Source: Candidatus Acidiferrales bacterium (lineage in GTDB: Bacteria > Acidobacteriota > Terriglobia > Acidiferrales > UBA7541). From it: a stretch of 58,980 nucleotides of DNA. Positions 1 through 58,980 of this stretch are shown one piece after another. The stretch is from NCBI GenBank assembly GCA_050011035.1, contig JBEKJW010000008.1, positions 1-58,980 on the forward strand, in the 5' to 3' direction. The stretch's first letter is position 1; each line of letters begins with the position of its first letter. The notes beneath the pieces are model-generated. The model was not told where the DNA came from. It searched no databases and worked only from the letters and a program-made list of their open reading frames with translations. The position numbers and the translations under genes are program-made.

Positions 1-1850
1 TAGAAGCCGGTGAAATTGAAAAAGCCGAGCGTGCCGTTGTTGCCGGAGTAGTAGGTGTTGATACGCTGGCGGAAGTACTGGAAGCCAACCTTCACGGTGT
101 GTTTCCCGTGGGTAATGCTGAGGTTGTCTTCATACTGGAAAACAGTGTCGTGGAAGAGCTGAACCACGTTGTTTCCGCCGATGCCGGTGACCGTGCCGCC
201 GGTGACTTCGAATTGAAGCAGGCCGGGACCGGTAGAGTTGCCGTTGGGAATGCCGAGCGTCGTACCTAGATCGCCGAGTGACGCGGGCGTTATCGAATTG
301 TTGGTGTTGAGCGCGACGTAATTGGCGCCCGCGCGGAACTCGTTGGTCACGTTCGGCGAGATGAAGTGGACCCAGTTGATGACGCCGCTACGAATCGTGA
401 CGACGCCCGGATTCAGCGGGAGAATCGCGACCGAGTTGGTGTCCGGATTGTCCTGATGTTCTTCCGAATAGCGGAAGAAAATCCGGTCCGAGGGGCGAAT
501 GTTCCAATCGATCTTCCCGTCGCCCTGGTCCGCGTTCAGCGCGCTATTGGTAACCTGGGAAGCGTTGTTCTGAAGACCGGAACTGTTCGGCTGCGGGTAA
601 TACGACGAAGCAAAGAGATTTGCCATCACGGGGTCGATCGTGAAGCCCGCATTGGCAAGGTTGTTGAAGGGTACCGGTGTCGGGACTTTGTTCTGAGCCG
701 TGCCCGGAACATCCACCTGTCCGACGATTTGGTTTGGGGTAGTTGTGCTATAGCAGGTGCCAGCCGCGTTAAATGCGCCGCCCGCCTGACCGCAAATCGC
801 GCCGAAGTCTCCGCCGCGTTCCGCCGTAGTGAAGACGTTCCACGGGCTCGTTGTGCTGGGGTGGTCGAATCGCTGGCCTTCGTAGTCGCCGAAGAAGAAG
901 AGCTTGTCCTTCTTGATCGGGCCGCCGAGAGTGCCGCCGAACTGGTTCCAGCGGAGTGCCGGCTTTGCGAGTACGGGGTCGCCAGGAAGGTTAGGCTGCG
1001 TTGTCATGCCGTTGGCCCAGGTGTTTGCGTTCAGCGCATCGTTGCGGAAGAACTCGAAGATGTCACCGTGGAACTGGTTGGTGCCGGATTTGATCGAGGC
1101 GCTAATGATACCGCCTTCGAAGTTGCCGAACTCGGCCGACGCGTTCTGCGTGATCATGTTGAATTCTTCGATCGCGTCCGGGCTCGGGGTGTATCCGACG
1201 AGGTTGTCTGAAACCTGGTTGTTGTCCATGCCGTCGAGCAGGAAGTTGTTGGATTGCTCGCGGTTGCCGTTGATGTAGGGACGACCGGCGCTATCAATGC
1301 GCTGCGCGGTGTTGAGAGTGGAAGGATCCGGGTGAACGCTGCCTGGCGCGAGAAGAGTGAGCTGAATGTAATTACGGCTGGCCAACGGCAGGTTAACGAT
1401 GGTATTGGAGTCGATCAGGGTGCTCAGCTGCGTGGTATCGGTCTGCAGGATCGGGGCCTCGGAGGTCACTTCCACCGTCTGCGAAACCTGTCCGACTTGC
1501 ATCGCAACGTCAATGCGAGCGGTCTGGTTGAGCACGAGCGTGAAGGGCGAGTGAAGAGCGGTCTGGAAACCCTTGGCTTCGACTTTCAGCGTATAGGTTC
1601 CGATGGGAATGTGCAGCAGGTTGTAGAAACCCGCCTCGTTGGTCTGATCCGTGTATACGGTGCCGCGCGCGGTATCGGTCGCGGTGACTGTCGCGCCGAC
1701 GACGGCGGCGCCCGAGGGGTCCGTCACGATTCCGTTGACGACCGCCGAGACTTCCTGGCTCATGGCTGGCGGTGCAATCGCAAGAACCGTCGCGATCCCC
1801 AAGAACGAAAGCAAAATCGCGAGGGTCGTTAAACGACACTGAATTTTCAC
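1..1850 (-). CDS. TonB-dependent outer-membrane receptor with N-terminal carboxypeptidase-regulatory-like domain (C-terminal part lies beyond the window edge)
   Basis: Not in the ORF track because it runs off the left edge. My minus-strand translation from GTG at 1850 (GGAGG 5 nt upstream) gives VKIQCRLTTLAILLSFLGIATVLAIAPPAMSQEVSAVVNGIVTDPSGAAVVGATVTATDTARGTVYTDQTNEAGFYNLLHIPIGTYTLKVEAKGFQ...VEVTSEAPILQTDTTQLS...NGNREQSNNFLLDGMDNN. This is a signal peptide, a CarboxypepD_reg fold and a plug-like region typical of Acidobacterial TBDRs. The frame stays open to position 1. Confidence 0.85.
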   Translation of the reverse strand, partial: MKIQCRLTTLAILLSFLGIATVLAIAPPAMSQEVSAVVNGIVTDPSGAAVVGATVTATDTARGTVYTDQTNEAGFYNLLHIPIGTYTLKVEAKGFQTALHSPFTLVLNQTARIDVAMQVGQVSQTVEVTSEAPILQTDTTQLSTLIDSNTIVNLPLASRNYIQLTLLAPGSVHPDPSTLNTAQRIDSAGRPYINGNREQSNNFLLDGMDNNQVSDNLVGYTPSPDAIEEFNMITQNASAEFGNFEGGIISASIKSGTNQFHGDIFEFFRNDALNANTWANGMTTQPNLPGDPVLAKPALRWNQFGGTLGGPIKKDKLFFFGDYEGQRFDHPSTTSPWNVFTTAERGGDFGAICGQAGGAFNAAGTCYSTTTPNQIVGQVDVPGTAQNKVPTPVPFNNLANAGFTIDPVMANLFASSYYPQPNSSGLQNNASQVTNSALNADQGDGKIDWNIRPSDRIFFRYSEEHQDNPDTNSVAILPLNPGVVTIRSGVINWVHFISPNVTNEFRAGANYVALNTNNSITPASLGDLGTTLGIPNGNSTGPGLLQFEVTGGTVTGIGGNNVVQLFHDTVFQYEDNLSITHGKHTVKVGFQYFRQRINTYYSGNNGTLGFFNFTGF

Positions 1851-1927
1851 AAATGCCTCCTGGAAATAGCCGACGAGCGCCCGAGAAAACACGCGCACGC
1901 CGCCACACCACCCGTTTCTGCAGAAGA

Positions 1928-1937
1928 GCTATATAGC
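1928..1937. promoter_or_regulatory. Perfect 10-bp palindrome GCTATATAGC (box 1) in the divergent TBDR/GntR promoter region; candidate operator
   Basis: Read directly. It is related by one mismatch each to boxes at 2019-2028 and 2039-2048. Confidence 0.35.
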
Positions 1938-2016
1938 TGAGAATACCGCTTGTCAAGGAAATAATGCCAATGTATAACGAATCGGGCTGATTGATGAATT
2001 GAATGCACGCCAAAAC

Positions 2017-2050
2017 CCGCTCTATAGCAGTATCTTGTGCTATAGAGCGG
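2017..2050. promoter_or_regulatory. Perfect 13-bp inverted repeat CCGCTCTATAGCA-N8-TGCTATAGAGCGG (contains boxes 2 and 3); candidate operator of the adjacent GntR regulator
   Basis: Read directly. It lies 94 nt upstream of the GntR start and 167 nt upstream of the TBDR start. No T-tract follows, so it is not a terminator. Confidence 0.4.
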
Positions 2051-2143
2051 TTCAATGCCGTTCATTAAACTCTTGATGAGGCGTGGTTTGAACAATATTC
2101 ACATCCCGCGCGTACTCTACACTTCCCATACCGGGGAGCGTTC

Positions 2144-2866
2144 ATGACCGAAACCCGTCGAGCCAGCCAACCCGCGTACAAGCGGATTCAACTCGCGATC
2201 CGCAAGCGAATTGAGTCGGGGTATCTGAAGCCCGGCGACGTGGTCGATTCGGAGCGCGAGCTCGCGAAGACGCACAAAGTGAGTTTGATGACGGCGCGAC
2301 ACGCGCTCGCGGATCTTGCGCGCGAAGGAATGGTGGAGCGCCGACACGGGTCGGGCACATTCGTTGCGCCGCCAAAGATTCATTTCAACAAGCTGATGAG
2401 CTACACCGAGCAGATGACGAGCCGCGGACTCAGCGGCGGATCGCGCGTGGTTTCTTCTGGTGTGCTAGATAACGAACCGGAAATTTCTGCCCGGCTTTCG
2501 TTGCCCGCGACCACGCATCTTGCGGTGCTCGAACGCGTGCGCAACGCGGCGGATGAGCCGTTCGCGCTCGAAACTTCGTATCTTTCCGCGGACGAATTTC
2601 CCAACGTGCTGACGGCGGTTCAGGAGCGCGGCTCGCTGTTCGCAACTCTCGAGCAGACCTACGGCATCGAGCTCGCGTACGCGGATGAAGAAATCGACTC
2701 GACCGCGGCGGAGGTTCGCACGGCGGAACTGCTCAGTGTTTCGCGCGGCACGCCACTGCTTCGGATTCGCCAGGTGATCTACAGCACGAAGGGAAAGCCC
2801 ACCATTTACGTCGTCGGCCTATACCGATCGGGACGCCACACGCTCTTGATTCGCCGCTTCCGGTAG
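2144..2866 (+). CDS. GntR-family transcriptional regulator, HutC/NagR-like (winged HTH + UTRA effector domain)
   Basis: The N-terminus YKRIQLAIRKRIESGYLKPGDVVDSERELAKTHKVSLMTARHALADLAREGMVERRHGSGTFV is a classic GntR HTH. Length (240 aa) and the C-terminal half fit the HutC subfamily. Confidence 0.9.
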   Translation: MTETRRASQPAYKRIQLAIRKRIESGYLKPGDVVDSERELAKTHKVSLMTARHALADLAREGMVERRHGSGTFVAPPKIHFNKLMSYTEQMTSRGLSGGSRVVSSGVLDNEPEISARLSLPATTHLAVLERVRNAADEPFALETSYLSADEFPNVLTAVQERGSLFATLEQTYGIELAYADEEIDSTAAEVRTAELLSVSRGTPLLRIRQVIYSTKGKPTIYVVGLYRSGRHTLLIRRFR

Positions 2867-2882
2867 TTCACAAATCCCAATT

Positions 2883-3854
2883 TTATTTTTGCGCGACCCA
2901 CAACGCTGCGGCGCCAACGAGCGCGGACTGCGAACGGAAGTGCGCGTTGACGATTTTTACGCGCTTGCGATTCGGATTGATCGCCCAGGTCTTGAGCTTG
3001 TCGCGCATGCGCGGCGCGTAGCGCATCATCACGCGGCCAAAGCCGCCGCCGATCACGATCACTTCCGGCTCGAGCAGGTCGATGATGCCACCGAGCCAGA
3101 TCGCGAGCCGGTCGGCTGAAGACTGCAGGATTTCCTGCGCGAGTGGATCGCCATCGTCGGCTGCGCGTGTGACGATTTCGGCGGTGAGTTTATCGACGGC
3201 GCCGCCCGCGGAGGCAAGCATCCGTGCGCCAGCAACGGGATTTTCCGAAGCGCGCTCACGGGCCTGGCGACCCACGGCCGTTCCCGACGCATACACCTCG
3301 ACGCAGCCCCGTTTGCCGCAGCCACACAGCGGACCCGCGACGTCGATCGTCATGTGTCCACCTTCACCCGCTGCGCCTGTTGTGCCTGCGAAAAGTTTTC
3401 CGTTCAGCACCATGCCGACACCTATCCCGGTGCCGAGGGTAACGTAAAACATGTGCTTGTATCCGGCTCCTGCGCCCCACGTGGATTCGGCGAGCGCCGC
3501 GGCGTTGGCGTCATTTGCGAGGAGCGCGGGAAGTCGGTAGTGATTGCCGACTTTTCGCGCGAGCGGATATTGTTTCCAGCACGGGAGGTTTGTCGCGTCG
3601 ACGACAAGGCCGCGATTCGAATCGACCCAGCCCGGGACGGCGATGCCGATTGCTTTCGCGTGGCGCGCGCGAGGATCGCGGCGAAGCGCATCGATGGCAG
3701 CGCAAACGGATTTGAGAGCATCTTTATCGGAGCCGCGTGCGGACATCGGCACGCGTTCGCTGATGAGAACTTCACCCGACGGAGTGACGAGGCCGGCTTC
3801 CACTTTCGTGCCGCCGATGTCGACGCCGAGGATGAGGTTCTGTTTCTTTGGCAT
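2883..3854 (-). CDS. ROK-family sugar kinase (glucokinase / N-acetylglucosamine kinase-like)
   Basis: LGVDIGGTKV ATP-binding N-terminus, the ROK Cys motif GPLCGCGKRGCVEVYASG, 323 aa. Confidence 0.9.
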   Translation of the reverse strand: MPKKQNLILGVDIGGTKVEAGLVTPSGEVLISERVPMSARGSDKDALKSVCAAIDALRRDPRARHAKAIGIAVPGWVDSNRGLVVDATNLPCWKQYPLARKVGNHYRLPALLANDANAAALAESTWGAGAGYKHMFYVTLGTGIGVGMVLNGKLFAGTTGAAGEGGHMTIDVAGPLCGCGKRGCVEVYASGTAVGRQARERASENPVAGARMLASAGGAVDKLTAEIVTRAADDGDPLAQEILQSSADRLAIWLGGIIDLLEPEVIVIGGGFGRVMMRYAPRMRDKLKTWAINPNRKRVKIVNAHFRSQSALVGAAALWVAQK

Positions 3855-3896
3855 GAGTTAATTTCGCGCTGGCGACCACGCTTACCGCGGCTCGCG

Positions 3897-5789
3897 CTAT
3901 TCGGAAACGAATTCCATCGGCCGGCTCAATTCCTTCGCGAGGAACCACGCGCACAACGCGGAGATAATTACGAGCACAGTACCAATTCCATAGTGGAGCA
4001 GGAGTATTTTGCCGACGCCAAACAGCGCGCAGTAAACCATGACGCAGCCGAGGATCCAGCACCACAGGTTGCGCCCAAGATCGTGCGTTGGCGTAATTTC
4101 GGGTGTAGTCGCGGCGACGGGCTTCCAGCCCGTCACGTCCGGGCGTACTTTGCGATAGAACGAGGCGAGAACGCCGTCGGGCTCCGGTCGGGTTAGCACC
4201 GTAACGATCACCCAGACCAGCGTGGTCAGCAGCGTAGTGCAAAGCGTGTTCTTTGCGAATTGCACCGTGGCCGATCCGGTGAAAAGATTTGGCCGGCCGA
4301 GGAGTGAAGTCCAAAGCGAATCGAGATTCAGCGCAATCGTGAGCACGAGCGCTGTCAGCATCGCGGAGATTTCGCTCCAGGCATTGATGCGCCACCAATA
4401 CCAGCGAAGGATGTAAACCGTGCCTGTCCCGGCACCGATCTGCAGCACAACTTGCCAGCCTGAACGGATCGAAGCGAGCTGCGCGGAGACGTAGCCGGTG
4501 GCGATGACCAGTAGAATGGTTACGAGCTGCGAGACGCGGACGTAATGCTTCTCGGTGGAATTGCGCACCAAGAAGCGGCGGTAGAAATCTTCAACGAGAT
4601 ACGAAGTGCCCCAGTTGAGCTGCGTAGCGATGGTGCTCATGAACGCAGCGAGAAATCCGGCGAGGATGATGCCGCGCCACATGTGCGGCACGTGGTCGTT
4701 GACGATCATCATGTAGCTAGTTTCGGGATGAGCGAGGCCAGGATACAGAACGATAGCGGCGAGAGCGGTGAGAACCCAGGGCCACGGGCGCAGCGCGTAA
4801 TGCGCGATGTTAAACCAAAGAACGGAGAAGAGGCCGTTGCGCTCATCACGCGCGCTGAAGATGCGCTGCGCGATGTAGCCGCCCCCACCGGGTTCCGCGC
4901 CGGGATACCAGAACGCCCACCATTGCACGCCGAGATAGACACAAAACGTGATGACCGGCAGCGTCCAGAGCGTTTCGGAGGTAAAGCCGCGCGAAAAATC
5001 CGGCAGGAACGCCATCGGGTCGGAGCCGCCATTGTTAGCGCGCATCCCGTCGATGGTCGAGATCATCGTGCTCATCCCGCCCGCGGCTTTCACTGCGTAG
5101 TAAGCGATGCCGATGACGATTCCCATTTTCAGGACGAACTGGAAAAGATCGGTCCAAAGAACGCCGGAGAGTCCGCCTAGGGAAACGTAGAGGCCGGTGA
5201 ACGGAATCAAAAAGAAAATACAAACGACGAGCGCCTGGCCATCGGCTCCGATGAACGTCGATCCGAAAACGTGGCTGAGCGCGTTCGTGAAAGTGACGAG
5301 GAGCGGCCAGCCCGCCATCGTGGGACCCAGCGTGGTAGACACGATATTGATCATCGCCTTGGTGACCCAGCCGAGAATAAGGCAATTCATCAGAAGGCCG
5401 AGGTAGATTGCGCGGAAGCCACGCAGAAATGCGGCGGGCTTGCCGGAGTAGCGAATTTCGGCAAACTGCACGTCGGTCATCAGGCCCGAGCGTCGCCAGA
5501 GTCGCGCAAAGAGAAAGACCGTCATCATTCCCGACGGAAGAAAGGCCCACCAAATCCAGTTCCCTGCCACACCTTGCGTATAGACCAGACCCGCGACAAG
5601 CAGAGGCGTATCGGCGGCGAACGTCGTAGCGACCATAGACGTGCCCGCAAGCCACCAGGAAACGCTGCGACCCGAAACGAAATAATCTTCTGCGCTTTGT
5701 CCGGCGCTGCGGCGGAAGTAAAGGCCGAGCAAAAGAGTAATTGCGAGGTAACCGAGAATGGCTGACCAATCGAGAAGCGTGAATGTCAT
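3897..5789 (-). CDS. Sodium:solute symporter (SSS) family transporter
   Basis: 630-aa polytopic membrane protein. N-terminal YFVSGRSVSWWLAGTSMVATTFAADTPL is an SSS signature region. Confidence 0.88.
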   Translation of the reverse strand: MTFTLLDWSAILGYLAITLLLGLYFRRSAGQSAEDYFVSGRSVSWWLAGTSMVATTFAADTPLLVAGLVYTQGVAGNWIWWAFLPSGMMTVFLFARLWRRSGLMTDVQFAEIRYSGKPAAFLRGFRAIYLGLLMNCLILGWVTKAMINIVSTTLGPTMAGWPLLVTFTNALSHVFGSTFIGADGQALVVCIFFLIPFTGLYVSLGGLSGVLWTDLFQFVLKMGIVIGIAYYAVKAAGGMSTMISTIDGMRANNGGSDPMAFLPDFSRGFTSETLWTLPVITFCVYLGVQWWAFWYPGAEPGGGGYIAQRIFSARDERNGLFSVLWFNIAHYALRPWPWVLTALAAIVLYPGLAHPETSYMMIVNDHVPHMWRGIILAGFLAAFMSTIATQLNWGTSYLVEDFYRRFLVRNSTEKHYVRVSQLVTILLVIATGYVSAQLASIRSGWQVVLQIGAGTGTVYILRWYWWRINAWSEISAMLTALVLTIALNLDSLWTSLLGRPNLFTGSATVQFAKNTLCTTLLTTLVWVIVTVLTRPEPDGVLASFYRKVRPDVTGWKPVAATTPEITPTHDLGRNLWCWILGCVMVYCALFGVGKILLLHYGIGTVLVIISALCAWFLAKELSRPMEFVSE

Positions 5790-5971
5790 AGAGGGCCGGA
5801 TTTATGGCACATTTCGGCGCTCGGACGCAAATTGAAATGTCGCGCCGGCGCGCGCAACGCGGGAATTCTTGCATGGGATGAGGCGAAACCGTTTGTGAGC
5901 GAGCGAAACTTCGCGCTATTCTCCCGACTCGTCACGCGCGAACGAACCGCGCATCGACAGGGGACCACGAC

Positions 5972-8041
5972 ATGCGGAAGTTTTTCTTCGCACTTCTTTT
6001 GCTGACGATTTTCCCGGCAGCTTCGTTTGCACAAACGGCGCAAAGCACAACGACGCCGGGCGCAGCGCCATCGCTCAAGCTGATGCCGATGCCGTCGACG
6101 GTGCAGCCGGGAACGGGCGAACTGCCCATCACGTATACCTTCTCGATTCAGCTCAAGGGCTACACGGAGCCGCGACTGGAGCGAGCTTCGGCGCGATTCA
6201 TGCATGAACTTGCTGGCGTGACGGGACTCTCAATCGGCACTGCAACCGCGGACACAACGAAACCCATGCTAGTGGCAACGACCGATCACGCGAGTCTTCC
6301 GGTTCAAGATGTCGGCGAAGACGAAAGCTACACGCTTGACGTGACGCCGACGCAGGCGACTCTCCATGCCGCGAACCCACTCGGCACGATGCACGGATTG
6401 CAGACTTTTCTGCAGCTCGTGCAAGTAACGTCGACTGGATTTGCTGCCCCTGCGGTCCACATCGAAGACACGCCGCGCTTCCCCTGGCGCGGGTTTATGT
6501 TCGATTCGGGCCGGCACTTCACGCCGATGGATGTGCTGAAGCGCAACATCGATGGTATGGAAGCCGTGAAACTCAATGTGCTGCACTGGCACCTCTCGGA
6601 AAACCAGGGATTCCGCGTCGAGAGCAAAGCGTTTCCGAAGTTGACCGAGTTGGGATCAGATGGACTTTTCTACACACAAGCGGAGGTGAAAGAAATCATC
6701 GAGTACGCCCGCGATCGCGGCATCCGCGTGATGCCAGAGTTCGACATGCCGGGGCACGCGACGGCGTGGTTCGTGGGCTACCCGCAAATCGCGAGCGGCG
6801 CTGGCCCATACAAAATCGAACGCGAATGGGGCGTGTTCGATCCGGCGATGGATCCGACGAACGACGCGACATACAAATTTCTCGAAAAGCTGCTGGCGGA
6901 AATGACGGCACTGTTTCCCGATGCGTTTTTTCACATCGGCGGCGACGAAGTGAACGGCAAGGAGTGGGACGCGAACCCGAAAATTCAGGCGTTCATGAAA
7001 GCGCACGACCTGAAGAACGATCACGACCTGCAGCACTACTTCAATCAACACGTGGAGAAGATTCTAGAGAAACATCACAAGATCATGGTCGGTTGGGACG
7101 AAATCATCGCGCCGGGACTGCCGAAAGACAGCGTGGTGCAATCGTGGCGCGGACAGGATTCACTCGCGGAGGCGATCAAGCTCGGCTACCGCGGGCTGCT
7201 TTCCTACGGCTATTACATGGACATGATGTCGCCCGCGGAGAAGCACTATGCGGTGGATCCGATGGCGAAGGGTGCAGCGCTGCTGAGCGACGACGAGAAG
7301 AAGCGGATTCTGGGCGGCGAGGCGTGCATGTGGTCGGAATACGTGACCTCCGAAGATATCGATTCGCGCATCTGGCCGCGGACGGCGGTAATCGCCGAAC
7401 GGCTATGGTCGCCGCAATCGACGACGGATGTGGCGTCAATGTACGTGAGGCTCGATGCGGAGAGCCGGCGGCTTGAGGAGATCGGGCTGACGCACCGCGC
7501 GAGCGAGAACCGGATGTTGCGGCGCTTGGCGGGGCAGGAAGACATTTCAGCGCTGCGCGTGCTGGCGGACGTGGTCGAGCCGGTGAAGGAGTACGACCGC
7601 GAAAATCTACACGGGCCGGGCAGCCTTTCAACGCCGCTCAATCGCCTGATTGACGCTGTTCCGCCGGAGAGCGAGGGCGCGCGGCGGTTCTCGGCTCTGG
7701 TCGACCAGTTCATCGCCGGAAAACTTCAGGATCCTGCGCTTGAAAGGGAAATTCGCACGGAGCTGAAGCGGTGGAGCGAGAATCACACCGAATTGCAACC
7801 ACTGTTCCAGTCGTCGTTCATCGTGGCGGAGGTCGAGCCGGTGTCGCAGAATCTATCGACCTTGGGCGCCATGGGATTACAAGCGCTCGACTACGTCGAC
7901 AAAGGCCAACTCGCGCCAGAGAATTGGGTCGCCGCACAACTTGCCGCGATCAAGCAGACGGACGTGAAGAAAGCGGACTTGCTGCTGATGGTCGGACCGC
8001 CGGTGCAGAAGCTTGTGGAAGCGAGCGGAAACGCGAAGTAG
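5972..8041 (+). CDS. Secreted beta-N-acetylhexosaminidase, glycoside hydrolase family 20
   Basis: Signal peptide MRKFFFALLLLTIFPAASFAQ. GH20 motifs RGFMFDSGRHF, LHWHLSENQGFR and catalytic HIGGDEV. Confidence 0.9.
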   Translation: MRKFFFALLLLTIFPAASFAQTAQSTTTPGAAPSLKLMPMPSTVQPGTGELPITYTFSIQLKGYTEPRLERASARFMHELAGVTGLSIGTATADTTKPMLVATTDHASLPVQDVGEDESYTLDVTPTQATLHAANPLGTMHGLQTFLQLVQVTSTGFAAPAVHIEDTPRFPWRGFMFDSGRHFTPMDVLKRNIDGMEAVKLNVLHWHLSENQGFRVESKAFPKLTELGSDGLFYTQAEVKEIIEYARDRGIRVMPEFDMPGHATAWFVGYPQIASGAGPYKIEREWGVFDPAMDPTNDATYKFLEKLLAEMTALFPDAFFHIGGDEVNGKEWDANPKIQAFMKAHDLKNDHDLQHYFNQHVEKILEKHHKIMVGWDEIIAPGLPKDSVVQSWRGQDSLAEAIKLGYRGLLSYGYYMDMMSPAEKHYAVDPMAKGAALLSDDEKKRILGGEACMWSEYVTSEDIDSRIWPRTAVIAERLWSPQSTTDVASMYVRLDAESRRLEEIGLTHRASENRMLRRLAGQEDISALRVLADVVEPVKEYDRENLHGPGSLSTPLNRLIDAVPPESEGARRFSALVDQFIAGKLQDPALEREIRTELKRWSENHTELQPLFQSSFIVAEVEPVSQNLSTLGAMGLQALDYVDKGQLAPENWVAAQLAAIKQTDVKKADLLLMVGPPVQKLVEASGNAK

Positions 8042-8050
8042 CAGGAAAAA

Positions 8051-8125
8051 TGGTAGCGGTACCGGGAATCGAACCCGGGTTACCAGGTTGAGAACCTGAT
8101 GTCCTAACCCCTAGACGATACCGCC
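8051..8125 (-). tRNA. tRNA-Glu: tRNA-Glu (anticodon CUC)
   Basis: The minus strand reads GGCGGTA TC GTCT AGGGGTTA GGAC A TCAGG TTCTCAA CCTGG TAAC CCGGG TTCGATT CCCGG TACCGCT A CCA. This is a full 75-nt cloverleaf with a 7-bp acceptor, a TTCGATT T-loop, a 4-nt variable loop, anticodon CTC and an encoded CCA. Confidence 0.9.
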
Positions 8126-8194
8126 ACCGGTGCGCCGGGGAAAAAGCGCGTTGACGATTTTCGCACGAGTGAATTTAAGGCGCAAGGCGCGGCG

Positions 8195-8839
8195 TCACGC
8201 GGGCTTGCGCGCGAAGATGTAGGCGCGGCGGCTTTGATGCTCAACTTCGGGCGCGTATGGCTCACGTTCGATCGTGTCCTCGATGGAAAATCCCGCAGCC
8301 GCGAGCAGGCGCTCAATCGCTTTCGTATCAAAGAAATAGAAATTCATCGTGACGCGGCGGCCCCAAAGTTCGTCGACGAAGAGTGATTCTCCGCCAACGT
8401 GGAACGCGAGAAGAAGCAGACCGCCCCTCCGAAGCACTCGGTACATTTCACCGAACACCGCGGGCAGCGAGGTCTCCGGGATGTTGACGATGGCATAGAA
8501 CGCCGCGATACCCGCGAGAGAATCATTCGCAAACGGGAGCGCCAACATGTCGCCGGCTTGGAATTGAATCGCGGGATTCAGCGCGCGCGCGATTTCCGCC
8601 ATGCGCGGCGAAAGGTCGAGGCCGATCGCGTTTGCACCGGCGTCGCGAAGGTAGCGCGCGACTTGACCGGGGCCACAACCTGCATCGCATACTAAGCCGC
8701 CGCTCGTGTCGCGTGCGAAGCGGTCGAGAAGCTCGCGATCGAGCGGTTTGCGGGCCAGCTCGCCGTAGATCCGGCGCGCATATTCATCCGAAAGCCGGTC
8801 GTAGCTTTCGCGCACGCTGCGGATTTGTTGCTCATCCAT
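8195..8839 (-). CDS. Class I SAM-dependent methyltransferase
   Basis: Motif I VCDAGCGPGQVARYL, then GLDLSPRM and a post-I acidic loop. 214 aa. Confidence 0.85.
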   Translation of the reverse strand: MDEQQIRSVRESYDRLSDEYARRIYGELARKPLDRELLDRFARDTSGGLVCDAGCGPGQVARYLRDAGANAIGLDLSPRMAEIARALNPAIQFQAGDMLALPFANDSLAGIAAFYAIVNIPETSLPAVFGEMYRVLRRGGLLLLAFHVGGESLFVDELWGRRVTMNFYFFDTKAIERLLAAAGFSIEDTIEREPYAPEVEHQSRRAYIFARKPA

Positions 8840-8904
8840 CGCGATTGTTTCGCTCGCAACAGTTTCCTGGCACGCCTATTTTCCCATCGTGGGCAAAACG
8901 CCGC

Positions 8905-8946
8905 ACAAAAAGAAAAAGGGCGTCCCGCTTTCGCGAGACGCCCTTT
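8905..8946 (-). terminator. Rho-independent terminator downstream of the porin-like gene
   Basis: The minus-strand RNA is AAAGGGCGUC-U-CGC-GAAA-GCG-G-GACGCCCUUU followed by UUCUUUUUG. It has a 10-bp GC-rich stem plus a 3-bp inner stem and a U-tract. Confidence 0.75.
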
Positions 8947-8988
8947 CCTCCAAATCAACTGCTAGTCGTTCGAGGCAACAACCGCCAA

Positions 8989-10992
8989 CTACGGCAGGTA
9001 GTAGCGGAACGACGTGAACCACATCGGCTCGGAGACCGTCGGCTGACCGGACAGACCGTAGCCGGTCGGCGACGTCGCGAGACCCACGCCACTCCAGGTG
9101 TTGCGAACGACGTAGGAGCCTTGCATACCGACAGCGACGGCGCCCTTGGGACCCTTGTAGAAGCGGTACCAGAAGCCAATCGTGCCTTCGAGCAGGTTGC
9201 GAGTGTCACCCGTGCAGTTTGCAAGTGCGCCCGGGATGTAGCCTGAGCTCGCGGTAGTGCCTGCCGGGACCGTGGTCGTAGGAGCGGTTTCCGTCCAGCA
9301 ACCGGAGTTGTTGAACAGGGGTGAACCGTAGCCTTCGCCCTTGGTGCCTACCATATACGCCGCACGGCTCGCATACTCGCCGCCCGCGTTCAGGTAGATG
9401 TCCAGCTTCGGCGTGGGGTGGAACTGGATCGTGCCGAGAGCCTGATAGTTGTGCAGCAAAGCGATAGAGCCGTCCGGCCGAATCGTTCCGTCGGCCAAAC
9501 CGCCGGTGCCGTAACGGCCAACGCCGCTGCCGCCAAGGAAGTGCACGCCGAGATCAACACGCTTGGAGAGCAAGCTCCAACGCGCATTGGCGCCGACGCC
9601 GCCACCGGTGCGCGAATCGTTGAAGGCGCCGACCGCGGAAGGAGCGGTGGAACCATCGATCGGGCAAGGAGTGGTCGCTGTGATTCCGACGACGCATGGG
9701 AAGATGCGATCGCGGAACTGCGAAACGATGCCGAACACTTCGTAGTGGCCGCCGAGGGCATCAAGCGCAGCCTTCACGATGATGTCCGGAGCGGAGTTGT
9801 ACGAATAGTTCGCCAGCGGGTTGTACAAACCACCGCTCGTGCCGGCTTGGCCGAGCAGGAAGTTGGTGTAGGTGGTGGTAGTACCGCCGACGACCGCAGT
9901 GCAAGGTTCAACGGGGCAGGTGGCGTTCGTTGGAACGAGCACGGTGGTAGTGCCGGTGGTAATCGTGCCGGTCGGATTGCCGTGGACAGTAAAGGTGGTC
10001 TGCGGCTCTTCGACAGCGAGGCCAAAGGTCAGCTTGTTGTCCCAGAAGCCCTTGGTGAAGCGCATCCCGTACTGGCGCGCCCAGCTGAAGCCGACCGTAT
10101 ATTGCGGGTCGATCGTGAGCGGGAGAGCTTCGGTACGGTTGTCCAGGCCCTTCGTGGTTTCCGTGACCAAGCTCCACATCTGGCCGCCGGTAACTGTGAA
10201 GCCGTTGTCGAATTTCGCCTGGCCCCAGAACTGGCGCTGACGAAACACGTAGCTGTTGCTGGAGTTGTCGTTGGACGCGCTACCGACCCCGAGGAAATCA
10301 CCTTCGTAGTAGCCGCCGATCGTGACGTTGCTCAGTTTGCCCTGAAACAACATTCCGATGCGCGACTGACGTCCGCTCGCATTGAATTCGCTGACGTTGC
10401 TCGCGGAAGTTCCGGGCAGTGGAACCGAGTTGAACGGCGTGTTAACGTCCGAACTGGTGGCCTTACCACGCCACACAGTTTCGGCCGCCGTGAAGCCGGT
10501 CGGAGTCATCGTAATGCCCTTGAAGTGGATCTGGTACGCGTCCTCGGTGCCCTGGCCCGCGCCCGCCATGGTCGTGTCGATGGGCATGGCGTTGTTGATG
10601 GCGATCGTGCGGCTCGCGGGAGCGGACATCGAAGAATCAGCGTTCTCGCCGGAAGCAGGACTCTTCGACGAGGACGAGTTGCTCAGCTCGGTCTCCATAA
10701 TCTGCATGCGCTGTTGCTGCAAACGGAGCTGCTGATTCTGTTCCTGCAGTTGCTTGGATTGAGCTTCGATTAGTTCGCGAAGTTGCTGAAGCTCACTCTC
10801 CAAGCTCGAGGGGGCTGCCGCAGGCGCTGCCGCAGGAGTTGCCGGCTTATCCGACGAGTTGGTGGTAGTGGTAGCGGACTTGGTATCGTCATTCGGCTTC
10901 GTTGACGAATCCTTGTCGCCTGACCCGGTCCCTGCCATCGCCGGTGCTGCAGCGAGACCAAGGGCCAAAAGCCATGTTGCAAATGCTCGCAT
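8989..10992 (-). CDS. Outer-membrane porin-like beta-barrel protein with N-terminal low-complexity and coiled-coil segment
   Basis: Signal peptide MRAFATWLLALGLAAAPAMA. Heptad-like ELQQLRELIEAQSKQLQEQNQQLRLQQQRMQIMETEL. The remaining ~500 aa are Gly/Thr/Tyr-rich with alternating beta-strand character. RBS AAGGAGGAAGG lies upstream. Confidence 0.7.
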   Translation of the reverse strand: MRAFATWLLALGLAAAPAMAGTGSGDKDSSTKPNDDTKSATTTTNSSDKPATPAAAPAAAPSSLESELQQLRELIEAQSKQLQEQNQQLRLQQQRMQIMETELSNSSSSKSPASGENADSSMSAPASRTIAINNAMPIDTTMAGAGQGTEDAYQIHFKGITMTPTGFTAAETVWRGKATSSDVNTPFNSVPLPGTSASNVSEFNASGRQSRIGMLFQGKLSNVTIGGYYEGDFLGVGSASNDNSSNSYVFRQRQFWGQAKFDNGFTVTGGQMWSLVTETTKGLDNRTEALPLTIDPQYTVGFSWARQYGMRFTKGFWDNKLTFGLAVEEPQTTFTVHGNPTGTITTGTTTVLVPTNATCPVEPCTAVVGGTTTTYTNFLLGQAGTSGGLYNPLANYSYNSAPDIIVKAALDALGGHYEVFGIVSQFRDRIFPCVVGITATTPCPIDGSTAPSAVGAFNDSRTGGGVGANARWSLLSKRVDLGVHFLGGSGVGRYGTGGLADGTIRPDGSIALLHNYQALGTIQFHPTPKLDIYLNAGGEYASRAAYMVGTKGEGYGSPLFNNSGCWTETAPTTTVPAGTTASSGYIPGALANCTGDTRNLLEGTIGFWYRFYKGPKGAVAVGMQGSYVVRNTWSGVGLATSPTGYGLSGQPTVSEPMWFTSFRYYLP

Positions 10993-11659
10993 TTCCCTTC
11001 CTCCTTAAATTGACTGCCATTCCCTGCGCACAACTCGCTACTGCGTCGGCCTTCGCCCGCTCCGGTTTCCGGTGCTCATCCACCCATGCTGTTGCGCGAA
11101 TTCAGAACACAGGCTTGCGACTTGCGTGATCTCAAACAAGCTTCACAACGTTACGGCTTACGACCCAAACCGGCTGTCCATACCCCACCGTTCGCACGCG
11201 TTGCTGCGTCACTGTGGCCCCAAAGTGCAAGCACCTTAAGAGCAGGGTTTGAACTCCCCGTGACGGCAATGTGAATTGTGCGTTACAACGCAAAACAAAC
11301 AGGGGAAGAGGGTTAGAGTTCGTTAAGGTGCCAATCTGAAGCGTTGTAACAATTGCCACCCGGTGCGGGGTGCGGACCCTGAGCTTCGCTGTTTTTTCTC
11401 CTTTTGTTCGTCGACCAGCGCCTTAAGTTGCGCCGAATGTTGTTAAGGTCGATAAATTCGCTTTCGCGTCCGCGAAATCCACCGGCGGATGGACACTCAG
11501 CGGGCTCGAAGGACATCGAGAACGAAAAAACTCTGCCGCGAGACGATTTAGTTCAAACGGAAAACGAACGTGCGAGAGGGACTACGAGGTCAGCAACAAC
11601 AACACGACTGAGGGAACAGATTCATCGCGCAGAAGATTAGCGACGAACAGGGTGGAGCG

Positions 11660-12157
11660 TCAACCTTTATCCGCAGCGGCAGTGCCGGGGCTAGCGGGAG
11701 CCGCAGCCACCGAAGGCATAATCCTGCGAAACGGTCGGATGCTGAAGAAGCGAAACCGACAGGGGTCGCAACGGTAAGCCGGAAAGCCGAGCCAGCGTTT
11801 CACTGTTATCAGGGTGCCGGTTTCGACGCGCTCGCGGGAAATGTGTTCCAGGTCGAAGTTGCCGCAACGTGGGCAGTGCGCGTTGAAGGAAAATGCGGCA
11901 GCAACTTTCCAGCCGTAGAAGCGTTCCTCGCACATCATGCAGCGCCACGGACGGAGGCTGGTGGTGCTGGCGATGAAGTCGAGTACACCCCCGCGATGCG
12001 ACCGGTAGCACTCAACACTTCGACAACGCGGACAAATCATCGAGCCCCGTTCGCATCCCTGGAAAGAGCGCAGCATATCGAAATTGGCGGAGCGGAGCAA
12101 GTTGCCCCGAGATACCCCGCGATGCCGCCTCGTGTCATTACCGCAACACCGCGCCAT
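11660..12157 (-). CDS. Hypothetical Cys-rich protein with two predicted zinc ribbons (start uncertain; M28 or M40 of the ORF likely)
   Basis: Four CxxC pairs in two sets: CPRC...CMMC and CPRC...CDPC. No recognised family. Confidence 0.5.
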   Translation of the reverse strand: MARCCGNDTRRHRGVSRGNLLRSANFDMLRSFQGCERGSMICPRCRSVECYRSHRGGVLDFIASTTSLRPWRCMMCEERFYGWKVAAAFSFNAHCPRCGNFDLEHISRERVETGTLITVKRWLGFPAYRCDPCRFRFFSIRPFRRIMPSVAAAPASPGTAAADKG

Positions 12158-12237
12158 ATAGGATAGACTTCAAAGAATGAGTCGGCCATAATCCGCCGTA
12201 GTTTTTTGAGCGGTGAGGCCGCGCTGAAGGAGGCTTG

Positions 12238-13125
12238 ATGAGTTCGACCCCGAACCTGCCGGGCGAAGACGTACCGGTGGTGGTAGAGAGCGGCTCGTTG
12301 CCGCGTTGGGTGAGTTTGCTATTTGCGGTGGCGTTTGCGCTGGTTGCGTACCTGCTGTACGCGGGATACACCGAGCGCGAAGCAGCAAAGAAGGGATTGG
12401 CGGACGCGGATCACAAGACCCAAGCGCTGGCCGCGGAACTGGACAAGACGAATACGCGGATCGCGGATTTGAAGGGCCAGTTGGACGTGACGTCGCAAAA
12501 GCTGGGCTTGACCCAGGATGAACTGGCGCGAGCGCGCACGCTCTCCGAGAACATCAAGCGCGACCAGCTACGCAGCGACAAAGCCCTTAAGGAACAGATT
12601 GGCCAAGTGGAAGCCGACGCTTCGACCAAGATCGGCGAGGTTTCGACGGAAATCACGAAGACGAATACGGACGTGGCCAGCACCAAGGCCGACCTCGAGA
12701 CCACCAAGACCAAGCTGCAGAGCACGATTGGCGATTTGGGCGTGCAGAGCGGCTTGATAGCGCGCAACCACGACGAAGTGGAAGAACTGAAGCGGCGTGG
12801 CGAACGCGACATTTTCGAGTTCGATCTGGTGAAGTCGAACAACGCACAGCACGTCGGTCCGATTCAGGTGCAACTGAAGAAGGTCGACACGAAGAAATAC
12901 AAGTACACGATGAACGTGATCGCCGACGACAAGAGCATCGAGAAGAAGGACAAGACGGTCGGCGAACCGATCCAGTTCTACGTGATCGGCGCGCGCCAAC
13001 CATACGAAATCGTTGTGTTCACGCTCAACAAGGACGAGGCGAAGGGCTACCTCAGCACGCCTAAGGCGGGCGCCTCGGCGCCCGGTTCGAGCGGCGGCAC
13101 TCCGGCTCCGTCTGGCACGAACTAA
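12238..13125 (+). CDS. Membrane-anchored coiled-coil protein, hypothetical
   Basis: ATG at 12238 lies 4 nt after GAAGGAGG. One TM helix (WVSLLFAVAFALVAYLLYAGY), ~150 aa of coiled-coil-like sequence, a C-terminal ~100-aa globular part and a Gly/Ser/Pro tail. Confidence 0.7.
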   Translation: MSSTPNLPGEDVPVVVESGSLPRWVSLLFAVAFALVAYLLYAGYTEREAAKKGLADADHKTQALAAELDKTNTRIADLKGQLDVTSQKLGLTQDELARARTLSENIKRDQLRSDKALKEQIGQVEADASTKIGEVSTEITKTNTDVASTKADLETTKTKLQSTIGDLGVQSGLIARNHDEVEELKRRGERDIFEFDLVKSNNAQHVGPIQVQLKKVDTKKYKYTMNVIADDKSIEKKDKTVGEPIQFYVIGARQPYEIVVFTLNKDEAKGYLSTPKAGASAPGSSGGTPAPSGTN

Positions 13126-13143
13126 GTTGTAGTAGCGAATCTT

Positions 13144-13195
13144 AAGAGAGCGGGGTTCGGAGCGATTGGCCGGAGCCGCTCTCTTGTTTTTCTTC
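13144..13195 (+). terminator. Probable Rho-independent terminator
   Basis: AAGAGAGCGG - 22 nt - CCGCTCTCTT (perfect 10-bp stem) followed by GTTTTTCTTC. Confidence 0.55.
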
Positions 13196-13205
13196 AATTC
13201 ACGTT

Positions 13206-14294
13206 GTGAGAGCGCCCCTGCATCGAATCGTTCCCGCTTCGCATTCGCCTCGACCGGCACGAAATTCCTTTCGATTTAATTTTTGGCGCTTGATCGGTGT
13301 GCTTGCGTTAGGCGTGTTGAGTGCTGCATTCGCCTTTGCCGGAACGCTGACAACTGCTCATGGAAAACAGCAGCAGGCGATTCAGGCGCGGACGGAGATC
13401 GTGCGCGTTGTAGTGAGCGTGATGAACCCGTCGGGCGATTTCGTCGGTGGCCTCACGCAAAAAGATTTTCGTGTGCTCGATCGTGGCACGGATGCGCCCG
13501 TGCTCTCATTCGCGCCGGACGACGCGCCCGCGAAAGTTGTGGTGATGATCGAAACGAGCCCCGCGGTCTATCTGATCCAAAATCAGCATCTCGCAGGAGC
13601 ATCTGCGCTGCTCGAAGGGCTCGCGCCGTACGACGAGGTCGCATTGGTAGCGTATGACGATGGACCGCGCGGGCTCATCGATTTCACTTCGGACAAATCG
13701 TCACTCGGGACGGCGATTCGCCAACTGCAGTACGTGCTTGGCACGGGAGAACTCAATTTCTTCATTTCCGTGGCGGACGTGATCGACCGGATCGCGCCGA
13801 TCACCGACAAAAAAGCGCTCGTGCTGCTGACGACCGGCCTCGATTCGTCTCCCCGGTCGAACTGGAGCGCGCTGACGGCACGGCTGCGCGCGCAGGACGA
13901 CGTGATTTTTCCGGTGGCGCTCGGCGGCAGCCTGCGCACCGCGCAACCCGACAAGAAAAAGAAGCCCGCGCCTGGGGAACCGCGAAATCCCCTGAGCTTC
14001 GCGCAATCGACTGCCGATTTGCAGGCGCTTGCGACGATGACGGGCGGACGCGCGTTTTTCCCGGAGTCGGCGGACGATTTTGTACCAGCCTACCGCCAGA
14101 TCGCCGCGGCGCTGCGGCACGAATACGTGTTGGGCATCGCGCCCCAGCACGACGGGAAATTTCATCTGCTTGAGGTTCAGCTCGTGGGTCCGGACGGGCA
14201 GCCGCTCGCGACCGACGCAAAAAATCCTGCGCCAAGAATCTTTGCGCGCGAGGGATACCAGGCGCCGGCGGAATCGCCGTCACCAGCGCCTTGA
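13206..14294 (+). CDS. VWA-domain protein of the Acidobacterial VWFA-related type
   Basis: N-terminal signal/anchor. The pattern RTEIVRVVVSVMNPSGDFVGGLTQKDFRVLDRGTDAPVLSF..PAKVVVMIETSPAV matches what I remember of the TIGRFAM family 'VWFA-related Acidobacterial domain'. The exact start is uncertain. Confidence 0.78.
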   Translation: MRAPLHRIVPASHSPRPARNSFRFNFWRLIGVLALGVLSAAFAFAGTLTTAHGKQQQAIQARTEIVRVVVSVMNPSGDFVGGLTQKDFRVLDRGTDAPVLSFAPDDAPAKVVVMIETSPAVYLIQNQHLAGASALLEGLAPYDEVALVAYDDGPRGLIDFTSDKSSLGTAIRQLQYVLGTGELNFFISVADVIDRIAPITDKKALVLLTTGLDSSPRSNWSALTARLRAQDDVIFPVALGGSLRTAQPDKKKKPAPGEPRNPLSFAQSTADLQALATMTGGRAFFPESADDFVPAYRQIAAALRHEYVLGIAPQHDGKFHLLEVQLVGPDGQPLATDAKNPAPRIFAREGYQAPAESPSPAP

Positions 14295-14391
14295 AAATTG
14301 CGGGCCACGCATTCCTGGCGTGACGCATCTCTTGATGGGCTTATAATCCTTGGCTGGCCAAGCTTCGAAAATGGCGCCGTCAGGAGAATTG

Positions 14392-15642
14392 ATGAAACTG
14401 CGCGTTCCCTACTTCCTCGTTGCCATCATTTTGCCGATCACGCTCGGAACGACGGCGCGCCAACAAGCACCGCAGGGGCAGCAAGGTCAGCCGCAACAAG
14501 CTCCTGCCGCGCAAGCGCCGGCCGTCGCAGATCCGAGCGCGATTCGTTACTCTTTCGGCGGCAACGCGTCCCAGATACCGGCGACGTTCCTGAACAATCT
14601 GATTTTCATTCCCATGCAACTGAATGGCGGGACGCCGGGATTTTTTCTGTTGGATTCGTCCGCCGAAGTCACAAGCATCGAGCCGGGCGCGGCTCCGGGA
14701 GCGACGGGCAACGCACTCACGTATGCGGTGCTGAAAATGCCGGGTGTTCAGGTGCCGATGGTGACGCTGCCGGTGATTGCGCATCCGAAATTTGCCGAGC
14801 AATTCGGCCAGAACGTGCGCGGCGTGCTGGGGCGCGATTTTCTCTCACGGACGGTGGTGGAGATCAACTACAACCGCCAGACGCTGCAGATTTACGATCC
14901 CGCTTCGTTCACGTATTCGGGACAGGGGACAAGTTTCCCGGTGACGATGACGCCCGCGGGACCGGCAGTGCGCGCTAAATTCGAAATTTCAGGGCACAAG
15001 GCGTTCGAAGCGCAGTTCGCGGTCGATACAGCGGTTGATTACTCGTTCCTTTTCTCGCGCGCATTCACCGATTCGCAGAAAATTTCGGCAGCGCATTTCC
15101 ATTCACAGGAAGCGAGCGATCCCCAGGTCGATGACGGCGCGAAAATCTTTCTGGGGCGCGTGCGGGCGTTCGAGCTGAAGCCGTACACGATCGAAAACTC
15201 CGTCGGCGCGTTCTCCCAGCAGAATCTGAAAGGCGTGAAGGACTCGAAGATCGCCGGCGCGATTGGAGGCGGATTTCTGCGGCGGTTCAATGTGATTTTC
15301 GATCTGCCTCACCAGCGCGTAATTCTGGAGCCGAATCTGCAGATCAACACGCTGGAAGACGCGGACATGAGCGGCCTTGCGATCGTCGCGAAGGGCAACA
15401 ACCTGCGCACGTTTGAAGTGGTGGGGGTGCAGAAAGGAACTCCCGGACACGACGCAGGGATTCAGGTGGGCGACGTGATTTCCGGCATCGACGACGAGCC
15501 TGCGGCGGATTACACGCTTACGGAACTTCGCGCCGCGTTTGAAAAGACGGGAAACGAGACCGCAGGCCACTCGTACAAGTTGCTGGTCGAGCGCAACGGA
15601 CAGACTCTGACGCTCAAGATGAAGATGCGGCGGCTGATCTGA
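14392..15642 (+). CDS. Secreted protease with two retropepsin-like aspartyl-protease lobes and a C-terminal PDZ domain
   Basis: ATG at 14392 follows a GGAG RBS. Lobe 1: FFLLDSSAEV...GVLGRDFL. Lobe 2: FAVDTAVDYS...GAIGGGFLRRF. PDZ: GLAIVAKGNNLRTFEVVGVQKGTPGHDAGIQVGDVISGID. Confidence 0.8.
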   Translation: MKLRVPYFLVAIILPITLGTTARQQAPQGQQGQPQQAPAAQAPAVADPSAIRYSFGGNASQIPATFLNNLIFIPMQLNGGTPGFFLLDSSAEVTSIEPGAAPGATGNALTYAVLKMPGVQVPMVTLPVIAHPKFAEQFGQNVRGVLGRDFLSRTVVEINYNRQTLQIYDPASFTYSGQGTSFPVTMTPAGPAVRAKFEISGHKAFEAQFAVDTAVDYSFLFSRAFTDSQKISAAHFHSQEASDPQVDDGAKIFLGRVRAFELKPYTIENSVGAFSQQNLKGVKDSKIAGAIGGGFLRRFNVIFDLPHQRVILEPNLQINTLEDADMSGLAIVAKGNNLRTFEVVGVQKGTPGHDAGIQVGDVISGIDDEPAADYTLTELRAAFEKTGNETAGHSYKLLVERNGQTLTLKMKMRRLI

Positions 15643-15658
15643 CGAGTGATACGGCGCG

Positions 15659-18121
15659 TTAGTGGAATTTCTGCATCGTGCGCGCCATTTCGTGCAAGCG
15701 CGCATCGATCTTCGCAAAGACCGAACCGGCGTCGAACTTTCCAGTCGTGCTGCGTTTGCCCGCGCGCTCTCCGGTGAGAATCTCGATTCCCTGCGAAATA
15801 TTCTCGACTGGATAGAGATGAAATCTTCCCTCCGCGACGGCCTTCACCACTTCCTCGCGTAGCATCAGGTCTTCCACGTTTTCGGATGGAATTAGAACGC
15901 CCTGTGAGCCGGTAAGTCCCTTAAGCTTGCACACATCGTAGAAGCCTTCGATTTTCTGATTCACGCCGCCGATGGGTTGCACGTCGCCCTGCTGGTTCAC
16001 CGAGCCTGTGACGGCAAGGTCCTGTCGGATCGGCATGTCGGAAAGCGCGGAGAGAAGCGCATAAATTTCGGTGGAGCTGGCGCTGTCGCCATCGACGCCG
16101 GAGTAGGACTGCTCAAAACAAACGCTCGCGGACAAGGCGAGCGGCTTATCCTGCGCGAATGTGCGGCGGATGAAGCCTCCGATGATTTCGACGCCCTTGT
16201 CGTGAAAGCGGCCGCTGAGATTTGCTTCGCGCTCGATGTTGATGATGCCTACTTTTCCCGGCGACGCCGATGCGGTGATGCGCACTGGCTTTCCGAAAGC
16301 GTAACCGCCGACTTCGAGGACACTCAGGCCGTTGACCTGGCCGACGCGGCCGCCGTCCGTATCTATAAAGAGCAGGTTCTGCTCGACCATCTCGCGGATT
16401 TTCGTTTCGATGAGATTATGGCGCTCGATTTTTGCGTCAAGCGCGTCGCGCACGTGCGGCCCGGTGACGACTTCGCAGCCGTGGTCCTTCGCAATGTAGG
16501 AGGATTCACGCGCAAGGTCGGCAAGATCGAAAAAGCGCGTGGTGATTTTCCCGCGACGCCCAGCGAGCCGCACGCCGTGCTCGAGAATCGCCGCAAAAGC
16601 GTTTCGGTCAAAAGGCAGAAGTTTTTCGTCGTCGCAGATCTTTCGCAGGCGGCCAGCGTAGTGATGGATCACTTCGTCGGACCACTTCATTTCCTCGTCG
16701 AATTCGACGCGGATCTTGAAAATCTTTTTGAAGTCTTCCTCGAAATCGTAGAGCAGCTCGTACATCTCGCGGTCGCCGATCAGGATGATTTTCACGTGAA
16801 CGTCGATCGGCTCCGGCTTCATCGCGGCCGAGGGAAACGGGAAAAACATATCAACCGGCTGGATTTCGAGCTTGCCGTGATTGAGCGTGCGTTTCAGGGT
16901 GCGCCACACGCCGGTTTCCGTGAGCGTATCGAGCGCGTACATCACCAGGAAACCGCCATCGGCGCGCAGCAACGAGCCACCGCGAAGGTCCATGAAATCG
17001 GAACTCCAACCGCCGCGCGAATCGTAACTGCGGTTCACAGTGCCGAAAAGATTCGCGTACGTCGGAATTGTTTCGAAAATCACCGGGCAAGTGTCCGTTT
17101 CGCCGTGCGCGAGGATCACGTTCACGCCATAGACGCGGAACGGATCGCGCTCCTGCCGCTCCGGCCTTAGGCCGCCTCCGCCTTCGGAGGGCGGCGATGC
17201 ATCGTCTTCGCCTTCGCGTTCTTTGAAGGGATCGAGATTGTCGAGAATGTGGTGGCGAACTTCCTCGAGATATTCGCTGATCTGCGTGCTCGGATATTTT
17301 TCCTTCAGCTCTTCGATCACGCCGTCGACAAGAACTGACGCGGCTTCCTGCTCGAGGTAGCTCATCTCGCTGGCCAGCTCGCGCGACAGCGAAAGAGTCT
17401 TGCGGTAGACGACAGTGAACTCCTGCCGGAACTGGTCGTACTTGCGTTCGAGGTCTTCCGCAGCGGCGCTTTCGAGTTTTCCTTCCTGGACCATTTTCGG
17501 AACTTCCTCGATGGGCACCATCTGCCCCTCGAGCACGGGGAAAATTTCGGGCAGCGCGACGGCGCCGACCTGCATGCGGCCCAGCGCAAACTGCTCGCGC
17601 GCGATGCGGCGCGTGAAGTCGTCCATCAATTCTTTCTCGCGCTGCGTGAAGCGTTCGACGATGCGCGTCTTCTGGCGCTGGAAGGGCTCACCTTCGAAAA
17701 CCTGCGGGATGCGGCGGCGCAGAAAGTCGACGCCGGAGTCCATTTCTTTTTTGAAGGCGTTCGCCTGGCCTCGCGGGAGCGTCAGGAGGCGCGGGCGGTC
17801 GGCGTTCTTGAAATTGTTCACGTAGCAGCGGTCCGGCGCGGATTTCGATTGCGGATGCATGGCTTCGACCATGCGCACGATCATGCCGCCGCGGCTCGTC
17901 CCGGAAAGTCCGCACACGAAAACGTTGTAGCCCGGCGCGGTAAGTTCGACGCCCATTTTCAACGCGCGGGCGGCGCGTTCCTGGCCGGGATCACCCGTCG
18001 AAGGTGCAACGTCCGCCGTTGTTTCAAACGGAATGCGCGCGGGATCGCACTGCCAACGCAACTTTTCCGGGGGCAGGCTTGCGTGCTTGGGCTTGGAATT
18101 TTTGCTCAAATCTTTCTTCAA
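15659..18121 (-). CDS. Lon-like protease (AAA-like domain + S16 Lon proteolytic domain; YcbZ/LonC-like)
   Basis: The C-terminal Lon protease domain has GVDGDSASS (Ser) and GGVNQKIEG (Lys). The N-terminal region GQERAARALKMGVELTAPGYNVFVCGLSGTSRG corresponds to the Lon-like AAA region. The maximal ORF extends to 18232 but overlaps the upstream AI-2E gene. I therefore placed the start at the in-frame TTG at 18121; this start is uncertain. Confidence 0.85.
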   Translation of the reverse strand: MKKDLSKNSKPKHASLPPEKLRWQCDPARIPFETTADVAPSTGDPGQERAARALKMGVELTAPGYNVFVCGLSGTSRGGMIVRMVEAMHPQSKSAPDRCYVNNFKNADRPRLLTLPRGQANAFKKEMDSGVDFLRRRIPQVFEGEPFQRQKTRIVERFTQREKELMDDFTRRIAREQFALGRMQVGAVALPEIFPVLEGQMVPIEEVPKMVQEGKLESAAAEDLERKYDQFRQEFTVVYRKTLSLSRELASEMSYLEQEAASVLVDGVIEELKEKYPSTQISEYLEEVRHHILDNLDPFKEREGEDDASPPSEGGGGLRPERQERDPFRVYGVNVILAHGETDTCPVIFETIPTYANLFGTVNRSYDSRGGWSSDFMDLRGGSLLRADGGFLVMYALDTLTETGVWRTLKRTLNHGKLEIQPVDMFFPFPSAAMKPEPIDVHVKIILIGDREMYELLYDFEEDFKKIFKIRVEFDEEMKWSDEVIHHYAGRLRKICDDEKLLPFDRNAFAAILEHGVRLAGRRGKITTRFFDLADLARESSYIAKDHGCEVVTGPHVRDALDAKIERHNLIETKIREMVEQNLLFIDTDGGRVGQVNGLSVLEVGGYAFGKPVRITASASPGKVGIINIEREANLSGRFHDKGVEIIGGFIRRTFAQDKPLALSASVCFEQSYSGVDGDSASSTEIYALLSALSDMPIRQDLAVTGSVNQQGDVQPIGGVNQKIEGFYDVCKLKGLTGSQGVLIPSENVEDLMLREEVVKAVAEGRFHLYPVENISQGIEILTGERAGKRSTTGKFDAGSVFAKIDARLHEMARTMQKFH

Positions 18122-18167
18122 TGGACGCGTTTCCGTTCGTTTGGCGCGCGTTACTGTAGCACGGAGG

Positions 18168-19277
18168 TCAGGGCGCGGGCGTGGTTCCGCGCTTAGGCAG
18201 CACGGTGGCGCCCGGCCGCACACCGGCGGCATAGAGATCGAGAATGCTCGCCCCGGTGGCGACGATGATTGGGCCGAGCACGAGTCCTAACATGCCGAAC
18301 ACCGCGAGTCCGCCAAGCACGGAAATAAAGACGATTAGCCCGCCCATTTCGGCACGGCCGCTGATGACCCAGGGGCGAATCACGTTGTCGACCACCCCCA
18401 CGACCACGCCGCAAATTATCGCGAGAATGATGCCCGCGACCGGATGGCCTTGCACCATGAGGCTGATTACAGCCGGCACCCAGATGAGCGCCGAGCCTAC
18501 GACGGGAACGAGCGAGAAGAAGCCCATCATCACGCCCCAAAAAACCGGCGCGGTAATTCCCGTGAGGGCAAACGCGATACCGCCCAATATGCCGTGCGCT
18601 GCGGCGGCAACGGCGCTTGAGACCACGCTTGCGAAAATCAGGTCGTGCGCTTCGCCGATCATCCGGTCGCGATGCTCGTGTTCGAACGGAAGTACGACGC
18701 GCAGGCGTTCGACTATCGAGTCACCATCGCGGAACAAATAGAACATTGCGAGGATCATTACCGAGAGATGAAACAAAAACGCCGCGGTGTTCCGCAGGAT
18801 CGCGCCGACGCGCGCGGCGCCATACGCGGCAGCAGCGTCAAAATATTTGCTGACCAGCGTCGAAAGATCGGTTTTGTTTTCTTCCGGCAGGCGGTCCTGG
18901 AGCTTCAGCCAGAGGTTGTTCACCCAGTCGAAGTGGCCGCTCTGCACCTGCGATTGGACGTGCGTGATGGCTTGCACGCCCTGCTTCACGAACGCCGTCA
19001 TCACCAGCACTGTCGGCACAATCAAGATTAGCGTGACGATCGCGGTCATCAGCAGCGCGGCCATCGTCGGATTCGTTTTCTTTGTTAGGCGGTCGTAATA
19101 GGGGTGCATAATCACGACGATCACCACGGCCCACGCTAGCGGCGCAAGGAACGGCTGGAACACGAGGAACGTCAGGTAGGCGATGACGATCACGATGCCG
19201 TAAAACAGCACCGTGCCGAGCCTTTGCTGGGTTGTCTTGTCGTTAGGCAATACGCTCACGTCCCCGCGAAACCCCAC
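18168..19277 (-). CDS. AI-2E family transporter (PerM/UPF0118)
   Basis: 369-aa polytopic membrane protein with the typical N-terminal FLVFQPFLAPLAWAVVIVV and C-terminal LGGLAVFGMLGLVLGPII pattern. Confidence 0.88.
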   Translation of the reverse strand: MGFRGDVSVLPNDKTTQQRLGTVLFYGIVIVIAYLTFLVFQPFLAPLAWAVVIVVIMHPYYDRLTKKTNPTMAALLMTAIVTLILIVPTVLVMTAFVKQGVQAITHVQSQVQSGHFDWVNNLWLKLQDRLPEENKTDLSTLVSKYFDAAAAYGAARVGAILRNTAAFLFHLSVMILAMFYLFRDGDSIVERLRVVLPFEHEHRDRMIGEAHDLIFASVVSSAVAAAAHGILGGIAFALTGITAPVFWGVMMGFFSLVPVVGSALIWVPAVISLMVQGHPVAGIILAIICGVVVGVVDNVIRPWVISGRAEMGGLIVFISVLGGLAVFGMLGLVLGPIIVATGASILDLYAAGVRPGATVLPKRGTTPAP

Positions 19278-19415
19278 ATCGACAGATAGAGGCTTACTCC
19301 CCGTTTGTCAACCATATACGGTCGCATGCCGCAGCACAAACGCACTCGGTGGCGAATGATATACTCGGCGCTCGATTCGACGAGGTGAACTTTGCCAGTC
19401 GCGCGAGTCTCGAAA

Positions 19416-19583
19416 ATGTCCGATCCCAACCAGCCCAAGCCGCCCTGCCAACACAAGCGTACGCAAGTGATTGCCAAGGACAATGACGCGCAATACGTGG
19501 AGTGCCTCGATTGCGGCGAGATTCTCGAAGTAGACGAGTTGCCTGCAGGCGAAGGCTCGGGCGAGTCGCTCGCCGACGCCTAG
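19416..19583 (+). CDS. Small hypothetical protein, possible zinc-binding (CxH...CxxC)
   Basis: MSDPNQPKPPCQHKRTQVIAKDNDAQYVECLDCGEILEV. It lies in an otherwise non-coding gap. Coding status is unproven. Confidence 0.35.
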   Translation: MSDPNQPKPPCQHKRTQVIAKDNDAQYVECLDCGEILEVDELPAGEGSGESLADA

Positions 19584-19693
19584 CGTACGCTTCGCACCGC
19601 TCCACTGTTACTTCGTAGAAACACTCTTGTGCCGCCGCGCGCGTAAGGGAGTAGAATGCGGCCAAATCTGTGGATTTGAAATCGGAGGACCCA

Positions 19694-20167
19694 ATGCGTC
19701 TATCCGTACGTCTTCTCACACTAATTTTTCTCGCCGCCGCTTCTGTTTTTGCGCAACAGAATCCGCCAGCCGCACACTCTGACGGCAAGACTGAGCCGCC
19801 GCCCCCAGCGGCAGAGCTCACCATCCCGCCCGAAGCCGCGCAGAAACCGAATCCCGTGAAGCCGACGCCCGCTGTGCTCGCCACAGCGAAAAAGACCTGG
19901 GGCATCGACTGCGCGATGTGCCATGGCGCCGACGGCAGTGGAACCGGCGACCTCGCCGGCGACATGAAATTGAAGTTGCTCGACTACCGCGATCCCGACG
20001 CGCTGAAGAATATGACTGACGGTGAACTTTACTGGATCATCGAAAAAGGCAAGGGACAGATGACCGGTGAAGCCGATCGCGTGAAGCAGCCCGAAATTTG
20101 GGGGCTGGTGCTTTACGTGCGGTCGATGTCCAAGAAATCAGGTTCAACGCCGAAAGCAGGGTCGTGA
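19694..20167 (+). CDS. Class I c-type cytochrome (secreted)
   Basis: GGAGG sits 6 nt before the ATG at 19694. Signal peptide MRLSVRLLTLIFLAAASVFAQ, haem-binding CAMCHG and a distal Met region GKGQMTG. Confidence 0.85.
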   Translation: MRLSVRLLTLIFLAAASVFAQQNPPAAHSDGKTEPPPPAAELTIPPEAAQKPNPVKPTPAVLATAKKTWGIDCAMCHGADGSGTGDLAGDMKLKLLDYRDPDALKNMTDGELYWIIEKGKGQMTGEADRVKQPEIWGLVLYVRSMSKKSGSTPKAGS

Positions 20168-20179
20168 AGTGCGCTGCGT

Positions 20180-20563
20180 TTACTTAATTCCGATCTTGGA
20201 GATGATGCGCGTCACGTCCGCGCTGGAAACGTCGTAGAGCTGATGCTCGTCTTCCTGTTCCAGACGCTCGCGTAGATATTCCGCGCCGATGTAGCTCGCT
20301 TCGCGATCGGTAAGGCCGCGCCCGGCGCGCGCATGAAAATCGATGAACGCTGGATGCGCGAGGCCGAGGATCACGCCTTTTCCGTCCACGAAAAATTTGC
20401 AATCCATCGTGTCGCTGTGGCGCGTAGCGATTCCGTTCCAGCAGTGCGAGAAGCGGCAGTGATAGACGAAGTCCGTGACCTTCGACGGAACGTCAAACGC
20501 GCCGATGAATTCGCTCATCGCTCCTGCATTCGGAATCGTGGGAAAAACCACTTTGGAAGCCAT
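20180..20563 (-). CDS. Hypothetical protein
   Basis: An ORF with an RBS (GAGGAGA) before MASKVVFPTIPNAG. Amino-acid composition is balanced. No family recognised. Confidence 0.6.
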   Translation of the reverse strand: MASKVVFPTIPNAGAMSEFIGAFDVPSKVTDFVYHCRFSHCWNGIATRHSDTMDCKFFVDGKGVILGLAHPAFIDFHARAGRGLTDREASYIGAEYLRERLEQEDEHQLYDVSSADVTRIISKIGIK

Positions 20564-20618
20564 GAATCTCCTCGTAATACTGGTGAGGTGCACTCGTTAG
20601 CGAACCCGAGCGTCGCGT

Positions 20619-21833
20619 TTATTTGTGCGCGCCCGCGGTGACGGGCTGGCTCGCGCTCTGGTAACTCTGAATCGCCGCCGCAACGCCGGCGCCCGCTGGA
20701 ACGCGATGGCCCTGATCGCCGAGCACCTTTTCCAGCGCAGCAAGAAACAGTAGCACGTTCTTGTTCTGACTCGAATAGCCCATCAAACCGACGCGCCAGA
20801 CCTTTCCCTTGCCCGGCCCGAAGCCGCCCGCGATCTCAATTCCATATTCGTCGAGCAGCTGCTGGCGAACTTTACGGTCGTCGACTCCGGCCGGAATCGT
20901 GACGCTGGTGACGGTAACGAGCCGTTCAGCAGAATTCACGACCCACAACTCCATGCCCATTGCTTCGAGTCCCGCGATCAGAGCTTGCTGATTCTGCGCG
21001 TGCCGCGCCCAGCGCGCTTCGAGGCCTTCTTCCTGTACGAGGCGCAACGCCTCGCGTAATCCGAAGATCAACGAAATCGGCGGCGTGTGGTGGTAGGTGC
21101 GTTCCCCGCCCCACATGGACATGATCGGCGTGAAATCGAAATACCAGCTCGAGACCGGCGTCTTTCGCGCGCGCACCATTTCCTCCACGCGCGAATTGAT
21201 CGTGATGGGCGCCATCCCTGGCGGCGCGCTCAAAGCCTTCTGCGATCCGCTGAAGCAGATGTCGATGCGGTCTTTGTCGACGTGAAGCGGAACGCCAGCG
21301 AGCGTTGCGACGGCGTCCACGATCATCAACGCGCCGAGTTCGTCTGCCACTTGTCGATAATTCGAGAGTTTCTGCACTACGCCGCTGGACGTCTCGCCGT
21401 GCGCGAGTCCAACGAATTTGATTTTGCGGCCCTTCCCTGCTCGGCGCACATCGTCGGGATCGACAGTGCGTCCGTATGGCGCTTCCACGCGAATTACTTT
21501 CGCCGACGTGCGCTCGGCGATCACCGCCATTCGCTCTGAGAACCAGCCGTTCACGCACACGATGCACTCATCGCCAGGCTCAAGCGTATTCACCACTGAC
21601 GCCTCGATGCCACCCGAACCCGACGCCGAAATCGGATAGGTGATCTTGTTCTGCGTCTGGAAGACATCGCGCAACAGGACGGGCACGTCGCCCATCATCT
21701 CGGTGAACCACGGATCCATGTGGCCTACGAGGGGCGTGGCCATGGCGCGGTAGACGCGCGGGTCCACGTTCGAGGGGCCCGGCGTCATCATAATTCTTGT
21801 CGGGGGAAGGAGTTCACCAACCGTGTGGCTCAT
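20619..21833 (-). CDS. Class V PLP-dependent aminotransferase (alanine/serine--glyoxylate or serine--pyruvate aminotransferase-like)
   Basis: FSGSQKALSAPPG contains the PLP-lysine motif. 404 aa, with overall AGXT-like organisation. Confidence 0.88.
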   Translation of the reverse strand: MSHTVGELLPPTRIMMTPGPSNVDPRVYRAMATPLVGHMDPWFTEMMGDVPVLLRDVFQTQNKITYPISASGSGGIEASVVNTLEPGDECIVCVNGWFSERMAVIAERTSAKVIRVEAPYGRTVDPDDVRRAGKGRKIKFVGLAHGETSSGVVQKLSNYRQVADELGALMIVDAVATLAGVPLHVDKDRIDICFSGSQKALSAPPGMAPITINSRVEEMVRARKTPVSSWYFDFTPIMSMWGGERTYHHTPPISLIFGLREALRLVQEEGLEARWARHAQNQQALIAGLEAMGMELWVVNSAERLVTVTSVTIPAGVDDRKVRQQLLDEYGIEIAGGFGPGKGKVWRVGLMGYSSQNKNVLLFLAALEKVLGDQGHRVPAGAGVAAAIQSYQSASQPVTAGAHK

Positions 21834-22093
21834 TGCTCACTCCTTGCTGGCAGGCGAGGACCGCCAAACGGGCGGTCAAGAACCTCCAGTCTGCGCAAGC
21901 CGACCCACAGAATCAACCACCAAAATGGCTCGAATTTTTGAGCGCTCGAAGACGGTTAGTACCCATGGGACTAGGCTCGCTTGGGGGCGGTTAACTAATT
22001 GGAATCACAGGGGGTAGCAGTTAGACAACTGTTCGGAGGCAAATTTGTCTGGCCCAAACCCGTGTGCTAGATTTTTGAATTAGCCCTAATTTT

Positions 22094-23371
22094 ATGTCGG
22101 AACTGAAAGCCACCACGCCGCAGAAGCCAAAGATCACCCGGGTCGAGGTGTATTGGCACACAGTCACCTACAAGACCGTGGCGGTTTACGGAATTCTGAT
22201 CGTGGCTATCATCGGCGCGGCGTCCTATCTGGTATTCCCTGATACATCCGCGAGTCTGGTGAAACGCGTGACGGACTCGATGAATTCGCACGACGCTGCT
22301 GTCGCGACGATTAATGCGAAGCAAGCGCGATTCGTGAACCTCGACGGAAAAGTCCAGATCAAGAAAGTGAATTCCGTCACGTGGGAAAACGCGGACTACA
22401 CGCTCACGCTCGATAAGGGCGATCTGATTCAGACGGGCAGCGAAGGCGTGGCGCGTATCGCGTTCGCCGACGGAACAACGTACACCGTAAAGGGCGACAC
22501 TCTCGTCACCGTGGAAGAAAACAACGTCGAACAGAATCAAGCTTCCACCGTCGCCGTGCACATCAACTCCGGCGAAGTCGATCTCGCCACCGGAGCGTGG
22601 GAAGATCCGAACTCCAAAGCGGAAGTTTCTTTTGAAAACGCGGTGGCCTCGCTGCGCTCCAACAGCCGCGCGGCCGTGACCAGCGATCCGAATACGAAAC
22701 ATCAGGAATTGACGATGTCCTCCGGTAGCGCCGAACTGCAGCGCGGCAATGAACACCTCGACATCGGACAGTTCGAGCGCGTGACCTTCCCGACCGGTGG
22801 CCCGATCACCAAGTCGCAGGTGCTTGCGCCTCCCGAACTCACAGTGCCTTTGAACCTGCAGCCGATCACAGTGGCCGATCCGAAAAAAGATCCTGTGCAC
22901 TTCGAATGGAAGCCGGTCCCGACGGCGAAGCTTTACGAATTTCAGACCAGCAGCACGGCAATGTTCAATCACGTGATCACCAGCCGCAAGGTTTCCACCG
23001 AGAGCGTCGACGTGACGGGCCTGGAGCCCGGCGATTATTTCTGGCGCGTGCGCGCCATCGACGCGGACAACAAGACGAGCGACTTCAGCGATTCGTTCAA
23101 ACTCACCCTGGTGGTGCAGGGCAAGGAGCAGGAAATGCTGCTCGAAGTCGACAGCACCGAATTGAACGGCAACGTGGTCGAAGTGATCGGAAAGACGGAA
23201 CCCGGCGCGGCGTTGATCATCAACGGTGAGCAAGTCGCGAGCATTCAGTCCGACGGTAGCTTCCGCCACTTCTTGCCGGCGATGACCAAGGGCAGCCACG
23301 ACATCGTAATTACGGGACAAAATCGCCGTGGTGGGACGGCGACCAAGCGCGTGCAGGTGGTAATTCCGTAG
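22094..23371 (+). CDS. Membrane-anchored protein with FecR-like domain followed by Ig/FN3-like domains
   Basis: TM helix VAVYGILIVAIIGAASYLVF. The FecR-like stretch is VNLDGKVQIKKVNSVTWENADYTLTLDKGDLIQTGSEGVARIAFADGTTYTVKGDTLVTV. Confidence 0.72.
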   Translation: MSELKATTPQKPKITRVEVYWHTVTYKTVAVYGILIVAIIGAASYLVFPDTSASLVKRVTDSMNSHDAAVATINAKQARFVNLDGKVQIKKVNSVTWENADYTLTLDKGDLIQTGSEGVARIAFADGTTYTVKGDTLVTVEENNVEQNQASTVAVHINSGEVDLATGAWEDPNSKAEVSFENAVASLRSNSRAAVTSDPNTKHQELTMSSGSAELQRGNEHLDIGQFERVTFPTGGPITKSQVLAPPELTVPLNLQPITVADPKKDPVHFEWKPVPTAKLYEFQTSSTAMFNHVITSRKVSTESVDVTGLEPGDYFWRVRAIDADNKTSDFSDSFKLTLVVQGKEQEMLLEVDSTELNGNVVEVIGKTEPGAALIINGEQVASIQSDGSFRHFLPAMTKGSHDIVITGQNRRGGTATKRVQVVIP

Positions 23372-23448
23372 CGGTTTTGCGATTCTTGAAACGCACACAC
23401 GAAATTCCGGACTCGCCGCGGCGGCGACCGAGGGGAACTTGGGGGTAG

Positions 23449-24495
<1,047 letters not shown>

Positions 24496-24519
24496 TTAAG
24501 GCCGCGCGCCTATCTCGGC

Positions 24520-25608
24520 GTGGTCAACGAACAACCTTGTCGAAGGTTTCGCAGTGGAACGATGATCGACTCGATCTCACGTCTGCGCCCTATGATGCTC
24601 CTCGCCATCGTTGTGTTGGCGCAGGTGCTGCTGCTCGCTTTTCAAATCAAGACCGATCATAGCGTTCCGCTGATTCGCTACTGGGCCGCAGCCGTCGTCA
24701 CGCCGCTCGAGCGCGGCGGTACCTGGGCGTTCTCCGGATTCGGCAACATCTGGAAGGGCTACGTGGGTCTGCGCAACGCGCGCGCGGAAAACGAAAGTAT
24801 GCGCGCCGAAATGCAGCGGCTGCAGCTTCGCAACCAGGAACTGGAAAGCCAGAATGCCGAAGCGCAGCGGCTCGCGAGCCTGCTGAGTTTCCGCGACGCG
24901 CACACCGAAACGCAGATGCTCGCGGCCGAAGTGATCGGCTCGAGCTCCGATCCGTATTCACACACGCTGTTCATCAATCGCGGTGAGAAAGACCGCGTGC
25001 GGATGAATCAGCCCGTGATCACTCCCGAAGGCGTGATTGGCAAAGTCGTCGAAGTTTTTCCGAATTCAGCGCAAGTGCAACTGATCAACGATCCAAACAG
25101 CGGCGTCGGCGCGCTTTTTTCCACCACGCGGACGCATGGCGTGGTGCGCGGCAGCGGCGACCCGAGCCCGCACATGGAATACGTGGCTAACGAAGAAAAG
25201 ATCACAGAGGGCGAGCTGGTCGTCACCTCGGGCGAGGATCGTATTTTCCCGAAGGATTTGCTGATCGGACGAGTGGAATCGTCAAAGACCGGCTCGACGT
25301 TTCAAACCATCACGGTGAAGCCCGCGGCACGGCTCGATCGCCTCGAAGACGTAATCGTCCTGCTCTCGCAGCACGATCTCGAAGGGAAGAAGAGCGACGA
25401 TATTTCCGGCGCGGAAGAAAAAGAAAAACAGGCTCAAGCCGACGCTGCGGCCGCAGCCGCATCTGCGGCTCAGACGAGTGTGCCTGAAGCTTCGCAGGGC
25501 ACGAAGCCGGGGTCGAGCACTCCGTCGGGCGCTCCGTTCAACGCTACCGCGGCGCAGCAAGCGCCAAAAAATCCGGCCGCGAAACCCGCGACGGCTCCGA
25601 ACCGCTAA
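24520..25608 (+). CDS. mreC: Rod shape-determining protein MreC (with Ala/Pro-rich C-terminal tail)
   Basis: TM helix, coiled coil (ENESMRAEMQRLQLRNQELESQNAEAQRL) and beta-domain VITPEGVIGKVVEVFPNSAQVQLINDPNS. Positioned after mreB. Confidence 0.9.
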   Translation: MVNEQPCRRFRSGTMIDSISRLRPMMLLAIVVLAQVLLLAFQIKTDHSVPLIRYWAAAVVTPLERGGTWAFSGFGNIWKGYVGLRNARAENESMRAEMQRLQLRNQELESQNAEAQRLASLLSFRDAHTETQMLAAEVIGSSSDPYSHTLFINRGEKDRVRMNQPVITPEGVIGKVVEVFPNSAQVQLINDPNSGVGALFSTTRTHGVVRGSGDPSPHMEYVANEEKITEGELVVTSGEDRIFPKDLLIGRVESSKTGSTFQTITVKPAARLDRLEDVIVLLSQHDLEGKKSDDISGAEEKEKQAQADAAAAAASAAQTSVPEASQGTKPGSSTPSGAPFNATAAQQAPKNPAAKPATAPNR

Positions 25609-25609
25609 T

Positions 25610-26143
25610 ATGGCATCGATGCTCACAATCGGCGAGCGCGGCGAACCAAACGTCGAAGTCCACAAGTTTTACAGCGGCACGATTCTCGGCGTGTCGCTGC
25701 TGGCGCTTGTCTTTCAGGCGCTGCTGCACAAGTACGGCCGCTGGGCGGAATGGATCGACCTTCCGCTGCTTGTCACGATTTATTTCGGCGTGAGCCGGCG
25801 CAATCCGGTGACGGGCCTATTCCTCGGCGGCACGATCGGAATTTTTCAGGACGCGCTCAGCCACGACAATCCCATCGGCATGTACGGCATCGCGGGGACG
25901 GTCGTGGGTTACCTCGCCTCTTCGATCGGCGGGCGCATCGACACCGAACATCCGCTCGCGCGCTTCGGGCTGATCTTCATCTTCTTCCATTTTCACCAGG
26001 CGATTCTGGTGGTGACGCATCGCGTGCTGCTCAATCAGCCCGAACACTTCTTCAGTTTGAGCTTGCTGCTCGACTCAGTCGTCACGTCAGCGTTCGGAGT
26101 GTTCTTGTTTGCGATGCTGGATCGCCTGCGCCGCCCGAACTGA
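25610..26143 (+). CDS. mreD: Rod shape-determining protein MreD
   Basis: ATG lies 2 nt after the mreC stop. A 177-aa polytopic membrane protein in the canonical position. The longer track ORF from 25478 overlaps mreC in another frame. Confidence 0.82.
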   Translation: MASMLTIGERGEPNVEVHKFYSGTILGVSLLALVFQALLHKYGRWAEWIDLPLLVTIYFGVSRRNPVTGLFLGGTIGIFQDALSHDNPIGMYGIAGTVVGYLASSIGGRIDTEHPLARFGLIFIFFHFHQAILVVTHRVLLNQPEHFFSLSLLLDSVVTSAFGVFLFAMLDRLRRPN

Positions 26144-26264
26144 CGCTGCTTCCCTTCTCACTTCCACTACGCTGGAAAAAACAGAACGGACGGTCTGTCT
26201 CGGATTGCTGCGAGCAGCACGTCGGCTGTGAATCTATTTGTTTAGACTGTGCTGCTGCTTGTGT

Positions 26265-29200
26265 CTACTGAGGCAGCAGCTTGATCGTATCGATTGCGAG
26301 GTAGTAGCCGGTGCTTGCGGCATTCTCGCCCGTTACGGTGAGCTTGATTGCGTGGCTTCCGGCAGTGAGCGCCACATTGCCCAGGTCAGTCTCGTACCAC
26401 AAATCGGCCGCCGAATATTGATCCATCGGTGAACTAACGTTCACCCCGTCGATCGATAGCTGGCCGATCCCGCGCACGCTGTGCCTTTTGGTCGAGAAAC
26501 GCAGATCGTACGTGCCGGCCGTAGGTACGCTCACATTGATCGTCACGTTGTCGCCGGGCTTGGTGGCATACAGACACGTGCCGTTGCCGGTGATGAACTG
26601 CGTCCACGCCACCACCTGATAGGACGGTCCGGAACTCGTGCTCGACGACATCAGGCTCGCCGCAACGAACTGCGTGGCGTCCTGCATCGTGGGCGTGCCT
26701 GACGCGAAATTCCAGTTCAGGATCTCTTGCGTCGAAACTTCGCCGCCGGTGCCGGCCGTAAAGCCCACATACGCCATCGTGCCGCCCAGTGTCGACGGAA
26801 TGTTCACCTGGAATTGGTCGTTGAACGTCTGTCCCGTCGTCGCGTCTGTGATCGCAAGAGCGAGCCACGTGCCGTCGTACGTCATCGTCACGTTCATCAC
26901 GTGGCCGCTGCTCAGGTTCAAGCCTGATGAGGTCATGTCAACGGCGGGAATTATTGGGGGAGTGCCGTTGAGGTAGAGGCCCGTGGAGTCGGTGCCTTCG
27001 CCGCTATTGTTGTAGAGGTCAAACTTGATTGCAACGCTCTTCGAAAACGGCGCTGTCTGGCTCGATGGCACCGAATAGCCGAGCGAGCCGCCCGCACCGC
27101 CCAGACCCGTCGTGGAGTTGCCCTGAATGACAAACACAAATCCGTCGGACAGCGGCGCCGGAAGCTGGAAGGAGAACGTGTTGGTGAAGCTCTGCACGTT
27201 CACGGGCGTTGTGGCAAAGAACGAACCCGCCTGGCTGGTGTTGGTGGTGAGTGCGATCGCGTTCGAAGACTGCAGCCACGTCGCGCTTCCGTTCAGTTGC
27301 AAGCCGATAGTCGACGTGAAGCCGCCGCTGTATGCCGAGATGCCGCCGTTTGAAGATTGCACTGTGTAATTTGAACTCGCGCCCGCGCTCGTGATGTAGC
27401 CCGTCGCCATCGCGATCGCACGAACTGTGGCCGATGCGCTGAGCGAGAATCCGGCCGCCGGATAGGCCTGCGTTGTGCCAACGCCTTGAAGTGGCGAGGT
27501 GCCGTCCGTCGTGTAGTAGATCGTTGCGCCCGGGGTCGCGTCCGTGATCGTGACCGGGACGCTGCTTGTGTACGTGCCGGGCGCAGGGCTGATTGTCGGA
27601 GTCGCCACGGTCTGCTGGGTGTATATCACCGTCGTCATCGCGCTCGTCGAAAAGTTTGGCGCCGTCGCGATGGCGCTGACGCTACTCGTGCCGGTGATCG
27701 TGAACGGCGCGCCGTAAGCCAACGTCGTCCCGGCGCCGGGAGATGGCGTTGTGCCGTCCGTGGTGTAGTAAATCGTCGCGCCCGTGGTCGTGTCCGACAT
27801 CGAAACGCTCAGGTTGCCCGAAAACGATTCCGTTCCCGGCGTGATCGTCGGCGTAGCTGCGGCGGGCGACGACGGAGGCGTCGAAGTGAGCGTCCACGTT
27901 TCCACTTTCTGGCTCGACGATTTTCCGCCGCTGCCGCCTGTGAATCCGATGTAGGCAGTATTGCCGCCAACAATCGCCGGAATATTCACGGTCCACGATT
28001 GCGTGAACGTCTTGTTCACGATCGCGTCGGTCAGCGTCATCGTCAGAGTGGTGCCGTTGTAGACGATGTGGGCAGCGATTGCGTCGCCGCTTAGAAGAAT
28101 CACGCCGGACGACGTCATATCAATTGCCGGCAGAATCGGTGAAGCTCCGTTCTCGTACAAGCCCGTCGAGTCCGTGCCTTCGCCGCTGTTGCTGTAAATG
28201 TCGAACTTGATCGCGATGCTCTTCTGAATTCCAGTTGTCCCACCACCACCGTAGCCCAGGTTCCCGCCGCTGAGCCCGATGGCCGACGCGCCCTGCGCGG
28301 AATTCTGGATCGTGAACGTCATGCCGTCCGCGATCGCGTCCGAAATTTGAATCGTGAAGTCAGTCGTGAAATTGCGGATGTCAATCGGCGTGGTGTAGAA
28401 CGCGCTGCTCGCTTCACTCAAACCGCCGTTCGTGAGTTGCAGGCGGCTGTCGTCCAGATCGGCCGAACCGTTCAGCTGCAAGCCTGCGTCGTTGGCGAAA
28501 CCCTGCGAGTAGTTGATCGTCGCGCCTGAGCTGGAGGAGATCGTGTACGTCGCGCTTACCGGCGCGCTATCGATCATTCCCGGCGACGACGCAATGGCCG
28601 TAATCGTGGTCGTTGCGTTCACTGGAATTGCGGCCGAGTAAACGGCGGAGCTATGCGTTGGCGTGGTACCGTTCGTCGTGTAGTAGATCGTTGGCGTCGG
28701 CGAAGCGTCGGTAATCGTCACCGGCTGGCTCGATGTGTACGATCCGCCTCCGGGCGTGAATGCCGGCGGTTCAGCTTGCGCACCAATCGTGTAGACGCCG
28801 GTCGCGACTGCGCTGTTCAAATATCCGCTGGCGACCGCAATCGCATTGATTGTCATCGACGCCGTCACGGGAATGCCGGTCGTGTACTTTGTGGAGGAAG
28901 TTGTGGGCGTCGCTCCATTCGTCGTGTAGTAAATCGTCGCGCCAGACGTCGAATCGCCGAGCGTCACGGTCTGCGAAGCCGCATACGAACCCGGCGTGGG
29001 CATGAAAGTCGGCGTCGCGGCCGTCGGAGAACTCCCGAACAATCCAAAGACGTCGAGTTCCGTGCTGGTTCCGACGTAGACCTTGCCGTTTGTCACCACA
29101 GGCACCGCGAACTTCACGGCCTTGCCGAGCGAATCACGCCCGCTCGTCAGGTTTGAACCGTAGAGCAATTGCGAAACGTTGAGCGCGTTGTAGGCGCGGA

Positions 29201-30728
29201 GAATCGCAGGGCCGCTCGTGTAGGTATCGGTTTCAACCGCCCACACAATTCCGTTCGTCGTTCCGTTCGCGGTAACGACCGGCGTCGAACCGGGAAACTG
29301 GCTGGACTCCGCCGATTGCGACGTCGGACTCGCGGAAAGCGCTCCATTCGCGAACGTGTACGCTTTCAGGTTGTCGCCGCTGCCCCAGAAATAGATGTTG
29401 CCGTTCCAATACGCAGGCATGGACCACAAGCCGCCTATGCCGTTCACCGTCTGCACAATCTCCGAATCCGTTGTACAGCCGGAGCAGTAATGGCTGTTGT
29501 TGTTCGTAAATTGGTCACGGTCTACAACGTAGATACGCCCCTGCTTACCGGCCTCCAGCAATTCGTGAGGATACGTTCCGGTCTGATTGGGCAGAACCAG
29601 CACGCCGCCCGAACCGAGATCCGTGTCCGCGGCGTCCAGGCTCGCCGTGTTGTACGGCGTGAAGTAATCCGTCGGCGTCATCACGCCGTTATTCAGAGAG
29701 AGCTGAATCATGCTGTCGCCGTAGTCCACGCTCGCCGAAGGCTGCGGCGCCGGATTCGGTACCACGTTGCCCGGCACGGGGTAATCCCCGTTGCCCGTCG
29801 CCACGAACAGGCGCCCGCCATTCAACGTATCCGCCGCAAGGCCGTTGCCCGACGCCCAGAATCCGCTGCCGATCCCATTTGGCGATGAATTGAATGCGCC
29901 TGCCAGCTGAAGCGTCGCTGCGTTGTAGCTCAGAATCCACCCGTGCCAATAGCCGTTATCGCCGTTCGCTGCGAAGCCGACATAGACGTAGCCGTTCAGC
30001 AGCAGCAGACCCGGCCGCTGGTTCTCATAGAGGCTGTTAAACGCCATCGTACCGTTCGAACTGCCCTCGCCGTTGCCCGGAACCGACGCCGCAATCACAA
30101 CAGGCCCGTTGAATTTCTCGGCGCCCGTGGTGATATCGAGCGCGTGCAAACGGTGCACACAAGCGCTGTTCTCGTAAGTCTCGGACACCACGTACATCGT
30201 GTTCGTCGTGGGATCGATCACCGGCGTGCCGGTGATGCCTACCTGCGGATAAACGTCTGTCGCGTTGATCACCGAGTCTTTCACAACGGTCGCGCCGTTG
30301 ATCAGAAAGCTCACCTGCCACAGAGCCGCACCGCCCGTGTCCGCGTCGAACGCATACACGCTGTCGTTTTCCGTCTCCACATACACAACGTTGTGCGTTC
30401 CCTGATTCGGAATCGCTACGCCCGGCATGTAAAGCGGCTGCGCGTAAATGAGACCGTCGACCGGCTCGGTAAAAAGGCGCCCGAACGTTGTCGAGTTCAC
30501 GTTCGAAGGAGTGAGGAGGGTTTCGGAAGTATTCTGCCCGGTGCGTCCGATGTCGTAGTGATGCATGGTGACCGCCACTTGCGCCGTTGCCTGTTCGGGT
30601 AGGAAGAGCGCGAACAGCGCGAGAGCCGCGACCATCGGCACACGTCGAGCTGTCGCTCCTATTCTCTGCGACGCGGACTTCAGCAACACTTCCACCCGGT
30701 TTGGGGCCGACATCCTGAGGTTCTCCAT
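26265..30728 (-). CDS. 1487-aa secreted multidomain protein: PQQ-like beta-propeller, 4 chitobiase/hexosaminidase-C-like modules, 2 L-type-lectin-like domains, C-terminal CBM-like domain
   Basis: Signal peptide ...ALALFALFLPEQATAQ. Propeller-type repeats (VVYVETENDSVYAFDADTGGALWQ). Four GATIYYTT[ND]G[AT][TS]P modules. Two ~215-aa segments (GLQLNGSA...SAFY...IAIKFD.Y.NSGEGTDSTGLY.NG...AY[IV]GFT[GA]G[ST]GG) resemble legume-type lectin folds. The C-terminus GTYDLRFSTK...GQLSIDG...LTAGSHAIKLTV is CBM6/35-like. Confidence 0.9.
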   Translation of the reverse strand: MENLRMSAPNRVEVLLKSASQRIGATARRVPMVAALALFALFLPEQATAQVAVTMHHYDIGRTGQNTSETLLTPSNVNSTTFGRLFTEPVDGLIYAQPLYMPGVAIPNQGTHNVVYVETENDSVYAFDADTGGAALWQVSFLINGATVVKDSVINATDVYPQVGITGTPVIDPTTNTMYVVSETYENSACVHRLHALDITTGAEKFNGPVVIAASVPGNGEGSSNGTMAFNSLYENQRPGLLLLNGYVYVGFAANGDNGYWHGWILSYNAATLQLAGAFNSSPNGIGSGFWASGNGLAADTLNGGRLFVATGNGDYPVPGNVVPNPAPQPSASVDYGDSMIQLSLNNGVMTPTDYFTPYNTASLDAADTDLGSGGVLVLPNQTGTYPHELLEAGKQGRIYVVDRDQFTNNNSHYCSGCTTDSEIVQTVNGIGGLWSMPAYWNGNIYFWGSGDNLKAYTFANGALSASPTSQSAESSQFPGSTPVVTANGTTNGIVWAVETDTYTSGPAILRAYNALNVSQLLYGSNLTSGRDSLGKAVKFAVPVVTNGKVYVGTSTELDVFGLFGSSPTAATPTFMPTPGSYAASQTVTLGDSTSGATIYYTTNGATPTTSSTKYTTGIPVTASMTINAIAVASGYLNSAVATGVYTIGAQAEPPAFTPGGGSYTSSQPVTITDASPTPTIYYTTNGTTPTHSSAVYSAAIPVNATTTITAIASSPGMIDSAPVSATYTISSSSGATINYSQGFANDAGLQLNGSADLDDSRLQLTNGGLSEASSAFYTTPIDIRNFTTDFTIQISDAIADGMTFTIQNSAQGASAIGLSGGNLGYGGGGTTGIQKSIAIKFDIYSNSGEGTDSTGLYENGASPILPAIDMTSSGVILLSGDAIAAHIVYNGTTLTMTLTDAIVNKTFTQSWTVNIPAIVGGNTAYIGFTGGSGGKSSSQKVETWTLTSTPPSSPAAATPTITPGTESFSGNLSVSMSDTTTGATIYYTTDGTTPSPGAGTTLAYGAPFTITGTSSVSAIATAPNFSTSAMTTVIYTQQTVATPTISPAPGTYTSSVPVTITDATPGATIYYTTDGTSPLQGVGTTQAYPAAGFSLSASATVRAIAMATGYITSAGASSNYTVQSSNGGISAYSGGFTSTIGLQLNGSATWLQSSNAIALTTNTSQAGSFFATTPVNVQSFTNTFSFQLPAPLSDGFVFVIQGNSTTGLGGAGGSLGYSVPSSQTAPFSKSVAIKFDLYNNSGEGTDSTGLYLNGTPPIIPAVDMTSSGLNLSSGHVMNVTMTYDGTWLALAITDATTGQTFNDQFQVNIPSTLGGTMAYVGFTAGTGGEVSTQEILNWNFASGTPTMQDATQFVAASLMSSSTSSGPSYQVVAWTQFITGNGTCLYATKPGDNVTINVSVPTAGTYDLRFSTKRHSVRGIGQLSIDGVNVSSPMDQYSAADLWYETDLGNVALTAGSHAIKLTVTGENAASTGYYLAIDTIKLLPQ

Positions 30729-30886
30729 TTCAAACTATCGTTCGGCGAACACACTACGGCGCGACTACGGTGCGGGGTTTGGAAAAGATAGCAAATCAGG
30801 CGGGAAAATCCACGTTAAAAAGAATGAAAGCGATTGCAGATCATAGAAGTACCAGGACTGCGATCGCCCTCGAGCACGTTTCTAAA

Positions 30887-31690
30887 TCATCGTGGCTTCA
30901 CGAGAAGAGGCTGCGTTTGCTCCGGCGAACCGACGGTCGAAGCGGTCGTGACGAGGCTCGTGTCCACAGACGGCATGCGCGTTTCCAGGGCTTTAATCGT
31001 CCTGTCCGTCTCGCCAGGCGCGATGAAATAAAACGGGGGCAGGCTGTTCAGCGCAGCTTGCGGCGTGGTGGCGAGCTTCACCCAAGTTCCGGACTCCGGT
31101 GCCTGCGCGTCGAGCGTGATTCTCACGTCGATCAGGTCGTGCCCCTTCACAGTCGCAACGTCCGCGCCATTCCTTTCGTAGCGCACGCTCTTCACCCGCA
31201 CGCGCGCGAAAGAATGAATCGTATTCTTCGTTACGTAAATCTTGTCGCCCTCCGGATCGCCCAGGCAGTGCAACACGAGCTTCGTGGTCACCACACCCGT
31301 TCCAGGAGCAGGCGCGACGTGCGAATCTTCCCAAAAGAGATAAACGCCATTCATCACGATTGGAATCGGTTCCGTATTTTTCAAAAGTTTTGTTGTGTAA
31401 TTGGTATCGGGCTTGTGCGGACCGTTGCCGTCATTCCAGTCGATTGTCGGTTCGAGCTTGTCGGCGTACGAGCACGAATTCACGATCATGCCGAGCGGCG
31501 AGTGATATTGCACGTCGCGGTACGAAATTCCCGCCTCGTAATCTTTCACGGTGAGATACATCATCGGCGCGCCCGAGTCCGCCGCGCGGAAATAAGCAAA
31601 CGATCCAGCCGAGACAACTGCGGCGCCCGCCGCAACCAAAACCGCAAAAAATCGAACTTTTCCGAGGGTCATAAACTCAAATTTTACCAT
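30887..31690 (-). CDS. Hypothetical signal-anchored/secreted protein (start uncertain, 31672-31798)
   Basis: The hydrophobic N-terminus MTLGKVRFFAVLVAAGAAVVSAGSFAYF is followed by a balanced globular sequence. The antisense + ORF (30770-31780) is Arg-rich junk. Confidence 0.65.
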   Translation of the reverse strand: MVKFEFMTLGKVRFFAVLVAAGAAVVSAGSFAYFRAADSGAPMMYLTVKDYEAGISYRDVQYHSPLGMIVNSCSYADKLEPTIDWNDGNGPHKPDTNYTTKLLKNTEPIPIVMNGVYLFWEDSHVAPAPGTGVVTTKLVLHCLGDPEGDKIYVTKNTIHSFARVRVKSVRYERNGADVATVKGHDLIDVRITLDAQAPESGTWVKLATTPQAALNSLPPFYFIAPGETDRTIKALETRMPSVDTSLVTTASTVGSPEQTQPLLVKPR

Positions 31691-31907
31691 CCCGTTTCGC
31701 CCATCCACGCAAATCCGACGAATGTTCGCCGCTCTCTCGCTGTACCCGTAACCAGTATCTGTTTGAACCACTTGCGTTGACCGAATGGACATACCCAACT
31801 TGCGGCCCGTGCGTGCCGATGTTAGCGTTGAGATTCCTCCGAAATGTGGGCGCTACCGGAGGAGTAAGCGCTGAGGGCCGTGCAGGACCCGCCGCTCGGG
31901 AGTACCG

Positions 31908-33818
31908 TTGGCTTCATGGAACGTTAACGACCAGAAGATCCCTCAAGGCCGGCTTGCGCTCGTCTCGTATATTTCGGTCGCATGCATCATCCTTCTGATG
32001 GTGGGTTTCTGGAAGCTGCAGGTCGTCCAGTCCGAACATTTTGCGGACTTGGCCGAGCGCAACCGCATTCGCTCGATTCCAATTATCGCGCCGCGCGGTC
32101 CGATGCTGGACCGGCAAGGTCGCGTCCTCGTCGACAGTTATCCTTCGTTCAGCATTCTTCTTCTGCGCGACGATCCGAAGCAGCTGCAAAAGAGCCTTCC
32201 GGCTGTTGAAGAAGGCCTTGGCATCGATCCTGCCGACTTGCAGCAGCAGCTCGACGCCGCTAAAAGCGCGCCGAAATTTCAGCCCGTGGTGATTAAGCCT
32301 GCAGCCACGCAGGCGGACATCGCATTCGTCGAATCGCATCGCGCCGATCTGCCCGTTCTCGAATTGATGATGGTCCAGCGCCGCCGCTATCCCGGCGACC
32401 AGATGCTGGCGAATGCGATCGGCTACGTGGGCGAAGTTTCCGAGCAGCAGCTCGACGATAGTGACGGCCACTACCGGCCCGGTGACATCGTCGGGAAAGC
32501 TGGCCTCGAGCGCCAATACAACGACCAGCTCGAAGGCACCGACGGCATGCGGCGTGTAATCGTCAACAGCGTCGGCAAAGTGATTCGGACGCTCGACAAC
32601 GTCGACTCGATCCCCGGCAAGCCCATCCAGCTGACCATCGACCTCGATCTGCAGCAGATCGCTGAGACGGATATGGCCGGAAAATCGGGTGCCGTGGTCG
32701 CGATGGACGCGCGAACGGGTGAAGTCCTCGCCATGGTCAGCAAGCCCACGTTCGACCCCAACGACTTCGCGGTACGAATTGACAAAGAAGAATGGCAGAA
32801 GCTCAACACGGACAAGCAAACGCCGCTACTGAACCGCGCGATCCAGGCGCAACTCGCCCCCGGTTCTGTTTTCAAAATCGTGATGGCCGCGGCAATGATC
32901 GATTCCAAAATGATTCCGGAGTCGTACAGCGTTTACTGCCCGGGTCACGCGAATTTCTATGGCCGCGAGTTTCACTGCTGGCGCCCCGCTGGGCACGGCG
33001 AAGTTGAGCTGCATCGCGCGCTCGTCGATTCCTGCGACATTTTTTTCTATAACGTCGGCAAACAGCTGGGCATCGACAAGATCGCCTTTTACGGATCAGG
33101 GTTCGGCTTGGGCAAAAGAACCGGCATCGATCTGCCCAGCGAAGAGCCGGGGCTGATGCCGTCGGAAGAGTGGGTTGAACGCGTGTATCACCACAAGTGG
33201 TACGCGGGCGAAACGATTTCCGTCGCGATCGGTCAGGGCGCCGTCACCGTTACGCCCGTCCAACTCGCGCGCATGGCCGCAGCCGTCGCAAGCGGCGGCA
33301 CGCTCGTTCAGCCTCATCTGCTGAAGGGATATAAGGATCCAAAAATCGAGCGCTTCCCTATTTCCGATGAAGCCGTCGAGAAAGTCACGCAGGGTCTGTT
33401 CGGCGTCGTGAACGAAGCGGGCGGCACGGCTTACCATCTGCGTCTCGCGAACGTTGAGCTTTGCGGAAAATCCGGCACGGCGCAGCTGATGAGCTACGAC
33501 GCTGCGAACCGCATGGGCACCAAGAAAATGGACGGCTGGTTTGTCGGCTTTGCGCCGCGCCGCGATCCCGAAATCGTGGTCGCTGCCATCGTGCAGGACA
33601 CCATGGAGCACGGCGGCGAAGCCGCCGGCCCGGTGGTGAAAGACATCGTGAAGATGTTCTACGACAAGAAGACAGCCGGGACGCAGCAGCAGACGAAGGT
33701 AATTCCGACGACTCCGCCTTCGGCCGATAAACCCGCTACTGTTTTGGCGTCCGCATCCGCCGAAAAGCCCGCGGCCTCGCAGCCACTCGTCGCCACCGTA
33801 GGAGGTCCGCGCCGATGA
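31908..33818 (+). CDS. mrdA: Penicillin-binding protein 2 (elongasome transpeptidase)
   Basis: N-terminal TM anchor, SxxK (GSVFK), KSGTA, and the PBP2 dimerisation plus transpeptidase layout. It overlaps rodA by 4 nt. Confidence 0.93.
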   Translation: MASWNVNDQKIPQGRLALVSYISVACIILLMVGFWKLQVVQSEHFADLAERNRIRSIPIIAPRGPMLDRQGRVLVDSYPSFSILLLRDDPKQLQKSLPAVEEGLGIDPADLQQQLDAAKSAPKFQPVVIKPAATQADIAFVESHRADLPVLELMMVQRRRYPGDQMLANAIGYVGEVSEQQLDDSDGHYRPGDIVGKAGLERQYNDQLEGTDGMRRVIVNSVGKVIRTLDNVDSIPGKPIQLTIDLDLQQIAETDMAGKSGAVVAMDARTGEVLAMVSKPTFDPNDFAVRIDKEEWQKLNTDKQTPLLNRAIQAQLAPGSVFKIVMAAAMIDSKMIPESYSVYCPGHANFYGREFHCWRPAGHGEVELHRALVDSCDIFFYNVGKQLGIDKIAFYGSGFGLGKRTGIDLPSEEPGLMPSEEWVERVYHHKWYAGETISVAIGQGAVTVTPVQLARMAAAVASGGTLVQPHLLKGYKDPKIERFPISDEAVEKVTQGLFGVVNEAGGTAYHLRLANVELCGKSGTAQLMSYDAANRMGTKKMDGWFVGFAPRRDPEIVVAAIVQDTMEHGGEAAGPVVKDIVKMFYDKKTAGTQQQTKVIPTTPPSADKPATVLASASAEKPAASQPLVATVGGPRR

Positions 33819-34915
33819 AAGACCGGCCGCAGACGCAGGATTTCGACTGGGTGCTCCTCGGGATCGTTGCGGCGATCAACGCGCTCGGGTTGTTCGAGAT
33901 TTATTCCTCCACCCACGCCAGTGCGATGGCGGGCATGCAGTGGAAACAGCTGATCTGGATCGGCATTGGCTTCGTCGGCATGTTCCTGATTTCCCGCGTG
34001 GATTACCACACGCTTCTCGACCAGGCTCCTATCCTCTACATCGCAGGCATCTTAGGGCTGTTAGTTGTGTTGGTAATGGGCTTCTCGCGCTTGGGAGCAA
34101 AGCGCTGGATCGCTCTGGGCGGCGGATTCAATTTCCAAGTGTCAGAGCTGATGAAGTTGATTATAATCATTGTGCTGGCTCGCTTTTTCAGCGAGGTCCG
34201 CACGGATCGGCTCACCCTCGGCGATCTGGTGAAAGTTGCCCTGATCACCATGGTTCCGGTAGCATTGATTCTGAAGCAGCCCGACCTTGGAACTGCTTTG
34301 GTTTTGATCCCGGTGGCCGTCGTAGGAATTTTTCTCGCCGGCATCGAGTGGAAACACCAGTTGATCGGGCTAGTTTTGCTGGCCATGCTGATACCATTTG
34401 GCTGGCACATGCGGCATCATTTGAAGCCGTACCAGCAGCAGCGTATTGAAACGTTCCTCCATCCTGAGGAAGATCAACGCGGCGCTGGTTATCAGATTTT
34501 GCAGTCGGAAATTGCGGTAGGTTCCGGTGGATTCTGGGGCAAAGGGTTTGGCAAAGGCAGCCAGAATCAGTTAGGCTTCGTGCCCGTCCGGTATTCGGAC
34601 TTTATTCTGGCCGCGCTCGCCGAAGAGCAGGGGTTTATCGGCGTATGCGTGGTTCTGCTTTTGTATTTAGCCCTGATTCTGCGGCTTGTCGACAATGCGC
34701 AGAAGGCGAAAGATCGCGCCGGGATGTACGTGGTGATGGGAGTTACGGCGATTCTCGCTTTTCACGTTTTGGTCAATGCATCCATGGTCATCGGATACAT
34801 GCCGGTGACTGGCATTCCCCTGCCGCTGATGAGCTACGGAGGCTCGTCAACGGCATTTGTATTTTTAGCGTTGGGCATGGTGATGAACGTCCGGATGCGG
34901 CGTTTCGTCAACTGA
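33815..34915 (+). CDS. rodA: SEDS-family peptidoglycan glycosyltransferase RodA
   Basis: 366-aa polytopic FtsW/RodA/SpoVE protein (QPDLGTALVL, SDFILAALAEEQGF, PVTGIPLPLMSYGGSS). Coupled to mrdA. Confidence 0.93.
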   Translation: MKDRPQTQDFDWVLLGIVAAINALGLFEIYSSTHASAMAGMQWKQLIWIGIGFVGMFLISRVDYHTLLDQAPILYIAGILGLLVVLVMGFSRLGAKRWIALGGGFNFQVSELMKLIIIIVLARFFSEVRTDRLTLGDLVKVALITMVPVALILKQPDLGTALVLIPVAVVGIFLAGIEWKHQLIGLVLLAMLIPFGWHMRHHLKPYQQQRIETFLHPEEDQRGAGYQILQSEIAVGSGGFWGKGFGKGSQNQLGFVPVRYSDFILAALAEEQGFIGVCVVLLLYLALILRLVDNAQKAKDRAGMYVVMGVTAILAFHVLVNASMVIGYMPVTGIPLPLMSYGGSSTAFVFLALGMVMNVRMRRFVN

Positions 34916-35142
34916 AGCCCGCTTTTTGGTTCCACGGTTTTTCAGGCCCGAGTCGCGCACAAAAACGCGGCCGGGTATTTCAGCTTTGAGTCAGGTCAGC
35001 ACCGGAATGAGGAAAGCCCTCCTACAAATTGGAACGCCTTTCCTGGGCGGCCCGCAGCGTCGAAGTCTTTCTTCACGCTTCTCCGGCCGAGCGCGCGCCA
35101 CAGTGTGTGCCGCGGATCCCCGGTGCGCCATGAGGAGTTTAC

Positions 35143-38100
35143 ATGTCGAAGGAAATGGTTATTTCGGCCAACCCCCACGAGACGCGGGTGGCCATCTTGG
35201 AAGAAGGTCAGCTTTGTGAGTATTACGTAGAGCGCGAAAAAGAGTTTGCGTTAGTCGGCAGCATCTACAAGGGCAAGGTCACGCGCGTGCTTCCCGGCAT
35301 GCAGTCGGCCTTCGTCGAAATCGGTCTCGATAGCGACGCCTTCCTGTACGTCAGCGACTTCCTGGAAGAAATTGAAGGGCTCGACCACGTCGCGACGGAC
35401 GATAAGTCCGCGAAGCCCGCGCACGCGGCGCCCTTCAGCAGCGCACCGGCGGAGAACGGCGGCAGCGAATCTGCTGTGGCTCCGATGGAAGGCGAAAGCA
35501 TCTCGGGTGATCCGGCGGATTCGCTCGAATCGCAGCCTCCTGCCAATTACGTTCCATCCCCCATTGTTGCGCGGCCGCAGTCGGGCTCTCAGCAGCACGA
35601 CCGCCCTCGGTTTGAACATCGCGGCGGTAGCGGTGGCGGAGATCGCAACCGTGGTGGCGGTGGCGGTTTCAATCGCCGCGGCGGGCGAAACCGCCAGCGC
35701 GGGCGAGGTCCCGGCGGCGGTGGTGGCGGACGGGGCGGAGAACGCCGTTTCGGGCGCGATTTGCCGTCGTCCAAATATGCTTCGTCGCGCAGCCACGAAG
35801 ATCAGCCGCAGGATCCAAGCCTCCCAGCCGGCCATATCTCAACCGTACTTCCCGGCGAATCGATCTCGAAGTTCCGCGACCGCCCCGACGCTCTTTCTGC
35901 GCCGGTCGCCGAGCAACCTGTGCACGATCCATTTAACGTAGCGCCGCCGCCCGAATCCGTCGAGCAAGAGGCGCAGCCGCGCGACGAGCACGAGCACCAG
36001 CCGCCGCGTGAATTTCAGCAGCGCGACACACGCCGGTTCGACCGTGGTTCGCGTTTTGACCGTGGGCCGCGCCACAGCGGTGGTCCGCGTTTCAGCAATC
36101 AACCGACCAGCAGCGCTCCTAGCTCGGGCGGCGGCTTTGCGTCGCATATCGAGCCTCTGCCGGGCGAATCGATTTCGAAGTGGAAGGCGCACGCACACCT
36201 GCCGCCCGATCCCGTCGATGAAACTCCGGGTGCGTCCGCTTCGCATGTGGATGAAGTCGAAGGCCACGTCGATGAAGGACAGCACGACGAGCTTGGGCTG
36301 CACGCCTCGCACGCGCTCGATGAGATTGCTTCGGGGCGGGAACACGCTGCCGAAGCGCGTCACGCCCAAGCGGAGCACGACGACGGGCATGACGACGAGC
36401 GTCACGATGTGCACCACGATGAGCCGCGCCACGAAGCTCGCACCGAAGTTTCGTCGCATGTGGACGACGCACCCGCATCGCACGTGATCGACGAGCACCT
36501 CACCGAGGACGAAGCTGCCGCGCTCGCCGAGCACATCGCCGAAGCCCAGGAAGAACAATCTGCCCTCGAGTCGCACGGCCACGAACACGATGAGCACGAG
36601 GACGACGCGCATCGTGACCACGAAGACCGCGACGCCGATGACGCGCACGACGAAATTCACGCCGGAGAAACCGAGACGCACGCCGTTTCCGACGTTGATC
36701 TGGAAGGCGCGCACGAGCCGCACGAAGGTGATGAATCCGAATCCTTCGAATCCCGCGCCGAAGCTCTGATGGCGCCGGACACGATGGACTCCGAAGAAGG
36801 CGTCGCATCAGAGGAAACTCTTGACGCCGGCGACGCGCAGGCCGACGCCATCCTCGCCGCCGATTCCGCTCAGCAGCCGCCGAACGAAGCGCGCGTCCGC
36901 AACGACTTCCGCTCGCGCATGAACAATCCGGCGCGCCGCGGAGGACGCGACCGTGGCCGCCGCGATCATCGCCACGGCGGCCGTCCGCACCACCACGGCC
37001 ATCACCGCCCGCATCAGCCGCGCAAGATCCAGCTGATCGCGGACATGCTCAAGCAGGGCCAGGAAATCATCGTCCAGATCGCGAAGGAACCTCTCGGCAA
37101 GAAGGGCGCGCGCATCACCAGCCACGTCGCTCTGCCGGGCCGTTTCCTCGTCTACATGCCCACGCTCGATCACACCGGCGTTTCGCGCAAGATCGCGTCC
37201 GCCGAAGAGCGCGCGCGCCTGCGTCATCTGGTGAACGAAGCGAAAGGCACATCCGGCGGCGGCTTCATCGTCCGCACCGCCGCAGCCAGCGCCGCGCCGG
37301 AAGATGTTCGCGCCGACGTGGAATTCCTCACCCGCACGTGGGCCGAAATCAAAACGCGCTCGGAGTCGAAGAAAGCTCCGTCGCTTTTGCACCGCGATCT
37401 AAACCTTGTGGAGCGCATTCTTCGCGACTTCGTCACGCCCGATTTCGGGGCGATCTGGGTCGATTCCGAAGAGGGCTATACGAAGGTCGTCGAGTTCATG
37501 AGCCGGTTTCAGCCACAGCTTGTGAGCCGCGTGAAGCTCTACTCCAAGCAGACACCGGTATTCGAAGAATTCGGCATCCAGCAGGAAATCGACAAGGGCC
37601 TGCGCCCGAAGGTCTGGCTTAAGTCCGGCGGCTACATCGTCATCAACCACACCGAAGCGCTTGTTGCGATCGATGTCAACACCGGCAAGTTCGTCGGCAA
37701 GGGCTCGAACCGCCTGGAAGACACCATCGTCCGCACCAACGTGGAAGCGGTGAAGGAAATCGTCCGCCAGATGCGCTTGCGCGATCTCGGCGGCATCATC
37801 GTCATCGACTTCATCGACATGGAAGAGCGCCGCAATCGCGACAAAGTGATGGCGGCGCTCGAAGACGCGTTGCGCGCCGACCGTGCTCCGTCAAAGGTGC
37901 TGCGCTTCAACGAATTCGGTCTCGTCGCCATCACGCGTAAGCGCACCAAGCAAGCTCTGGAGCGCACACTCTGCCAGCCGTGCCCTTACTGCACGGGCTC
38001 CGGCATGGTGAAGTCGATCGCGACGCTCTGCTACGAATTGCAGACCGAAGCCATGAAGATGTCGCCGGAGATGCCGTCGGGCAGCATCACGCTTCGCGTG

Positions 38101-38232
38101 CATCCCGAAATTTCGAAGGCGCTCAAGACGCGCGAGTCGTCGCTGATCGAGGAACTCGAGCGCTGGACGAAAAAGAGCGTCATCATCCAGGCCGATCCCA
38201 CGCTCCACTGGGAGCAGTACGACATCTACTAA
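35143..38232 (+). CDS. rng: RNase G/E-family endoribonuclease with a ~550-aa internal low-complexity insertion
   Basis: The N-terminal S1 half is VGSIYKGKVTRVLPGMQSAFVEIGLDSDAFLYVSDF. The second half and catalytic core resume at KIQLIADMLKQGQEIIVQIAKEPLGKKGARITSHVALPGRFLVYMPT...EALVAIDVNTGKF...GGIIVIDFIDM...CPYCTGSG. RBS is GAGGAG. Confidence 0.9.
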   Translation: MSKEMVISANPHETRVAILEEGQLCEYYVEREKEFALVGSIYKGKVTRVLPGMQSAFVEIGLDSDAFLYVSDFLEEIEGLDHVATDDKSAKPAHAAPFSSAPAENGGSESAVAPMEGESISGDPADSLESQPPANYVPSPIVARPQSGSQQHDRPRFEHRGGSGGGDRNRGGGGGFNRRGGRNRQRGRGPGGGGGGRGGERRFGRDLPSSKYASSRSHEDQPQDPSLPAGHISTVLPGESISKFRDRPDALSAPVAEQPVHDPFNVAPPPESVEQEAQPRDEHEHQPPREFQQRDTRRFDRGSRFDRGPRHSGGPRFSNQPTSSAPSSGGGFASHIEPLPGESISKWKAHAHLPPDPVDETPGASASHVDEVEGHVDEGQHDELGLHASHALDEIASGREHAAEARHAQAEHDDGHDDERHDVHHDEPRHEARTEVSSHVDDAPASHVIDEHLTEDEAAALAEHIAEAQEEQSALESHGHEHDEHEDDAHRDHEDRDADDAHDEIHAGETETHAVSDVDLEGAHEPHEGDESESFESRAEALMAPDTMDSEEGVASEETLDAGDAQADAILAADSAQQPPNEARVRNDFRSRMNNPARRGGRDRGRRDHRHGGRPHHHGHHRPHQPRKIQLIADMLKQGQEIIVQIAKEPLGKKGARITSHVALPGRFLVYMPTLDHTGVSRKIASAEERARLRHLVNEAKGTSGGGFIVRTAAASAAPEDVRADVEFLTRTWAEIKTRSESKKAPSLLHRDLNLVERILRDFVTPDFGAIWVDSEEGYTKVVEFMSRFQPQLVSRVKLYSKQTPVFEEFGIQQEIDKGLRPKVWLKSGGYIVINHTEALVAIDVNTGKFVGKGSNRLEDTIVRTNVEAVKEIVRQMRLRDLGGIIVIDFIDMEERRNRDKVMAALEDALRADRAPSKVLRFNEFGLVAITRKRTKQALERTLCQPCPYCTGSGMVKSIATLCYELQTEAMKMSPEMPSGSITLRVHPEISKALKTRESSLIEELERWTKKSVIIQADPTLHWEQYDIY

Positions 38233-38303
38233 AGTTCATCCAGGGATTCGACGCGATACAATAGCGCGACGCACATGAATCCTTTCGGCATAGGAAGACT
38301 GAC

Positions 38304-39242
38304 GTGACCTCTGCGGTGCTTATATCCACGTGGGAAGCCGGCTTGTTCGTCTTCTCCAGCGGCGCGCCTGAACGGGAACTTGTTGGCCATTCTATTCAAG
38401 CGCTCGCATCCGACGGGTACGGCGGCACTCTCGCCATCGTCGATGAGAACTCGCTGCGCCGTCGCGCAACCGATGGCACCTGGAGCACAATCGCGGCTGC
38501 CGAAAATCTCGCGTGCTGTGTGGCCGCGGGCGGTGCTATCTACATCGGCACGAATGACCCATCCGTCTTGCGCGTCGATGCCACGGGAAAAATCGAAAAA
38601 CTTGCTGGCTTAGATCGGGTCGGAGGCCGCGACACGTGGTACGCAGGCAGCGCCATCGTCGACGGCAAGCGTGTCGGCCCGCCGCTCGGGATTCGCTCCA
38701 TTACCGCAACACCCGACGGTTCCGTGCTTCTCGCAAATGTCCACGTCGGCGGCATTCCGCGATCGACGGATCGAGGCGCAACCTGGCAACCCACCATCGA
38801 CGTTGCCACCGACGTTCACGAAGTTCGCGTACACCCAAGCCGCTCGAATATTGTCGCTGCCGCCTCCGCGCTCGGCCTCTGCACAAGCACGGATGGAGGC
38901 GTCACCTGGGAAATCGACAATCGTGGGCTTTACGCCTCGCACTGTTCTGCGGTCGCATTCGCAGGCGACGCTGTTTTCGTGTCCGCGTCGATAAACCCGT
39001 TCATTCCCGAAGGCAAGCTCTACCGCCGAGGCGTGGATGAGCGTGGGCCGCTCGTTCCCGTCAGCGATGGCCTTCCCGAATGGCTCGGCGGCAAGATCGA
39101 CACTCGCTGCATCGGGGCGAAAGGCTCAAACGTCGCATTCGCCGACATGAGTGGAGTTCTCTACGTGTCATCCGACGCGGGCCGTACCTGGTCGCGCCGG
39201 GCTGACGGCATTCCCATGCCAAGCAGTGTCGTGCTCGTCTGA
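38304..39242 (+). CDS. BNR/Asp-box repeat beta-propeller protein (sialidase-fold-like), hypothetical
   Basis: Three Asp-box-like motifs: STDRGATW, STDGGVTW, SSDAGRTW. GTG start. No obvious signal peptide. Confidence 0.65.
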   Translation: MTSAVLISTWEAGLFVFSSGAPERELVGHSIQALASDGYGGTLAIVDENSLRRRATDGTWSTIAAAENLACCVAAGGAIYIGTNDPSVLRVDATGKIEKLAGLDRVGGRDTWYAGSAIVDGKRVGPPLGIRSITATPDGSVLLANVHVGGIPRSTDRGATWQPTIDVATDVHEVRVHPSRSNIVAAASALGLCTSTDGGVTWEIDNRGLYASHCSAVAFAGDAVFVSASINPFIPEGKLYRRGVDERGPLVPVSDGLPEWLGGKIDTRCIGAKGSNVAFADMSGVLYVSSDAGRTWSRRADGIPMPSSVVLV

Positions 39243-39285
39243 CCGCGCCGTCGATTGGATGATGGCGAGAGACTACGGAGCAACC

Positions 39286-39810
39286 ATGAAAATCAGATCG
39301 TCGTTAATCGCCGCAGTCATTCTCGTGTCGCTCGGGGTAGCATGGTTGCTCGGCGTTGCGCGAGCGAGCGCGCCGCAAGCTGCATCCGCTGCCAAGGAGA
39401 CCGCCGTGACGACGCACCAGGCCAAAGGCCCATTTGACGTGAAGCTCGCGCCGCTCAAATCCGACGGCATCGATCCCGGCATCGGCGCGATGTCCATCGA
39501 CAAGCAGTTTCACGGTGCGCTGGAAGGAACGAGCAAAGGCACGATGCTTTCGTTCCGGACGGAATCTAACGGCTCGGGCGGCTACGTCGCGATCGAGAAA
39601 GTCGACGGCACGCTCGACGGCCGCAAAGGCACGTTCGTCCTGCAACACAACGCCACGATGGATCGCGGAACGCCCATGCTCAATATCATCGTCATCCCCG
39701 ATTCCGGCACCGGCGAACTCACCGGCATCACCGGCAAAATGAATATCGAAATCGCCGCCGGTGGCAAGCACTCCTACACTTTCGACTACACGCTGCCCGC
39801 CGCGCAGTAG
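39286..39810 (+). CDS. Secreted DUF3224-like protein
   Basis: GGAG RBS before the ATG at 39286. Signal peptide MKIRSSLIAAVILVSLGVAWLLG. GTLDGRKGTFVLQHNAT...IPDSGTGELTGITGKMNI matches my memory of the DUF3224 pattern. Confidence 0.72.
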   Translation: MKIRSSLIAAVILVSLGVAWLLGVARASAPQAASAAKETAVTTHQAKGPFDVKLAPLKSDGIDPGIGAMSIDKQFHGALEGTSKGTMLSFRTESNGSGGYVAIEKVDGTLDGRKGTFVLQHNATMDRGTPMLNIIVIPDSGTGELTGITGKMNIEIAAGGKHSYTFDYTLPAAQ

Positions 39811-39843
39811 CAATTCGCGCCGGCGTTATATACTGCGCGAATC

Positions 39844-40275
39844 ATGCCCGCTCCCGACCGCGCCGCGCTGCTCGCTTTCCTCCGCAAGCATCGCCTCGGC
39901 GTGCTCTCCACCGTTTCGCCCGAGGGCAAGCCTGAAGCCGCAGTCGTCGGCATCGCCATCAGCGACGATCTTGAAATCGTTTTCGACACCCTCGACACCA
40001 CGCGCAAAATTCGCAACCTGCGCCGCTCGCGCAACATCGCGTTTGTAATTGGATGGGACGAGGAGATTACCGTCCAGCTGGAAGGCATCGCCGACGAGCC
40101 GCACGGCGCCGAACTGGCGCGCCTGAAGCAAACTTACTTCGGCGCCTATCCCGACGGCCGCGAGCGCGAACGTTGGCCGCATATCACCTGGGTGCGCGTG
40201 CGGCCACACTGGGTTCGCTACAGCGACTTCAATGCCGGCGGTGGAATCTTCGAATTCACGAAAGACCAGCTCTGA
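39844..40275 (+). CDS. Pyridoxamine 5'-phosphate oxidase-family (FMN-binding split-barrel) protein
   Basis: RAALLAFLRKHRLGVLSTVSPEGKPEAAVVGIA...TRKIRNLRRSRNIAFVIG is a typical PNPOx-like N-terminal half. Confidence 0.82.
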   Translation: MPAPDRAALLAFLRKHRLGVLSTVSPEGKPEAAVVGIAISDDLEIVFDTLDTTRKIRNLRRSRNIAFVIGWDEEITVQLEGIADEPHGAELARLKQTYFGAYPDGRERERWPHITWVRVRPHWVRYSDFNAGGGIFEFTKDQL

Positions 40276-40281
40276 AAATCC

Positions 40282-40524
40282 TCAAAGCGCCTCTCCGCGC
40301 GCCGCTTGGCCCTTCAACAGAAATGTTTTGGGATACTTTCCTTCGCCGCAGATCTTGAAGGTGCCGAAGTCCTTATACCGTTCACCGTCAGGCGCATCCG
40401 GTTCCGATTCGCGCCACAGCTTGAGTTGGTAGAGGTCTTCCGCCGTGATCTTGCGTTCTTGCAGCCGGTCGAAGAGGTGGTCGCGCAGCGCCAGTGGCAG
40501 ATTCGTCCACTGGATCTTCGGCAT
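40282..40524 (-). CDS. Small hypothetical protein, downstream member of a toxin-antitoxin-like pair (no recognised toxin family)
   Basis: 80 aa, MPKIQWTNLPLALRDHLFDRLQERKITAEDLYQLKLWRESEPDAPDGERYKDFGTFKICGEGKYPKTFLLKGQ. Its ATG overlaps the upstream TGA (TGATG). Confidence 0.6.
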   Translation of the reverse strand: MPKIQWTNLPLALRDHLFDRLQERKITAEDLYQLKLWRESEPDAPDGERYKDFGTFKICGEGKYPKTFLLKGQAARGEAL

Positions 40525-40781
40525 CACTCACCAAACGTCATGCGTGCCAACTCTTTTTTGATCTTCTCTCGCTCGCCGGTGTCGGCAGTTTCCGAAAGCT
40601 TTCCCGCGAGCGCGAAAAATCGGTCTTTCTCTGCATTCTTTGCAGCAAGGCCCGCTTCAATCAGGTCGGCCAGGACGCGGCTGGAGCTGGTCTTATAGCT
40701 TTTCGCCATCGCCCGCACGCGCTTCATCACCTGCCCCGACACGGGCACGCTAGCTCTTATTGATTTGTTTTCCTTAGGCAT
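40524..40781 (-). CDS. Small ribbon-helix-helix-like DNA-binding protein (putative antitoxin/regulator)
   Basis: 85 aa. SIRASVPVSGQVMKRVRAMAKSYKTSSSRVLADLIEAGL has the beta-strand/helix/helix pattern of CopG/RHH proteins. The C-terminal tail is charged. Confidence 0.62.
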   Translation of the reverse strand: MPKENKSIRASVPVSGQVMKRVRAMAKSYKTSSSRVLADLIEAGLAAKNAEKDRFFALAGKLSETADTGEREKIKKELARMTFGE

Positions 40782-40796
40782 CTGTTCATTTTACAC

Positions 40797-40816
40797 CACT
40801 TTGCATCACTCTGCAT
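40797..40816. promoter_or_regulatory. Tandem 10-nt direct repeats CACT[T/C]TGCAT upstream of the RHH gene; candidate operator overlapping its promoter
   Basis: Read directly (9/10 identical, adjacent). A TAAAAT -10-like hexamer (40788-40793, minus strand) lies between the repeats and the ATG. Confidence 0.35.
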
Positions 40817-40852
40817 CAAAGTGCCGTTGTCGTTGTTTTCCAGGCCTGTGCT

Positions 40853-41845
40853 ATGATGTCGTTTCTTCAGACGCCAAATATTCAGGAGCCAAGCCGCTTG
40901 TCTGCGCGCATTCTGAACGGCAACGCCATCCGTGACCAGATTTACGGCGAGCTGAACGCTGAAATTGCGGCGCTCGCAGCGGCCGGAATTCGCCCGGGCC
41001 TCGCCGCCGTGCTCGTCGGCGATAATCCCGCCTCAAAGCTTTACGTAAACAGCAAAATCGCCGCCTGCGAAAAACTCGGCCTCGCGAGTTTCATGCTCAC
41101 ACCGCCCGCGACGATCACCACCGACGAACTTCTCGCCGTCATCGACAGCCTCAACCGCCGCGACGACATTGACGGCATCCTCGTCCAGATGCCGTTGCCA
41201 CCGCAGGTCGACGCAAAGCGCATCCTCGATGCCGTCGCACCCGAAAAAGACGTCGATGGCTTTCACCCGATCAACGTGGGCAAGCTCGTCGCGGGGCGCC
41301 CGAGCCTGGTGGCCTGCACGCCCGCGGGCGTGATGGAAATTCTGAAGCGCAGCGGCATTCCAACGGATGGGGCGAACGCAGTCGTGATCGGCCGCAGTGA
41401 TATCGTTGGCAAGCCGATGGCGCTACTTCTCCTCCACTCCAACGCTACGGTCACGATCTGCCACTCAAAAACGAAAGACCTCGCCGGCACCGTCCGTCGC
41501 GCGGACATCGTCGTCGCCGCCATCGGCCGCGCTGCAATGGTCACGCCCGATTTCATCCGCCCGGACGCCGCGGTAATCGACGTCGGCCAGAACGTGATCA
41601 CCGACGCCGCAGAAGCGCAGAGAATTTTCGCGGATTTCCCCGACAAGATCGAATCCTTCCGCAAAAAAGGTTCGGTGCTCGTCGGCGACGTTCATCCAAG
41701 CGTTGTCAACGTCGCCGGTGCGTTCACGCCGGTTCCCGGCGGCGTGGGGCCGCTCACCATCGCGATGCTCATGAGCAACACCGTCCGCGCCGCGCGCATG
41801 CGCCGCGGCAACCTCGTCCCCGCCGCGGCTGCGGCGAAATCCTAA
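40853..41845 (+). CDS. folD: Bifunctional methylenetetrahydrofolate dehydrogenase / methenyl-THF cyclohydrolase FolD
   Basis: PGLAAVLVGDNPASKLYVNSK, DGILVQMPLP, VVIGRSDIVGKPMALLL, PVPGGVGPLTIAML. Confidence 0.93.
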   Translation: MMSFLQTPNIQEPSRLSARILNGNAIRDQIYGELNAEIAALAAAGIRPGLAAVLVGDNPASKLYVNSKIAACEKLGLASFMLTPPATITTDELLAVIDSLNRRDDIDGILVQMPLPPQVDAKRILDAVAPEKDVDGFHPINVGKLVAGRPSLVACTPAGVMEILKRSGIPTDGANAVVIGRSDIVGKPMALLLLHSNATVTICHSKTKDLAGTVRRADIVVAAIGRAAMVTPDFIRPDAAVIDVGQNVITDAAEAQRIFADFPDKIESFRKKGSVLVGDVHPSVVNVAGAFTPVPGGVGPLTIAMLMSNTVRAARMRRGNLVPAAAAAKS

Positions 41846-42468
41846 TGCTCCGCGTCGGCCTCACCGGCGGAATGGCTGCCGGCAAATCCACCGTCGCGTC
41901 TATGCTGCGCGCGCACGACTATCCCGTGCTCGATGCGGACACCATCGGCCACGAACTGCTCGAAGAAGGACAGGACGCTTACAAAGACGTCGTCGCTACC
42001 TTTGGGATCGACGTCCTCGACCAGCACGGCAATATCGACCGCGCCGAGCTTGGCAAAATTGTTTTCGCCGAACCGGAGAAGTTGAAAGTGTTGAACACGA
42101 TTCTTCACCCGCGCATCGGCAAAGTTGTCGAAGACTGGTTCGCCGCGCTTGCTCGCAGCAGCGATCCTCCCGACATCGCGGTCGTCGAAGCAGCGCTGCT
42201 CTTCGAATCCGGCTTTTCACATTCGCTCGATAAAATGATGGTCTGCTGGTGCCGCCCCGAGCAGCAAGTCGAACGAATGCTCGAGCGCGGCCTCACCGAA
42301 GACGAAGCAAAGCAGCGCATCGCCGCGCAAATGCCCAACGAAGAAAAGCTGAAGCTCGCCGACGCTACGATCGACTGCTCCGGCACGATCGAAGAAACCG
42401 AACGCCTCGTCGCCTCCGCGCTCGCAAAATTGATACGCAGCTCAGCTCCGCCGCAGAAACCGGCCTAG
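41845..42468 (+). CDS. coaE: Dephospho-CoA kinase
   Basis: MLRVGLTGGMAAGKSTV P-loop, 207 aa, start overlaps the folD stop (TAATG). Confidence 0.9.
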   Translation: MLRVGLTGGMAAGKSTVASMLRAHDYPVLDADTIGHELLEEGQDAYKDVVATFGIDVLDQHGNIDRAELGKIVFAEPEKLKVLNTILHPRIGKVVEDWFAALARSSDPPDIAVVEAALLFESGFSHSLDKMMVCWCRPEQQVERMLERGLTEDEAKQRIAAQMPNEEKLKLADATIDCSGTIEETERLVASALAKLIRSSAPPQKPA

Positions 42469-42484
42469 CCGTCTCCACTCACTC

Positions 42485-43684
42485 ATGCGAACGCGAATCG
42501 CTGCCAATATCTCCGCCGTCGCCGTTCTCGCAGCCGCACTCGTGACGAATCTCTCGCCCGTCGTGCCGGCGGCCTCAGCCACACGCCGTCGCGCTATCGC
42601 GCCGCCCGCCGAAACGCACGCGACACGTTGGACCGAAAAGCAGGCCAACGATTGGTACGCCGCGCAGCCGTGGTACGTCGGCAGCAATTACATCCCGTCA
42701 AACGCGATCAATGAGCTCGAGATGTGGCAAGCCTCCACATTCGATCCAAAGCGTGTCGATGTCGAGCTCGGTTGGGCGGAATCGATCGGGCTGAACGCCA
42801 TGCGCGTATTCCTGCATGACCTGCTCTGGCAGCAGGATGCCGCCGGCTTTCAGAAACGCATCGATACGTTTCTTGCGATCGCCGCGAAGCACCACATCAA
42901 GATCCTTTTCGTGCTGTTTGATTCGTGCTGGGATCCGAATCCGCAGCTAGGCCCGCAGCGGGCGCCGCGTCCGGGCGTACACAATTCCGGCTGGGTGCAG
43001 AGCCCCGGCGCAAGAGCTCTGGAAGATCCGTCGCAATATCCGCATCTTGAAGCGTATGTGAAGGGCGTCGTCGGCGCCTTCGCGAAAGATTCGCGCGTGC
43101 TGGGCTGGGACGTGTGGAACGAGCCCGACAACACCAACGACGGAAACTATCCCGATCCGGCGAACAAAGTCGAAATCATCGCGAAACTGCTGCCCCAGGT
43201 TTTCGGTTGGGCGCGTTCAGCGCATCCAACGCAGCCGCTCACCAGTGGCCTGTGGAAGGGCGAATGGGCTCCGCTCGAAAAACTCGACGGCGTTCCGCGC
43301 GAGCAGGTCGAACTCTCTGACATCATTTCGTTCCACAACTACGACAAGCCGGAATCTTTCGAGAGCCGCGTCACTTCTCTACTGCCCTATCGCCGCCCGT
43401 TGATTTGCACCGAGTACATGGCACGATCGAACGGCTCGACATTTCAGCGCACGCTTCCCATCGCGAAAAAATACAATGTCGCCGCGTTCAATTGGGGCCT
43501 GGTCGAAGGAAAAACGCAGACCACCCTGCCGTGGGATTCGTGGCAAAAGCCTTACATCGATCGCCAGCCCGCGATGTGGTTCCACGATATTTTCCGCACG
43601 GACGGTACGCCCTACAGCACCGATGAAGTGAATTTCATCCGCACCATCACCGGCCGCGGAACACCGCTACCGGCGCGGCACTGA
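42485..43684 (+). CDS. Secreted clan GH-A (GH5-like) glycoside hydrolase
   Basis: Signal peptide. GWDVWNEPDN (acid/base NEP) and a later CTEY (candidate nucleophile Glu) are spaced as in (beta/alpha)8 GH-A enzymes. Confidence 0.75.
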   Translation: MRTRIAANISAVAVLAAALVTNLSPVVPAASATRRRAIAPPAETHATRWTEKQANDWYAAQPWYVGSNYIPSNAINELEMWQASTFDPKRVDVELGWAESIGLNAMRVFLHDLLWQQDAAGFQKRIDTFLAIAAKHHIKILFVLFDSCWDPNPQLGPQRAPRPGVHNSGWVQSPGARALEDPSQYPHLEAYVKGVVGAFAKDSRVLGWDVWNEPDNTNDGNYPDPANKVEIIAKLLPQVFGWARSAHPTQPLTSGLWKGEWAPLEKLDGVPREQVELSDIISFHNYDKPESFESRVTSLLPYRRPLICTEYMARSNGSTFQRTLPIAKKYNVAAFNWGLVEGKTQTTLPWDSWQKPYIDRQPAMWFHDIFRTDGTPYSTDEVNFIRTITGRGTPLPARH

Positions 43685-43747
43685 TACGACCCGCCATATT
43701 GGCATCGCGCCAACTCGCTTTGCCGCGTAATTTGCTAAACTGCGGCG

Positions 43748-44893
43748 ATGGCCCTACGCCCCTCGAACTCAAGCCGTGCGCTGCGCCTGCTCGGCGTCGG
43801 ATTGATCATTGGCCTCGCCGCGTATTGGGCCGGTTCGCACTTCGGTCCGCACCCGACGCCAACGACGGTGAACGCCGTGCATCTGCCACCCGCGGGCACG
43901 GAGACTGGCCTGGACCCCACCGAAAACGAAAACGTTCGCATCTACCGCGACGCTTCGCCGTCCGTCGCAAACATTGTCACGCGCACCGTTCAGTACGACT
44001 TCTTCTACAATCCCGTGCCCGTCGAAGGTGCCGGCTCCGGCTTCCTGATCGACAAGGACGGCCACATCCTCACGAACTATCACGTCGTCGAAAACGCGCA
44101 GCAGATCGAAGTCACCCTCGGCGACCAGACGCGCGAAACCGCGAAATTTATCGGCGCCGATCAACGCAACGATATCGCTTTGATTCAGATCGATGCCAAG
44201 GGCCACAACTTCACGCCGCTCACGCTTGGCGATTCGCGCAATCTCGTCGTCGGCCAGCGCGCCCTGGCCATCGGCAATCCGTTCGGCTTTTCCGGCACGC
44301 TGACCACCGGCATCATCAGCGCGCTCGGCCGCACCGTGCAAACCAGCGACACCACTTTCATCGACGAAGCCATTCAAACTGACGCTGCCATCAACCGCGG
44401 AAATTCGGGCGGCCCACTGCTCGATTCGCATGGCCAGGTGATCGGTATCAACAGCGCGATCTACGCGCCCAGTGGCACCACCTCCGGCATCGGTTTTGCG
44501 ATTCCTATCAACACCGCGCGCCGCGTCGCCGAAGATCTGGTCAAGTACGGCCGCGTGCGCCGGGCCTCGCTCGGTGCCGAAGGCCGTCCGCTGTGGCCGC
44601 AGCTCGCCGACTATCTGAAGCTGCCGGTGAAGTCCGGCATCTTGATCGAGAAGGTCACTCCTGGCGGACCGGCAGCACTCGCGGGAATTCGCGGCGGATC
44701 GAAAACGATTCTCGGATTGCAGGAGCTGCGCGTAGGCGGCGACGTGATCATCGCGATCGACGGCAAGGAAGTCACAACGGGGACGGATCTGAATCTCTTG
44801 CTGAATCGCGCGCAGCCCGGCGACACTGTGACGCTTACCATCATCCGCGATGGCAAGCGCGTGGACATTCCCGTCAAGCTCGGCACCACTTAG
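43748..44893 (+). CDS. HtrA/DegP-family (S1C) serine protease with one PDZ domain
   Basis: Catalytic triad context HILTNYHVV, NDIALIQ, GNSGGPLLD. C-terminal PDZ ILIEKVTPGGPAALAGIRGG...GDVIIAIDG. Confidence 0.9.
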   Translation: MALRPSNSSRALRLLGVGLIIGLAAYWAGSHFGPHPTPTTVNAVHLPPAGTETGLDPTENENVRIYRDASPSVANIVTRTVQYDFFYNPVPVEGAGSGFLIDKDGHILTNYHVVENAQQIEVTLGDQTRETAKFIGADQRNDIALIQIDAKGHNFTPLTLGDSRNLVVGQRALAIGNPFGFSGTLTTGIISALGRTVQTSDTTFIDEAIQTDAAINRGNSGGPLLDSHGQVIGINSAIYAPSGTTSGIGFAIPINTARRVAEDLVKYGRVRRASLGAEGRPLWPQLADYLKLPVKSGILIEKVTPGGPAALAGIRGGSKTILGLQELRVGGDVIIAIDGKEVTTGTDLNLLLNRAQPGDTVTLTIIRDGKRVDIPVKLGTT

Positions 44894-44919
44894 CTTAAAG
44901 CGCCGCTGAATCGCGCGTT

Positions 44920-45759
44920 CTAGTGATGCGTGTGTTTTTGGCGCGATGCGCCGCGATCTCGCCCCGCATACTCGTCGCGCACGTCGCTCTTTTCGTCTTC
45001 GCTCATCGCGAACCATGCCTCGGCATCGTCCCGCACTCGCTCGAGCGATGACTGCATCTCGGCCAGCGTCACCTTTAGATCGTCGCCGCCTCCATCCGGT
45101 TTCATCCGAATCACCGGGGCGAAGATCATCACAGCGCGTGAGAACGGCATCGGCACTTTGAAAAGGTCCCAGGATTTCTTGAACGTGTAGCCGCTCTCGA
45201 CCCCGATGTGAAATACCGAAATGGGACAATTCATCCGCCGCGCCAGGATCACCGGCCCCGGCTTCGCCACGTAACGCGGCCCTCGCGGCCCGTCCACCGT
45301 GAACGCAACGTGCTTCCCTTCCCCCAGCTTCTGCGCCAACGCCGTAAGTCCAGCCATTCCACCGCGCGACGAGCTACCCTGCGCCGTACCAAATCCGAGC
45401 CACTCGATAACCTTTCGGGTCCACTGCCCGTCAAAATTAACGGTGTTCATCACCACCACGCCGCGATTGCGCCAGATCCACGCCGCGGGGAAAATGCAGC
45501 GGTGCCAGAAAACGCCGATGCCCGCGTTGCTCTTATCGCGAATTTGAGCGGCGTGCTGAATGCCAACGATTTCGACGCGTAGCGTTGGGCCAATCAGGCG
45601 AATCACGCTATAGACTGCGGCGGCGATGATCGGAATCTGCATCCTGCGCCAGCGCGAGAGCTTCGGCATCGGAATCGCGTCAGCGTCTGCTGTCGGCTGG
45701 GCGGCAGCCGGCGCAGCGGCGGGAGACGGATCGGGGATGGGTTTGGGGTCGTCGGTCAC
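44920..45759 (-). CDS. DUF374 / lysophospholipid acyltransferase-like protein
   Basis: FWHRCIFPAAWIWRNRGVVVMNTVNFDGQWTRKVIEWLGFGTAQGSSSRGG...FTVDGPRGPRY matches my memory of the DUF374 pattern. Confidence 0.75.
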   Translation of the reverse strand: MTDDPKPIPDPSPAAAPAAAQPTADADAIPMPKLSRWRRMQIPIIAAAVYSVIRLIGPTLRVEIVGIQHAAQIRDKSNAGIGVFWHRCIFPAAWIWRNRGVVVMNTVNFDGQWTRKVIEWLGFGTAQGSSSRGGMAGLTALAQKLGEGKHVAFTVDGPRGPRYVAKPGPVILARRMNCPISVFHIGVESGYTFKKSWDLFKVPMPFSRAVMIFAPVIRMKPDGGGDDLKVTLAEMQSSLERVRDDAEAWFAMSEDEKSDVRDEYAGRDRGASRQKHTHH

Positions 45760-45916
45760 GGCGAACTAGTATAGGCGGAGCGTTCGCGCAGCCGAAAGCG
45801 CGGACGACTGGCCGCCCGATTGCAAGCATCTAAGTAAATGAGAACAGAACAACTGGCTCGATGCGGGCCACGGCGGACGGTATAGAATAAAGGCTACGAG
45901 TCGAGTCGGCGTCCTG

Positions 45917-47227
45917 GTGTACTCCCTGCAACAATTCGTGCGGCACGTCGGGCAGCGCGCGTTTCGGCGCGGCACGTTGCGCTTTGCCTCCGTGCGTTCG
46001 GTGCTCCTGTGCGTGGCGCTCGCGTGTGGCGCCGGTGCAGTACAAGCGCAGGATGATGCACCTCCGCCGGGCACGATCGGCCGCGTGTCGGGCTACGACA
46101 TCTCGGTCGACAGCGGCGTCACTGCTCCGCTTGATTCGGCGACCAACTCGCCGGCGATCTATGTATCGAACGGCAGCGTCGTCACCGTGCACTCCGGCAG
46201 CGCGCACATGATCCTCGCTAGCGGCGGCCAGGTCGACATCTGCGGCCCGGCGAAATTCACATTGCTCGTGAGCGGTGGTTCGATCACGCTCGCGCTCAAC
46301 TTTGGCCGCGTTCACGTGCTGTTGCCGGCGGCGACGCCGCTTCGCATCTTCACGCCGACGATTGTGGCGACGCCGATCGATATCAGCGGCAACCAGCGCG
46401 ACGTAACCGCCGGGCTCGACCTGAACGACTCGCTCTGCGTTCGCGCCACCAGCGGCGCACTGCGGCTCGAGCAGCAATTCACCGGCGAGGACCTGATCGT
46501 CCCGCAGTCCGGCGAATTTTTTCTCGCGAACGGAAAGCTCGTCCCCGTCGCTGGAACTCCCGGTGGCTGCGACTGCGCGCTGATGGTCGCGAAAAAACCG
46601 GCGCCGCCTCCCGTGATCCCTGTCCTCGGCATCACCGGGCATCCAGCGCCCGCGCCCGAAGCTCCCGAAGTTGCGGCGAACAATCCACCGCCAAGCAACA
46701 TTCCCGTAGAGCAGCAGAACGTAACGCTGCACGCGCTTCAACTTAACAACGACGCGCATCCCGTTGCGCCGCAGCCGAAACCGGCGGAACCGCCGAAGCC
46801 ACTGGCGCCGTCCGAAGTTCCCGATTACAAAATCATCGCGCCACCGCTCGCGTTTTCCGCGAACGAGCCGCAGGCGCCGCAAGAATCGCAAAACGACGTT
46901 GCGCTTCTTGTGCGCACCGTGCACGTCGAGCCCGAGTGGCAATTCGCCGGGCACGTGCAGCCGCCCGGATCGAGTTCATTCACGAACCAGCCGTCCGTGA
47001 AGCCTGTCTCGGCTTCCAGGCCAGCGCCCAGCGCTCCGGCAAATCCGCCGCCGTCGAACCCGGCTCCTGCGCCAGCCGCAACCAACACGCCAGCACCGTC
47101 CACGAATGCTCCGCCGTCCGATGCGACGACTACCGCGTCAACCACGCCGAGCGTTCAACCCGTCTCCGCGCCTCAAAAAAAGGGCGGCTTCTGGTCGAAA
47201 CTCAAACGCGCTTTCGGCGGAAGTTAA
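45917..47227 (+). CDS. Secreted hypothetical protein, FecR-like N-terminal region and Pro/Ala-rich C-terminal half
   Basis: Signal peptide ...VLLCVALACGAGAVQAQ. A FecR-like beta-rich region, then a ~200-aa proline-rich tail. The antisense ORF is Arg-rich junk. Confidence 0.62.
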   Translation: MYSLQQFVRHVGQRAFRRGTLRFASVRSVLLCVALACGAGAVQAQDDAPPPGTIGRVSGYDISVDSGVTAPLDSATNSPAIYVSNGSVVTVHSGSAHMILASGGQVDICGPAKFTLLVSGGSITLALNFGRVHVLLPAATPLRIFTPTIVATPIDISGNQRDVTAGLDLNDSLCVRATSGALRLEQQFTGEDLIVPQSGEFFLANGKLVPVAGTPGGCDCALMVAKKPAPPPVIPVLGITGHPAPAPEAPEVAANNPPPSNIPVEQQNVTLHALQLNNDAHPVAPQPKPAEPPKPLAPSEVPDYKIIAPPLAFSANEPQAPQESQNDVALLVRTVHVEPEWQFAGHVQPPGSSSFTNQPSVKPVSASRPAPSAPANPPPSNPAPAPAATNTPAPSTNAPPSDATTTASTTPSVQPVSAPQKKGGFWSKLKRAFGGS

Positions 47228-47248
47228 AACTCCCCTCAAAAAGCAACA

Positions 47249-48931
47249 TTACATGCCTTCGTAGTTTGGTCCCCCGCCACCCTCCGGCGGAACCCAATCA
47301 ATGATCTGATACGGGTCGGCAATATCACACGTCTTGCAGTGCACGCAGTTGGTCGCGTTGATCTTCAGTTTTTTCGAGCCGTCTTTATCGAGCGTCATTT
47401 CATACACCGCGGCGGGACAGAAATACTGGCACGGGTTGCCGTACTCGCGGACGCAGCGATCGCTACAGATGCTCGGATCGAGCACGTGCAAGTGCGGCGG
47501 CTGATCTTCGTCGTGGCGCGTTCCCGAATGATAGACGTCGGTTAGGCGGTCAAACGTGAGCTTGCCATCGCCTTTGAATCGGGTCGATTGATCGACGAGC
47601 GTGTCAGGGCGATTGAGCTTGTTGTAGTCGAGATAGCCGGCCTTGGTGTGCATCGGATCGACGAGGCCGCGACCGCCGCTGACGAATTGAAGGCCCGAAA
47701 GAAAGAGCCCCTTCCACAAGCCGCCGTGAAAGGCCTGGTGGAAATTGCGAACCTCCCAGAGTTCGTCGCGCAACCAGCTTTTGTCGAGTTTGCGTTTGTA
47801 GGCAGAGAGCTTTTGCGCCGACGCATCGCCCGCGACGAGCGATTCGTAAGTCGTTTCGGCGGCGAGCATGCCGCTTTTGATCGCGGTGTGAATTCCCTTC
47901 AGCCGCTGCGAATTCAGAACGCTTGCGGAGTCGCCGACGATGAGCGCGCCATCGACGTACGTGCAGGGCATGGAATACCAGCCACCGTAAGGAAGCGACT
48001 TCGCACCGTAGCGGACCAGCTTGCCGCCTTCGAGAATGTCTTTCACGAACGGATGCGTTTTGTATTGCTGGAACGCGGCGTGCGGATCGAACAGCGGATC
48101 GGCGTATTCGAGCGAGACGACCAGGCCGAGCGACACGCGATTGTTCTGCATGCCGTAGACCCATCCGCCGCCGTAATAGTTGGTCGCAAGCGGCCAGCCG
48201 AGAGTGTGGGCCGTAAATCCTGTTTTGATTTTTCCCGGCTGCACCTCCCACAGTTCTTTCACGCCGATGCCGTAAACCTGCGGGTTCATCCCATCGAGAT
48301 TCAGGTGCTCGACCAGTTTCTTGCTGAGCGAGCCGCGCGTGCCTTCGGCGAGCACTGTGATTTTTGCGCGCAGCTCGTAGCCCGACGTGAAGTTGTCTTT
48401 CTGTTTGCCGTGCTTGTCGATGCCCTTGTCCTCGGTGAGAACTCCGGCGACGCCCTCGGTCGAGCCGCGCTTTTCGTAGAGCAGTTCGGCGCCGGCGAAT
48501 TGCGTGAAGATGTTCACGCCTTTGGCTTCGACGAGACCACCCAGCCATTTCACCATCCGGTTGAGCGACACCACGTAGTTGCCGTGGTTTTGGAGAGGCG
48601 GCGGGGTGATCGGCAGTTTGTAGCTCGACTTTTCGGTGAAGAAGTACGCGGCATCGTCGGTGACTTGCGCATCGAGCGGCGCCGATTTTTCGAAATCGGG
48701 AACCAGTTCGCGCAGTCCGCGCGGATCCATGATCGCGCCGGAAAGCTGGTGCGCGCCGACTTCGCGTCCCTTTTCGAGGACGTAAATATTTTCGGTGGAG
48801 AGGGCGGGAGACTTTTTGGCGGCGTTATGAGCTTCGATGAGATTCGAGAGATGGAGGGCGCAGGACAGGCCTGCGGGGCCGGCTCCGATGATCAGTACGT
48901 CGGCTTCCAGTTGTTCGCGTTCAATGGCCAT
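47249..48931 (-). CDS. Electron-transfer flavoprotein:ubiquinone oxidoreductase (ETF-QO)
   Basis: MAIEREQLEADVLIIGAGPAGLS (FAD fold) and the C-terminal 4Fe-4S region CVHCKTCDIADPYQIIDWVPPEGGGGPNYEGM. Start set at the ATG at 48931. The track ORF's extra 106 aa read through a repeat element. Confidence 0.92.
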   Translation of the reverse strand: MAIEREQLEADVLIIGAGPAGLSCALHLSNLIEAHNAAKKSPALSTENIYVLEKGREVGAHQLSGAIMDPRGLRELVPDFEKSAPLDAQVTDDAAYFFTEKSSYKLPITPPPLQNHGNYVVSLNRMVKWLGGLVEAKGVNIFTQFAGAELLYEKRGSTEGVAGVLTEDKGIDKHGKQKDNFTSGYELRAKITVLAEGTRGSLSKKLVEHLNLDGMNPQVYGIGVKELWEVQPGKIKTGFTAHTLGWPLATNYYGGGWVYGMQNNRVSLGLVVSLEYADPLFDPHAAFQQYKTHPFVKDILEGGKLVRYGAKSLPYGGWYSMPCTYVDGALIVGDSASVLNSQRLKGIHTAIKSGMLAAETTYESLVAGDASAQKLSAYKRKLDKSWLRDELWEVRNFHQAFHGGLWKGLFLSGLQFVSGGRGLVDPMHTKAGYLDYNKLNRPDTLVDQSTRFKGDGKLTFDRLTDVYHSGTRHDEDQPPHLHVLDPSICSDRCVREYGNPCQYFCPAAVYEMTLDKDGSKKLKINATNCVHCKTCDIADPYQIIDWVPPEGGGGPNYEGM

Positions 48932-48980
48932 GGCCCACAGACTACCAGCGGAATCGGCAATTTGGAGGCTGAATTTGTGT

Positions 48981-49057
48981 CGATTAGAACCGGGTGCGGG
49001 TCTTTGTTTTGTGTGAGTTACGGGCGTTTCTAATCGCATCGAGTATCGATTAGAAAT
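48981..49057. repeat. Three-arm palindromic repeat element, copy A (CGATTAGAAC - 35 nt - GTTTCTAATCG - 10 nt - CGATTAGAAAT)
   Basis: Read directly. Arm spacing is identical to copy B. The internal spacer shares TTTGTTTT and AGTTAC. Confidence 0.85.
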
Positions 49058-49256
49058 GGCGGGGCGGCGAGTGCGCGCACAGTTTATTGCGGAAGGGTTT
49101 AGGTTGCGCAGCCAGGAATCTCCGCGCTGAACTGCCTGCGCGGAGGCAAAACCGGCGAAGTGGCTACCCCACGTCACGCGCAGGCTGAAATCTACGGTAC
49201 GAGATTTGTGGGCGCTGCGCTTGTGATCGGTAATCGACGTGTGTGTCATCTAGTGC

Positions 49257-49333
49257 CGATTAGAACGCACCTCCTTCGTTTGTTTTCTGGAAGTTACACC
49301 GGTTTCTAATCGTACGAGATGTCGATTAGAAAT
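49257..49333. repeat. Three-arm palindromic repeat element, copy B
   Basis: Same arms at 49257-49266, 49302-49312 and 49323-49333, 276 nt to the right of copy A. Confidence 0.85.
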
Positions 49334-49618
49334 TCGCCCGGAGATCAATTTGCGGGAGAAACGTACGTATGAATACGGATGAATGGTCTGGGCGAGATTG
49401 GGCGTCGTGCCGGGAGTGGTGCGTCCGTCGGCTTGAGTGAAGTGGCCGCGTCGCATACGGTTTCGTTGTGGGGGCTCTACTTAGCCCCGACTCACGTTAC
49501 CACAACGGTAACTAGTTGTAAAGAGAATAGTGCGAATTTCTAAACGGGAATGGGGCCCACAGACTGACAGTCCATGTTACAGCGCCCGCTTCGCGAGCGC
49601 CTGAGCGTGGAACGGGAG

Positions 49619-50602
49619 CTAGTGGGGCTTTTCGAGTTCTTCGACCAGGGCGGGGACGATTTCGAAGAGGTCGCCTACCACGCCGTAGTCGGCGATTTCG
49701 AAAATCGGGGCGTTCTGGTCTTTGTTGATGGCGGCGATGGTGCGGGCGCCTTTCATGCCGACGACGTGCTGGATGGCGCCGCTGATGCCAAGGGCGAAGT
49801 AGAGCTTGGGCGCGACAGTCTGGCCGGAGCTGCCGATCTGGCGGTCCATGGGGAGCCAGCCTTCGTCGCAGATCGGGCGCGAGGCGCAGAGTTCGCCGCC
49901 CATGGCTTTGGCGAGTTTTTCGGCGAGCGGAATATTTTCCGGCGCTTTGATGCCGCGGCCAACGCTGACAAGGATCGGGCTTTGCGTGAGGTCGACGGCT
50001 TGCTTGGCTTCGCGGAAAAGCTCGCCGGGCTTAGTGCGAATTTGCTCGGGCTTCAGGTCGACGGCGGCGGGCTTCACGGGCGCTTTGCCGCCGGCGTGCT
50101 TTTTTGCGAGGTCGGCACGGAAGGCGCTGGCCTGAAACGTGGCGATCCAGGGCGCGTCTCCGGCGAACACGACGTCGGCGACGGTGCGGCCCTGAAACAT
50201 CTGGCGGACGAAGGTGAGCTTTCCGCCCTCTTCCCGATACGAGGTGCAATCGCCGATCATTCCCTTCCCAAGCGACGCGGCGAGAGCGGGCGCGAAGTCG
50301 CGGACTTGATAGGTGTGTGGGAAAAGGACGAGGTCGGGCTTGCTCACTTCGATAATTTGCTTGAGCGCGATGGAAAAGCCGTCGGGAGTGTAGTTCGCGA
50401 GCAGGTCGTGTTCGACGAGAAGCACTTCGTCGAGATGGTAGCCGGCGAGTTCGTCGGCGAGAGCACCGACGCCTTTGCCGATGACGACGGCGGTGACAGT
50501 GCCTTTAGTCTGCTCGGCGATTTGCTGCGCGGCGGCGACGATCTCGAAGCTGACTTTGTTCCACTTGGCGTCGCGCTGTTCGGTGATGGCAAGAATTTTC
50601 AT
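49619..50602 (-). CDS. etfA: Electron transfer flavoprotein alpha subunit
   Basis: [20 protein letters not shown]... and the C-terminal FAD-binding region [53 protein letters not shown]. Confidence 0.93.
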
Positions 50603-50637
50603 GATGAGTGCGTTCCCTTTCGATATTCCGAAATTTT

Positions 50638-51408
50638 TTAGAGCACGCGCGCATCGTGGCGCAGTTTTTCGACGAGCTTGGCGGCGATTTCTTTCGGCTG
50701 GCCGGTGATGAACTCGGTCTTCTTCGTTTTGGTCGGAACGTAGATGCGCTGGACCTGCTGTGTGGGAGTGACGGTGACGCCGAGGGACGAGCGGTCAACC
50801 GTGACGATTTCTTTTTTCTTCGCGGCCATGATGCCCTTCAGCGTGGCGTAGCGGGGCTTGTTGATGCCGGACTGAATGGAGAGCACGGCGGGCAGCGGGA
50901 TTTCGACCCACTGAAACCAGCCGGCTTCAAGTTCGCGCTTGAGCTTCAGGTGATTGTCGATCACTTCGATGGCCATGATGATGGTGCCGTGCGGACGGCC
51001 AAGAAGTTCGGCGAGGAGGACGCCGGTTTGGCCGAAGCCCTGGTCGTCACTCTGGAGGCCGGTGAGGATCAGATCGAAATTTTCGGCTTTGATCGCGGCG
51101 GCGAGGGATTTCGCGGAGTTCAGCGGGTCGAGCTTGAAGAATTCGCTGTCGGCGATGTGAATGCCGCGGTCGGCACCCTTGGCGAGAGCTTCCTTGATGG
51201 TTTGCTTGGAGCGCTCGGGGCCCATGGAAATGGCGACGACTTCGCCGCCGTGCTTTTCTTTCAGGCGCAGGGCTTCTTCGAGCGCAAAGCCGTCCGGCTC
51301 GTTTGTTTCAAAACCGATGTCGGATTCGCGAATCCAAGCGCCTTCGCCCAGGATGGCGAGGGGCGCGTCTTTCGCGGGGACTTGCTTCACGCAAACTCCG
51401 ATCTTCAC
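50638..51408 (-). CDS. etfB: Electron transfer flavoprotein beta subunit
   Basis: MKIGVCVKQVP..., DLILTGLQSDD, 256 aa, immediately upstream of etfA. Confidence 0.93.
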   Translation of the reverse strand: MKIGVCVKQVPAKDAPLAILGEGAWIRESDIGFETNEPDGFALEEALRLKEKHGGEVVAISMGPERSKQTIKEALAKGADRGIHIADSEFFKLDPLNSAKSLAAAIKAENFDLILTGLQSDDQGFGQTGVLLAELLGRPHGTIIMAIEVIDNHLKLKRELEAGWFQWVEIPLPAVLSIQSGINKPRYATLKGIMAAKKKEIVTVDRSSLGVTVTPTQQVQRIYVPTKTKKTEFITGQPKEIAAKLVEKLRHDARVL

Positions 51409-51610
51409 GACTTCCTCCGGAAATTGGGCTGCAACGACAATTTGATAGTTTCTATCAGTATTTCATATTTGGAGCCAGGGCACAAAGGGGTGAGGTGGTC
51501 CGTGTGGACGGGCCAAATTGTGCTATTCGTGGAAGGGTACGGTTCGTTCTATGTACCGGCGAATTACGTCCGAACGGATTTGCTGACTACGAACTTGGGA
51601 GACGGGACCA

Positions 51611-52078
51611 ATGGGAAAAGGCATCGGAATACTGGCGCTGATCGTGGTGGGGATTGCAGTGCTGGGGCTAGGCGCATGGAAGTACGACACGTCGCACACG
51701 GACGACGAGGTGGTGGCGGCGGAAACCTTGATGAAGAGCGACCTGGAAGCGCACGTGCCGACTAGCTCGACGCGGGAGCAGCTTGAGAAGTTTCTTGATG
51801 CGCGAGGGTTGCCGGACCACGCCTACCTCAATCATGTGCCGCCACAGCCAGAGTTCCAAGGCGCGAGCGAGCTGGAGTGGGTAACGTCTCCGCAATACGG
51901 CAACATGATGCACGAGTGCCGGCTCTACTGGCATTTCTTCCTCGACGACTCGGAGCGGCTGATTGGATACTCGGACACCGCGCTGTGCAAGGCGGACCTC
52001 ACGACAGCCACGACCGACCCTGGAGAGCCGATGCGCCCGGGGGTGGACGTGAAGCCGAAGCAACCGAAGCGGGAGTAG
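51611..52078 (+). CDS. Hypothetical membrane-anchored protein
   Basis: N-terminal TM GIGILALIVVGIAVLGLGAW and a balanced globular remainder. No family recognised. Confidence 0.58.
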   Translation: MGKGIGILALIVVGIAVLGLGAWKYDTSHTDDEVVAAETLMKSDLEAHVPTSSTREQLEKFLDARGLPDHAYLNHVPPQPEFQGASELEWVTSPQYGNMMHECRLYWHFFLDDSERLIGYSDTALCKADLTTATTDPGEPMRPGVDVKPKQPKRE

Positions 52079-52091
52079 GAAGAGTGGCTTC

Positions 52092-52493
52092 GTGACTGAG
52101 CTTCCAAAATTCCACGACGAACTTCTGGATGGGCTGCGAATACTCGCTGGCGGAGTGGTCGAATTCTATTTGCGTAACGTGAGCGGCGAGACATTCACGC
52201 TCGAGCTGCGCGGCGTGACGCGGATGGGAATTTGGGAGGTTCGCGAAGGCAACATCATTTTTGACTTGATCGTGCGCGACGTGGCGAGCGCCACTGCGGA
52301 GGATGTCGCGACGCTGGGCCTCGCAGGTCCAGACGGCCCGGATACTGACGCGGTGGCGTGGTTGCGTGGGTCTAAGTCGAAGCTGCTTGAAATTAATTCT
52401 TCATACGGGGCGAATGGGCTCGTCGTATTTGAGAGCTATAAGTTGCACGCAACCGGGGAGCGGTCGAGCGGCTCTACTATTCCCAGCGCTTGA
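52092..52493 (+). CDS. Hypothetical protein (GTG start)
   Basis: 133-aa ORF 13 nt after the previous gene. Its 3' end overlaps the convergent fabF stop by 17 nt. No family recognised. Confidence 0.5.
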   Translation: MTELPKFHDELLDGLRILAGGVVEFYLRNVSGETFTLELRGVTRMGIWEVREGNIIFDLIVRDVASATAEDVATLGLAGPDGPDTDAVAWLRGSKSKLLEINSSYGANGLVVFESYKLHATGERSSGSTIPSA

Positions 52494-53715
52494 AGATCAG
52501 GGAGGCGTTGGTGCCGCCGAAGCCGAAGGAATTGCTGAGGGCGTAGGTGACCGCGGCTTTGCGCGCGACGTTGGGGATGTAATCGAGGTCGCAGGCCGGG
52601 TCGGGCGTTTCGTAATTCGCGGTAGGCGGAAGAATTTGATCGCGCAGCGCGAGGACGCTGATTCCGGCTTCGAGACCGCCGGCGCCGCCGAGCAAATGGC
52701 CGGTCATCGACTTCGTGGAACTGATAGGAACTTTTTTGGCACGGTCGCCGAAAACGCGCTTGAGCGCGGCGGTTTCGATGGCGTCACCAAGCGGCGTGGA
52801 AGTGCCGTGGGCGTTGACGTAGTCGACCTGATCGGGCGTGATTCCGGCGTCCTTAAGGGCGGCCATGCTGACGCGATAGCCGCCGTCGCCGCCTTCCGCG
52901 GGCTGGGTGATGTGGTAAGCGTCGCCGGACATGCCATAGCCCACGATTTCCGCGATGATTTTTGCGCCGCGATTTTTCGCGAATTCCAAATCCTCGAGGA
53001 TCAACACACCGGCGCCTTCGCCGACGATGAAACCGTCGCGCGCCGCTTCGAACGGGCGGCTGGCTTTTTCAGGCGCGTCATTGCGCGTGGAAAGGGCGCG
53101 CATGGCGGCGAAACCGCCGACGGACATAGGCGTTATGGCGGCTTCGGTGCCGCCGGTGATCATCACGTCAGCCGCGCCGCGCTGAATGATTTTGAACGCG
53201 TCACCGATGGCGTGCGCGGAAGCGGAGCACGCCGTGGCGGTAGCGGAGTTCGGCCCCTTTGCGCCGTAGCGGATGGAGACGTGGCCTGACGCGAGGTTGA
53301 CGATCGTCGCGGGAATGAAGAACGGCGAAATTTTTCCCGGGCCGCCGGCGAGATATTTGGAGTGTTCGCGCTCGATGACGTCGAAACCGCCGATGCCGGA
53401 GCCGATATAGACGCCGGTCTGGTCGGCGTTTTTTTCGTCGACTGCAAGGCCGGACATCTTCATGGCGAATTCGGAAGCGGCGAGAGCGAGCTGGATGAAA
53501 CGGCCGGTCTTCTTCAGCTCTTTCTTTTCGAGCCAGTTGAGAGGATCGAAGCCTTTCACTTCTCCGGCGATGCGGCAGTCGAAAGCGGTGGGGTCAAAAT
53601 GCGTGATGGGCCCGATACCGCTTTTGGCCGCAAGCAGATTGGTCCAGACTTCCTCGGTCCCGATACCGCATCCGCAGACCAGTCCTACTCCCGTGACGAC
53701 AACTCGGCGATTCAA
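52477..53715 (-). CDS. fabF: Beta-ketoacyl-ACP synthase II
   Basis: Active-site ATACSASAHAIGDA, HGTSTPLGD and KSMTGHLLGGAG. 412 aa. Confidence 0.95.
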   Translation of the reverse strand: MNRRVVVTGVGLVCGCGIGTEEVWTNLLAAKSGIGPITHFDPTAFDCRIAGEVKGFDPLNWLEKKELKKTGRFIQLALAASEFAMKMSGLAVDEKNADQTGVYIGSGIGGFDVIEREHSKYLAGGPGKISPFFIPATIVNLASGHVSIRYGAKGPNSATATACSASAHAIGDAFKIIQRGAADVMITGGTEAAITPMSVGGFAAMRALSTRNDAPEKASRPFEAARDGFIVGEGAGVLILEDLEFAKNRGAKIIAEIVGYGMSGDAYHITQPAEGGDGGYRVSMAALKDAGITPDQVDYVNAHGTSTPLGDAIETAALKRVFGDRAKKVPISSTKSMTGHLLGGAGGLEAGISVLALRDQILPPTANYETPDPACDLDYIPNVARKAAVTYALSNSFGFGGTNASLIFKRWE

Positions 53716-53754
53716 ACGGCACTCCTGTTCGGATTGGTAAAACCGGCGGACGGC

Positions 53755-53997
53755 TTACTTGCTTTTCGCGTGCTTCTCGATGTATTCGTTCGCGTCTTTC
53801 ACCGTGGCGATTTTTTCGGCGTCCTCATCGGGAATTTCGATCCCGAAGTTTTCTTCGAAAGCCATCACGAGCTCGACGGTGTCGAGCGAATCCGCGCCCA
53901 AGTCATCCACAAATGAAGCGGTCGGAGTGACTTCAGCTTCATCTACTCCGAGTTGTTCGACGATAATCTGCTTCACGCGTTCTTCGACGCTGGCCAT
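53755..53997 (-). CDS. acpP: Acyl carrier protein
   Basis: [18 protein letters not shown] phosphopantetheine site. 80 aa. Confidence 0.95.
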
Positions 53998-54161
53998 TCT
54001 GATCTTTCCTCCGTTTCAGCTATCTGAGGCCTCCGGGCCCCAGCCAAGGCGAACGATGCCACCTGAACAACCTTAACATTTTAAGCGTGGCGCAATGCTG
54101 GGTCAACTTATCACGAGGGGCACGCGCAGCGAAGTCTAAAGAATTTACGAGCGAAAAGGAG

Positions 54162-54908
54162 CTAGCCCATGTACATGCCGCCGTTGACGTCGAGGACTTG
54201 GCCGGTGATGTAGGCGGCTTCGTCGCTGGCGAGGAACATGACGGCGGAAGCGACTTCCTTGTCGGTGCCGAAGCGGCCCAGAGGAATCATGGACTTCATT
54301 TTGTCTTTGAGTTCCTGCGAGAGCGGGTCGGTCATGGGCGTTTCGATGAAGCCGGGCGCGACGGCGTTGACGGTGATGCTGCGCGAGGCGACTTCGACGG
54401 CGATGGCGCGAGTGAGGCCGATGAGGCCGGCCTTCGAGGAGACGTAGTTGGCCTGGCCGGCGTTGCCGGTCTGCGCGACGACGGAAGTGATGTTGACGAT
54501 ACGGCCGTAGCGCGCCTTGAGCATCGCGCCGAGCGCTTGCTGAATGCAGAGATACGCGCCGGTGAGGTTGGTGCGAAGCACGGCGTCCCAGTCTTCGACC
54601 TTCATACGAAGAGCGAGCGTGTCGCGGGTGATGGCGGCGTTGTTGACGAGGACGTCGAGCTTGCCAAATTTCGCGAGGACGGCGGCGAAGGCGGTCTTGA
54701 CCTGAGCGGGGTCAGCGACGTCGAGAGGGACGGCGAGCGCTTCTCCGCCCGCGGCTTCGATCTCCTTCACGAGTTCTTCAAGCTTTGCGACTTGGCGCGC
54801 AGCGACGGCAACCTTCGCGCCGGACGATGCGAAGGCGAGCGCCGTGGCGCGGCCGATTCCCTGCGACGCGCCGGTGATGAGAGTAACTTTTTCTTTCAGA
54901 GAACACAT
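54162..54908 (-). CDS. fabG: 3-oxoacyl-ACP reductase
   Basis: Start at the ATG at 54908 (MCSLKEKVTLITGASQGIGRA). NNAAI and YVSSKAG SDR motifs. 248 aa. Confidence 0.93.
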   Translation of the reverse strand: MCSLKEKVTLITGASQGIGRATALAFASSGAKVAVAARQVAKLEELVKEIEAAGGEALAVPLDVADPAQVKTAFAAVLAKFGKLDVLVNNAAITRDTLALRMKVEDWDAVLRTNLTGAYLCIQQALGAMLKARYGRIVNITSVVAQTGNAGQANYVSSKAGLIGLTRAIAVEVASRSITVNAVAPGFIETPMTDPLSQELKDKMKSMIPLGRFGTDKEVASAVMFLASDEAAYITGQVLDVNGGMYMG

Positions 54909-54942
54909 TTTAGGATCAACCTCTCGAGGGCGATTGCCATAT

Positions 54943-55425
54943 CTACTCGAACCGGTCCGTAAGCTGCTCGACGCCCGGGTCCATCGTGCGGAATTCCACA
55001 AATTCGTCGTGGCTTACAAAAACCCAGCGGCGAGAATCCAGGATATAAAAGTCCCATCCACAAATCAGCGCGACCTCCACGAAGTTCGTAAGGTCAACAA
55101 TTTCGTGGCGCAGAAATACTTGAGCGGGCGCTTCTTCAATTCGCCGAAGTTCGCCGTAACTCTGACGTAAGCGATAGAACAAAGACCAGTTCTCACTGCT
55201 CGGCCAAACGCCTGTTTGGGTGACCCACAAGAGTGACTCTCGAACCGGGTCAGTAAAGGATGCGATGAAGCCGCTCGCCCATGTGAGGCGTGCCCAGTTG
55301 CTACCAGTCAAAGGCTTTCGAACTCTGTGACTCCATTTGCTCTGATCCGGTTCCCGACTGGAATCGAGGCTGAGACCTTTACTCCCACACCATAGTTCGG
55401 CTTCAGATTTGGTTAAACACCACAT
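54943..55425 (-). CDS. Orphan hypothetical protein (Trp-rich, 160 aa) inserted between fabD and fabG
   Basis: The ORF starts 17 nt after the fabD stop and ends 34 nt before the fabG start, on the same strand. My hand count over 55021-55220 gives about 51% G+C, versus about 62% in fabD (55601-55700). Confidence 0.6.
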   Translation of the reverse strand: MWCLTKSEAELWCGSKGLSLDSSREPDQSKWSHRVRKPLTGSNWARLTWASGFIASFTDPVRESLLWVTQTGVWPSSENWSLFYRLRQSYGELRRIEEAPAQVFLRHEIVDLTNFVEVALICGWDFYILDSRRWVFVSHDEFVEFRTMDPGVEQLTDRFE

Positions 55426-55442
55426 TTGAATGGATCGTCAGA

Positions 55443-56402
55443 CTAACTCGCCGGCGGCGCGTTGCGGTCCTGTGTGATTTTTTCGATCGTTGCGTTGAGG
55501 CTGGCCGCGTCTTCGACGTTCAATGCGCGAACCGATCGATCGATCTGGCGAAGCAGTCCACAGAGCACCTTGCCGGGGCCGACTTCGACGAAAACGCTGA
55601 CGCCCGCTTCGATCATCTCGCGAATTGAATCGAGCCATCGGACGGGCGAGGTGACCTGGCGGATGAGCGATTCGCGCGCTTCGTCGCCGGTGGTGATGGC
55701 TTCGGCGTCGACGTTGGTGATGAGCGGAAATTTCAAGCTCGAAAAGCGCGCGGCGCGCAAATCGGTTTCGAGGCGCTTCTGCGCGGGCATCATCAATGCG
55801 CAATGGAAGGGCGCGGAGACGGGCAAAATCACGGCGCGCTTGGCGCCGGATTGCGAGGCGATCTCGACGGCGCGTTTGACCGCGGCGGCGGCGCCGGAAA
55901 TGACGGTCTGCTCGGGCGAATTGAGGTTCGCGGGCGAGACGACTTCGCCTTGCGAGGCCTTTTTGCAGACGTCGGCAACGTCGGACGGAGCCATGCCGAG
56001 AATCGCGGCCATTGCGCCTTCGCCAGGCGGCACGGCTTCCTGCATGTATCTTCCGCGGGCGCGGACGAGCTTCACGGCATCGGCGAATTCAATTCCGCCG
56101 GCAGCGACGAGCGCTGAATATTCGCCGAGGCTGTGGCCGGCAACGAAATCCGGTACGACGCCGCGCTTTTCAAGAGCGCGATAGGCGGCGATGGAAACGG
56201 AGAGAATTCCGGGCTGCGTGTTTTCGGTGAGCTTCAGCTCTTCTTCGGTGCCTTCAAAGCACATCTTGGAGATGGGAAAGCCGAGCGCGGCGTCAGCCTG
56301 TTCGAGAGCGCCCTGAGATTCGGGAAAATTCTGGGCGAGATCCTTGCCCATGCCGCAGTACTGCGAGGCCTGTCCTGGAAAGAGGAAAGCAACTTTGCTC
56401 AT
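55443..56402 (-). CDS. fabD: Malonyl-CoA:ACP transacylase
   Basis: MSKVAFLFPGQASQY and GHSLGEYSALVAAG. Start set at the ATG at 56402. Confidence 0.93.
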   Translation of the reverse strand: MSKVAFLFPGQASQYCGMGKDLAQNFPESQGALEQADAALGFPISKMCFEGTEEELKLTENTQPGILSVSIAAYRALEKRGVVPDFVAGHSLGEYSALVAAGGIEFADAVKLVRARGRYMQEAVPPGEGAMAAILGMAPSDVADVCKKASQGEVVSPANLNSPEQTVISGAAAAVKRAVEIASQSGAKRAVILPVSAPFHCALMMPAQKRLETDLRAARFSSLKFPLITNVDAEAITTGDEARESLIRQVTSPVRWLDSIREMIEAGVSVFVEVGPGKVLCGLLRQIDRSVRALNVEDAASLNATIEKITQDRNAPPAS

Positions 56403-56422
56403 GAGCGATCGGGTCCGTTCGG

Positions 56423-57436
56423 TCAGCCGCGAGAGGCGACGGCGGAAGCGGAGAGCTCCTGTTCGATTTTTTCGTTGAAGCGAGTGCGGCACAGCTCGGT
56501 GGCGACGCGGATAGCATTTTTGATGGCGACGGCGTTGGAGCGGCCATGGCCGATGATGGTGATGCCGCGAACGCCGAGAAGTGGGGCGCCGCCGGTTTCC
56601 GAGGAGTCTGTGCGTTTGCGGAAGCTGTCGAATGCTTGCTTCGAGAGAACGTAGCCGACCTGCGATGCGATGCTGCTCTTGATGGCTTTTTTGAGCATGC
56701 CGCCGACGTGCTCGACGAGGCCTTCGCTGATCTTCAGCGCGATGTTGCCGATGAAGCCGTCGCAGACGATTACGTCGACGTCACCTTTGAAAACGTCGCG
56801 GCCTTCGACATTGCCGACGAAATTCATCGGCAGCTGTTTCAGGCGGGCCGCGGCTTCGCGAGTGAGTTCGTTGCCCTTCATTTCCTCTTCACCGATCGAA
56901 AGCAGCGCGACGCGCGGGCGCTTCGTGCCCCAGATGGTCCGGTAGTAGATCTCGCCCATGACCGCGAACTGTTCGATCTGCTCGGGCTTGGAGTCGACGT
57001 TCGCGCCAACGTCGAGAATCACAGTGAGCTTTTCCTTGGCGTTGGGAAACGCCGCTGCAAGCGCCGGGCGGTCCACGGCGGCAAGCGTGCCGAGGACGAA
57101 GCGCGCGACCGTCATCACGGCGCCGGTGTTCCCCGCGCTGACCAGAGCTTCGGCTGCACCGTCTTTGACGAGTTTCGCGGCGACATGGACCGAGCTGTCC
57201 TTCTTGCGGCGGAAAGCCTGGGAGGGCGAGTCGCTCATGGTGATCGCCTCAGTGGCGTTCACGACCTCAATGGGAAGGTTGCGGAGGCTGTGTCGGGCAA
57301 GCTCCTGCCTGACGCGATCCTCGAGGCCAACCAGGAGAATGCGCACGCCAAGCTCGCGCGCGGCGAGAATGGACCCTTCTACTTCCGCGCGAGGCGCATG
57401 ATCTCCCCCCATGGCATCGACGGCGATGGTGATCAT
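56423..57436 (-). CDS. plsX: Phosphate acyltransferase PlsX
   Basis: MITIAVDAMGGDHAP and VVCDGFIGN-type motifs (IVCDGFIGNIALK). 337 aa. Confidence 0.93.
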   Translation of the reverse strand: MITIAVDAMGGDHAPRAEVEGSILAARELGVRILLVGLEDRVRQELARHSLRNLPIEVVNATEAITMSDSPSQAFRRKKDSSVHVAAKLVKDGAAEALVSAGNTGAVMTVARFVLGTLAAVDRPALAAAFPNAKEKLTVILDVGANVDSKPEQIEQFAVMGEIYYRTIWGTKRPRVALLSIGEEEMKGNELTREAAARLKQLPMNFVGNVEGRDVFKGDVDVIVCDGFIGNIALKISEGLVEHVGGMLKKAIKSSIASQVGYVLSKQAFDSFRKRTDSSETGGAPLLGVRGITIIGHGRSNAVAIKNAIRVATELCRTRFNEKIEQELSASAVASRG

Positions 57437-57487
57437 TCAGAACACCCTGAGAGCCAACGACCGGTTCGGATCAAAGATGAAGGGAAC

Positions 57488-57676
57488 TTAGGCTGTCTTC
57501 GACGTGGTGTCAATCACTTCACGGCCTTTGTAGTAGCCGCAGGAGGGACAGACGTTATGGGGCAGCTTTTTCTCGTGGCAATTGGGGCAATCGGCCAGAG
57601 AAAGTGGCGTCAGAAAGTCATGGGCGCGGCGCTTGTTCTTGCGCGCATGAGAGTGACGTCGTTTTGGATTCGGCAT
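57488..57676 (-). CDS. rpmF: 50S ribosomal protein L32
   Basis: MPNPKRRHSHARKNKRRAH... with a CPNC...CPSC zinc-ribbon variant. 62 aa. Confidence 0.95.
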   Translation of the reverse strand: MPNPKRRHSHARKNKRRAHDFLTPLSLADCPNCHEKKLPHNVCPSCGYYKGREVIDTTSKTA

Positions 57677-57741
57677 TGCAAAGCTCCTAGTGACAGGCCG
57701 CTACTCAGAGCGGCTTAAAGGTAAGCAACTAGTTTAGCGTC

Positions 57742-58275
57742 TTATTGCTTTTTGAACCAGTCCTGCTTGAGCCGGGCGAGCGGGGCGAGACGTGGGTCGG
57801 CCGCGTGCTTCTCGCAGCGGCATTCTTCGTTATTGAGGTTGGCACCACAGTGAGCGCACAGGCCGCGGCAGTCGCTGCGGCAGATGACCTTCATGGGAAG
57901 GCCGAGGATCACCTGTTCGGCGAGCACGTCCGCCAGGAACATGCCATCCCCTTCATAAAAGGCCACTTCCGTGTCGTCGTCGTTCAGTTTGAACTCTTCA
58001 TTTTCGGGCAGCGAGTTCATCGGGCGGTAATAGAGGTCGAAATCGCGGCTGATTTCTTCGACCACGCCATCCAGGCAACGCGCGCACACCATTTCGACGC
58101 GGGTGTGCAGGTTGCCGTACACGCGGATCTGGTTATCCGCCATCTCGGCGGTAGCACGCACTTCCAGGGGCTCGATCTGGCGGAATTCGCCGGAGTGATA
58201 GTCGATCGTGCCCGGGGCGTAGCTCTTCCGGATCCGGATCTTTCGCAGTGCCAGCTCGTTGATATCGAAGAACAT
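57742..58275 (-). CDS. yceD: YceD/DUF177 family protein (23S rRNA accumulation protein)
   Basis: Canonical position upstream of rpmF. C-terminal CRSDCRGLCAHCGANLN...CRC motif. Confidence 0.88.
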   Translation of the reverse strand: MFFDINELALRKIRIRKSYAPGTIDYHSGEFRQIEPLEVRATAEMADNQIRVYGNLHTRVEMVCARCLDGVVEEISRDFDLYYRPMNSLPENEEFKLNDDDTEVAFYEGDGMFLADVLAEQVILGLPMKVICRSDCRGLCAHCGANLNNEECRCEKHAADPRLAPLARLKQDWFKKQ

Positions 58276-58307
58276 CGATTTTTCCCCGTGTCGGGTACCT
58301 AAATTTG

Positions 58308-58335
58308 ATTATATGTGCGGGGCGAGGGTTGTCAA
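58308..58335 (-). promoter_or_regulatory. Near-consensus sigma-70-type promoter for the yceD-rpmF-plsX-fab operon
   Basis: The minus strand reads TTGACA - 16 nt - TATAAT. The -10 hexamer ends 32 nt upstream of the yceD ATG. Confidence 0.55.
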
Positions 58336-58615
58336 GGAAGGCAGAACTTTTTGATGCGAAGAAGTGATACGTAAGGCACAAAATCTTCGGTGACCGGAGT
58401 GACAAGGACGGTGAGCGGACGACGAACGTTCTTGTGAGTTGGCGCCAAACCGGAAGAGAGATCCTTCGGCCGATGAATCGGCCTCTGGATGACGTCAAAG
58501 GCCGAAGACGACGGACGAGACGGGGACTAACGAGTGGTTGACGAGGCGACGGAGTGATGGGGTGGGAGCTTGCGGCAAAGCGGTAGCTTCGCTCCCGCAC
58601 TCTAAAGGGATCGCA

Positions 58616-58921
58616 CTAGTCGTAGAGGTGGAAAAGACCGTACACGATGAAGGCGGCGCCGGCCGCGTAGAGAAACGTCGTAAGGTAAGCGAGCCAAGGT
58701 GACCATCCGCGCTGGCTCGCTTCCCGGACATATAGCAAAGGTATCTTCCATTGCGCGGCCGTGCCGATAACGCTCGCGCCAACTTTTTGAAGCTTGAGGA
58801 ACATGTGGAAGTACAGGAAGTTCCCCCCAGCCAACAATGCAAAACCGATGAATGGCCACGGGTCGTGCTTCATAAATTCGACCGCGGGCGAATCGAGCGC
58901 GGCAATCGAAGCGGCGGTCAC
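58616..58921 (-). CDS. Small hypothetical membrane protein
   Basis: Three hydrophobic helices (PFIGFALLAGGNFLYFHMF, ..., WLAYLTTFLYAAGAAFIVYGLF). The GTG start overlaps the upstream stop as GTGA. Confidence 0.55.
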   Translation of the reverse strand: MTAASIAALDSPAVEFMKHDPWPFIGFALLAGGNFLYFHMFLKLQKVGASVIGTAAQWKIPLLYVREASQRGWSPWLAYLTTFLYAAGAAFIVYGLFHLYD

Positions 58922-58980
58922 TGGTCGTGTTGGGGTTGAGAGCGGAGCATTTCTTTGTGCTGGCGGAGGAGGTAGTGGTC
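58918..58980 (-). CDS. 3' end of an unidentified CDS entering from the right edge
   Basis: An open minus-strand frame ...DHYLLRQHKEMLRSQPQHDQ* has its TGA overlapping the next gene's GTG. Only 20 codons are visible. Confidence 0.3.
   Translation of the reverse strand, partial: DHYLLRQHKEMLRSQPQHDQ

Follow-up and report, generated by a model that had tools for sequence, protein, structure and literature searches.

Locus and gene neighborhood

The DNA analyzed here, referred to as the window, comprises positions 1-58,980 (58,980 nucleotides, forward strand) of contig JBEKJW010000008.1 from the Candidatus Acidiferrales bacterium assembly GCA_050011035.1 (Acidobacteriota, class Terriglobia). It harbors the complete gene of an Rne/Rng-family endoribonuclease of 1029 residues, the ATG of which is preceded at a distance of 7 nt by the Shine-Dalgarno (SD) sequence AGGAG (Table 1). 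The gene lies directly behind the mrdA-rodA pair, and a minus-strand block separates this pair from mreB, mreC and a likely mreD. A preliminary description of the locus had proposed the E. coli synteny, with the RNase gene just downstream of mreBCD-yhdE; the mre genes are indeed found upstream, but mrdA and rodA intervene and no maf/yhdE was found. In one relative the gene order is mreBCD-x-x-mrdA-rodA-rng.

The leader in front of the start codon is a candidate regulatory RNA. It is 97-100% identical to the leaders of the two related loci L081 and L082, with synonymous sites of the catalytic part differing by 35-40%, and a consensus fold of it shows some compensatory pairs. An Rfam scan of positions 34700-38500 returned only a chance miRNA match (E 0.26) and left the leader unmatched.

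Table 1. Features of the RNase locus, with positions in the window and residue numbers of the 1029-residue protein.
Feature	Position (nt)	Strand	Residues	Basis or remark
mreB	23455-24495			Farther upstream
mreC	24520-25608			Farther upstream, as is a likely mreD
mrdA	31908-33818			Directly upstream pair with rodA
rodA	33815-34915			Directly upstream of RNase gene
Conserved 5' leader, candidate regulatory RNA	34990-35142	+		Identity to L081 and L082
Rne/Rng-family endoribonuclease CDS, complete	35143-38232	+	1-1029	ORF list
RNase H-like N-terminal subdomain	35143-35247	+	1-35	Alignment to E. coli RNase E 2-35
S1 domain, N-terminal half	35248-35373	+	36-77	Aligns to RNase E 36-76; F57 and F67 equivalents
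S1-loop insert, 550 aa, low-complexity, predicted disordered	35374-37023	+	78-627	Absent from E. coli RNase E
Degenerate third motif copy, APMEGESIS	35479-35505	+	113-121	Without K-aromatic tail
Arg-Gly (RGG-like) basic block, then conserved RRFGRDLPSSKYASS island	35602-35790	+	154-216	Composition; net charge +13
Motif copy 1, STVLPGESISKFR	35842-35880	+	234-246	Island HMM
Motif copy 2, EPLPGESISKWKA	36151-36189	+	337-349	EPLPGE[ST/K]LSKWK in close homologues
Acidic His-rich block	36223-36879	+	361-579	Composition; net charge -62
Predicted acidic helix, DEAAALAEHIAEAQEEQSALE	36505-36573	+	455-477	AlphaFold2
Arg/His-rich basic block	36880-37023	+	580-627	Net charge +10; directly precedes S1 resumption
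S1 domain, C-terminal half	37024-37140	+	628-666	Aligns to RNase E 86/90-125 and 1SLJ
5'-sensor and DNase I-like catalytic region (PF10150)	37132-37947	+	664-935	Pfam, E. coli alignment
Zn-link motif CQPCPYCTGSG	37972-38004	+	C947, C950	Aligns to E. coli CPRCSGTG
Small, thioredoxin-like C-terminal domain	37978-38226	+	946-1028	PF20833

Protein family and catalytic core

The 1029-residue protein scores above the curated cutoff of the family profile TIGR00757 (488 bits, cutoff 326) and matches PF10150 with 341 bits (E 6e-102, cutoff 25.5), and a phmmer search of PDB sequences retrieves the structures of RNase E from E. coli (E 2e-76). The 5'-sensor pair R711/T712 within GFIVRTAA corresponds to E. 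coli R169/T170, the active-site residues D844 and N846 within AIDVNTG correspond to D303/N305, and D889 and D892 within VIDFIDM align to the E. coli segment IDFIDM (D346). All of these residues, as well as the Zn-link CPYCTGSG, are invariant in an alignment of 150 sequences. Since the equivalents of F57, F67, K112, R169/T170, D303/N305, IDFIDM and the CPxC motif are all kept and invariant, the protein would be a catalytically active member of the Rne/Rng family, its core the size of RNase G and its termini free of extensions, a reading that is weighed below jointly with the role of the insert.

The chain stops at the small C-terminal domain, which reaches 26.2 bits against the PF20833 cutoff of 26.8 in the native protein and 27.8 bits once the insert is spliced out; a C-terminal extension is lacking (length 0) across the clade. 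With regard to the finer classification, the native protein scores 502.8 bits and the spliced one 518 with the RNase G equivalog NF008689, both below the cutoff of 594, residues 1-493 of the spliced protein covering the model end to end (1-486 of 489). The RNase E equivalogs NF008074, NF052586 and NF052588 give 266-300 bits, under cutoffs of 900-1400, and the terminal non-catalytic scaffold of RNase E is absent from the protein.

An S1 domain interrupted by 550 residues

In the phmmer alignments residues 3-76 pair with E. coli RNase E 2-76 and residues 632-965 with 90-422. Both flanks, residues 1-77 and 628-1029, are thus collinear with E. coli RNase E, so that the intervening 550 residues occupy a single loop of the S1 domain. 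Removal of the insert leaves a sequence that matches RNase E 2-221 without a break (E 1e-32), and likewise 1SLJ, the structure of the S1 domain alone (E 2e-12). The N-terminal half of S1 is invariant in 119 homologues, with dN = 0 relative to L081 and L082, and K654 of the C-terminal half is the equivalent of K112; F57, F67 and K654, which stand for the residues that contact RNA, do not vary in the alignments.

The Pfam S1 model PF00575 covers only the N-terminal half of the native protein (14.4 bits, gathering score 22), and the spliced protein is matched in one stretch, 38-114, which spans the junction, at 19.6 bits and hence still below 22. The S1 domains of RNase E-type enzymes depart from the Pfam S1 model, and this sub-cutoff score is therefore weak negative evidence. 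Judged by these alignments, the flanks would together form one S1 domain.

The collinearity of residues 1-77 and of the sequence from K628 onward with the two S1 halves had been proposed beforehand and is upheld by both the phmmer and the trimmed alignments. The same applies to the approximate length of 550 residues given for nt 35374-37023, which encode exactly residues 78-627, and to the size of some 480 residues without the insertion, that of RNase G, the computed value being 479. The separation of the S1 halves in E. coli had been put at 20-30 residues; the alignment reduces it to about 13 (~77-89).

Layout and composition of the insert

Within the insert an acidic start is followed by the Arg-Gly block, a short motif in two to three copies, the acidic block with its helix and finally the Arg-rich block, the successive charge blocks amounting to +13, -8, -62 and +10. 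The RGG-like, His/Asp/Glu-rich and Arg/His tracts noted earlier are all present (residues ~154-205, ~361-579 and 580-627, respectively). A Pfam scan of the insert alone, with E values up to 5, returned no domain, and hydrophobic residues make up 12.7% of it.

Two AlphaFold2 runs were compared. The first, with the full-length protein and 52 aligned close homologues, gave a mean pLDDT of 44, while the second, based on 150 long and short homologues, rendered the catalytic core with confidence (pLDDT 80-96); the predicted core model resembles RNase E structures (E 6e-30). The N-terminal strands 3-31 reach pLDDT 85-88, and the S1 residues 34-75 and 628-656 remain at about 35-50 in both runs. Within the insert pLDDT is below 50 save for the helix at residues 455-477, the sole confident element in both runs (pLDDT 72-94). 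Together with the low hydrophobicity and the absence of Pfam domains, these values classify the insert as predicted disordered; a disorder and composition analysis of this kind had been suggested beforehand.

The RGG/RRFGRDLPSSKYASS block is conserved among close homologues, the Arg/His block strongly so, and the helix is kept in close homologues only. Some properties extend further: acidity is general in the clade (median net insert charge -50), the last tenth of the insert is positively charged in 77% of the wider clade, and the short loops of other Acidobacteriota are likewise Arg-rich at their end, the polarity from acidic to Arg-rich being preserved across loops of 30 to 887 residues.

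With 49 histidines (8.9%) in the insert versus 8 in the remainder of the protein, and with an HHHGHH cluster among them, a metal-binding or pH-sensing module has to be considered, in which this cluster and the His/Asp/Glu tract would bind divalent metals or, in a bacterium of acid soil, change their protonation near the pH of the cytoplasm. Close relatives show a median His content of 5.7%, and the disordered region of Caulobacter RNase E binds Cu2+ through histidines (PMC12510024). However, most of the wider long-insert clade is devoid of the enrichment (median 1.4%), and the Pfam scan revealed no known metal-binding domain or motif in the insert. As the His enrichment is lineage-specific, metal binding is ruled out as a role common to these inserts and cannot account for their existence; this reading is highly improbable.

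A gene-specific linear motif

Most inserts longer than 300 residues contain one to four copies of the motif phi-phi-LPGES[LI][AS]K[YFW], which in a six-frame translation of 1 Mb is confined to the RNase gene. The motif is wholly absent from a subclade with inserts of 200-500 residues. An HMM of the first island (consensus phi-phi-LPGES[LI][AS]K[YF][RK]) matches 56 of 94 diverse long-insert representatives, and that of the second matches 22 of the 94. At the site of the third, degenerate copy about half of the close homologues carry EPLPGESI or EPLAGESI. The three occurrences of GESIS listed in the preliminary description, two of them as LPGESISK at nt 35848-35871 and 36157-36180, are located as given there (GESIS at residues 117, 238 and 341). 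HMMs built from the RGG block, the helix and the Arg/His block found no counterparts beyond close relatives among the 94 representatives, for which low complexity may be responsible and not a real lack of such islands.

Conservation and selection

Comparison with orthologues, as had been recommended, places an insert of 500-661 residues at the same site in all 119 full-length close homologues (Terriglobia, 'Acidiferrales'), the flanks being fixed at 77 and 402 residues and some of the contigs being of Mb scale. Among 129 full-length representatives at 50% identity the S1 loop varies continuously from 9 to 887 residues. Relatives with at least 56% catalytic identity nearly all have a loop of 200-887 residues without a terminal extension. 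A distant group combines an S1 insert of 176-414 residues with a C-terminal extension and could, at a guess, represent the alpha-proteobacterial type of RNase E.

The dN/dS ratio amounts to 0.034 for the catalytic part, 0.03-0.04 for the RGG block and 0.14-0.16 for the insert, the latter values being approximate because dS of the insert is near saturation (~1.0) and the alignment of low-complexity sequence is imperfect.

Frames are broken at the related long-read MAG loci L003, L006, L007 and L033 of this G+C-rich gene, and a misjoin, a frameshift or the fusion of two genes might accordingly have created the insert. Such an artefact is of negligible probability in view of the single uninterrupted ORF with its SD sequence, a 97% identical protein of 1028 residues in an independent assembly, the same architecture in more than 100 further clusters, indels between relatives that stay in frame, and dN/dS well below 1. 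Neither the frameshift nor the misassembly that had been named as a possible flaw is borne out. Misassembly and gene fusion are ruled out by the plus-frame dN/dS and the conservation across the clade, as is the minus-strand ORF 35839-36723 as a true gene. On the evidence of these sequence comparisons the insert is real, clade-conserved and under purifying selection.

The continuous range of loop lengths, the high turnover (mean top-residue frequency 0.56 in the insert against 0.97 in the core) and a GC3 of the insert below that of the core could also result from neutral expansion of a permissive S1 loop by replication slippage, without specific function. This is improbable: the insert and in particular the RGG block are constrained at the dN/dS values given above, the LPGES motif is conserved, repeated and gene-specific, the charge polarity is conserved, every member of a large clade retains the insert, and there are no large tandem repeats.

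Comparison with known RNase E and RNase G systems

S1 insertions as such are known. Voss et al. 2014 described a variable, charged and disordered S1 insertion of about 50-150 residues in alpha-proteobacterial and plant RNase E and solved the structure of a Caulobacter fragment (4OXP); RhlB binding was mapped to a catalytic-domain fragment of the Caulobacter enzyme that includes the S1 insert, and deletion of the insert from Arabidopsis RNE is reported to lower activity (PMC4245959). Insertions in Chlorobium and plants were noted by Mudd et al. 2008 (PMC2486463). A 2011 survey listed Acidobacteriota RNase E/G with about 511 residues and predicted no degradosome for them (PMC3071783).

The Caulobacter insert (4OXP; Hardwick 2011, Voss 2014) occupies the same S1 loop, K628 corresponding to residue 164 of 4OXP and to E. 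coli ~86, and lies beside the RNA channel. It too is charged, predicted to be disordered and variable both in length and in sequence, and it contains a helical element. The two differ in that the Caulobacter insert comprises about 80 residues (published range 50-150) against 550 in the acidobacterial protein and as many as 887 in its relatives, and in that Caulobacter RNase E has a long C-terminal scaffold, whereas the acidobacterial protein ends at its small domain. Moreover, the inserts share no sequence similarity, and LPGES is specific to the acidobacterial clade. The plant chloroplast enzyme (Arabidopsis RNE) and Chlorobium RNase E/G also carry lineage-specific inserts within S1; these inserts are far shorter and unrelated in sequence, and plant RNase E in addition has long N-terminal extensions.

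E. coli RNase G (Rng/CafA) shares with the acidobacterial protein the core size, the absence of a C-terminal scaffold and the site downstream of a rod-shape cluster, but it has no S1 insertion and its neighbors are mreD-maf instead of mrdA and rodA.

The C-terminal scaffold of E. coli RNase E contains the Arg-rich RNA-binding segments AR1 and AR2 and short linear motifs for RhlB, enolase and PNPase. The acidobacterial insert resembles it in being long, disordered and low in hydrophobicity, with short conserved islands and Arg-rich segments, and in combining fast sequence turnover with purifying selection. In contrast to this scaffold it is internal to S1, it has no evident membrane-targeting amphipathic helix, and it shows no similarity to the E. 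coli microdomains. A further difference concerns the condensate-type (BR-body) enzymes. RNase E condensates are driven by alternating charge blocks, which in Caulobacter measure 10-30 residues (bioRxiv 10.1101/272286), whereas those of the acidobacterial insert are few and very long.

The arrangement had at first been regarded as undescribed. Its kind is known from the S1 insertions of Voss et al. 2014 and Mudd et al. 2008, by which such insertions are in part already catalogued, and the insert therefore extends a published phenomenon and is not a new principle (PMC4245959, PMC2486463). New are the scale, the phylum, the absence of a terminal scaffold and the LPGES motif; no description of acidobacterial S1 inserts of 200-887 residues without a C-terminal domain was found in the accessible literature.

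Possible role of the insert

The best overall explanation, to which, jointly with the activity of the enzyme, we assign a probability of roughly 0.55, is that the insert would serve the function that the non-catalytic C-terminal half has in RNase E. Within this scheme the S1 surface loop (E. coli ~77-89) would have expanded into an intrinsically disordered region of 550 residues, the Arg-rich blocks of which would provide extra RNA-binding capacity beside the S1 RNA channel. The LPGES motifs and the helix would dock partner proteins in a degradosome-like assembly, and the oppositely charged blocks could mediate self-association or gate the access of substrates. In other words, the insert probably provides the enzyme with an integral platform for docking partners and binding RNA. 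The absence of Pfam domains, the low hydrophobicity, the charge blocks with their kept polarity and the repeated gene-specific motif all argue for a scaffold-like role, as do the precedents of a Caulobacter catalytic-domain fragment that includes the S1 insert and binds RhlB, and of charge blocks that drive RNase E condensates. Counting against it are the low pLDDT of both S1 halves, the sub-cutoff Pfam S1 score of the spliced protein, the failure of the islands other than LPGES to turn up beyond close relatives, the subclade without the motif, and charge blocks that are few and very long. An internal scaffold, condensate or metal module, as originally envisaged, is plausible and is indirectly supported by purifying selection, the charge blocks, the Arg-rich segments and the conserved repeated motif.

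Alternatively, the insert might be an autoinhibitory or gating module, in which the acidic tract, especially the helix 455-477, would mimic RNA in the S1/5'-sensor channel or neutralize the Arg-rich blocks; in the source lineage pH or metals acting on the His residues could regulate such a module. The acidic block with its predicted acidic helix, the net negative charge of the inserts throughout the clade and the position of the loop next to the RNA channel are consistent with gating, and a helix of the Caulobacter S1 insert reaches into the RNA-binding site, where Asp/Glu residues were proposed as RNA mimics (PMC4245959). On the other hand the helix is kept in close relatives only, an acidic tract of 200 residues far exceeds what a channel plug needs, and the repeated, conserved LPGES motif is left unexplained. 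Gating as the explanation of the insert is rather unlikely; it is compatible with the scaffold reading, and both functions could coexist.

Carried further, the scaffold reading leads to the tentative and somewhat doubtful proposal that in Terriglobia the entire degradosome scaffold of the principal RNase E/G enzyme is built inside the S1 domain and not at a terminus, the clade-specific motif in its one to four copies recruiting partners and the Arg-rich and acidic blocks binding RNA and driving self-assembly. If true, this would be an independently evolved and topologically different route to degradosome or condensate formation, located at the substrate channel.

RNase E scaffolds organize bacterial mRNA decay in degradosomes, membrane foci and BR-body condensates. 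To our knowledge, work on them has dealt almost exclusively with terminal extensions of the enzymes of Proteobacteria, Actinobacteria and cyanobacteria. In the Acidobacteriota, which rank among the most abundant bacteria of soils, a large clade of Terriglobia carries 200-887 non-catalytic residues within S1; this sequence is subject to purifying selection and contains a repeated motif that is sharply defined. A peptide of the LPGES motif offers a handle for finding acidobacterial degradosome partners, and the natural series of loops of 9-887 residues may reveal the contribution of the S1 loop and the limits of its tolerance. The comparison of internal with terminal scaffolds would furthermore allow testing whether the position of a scaffold affects how partner enzymes are coupled to the substrate channel.

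Architecture of the interrupted ribonuclease

The Rne/Rng-family ribonuclease of the window (hereafter the query) is encoded by one reading frame with AGGAG 7 nt upstream of its ATG. It scores 488 bits against NCBIfam TIGR00757 (Rne/Rng; cutoff 326), the match being split into two stretches, and the Pfam S1 model is matched by the N-terminal half only (14.4 bits). In the alignment to PDB sequences, query residues 3-76 correspond to E. coli RNase E 2-76 and residues 632-965 to 90-422 (E 2e-76), with ~13 E. coli residues being replaced by ~555. Once the insert is trimmed to a short linker, a contiguous alignment is obtained both with RNase E 2-221 (E 1e-32) and with 1SLJ, the structure of the isolated S1 domain (E 2e-12). 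When spliced to 494 aa, the protein matches the RNase G model over the full length (1-493 to 1-486 of 489, 518 bits), and Pfam S1 then runs in one stretch, 38-114, across the junction, at 19.6 bits and thus below the 22-bit cutoff. Alignment in two pieces and then contiguously supports the view of the preliminary description that the flanks are the two halves of one S1 domain.

An alignment of 150 sequences shows no variation at the residues on which E. coli RNase E function depends, and the query has them all: the S1 RNA contacts F57, F67 and K112 (K654 in the query), the 5'-sensor pair R169/T170 (R711/T712), the active-site residues D303/N305 (D844/N846) together with IDFIDM, plus C947/C950 of the Zn-link CPxC. 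Judged from these residues, the enzyme is very probably active.

The insert is dominated by A, E, G, D, S, R, H and P, contains 12.7% hydrophobic residues versus 35.3% in the remainder of the protein, and harbors 49 histidines versus 8. Three GESIS sequences lie at aa 117, 238 and 341; large tandem repeats were not found. Coordinates, GESIS/LPGESISK positions and composition were all reproduced as first described.

Features of the ribonuclease gene, its insert and the upstream region
Feature	Position (nt)	Residues (aa)	Strand	Remarks
Secreted-looking protein	within 26265-31798		-	1487 aa; CHB_HEX_C, Fn3-associated, legume-lectin repeats
Protein without assigned family	within 26265-31798		-	303 aa
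5' leader and first 77 codons	34990-35373		+	
Ribonuclease ORF	35143-38232		+	1029 aa, single, no interruptions
S1-splitting insert	35374-37023	78-627	+	nt and aa positions agree exactly
LPGESISK, two copies	35848-35871; 36157-36180		+	DNA 88% identical over 25 nt
Insert block		78-153		net charge -9
Insert block (Arg-Gly)		154-216		net charge +13
Insert block		217-360		net charge -8
Insert block		361-579		net charge -62
Insert block (Arg/His)		580-627		net charge +10
Conserved island		78-92		close homologues
Conserved island				Arg-Gly block and RRFGRDLPSSKYASS; close homologues
Conserved islands				two LPGES motifs; close homologues
Conserved island		449-477		acidic helix; close homologues
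Conserved island				Arg/His block ARVRNDFRSRMxNPARRGGRDRGRRD...HHRPxxPR; close homologues
RNase_E_G		664-935		Pfam, E 6e-102
Thioredoxin-like small domain		946-1028		Pfam

Structure prediction

Two AlphaFold2 runs were carried out, the first on a shallow alignment (mean pLDDT 44) and the second on 150 long and short homologues. The latter yielded pLDDT values of 80-96 for the RNase H-like subdomain, the 5'-sensor, the DNase I domain, the Zn-link region and the small domain, and this core matches RNase E structures (E 6e-30). As the S1 halves (aa 34-75 and 628-656) were left at pLDDT ~35-50, the proposed closure of the S1 barrel across the insert is supported by the collinear sequence, the conserved residues and 4OXP as a precedent from Caulobacter rather than by a model of the query. 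All of the insert scores under 50 apart from a single helix (aa 455-477) with 72-94 in both runs.

Conservation across the clade

The 120 best 90%-identity clusters, taken as close homologues, carry the names Rne/Rng or RNase G; their sources are Candidatus Acidiferrales (an order within Terriglobia, Acidobacteriota), Acidoferrales, Sulfotelmatobacter and similar taxa. They include a 1028-aa protein 97% identical to the query, and others lie on contigs of 1-5 Mb. All 119 full-length close homologues carry an insert of 500-661 aa at the same site, flanked by exactly 77 and 402 aa. With the architecture clade-wide and the window reading frame intact, an assembly artefact is excluded as its origin.

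Frame-broken copies of the gene do occur in some long-read metagenome-assembled genomes. In four acidobacterial loci of this kind (L003, L006, L007 and L033) the frames are broken in or near the G+C-rich, low-complexity insert, probably by long-read assembly indels; automated annotation of the family may therefore often be truncated, as in the family protein P0013 (590 aa).

In a codon alignment with the syntenic relatives L081 (81% identical) and L082 (75% identical), dN/dS is 0.14-0.16 for the insert, 0.03-0.04 for its Arg-Gly block, 0.034 for the catalytic part and 0 for the N-terminal flank, the ratios being approximate as dS of the insert is near saturation. The two S1 halves are the most strongly constrained part of the protein; dN of the N-terminal flank is zero against both relatives. 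A neutral expansion of the S1 loop is disfavoured, as both this selection on the insert and the conservation of its motifs speak against it.

Conserved islands and the LPGES motif

The inserts of close homologues consist of conserved islands separated by variable linkers. The LPGES motif is the sole island still detectable in diverse representatives: of 94 inserts with 150 aa or more, 56 contain it, in 1-4 copies and usually at 25-45% of the insert length. The consensus reads phi-phi-LPGES[LI][AS]K[YF][RK], WDGGxxLPGETLSR[YH] being a second form. Above 500 aa, 26 of 29 inserts have the motif; below 200 aa, none of 156 loops does. Six-frame translation of ~1 Mb (window and fetched loci) gave 17 matches, all 17 within the ribonuclease insert (chance expectation 0.2, a rough estimate). 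Three GESIS copies had been noted in the query; two are LPGESISK motifs, and the third, EGESISG, is degenerate, but at its site about half of the close homologues have EPLPGESI.

Histidine makes up 8.9% of the query insert; the median is 5.7% among close relatives and falls to 1.4% across the wider clade. With the enrichment thus local, a role of the insert as a metal or pH module would be lineage-specific at best.

Loop length in the wider family and known S1 insertions

HMMER was run exhaustively against 1.84 billion representatives at 50% identity and returned 7438 proteins at E ≤ 1e-30. Among the best 150 of these, both flanks are present in 129, and their S1-site loops spread continuously from 9 to 887 aa. 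Proteins with a catalytic identity of at least 56% to the query almost all combine a loop of 200-887 aa with the lack of any N- or C-terminal extension. Thermoanaerobaculia and Vicinamibacterales, from other acidobacterial classes, have proteins of 492-574 aa with 20-90-aa loops; the short loops of other Acidobacteriota begin with acidic residues (EEFERLESGDDE...) and finish rich in Arg (...RRGRDRDRDR). The same polarity marks the giant inserts (last tenth positive in 77%), at a median net charge of -50. In a more distant group of Rne/Rng proteins (P0228-P0269, core identity 44-47%) an S1-site insert of 176-414 aa, exceeding the 50-150 aa published for alpha-proteobacteria, is accompanied by a C-terminal extension of 80-425 aa.

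Voss et al. 2014 (PMC4245959) described charged S1-domain inserts of ~50-150 aa in alpha-proteobacterial and plant RNase E, predicted to be disordered, and solved a Caulobacter S1/5'-sensor fragment (4OXP), in which part of the insert forms helices reaching into the RNA-binding site. RhlB binding was mapped to this catalytic-domain fragment, and deletion of the Arabidopsis insert, as cited there, lowers activity (PMC4245959). Mudd et al. 2008 (PMC2486463) noted that enzymes from Chlorobium and plants have insertions in S1. The Caulobacter insertion site is the same as that of the query, K628 corresponding to 4OXP residue 164 and E. coli ~86. Kaberdin et al. 2011 (PMC3071783) give 511 aa for the Fibrobacteres/Acidobacteria group, with no degradosome predicted. 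No account of acidobacterial S1 inserts was found in searches of the accessible literature.

The query represents a known kind of arrangement, in which RNase E homologues carry an insertion in the S1 loop, here pushed to an extreme of 4-6 times the published range. New are the other phylum, the lack of any terminal scaffold whatever and a conserved repeated motif of its own. The preliminary interpretation is supported in part. It holds for the anatomy of the insert; its suggestion that the arrangement had not been described does not hold in kind, S1 insertions having already been published.

Gene neighbourhood and 5' leader

The ribonuclease gene directly follows mrdA-rodA, with mreB, mreC and likely mreD further upstream; in a relative the order is mreBCD-x-x-mrdA-rodA-rng. 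A minus-strand block (26265-31798) sits between mreBC(D) and mrdA-rodA and is also found in L081, while L082 has a GH127-family glycosidase gene and one without assignment between mreD and mrdA instead. Downstream, window 38304-39242 (+) encodes a 312-aa protein whose sole match, to BNR/Asp-box, is marginal and whose position is kept in L081. Genes for a DUF3224 and a PNPOx-like protein come next. L081 carries a small toxin-antitoxin pair (PIN toxin, RHH antitoxin; 11270-11891) directly downstream of the ribonuclease gene, absent from the matching position in the window and L082.

The ~150-nt leader is 97-100% identical to those of L081 and L082, while synonymous sites of the catalytic part differ by 35-40%. 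The first 77 codons are likewise nearly unchanged in DNA sequence, with dS lowered to 0.085 and 0.315, versus 0.56 and 0.47. Blocks of the leader are retained in more distant loci. The consensus fold of six leaders comprises a long-range closing helix (GCACCGG/CCGGTGC) and three hairpins, with compensatory changes in 6 of 38 pairs. The single-sequence fold energy is unexceptional (z = -0.84), and no Rfam family matches. The leader may be an autoregulatory RNA, analogous but not homologous to the E. coli rne 5' UTR.

Functional implications

Beyond the anatomy of the insert, we infer every functional step. In the best-supported reading, the insert would constitute the non-catalytic region of the enzyme. 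Autoinhibition by its acidic tract is compatible with this reading. As the non-catalytic region, the insert would provide extra RNA affinity alongside the S1 channel through its Arg-rich blocks and may dock partners through the LPGES motifs and the acidic helix, while the large acidic block would balance charge and might also have a part in channel gating or self-association.

Follow-up and report, generated by a model that had tools for sequence, protein, structure and literature searches.

A polar three-box repeat module nested in the gap between etfA and the ETF-QO gene of a Candidatus Acidiferrales bacterium

The gap between etfA and the ETF-QO gene

The stretch of DNA analyzed here (58,980 nt, hereafter the window) comes from contig C8 of a 5.07-Mb draft genome with 428 contigs and 59.7% GC. 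In the window the gene for ETF-ubiquinone oxidoreductase (ETF-QO; 47249-48931, minus strand, ATG at 48931) is separated from etfA (49619-50602, minus strand) by a gap of 687 nt (48932-49618). Pfam matches identified the flanking genes as ETF-QO (Fer4_ETF_QO 3e-41, ETFQO_UQ-bd 6e-35), EtfA (ETF 1e-40, ETF_alpha 5e-34) and EtfB; the ETF-QO gene and etfA flank the element described below and are not part of it. The N-terminus of ETF-QO aligns with its relatives from residue 1, and the open reading frame 47249-49249 exceeds this true start by 106 codons. An earlier note on this DNA had called both this extension and a 68-aa open reading frame at 49250-49456, which reads ...SNRH, artefacts of a repeat, and we came to the same result. 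Since the repeat creates false reading frames (the 106 extra ETF-QO codons and the 'SNRH' peptides) and breaks MAG contigs, recognizing it improves gene calls across a large set of uncultured soil Acidobacteria.

Two copies of a three-arm architecture had been reported in the gap, and the sequence matches this description base for base. In copy A the arms are CGATTAGAAC (48981-48990), GTTTCTAATCG (49026-49036) after 35 nt, and CGATTAGAAAT (49047-49057) after another 10 nt; copy B has the same layout, with arms at 49257-49266, 49302-49312 and 49323-49333. In both copies the middle arm and the right one are perfect inverted repeats of each other over 10 bp, around a 10-nt loop, and the left and middle arms pair over 9 bp (11/12 in copy A); the two alternative pairings claimed for the middle arm, with the right or the left one and on either strand, are indeed possible. 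The similarity noted between the spacers was also found, as TTTGTTTT and AGTTAC are common to A and B. The number of box 9-mers expected by chance is 0.29 for the window and about 18 for the genome; six were counted in the window, a number reached in 0/100 shuffles, and 111 in the genome. When the whole genome was scanned for X-N30-44-rc(X)-N6-13-X, where X could be any 9-mer, the three-box family alone was returned.

Read along the plus strand, the gap is built of several parts. It begins with a 17-mer, GGCCCACAGACTACCAG (48932-48948), which together with the first 17 nt of a REP-like element (49554-49570) makes a direct repeat near the edges of the composite, with 15 of 17 bases matching and a spacing of 622; the 17-mer may be half a REP, or else a duplicated stretch bordering the inserted composite. 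Module A (~97 nt, 48962-49058) includes the upstream box region from -19 and has its left box at 48981-48989, its inverted middle box at 49028-49036 and its right box at 49047-49055, followed by AT; the spacer carries TTTGTTTT and GAGTTAC, and the loop is 10 nt. The body of unit A (49059-49237) is homologous to the sequence that follows modules on contigs C151, C3 and C205, apart from a private insert of 42 nt (49119-49160) with the hairpin CTCCGCGC-N10-GCGCGGAG, which is specific to the window. Module B (49238-49334), of the subfamily 'CATCTAGTG / CGAGATGT', has its boxes at 49257-49265 (left), 49304-49312 (middle) and 49323-49331 (right), and is followed by a linker (49335-49383) in common with units on C65, C370 and C97. 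Then comes a structured block of ~170 nt (49384-49553). Two small hairpins pointed out earlier, GGGGCT-N6-AGCCCC near 49471-49488 and GTTACC-N5-GGTAAC at 49496-49512, are both present and lie inside this conserved block, which also has a terminal hairpin, UUUC-N6-GGGAA. The sequence ATTTCTAAACG (49536-49546) was considered as an extra partial arm and rejected, as it is part of this conserved terminal hairpin. The last part is the REP-like double hairpin (49554-49612; CACAGACTG-A-CAGTCCATG, then TTACAGCGCC-loop-GGCGCT-type), a member of another dispersed family, present in 41 copies in this genome.

The right-hand ~600 nt of the composite have a paralogue on contig C151; it begins inside module A, at the start of the contig, runs through the REP-like element and stops right after it. 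In the closest relative, G004 (EtfA 93% identical), the distance from the etfA stop to the ETF-QO start is 46 nt, with no arms, and in more distant relatives with the same gene order the gap is about 44-170 nt. Altogether, the module is missing from the etf junction in 8/8 relatives that keep the gene order. The 687-nt gap is thus a lineage-specific nest of repeats consisting of module A, module B, the ~170-nt block and the REP-like hairpin pair. It illustrates that ~640 nt of nested repeats can come to lie between two genes at a conserved junction of a respiratory operon.

Anatomy of the module and variation of its boxes

The dimensions of the module were pooled from 164 copies, in which its length is 72-76 nt, the left-to-middle spacer 37-38 nt and the loop 8-11 nt. 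The arms CGATTAGAA / TTCTAATCG / CGATTAGAA define a polar module of ~100 nt, and conservation throughout the family spans -19 to +3 around it. The 5' part consists of an A-tract (-19 to -16), TTTT (-8 to -5), NTNN and the left box CGATTAGAA. After this box follow 13 variable nucleotides, TTTGTTTT, GAGTTAC (its TT is present in 160/164 copies) and the inverted box (A)TTTCTAATCG. The loop ends in the same NTNN that precedes the left box, its last four nucleotides matching those before that box, and leads into the right box CGATTAGAAAT. In the closed genome G016 we found 34 paralogous matches from -25 to +2, ~100 nt, and in most of these copies the homology stops there. A coding role of the module was considered and rejected: the box sequences are invariant at the nucleotide level, and the lengths of spacer and loop vary, which breaks the reading frames.

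The boxes hardly vary among 46 spacer clusters, and the right box (plus AT) is the most constant part of the module. In a few lineages T>G / A>C changes in the left box are matched by changes in the middle box, sometimes in the right box too, and these are compensatory; whole lineages, on the other hand, lose end pairs, as the last two bases of the middle box are CC, AA or TT without compensation and the middle/right pairing goes down to 7-8/9 pairs. Watson-Crick covariation inside the spacer was looked for and not found. This pattern of box variation favors recognition by a sequence-specific protein over a simple helix.

A different kind of covariation was observed between the two direct boxes. 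The 4 nt that precede the left box vary together with the 4 nt that precede the right one, and they do so by identity: when each of the 46 spacer clusters is represented by one copy, matches are found at 100 of 138 variable positions, as compared to 47.2 +/- 5.2 in permutations (maximum 71 in 5000), and all four bases are identical in 20/46 representatives against 2.4 expected. Pairing of the 4 nt before the left box with the start of the loop was rejected as an explanation, since 64/184 positions are complementary, which is about chance. A target-site duplication was likewise rejected, as the upstream region is conserved among copies at different loci. In G016 the direct repeat extends to about 23 nt, and for this reason box 1 looks like a decayed version of the middle-box end, loop and right box. 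Three ideas may account for the identity: the module may be ~1.3 turns of a 66-nt unit, the two boxes may have a crossover-type region in common, or a single template may be copied into both.

Occurrence, placement and inheritance

With one mismatch per arm allowed, the genome holds 32 modules of 74-75 nt, all of them intergenic (32/32) and usually in gaps of 0.5-1.5 kb. This genome-wide count had been proposed in the earlier note, together with the statement that TTCTAATCG-type repeats are scattered in Acidobacteria. The statement was borne out by an exact-pattern scan of one genome per prokaryote species, in which at least 120 loci were found, nearly all of them in Candidatus Acidiferrales, Acidobacteriota or Terriglobia MAGs among the matches listed. 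We further compared 31 relatives, 19 of the same genus and 12 from nine other genera of the order. The exact pattern was present in 14/19 genomes of the genus (0-45 copies) and in 0/12 of those from the other genera; with up to 3 mismatches, 18/19 genomes of the genus had about 1-45 copies, for example 44 in G015 and 19 in G004. A search of viral contigs gave 0 matches to the full module pattern, and three matches to the 30-bp palindrome were discarded as low-GC and unrelated. A literature search turned up neither the motif in a relevant context nor an account of such repeats in Acidobacteria. The three-box module is thus a small genomic repeat, so far undescribed, that is widespread in one genus of an abundant, uncultured lineage of soil Acidobacteria. 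Its scattering through the genus also shows that it is a genomic repeat, rather than a regulator made for the etf operon.

At the 32 modules every combination of flanking-gene orientations was seen, with no orientation bias. Modules within 3 kb of each other are arranged head-to-tail in 19/19 cases, at 105-414 nt from start to start, and neighbors are mostly from different subfamilies; inverted pairs were 0/19. An apparent pair of opposite orientation at L034 proved to be one module that has an additional inverted box. Modules and downstream sequences occur in varying combinations: a given downstream sequence follows different modules, a given module precedes different downstream sequences, and the break points lie at the right box.

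Inheritance could be followed at an ABC-F locus, where an orthologous module lies upstream of the gene in G002, G005, G007 and G008. The boxes have decayed in three of these four species; seven other species, G004 among them, lack this module, and G000 has modules of another subfamily. A decayed module is also found on contig C50. The comparison of the etf gaps, the C151 paralogue, the ABC-F locus and the C50 copy together indicate insertion, vertical inheritance and decay. As judged from these sequence comparisons, the module is a mobile, or at least an expendable, repeat and not an operon-specific regulator.

We surveyed the neighbors of the module by clustering 1170 ORFs within 2.5 kb of modules at 148 loci. 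No transposase or recombinase recurred among them, nor was an autonomous insertion sequence with the module's ends found at these 148 loci; the recurrent neighbors belong only to large paralogous families (ABC-F ATPases, ADOP permeases, histidine kinases and TonB receptors). As multi-copy insertion sequences are often lost from MAG assemblies, an autonomous partner may be missing from the data. The ends of the unit (-25 to +2) are not inverted copies of each other, as terminal inverted repeats would be. No target-site duplication was visible at 20 copies in G016. The relatives are only ~73-75% identical in DNA and their intergenic DNA does not align, nor did any empty site align closely enough to give the junctions. 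With a view to a site-specific recombination site of the res, dif, lox or att type, in which inverted arms surround a 6-8-bp crossover region, the segment from the middle box through the loop to the right box is a palindrome of 10+8-11+10, and no recombinase was found linked to it.

Downstream polarity and interpretation

By iterative nhmmer searches and alignment we found 20 copies of the ~170-nt block in this genome, each of which lies 3' of a module, intact or remnant, and is oriented like it. The block begins ~10 nt past the right box in four subfamilies, and elsewhere after a linker of 40-160 nt, which in many copies is unrelated and sometimes has a REP-like insert. Its consensus fold (RNAalifold) has 34 pairs, seven of which are changed on both sides, and its energy is -25.2 kcal/mol forward, -17.8 in reverse and -11.3 +/- 2.6 for shuffled columns. 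This strand preference was also seen in the mean single-sequence MFE (-58.5 forward and -43.9 kcal/mol in reverse), and several invariant G-U pairs would turn into A-C mismatches on the opposite strand. A 54-aa ORF over the block was rejected as a gene, being frameshifted or without a start codon in the paralogues. A scan against Rfam 15 (E<=1, 48500-50000) gave no covariance-model match, and ARAGORN reported no tRNA or tmRNA. The downstream sequences differ in other species. In 14/158 copies an array of 4-11 GTGNNNN heptads starts exactly 5 nt past the right box, with one array upstream, none on the complement and a genome background of 0.8 per Mb. These polar features suggest that RNA may be made rightwards from, or through, the module. 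Given the polarity of the structured block, any transcript of the nested repeats in the window, if made, would run antisense to the etf operon.

The earlier note regarded the repeat as a REP/MITE-like structured element. The dispersed and structured nature of the element stands; it fails, however, the defining tests for a MITE and for REP/RAYT, as well as those for known RNA families and a sigma-70 promoter. In our reading the module is probably, though by no means certainly, a non-autonomous, protein-recognized, polar mobile repeat that accumulates head-to-tail. The comparisons show it to behave as a small non-autonomous mobile element: it has reached anywhere from a few to ~45 intergenic sites in a genome and diversifies into subfamilies, a copy is inherited at its site and then decays, and copies pile up head-to-tail beside other copies and other repeats. 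In this lineage such a pile has filled the etfA/ETF-QO junction, which is normally ~46 nt. The ATTAGAA-core boxes are most likely recognition sites for one sequence-specific trans-acting protein, as the boxes are near-invariant, their surroundings drift, and their spacing and polarity are fixed; candidates are a protein of the recombinase or transposase type, or a DNA/RNA-binding host factor. Insertion would be orientation-specific and favor existing copies, and the adjacent block may be transcribed on the plus strand, antisense to the etf operon. An effect on the expression of etfBA/ETF-QO, if any, would be incidental, through uncoupling, insulation or antisense interference, and any insulation of the operon would be a by-product of insertion. 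A point against this mobile-repeat reading is that in its simple form it does not predict the identity covariation of the boxes. Neither this identity nor the phased GTG heptads are accounted for by classical REP or MITE models, and both signatures may mark a new way of copying or using small repeats.

The strict downstream polarity and the fixed starts at +5 and +10 are fitted at least as well by a portable promoter/operator cassette for a family of non-coding RNA genes, a reading that we find doubtful on balance but worth serious thought. The inverted middle and right boxes would here overlap the -35/-10 region (TTCTAA-N15-18-TAGAAA) and bind a dimeric regulator, the 8-11-nt loop giving a promoter spacer of 15-18 nt, and the left box and T-tract would serve as upstream sites. 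Transcription would start 5-10 nt past the right box and yield the 170-nt block in this genome, GUG-heptad RNAs or other blocks in other species, with tandem modules as sibling RNA genes. Such a cassette would suit the position of the block ~10 nt past the right box in four subfamilies, always on the one strand on which it folds better (-25.2 vs -17.8 kcal/mol), and that of the heptad arrays, exactly 5 nt past the box in 14 copies from many species; it would also suit the high conservation of the right box plus AT and the exchange of module/downstream combinations with break points at that box. The REP-like hairpin, often found after the block, could act as terminator or stabilizer. A sigma-70 consensus scan of 48850-49700 returned 0 sites, with a consensus that may not fit Acidobacteria, and TTCTAA-N17-TAGAAA matches the sigma-70 hexamers at 3/6 and 4/6 positions with the -7 T missing. 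A terminator scan of the locus found none. Many copies of the block stand behind the unrelated linker of 40-160 nt, sometimes with its REP-like insert, and copy numbers go from 0 to about 45 between sister species while orthologous copies decay, all of which speaks against a cassette. A related and clearly unlikely view is that the module is a self-contained portable control unit, in which two identical boxes are required and from which strand-specific non-coding RNAs are launched, namely GUG-heptad 'sponge'-like RNAs and the 170-nt block. Both boxes would be read by the same element-specific partner or be regenerated from one template in each round of copying, and the module would accordingly amount to ~1.3 turns of the 66-nt unit. 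If true, the genus would seed regulated antisense/decoy RNAs genome-wide, the etf operon included.

Mobilization by a RAYT (Y1 HUH transposase), as for a REP/REPIN-type element, or by another single-strand hairpin-dependent system (IS200/IS605 or relaxase-oriT type) that acts on the middle-right hairpin, would surprise us. The genome does have four Y1_Tnp genes, modules often lie beside genuine REP-like elements, and a hairpin with an adjacent conserved box, the lack of terminal inverted repeats and of a visible target-site duplication, the polarity and the head-to-tail arrays are all HUH-like. The boxes CGATTAGAA / TTCTAATCG, however, carry no GTAG or CGTC tag, whereas the other repeat family in the gap carries GTAA or GTAG, and the RAYT-like Y1 gene on contig C308, next to a module, is flanked by inverted GCGCTCAGACTCGAAAGTCTAAGCTAC hairpins of a different, GTAG-type repeat and not by three-box modules. 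Y1 genes are moreover present in module-free genera, their numbers do not track module copy number, and the hairpin is imperfect in whole lineages. An insulator role within the etfB-etfA-(gap)-ETF-QO unit is not supported. Least credible of all is the attenuator that had been proposed for this unit, a cis-acting RNA switch in the etfB-etfA-ETF-QO transcript whose middle arm pairs alternately with the left or the right arm; we give it hardly any chance. Both helices can form on either strand, and the compensatory T>G / A>C changes in a few lineages agree with it. Yet the junction is without arms in the closest and in more distant relatives, the 32 loci show no orientation relation to genes, orthologous copies decay, the middle-box end is unpaired in whole lineages (7-8/9 pairs), single-sequence folding energies of the modules are ordinary (z-scores 0 to -2.3), Rfam gives no match, and the downstream polarity is antisense to the operon. 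The attenuator thus appears largely refuted already by the comparative data.

Among known systems, REP/BIME elements and the REPINs with their RAYTs (Enterobacteria, Pseudomonas) are likewise short intergenic palindromic repeats in tens to hundreds of copies, which form mosaics with other repeats, vary in copy number among relatives and depend on a presumed trans-acting protein. The three-box module differs by lacking the GTAG/CGTC tag, by its polar direct-inverted-direct boxes with a conserved 38-nt spacer, and in that the repeats on either side of the RAYT-like gene are those of another, genuine REP-like family of the same genome. MITEs such as the Correia elements (Neisseria) are also small and non-autonomous, can occur within operons and have an A/T-rich center that may contain promoters or host-factor sites, but their defining terminal inverted repeats, target-site duplications and parent insertion sequence were not found for the module. 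Its likeness to BOX (boxA-boxB-boxC, Streptococcus pneumoniae) and ERIC/RUP elements lies in the modular build, both having a conserved module of ~50-100 nt with variable or optional blocks, an intergenic location and structured RNA-like parts; the three-box module has instead three copies of one 9-mer at fixed spacing and direct boxes that co-vary by identity. We know of no sequence relation between it and the BOX/ERIC/RUP elements.

The Sin/beta res sites, relaxase oriT and IS200/IS605 ends resemble the module in their strand polarity and in a pair of sites for protein binding, putative in the module, that lie ~66 bp apart: only one of the two is a complete inverted repeat, the other having just the proximal arm, and a bendable A/T tract separates them. 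In contrast to these, the module is linked to no recombinase, relaxase or transposase gene, and a true res or oriT site would be hazardous if present dozens of times in a chromosome. Sibling sRNA genes (RsmX/Y/Z with the GacA box) resemble the modules in their upstream palindrome, variable RNA body, head-to-tail tandems and repeated short RNA motifs, here the GUG heptads of some species; module copy number is, however, far higher and patchy, and module copies decay and insert into an operon. The near-invariant 9-mer in a fixed three-box geometry across the genus points to a putative sequence-specific protein, on which the 30-bp site may offer a handle.

Structured sequences downstream of the three-box module

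The three-box module, a polar dispersed repeat of about 100 nt with left, inverted middle and right boxes, is followed at several loci by further ordered sequence. Downstream of the two window copies, a conserved structured block of about 170 nt (window 49384-49553) is found, as it is at 19 other sites in the genome; its helices are rich in G-U pairs, and its terminal hairpin has the form UUUC-N6-GGGAA. The block is nearly restricted to the lineage of this genome, with one full copy elsewhere, at L008. No Rfam match was obtained for the block, which is a candidate for a new non-coding RNA.

At other module loci (L003, L006, L042, L045, L047, L077, L081, L085-L087, L095, L107, L110 and L114) arrays of 4-11 GTGNNNN heptads (GTGATTC GTGAGTA ...) lie 3' of the module, starting 5 nt past its right box. 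These arrays are strand-specific and present across many species, and their 7-nt period suggests a binding array for single-stranded nucleic acid (RNA).

The REP-like family and the RAYT-like gene

Just 3' of the 170-nt block we often found a member of a second dispersed family (contigs C8, C65, C115, C140, C151 and C308), a REP-like double hairpin of the form GCACAGACT-N3-5-AGTCTATGTTACAGCGCGC-N4-GCGCGCC, located in the window at 49554-49612. The family has 41 sites in the genome (e.g. C19:25511, C79:10862 and C151:584). On contig C308 a RAYT-like Y1 transposase gene (1276-1880, minus strand) has inverted hairpins of the GTAG type (GTAGCTTAGACTTTCGAGTCTGAGC...) on both flanks (about 1110-1180 and 1905-1990); these hairpins represent a variant of this family. 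A three-box module and a block directly adjoin the same gene, without flanking it.

Variant and partial modules

Unit A, module A with its downstream body, contains a 42-nt segment (window 49119-49160) with the hairpin CTCCGCGC-N10-GCGCGGAG. Since the segment is missing from the paralogue on C151, it is a small secondary insertion. A separate subfamily has the spacer (AAAACAAA ... GTAAAC) inverted relative to the boxes, and occurs at L034:6728-6860 and in 12 copies in the closest relative, G004 (e.g. C1:127607-127682 and C4:732455-732530 of that genome). Put another way, the full hairpin site comes first, at the left, and one inverted box follows to its right, an arrangement that looks as if the stretch from the left to the middle box had been inverted or the unit circularly permuted. 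Solo boxes, TGCTGCGAAAGTTG-CGATTAGAAAT, were seen about 290 nt 3' of a full module at C3:9768 and C205:1587, where other loci carry a second module; these could be remnants or half sites.

Effects on annotation and taxon labels

One minus frame of the repeat is open, at window 47249-49249 and 49250-49456 (minus strand), and thereby adds 106 spurious codons at the N-terminal end of ETF-QO and yields a spurious ORF of 68 aa. Automatic annotation is likely to go astray at all loci of this kind. Exact modules were also present in MAGs recorded as Candidatus Aquilonibacter sp. (DATJOL01, with many copies) and as Dormiibacterota (DATNKB01), at loci L010, L013, L023, L027, L033, L035, L048, L060, L065, L071, L103, L111 and L119; these records look doubtful in either their taxonomic label or their binning.
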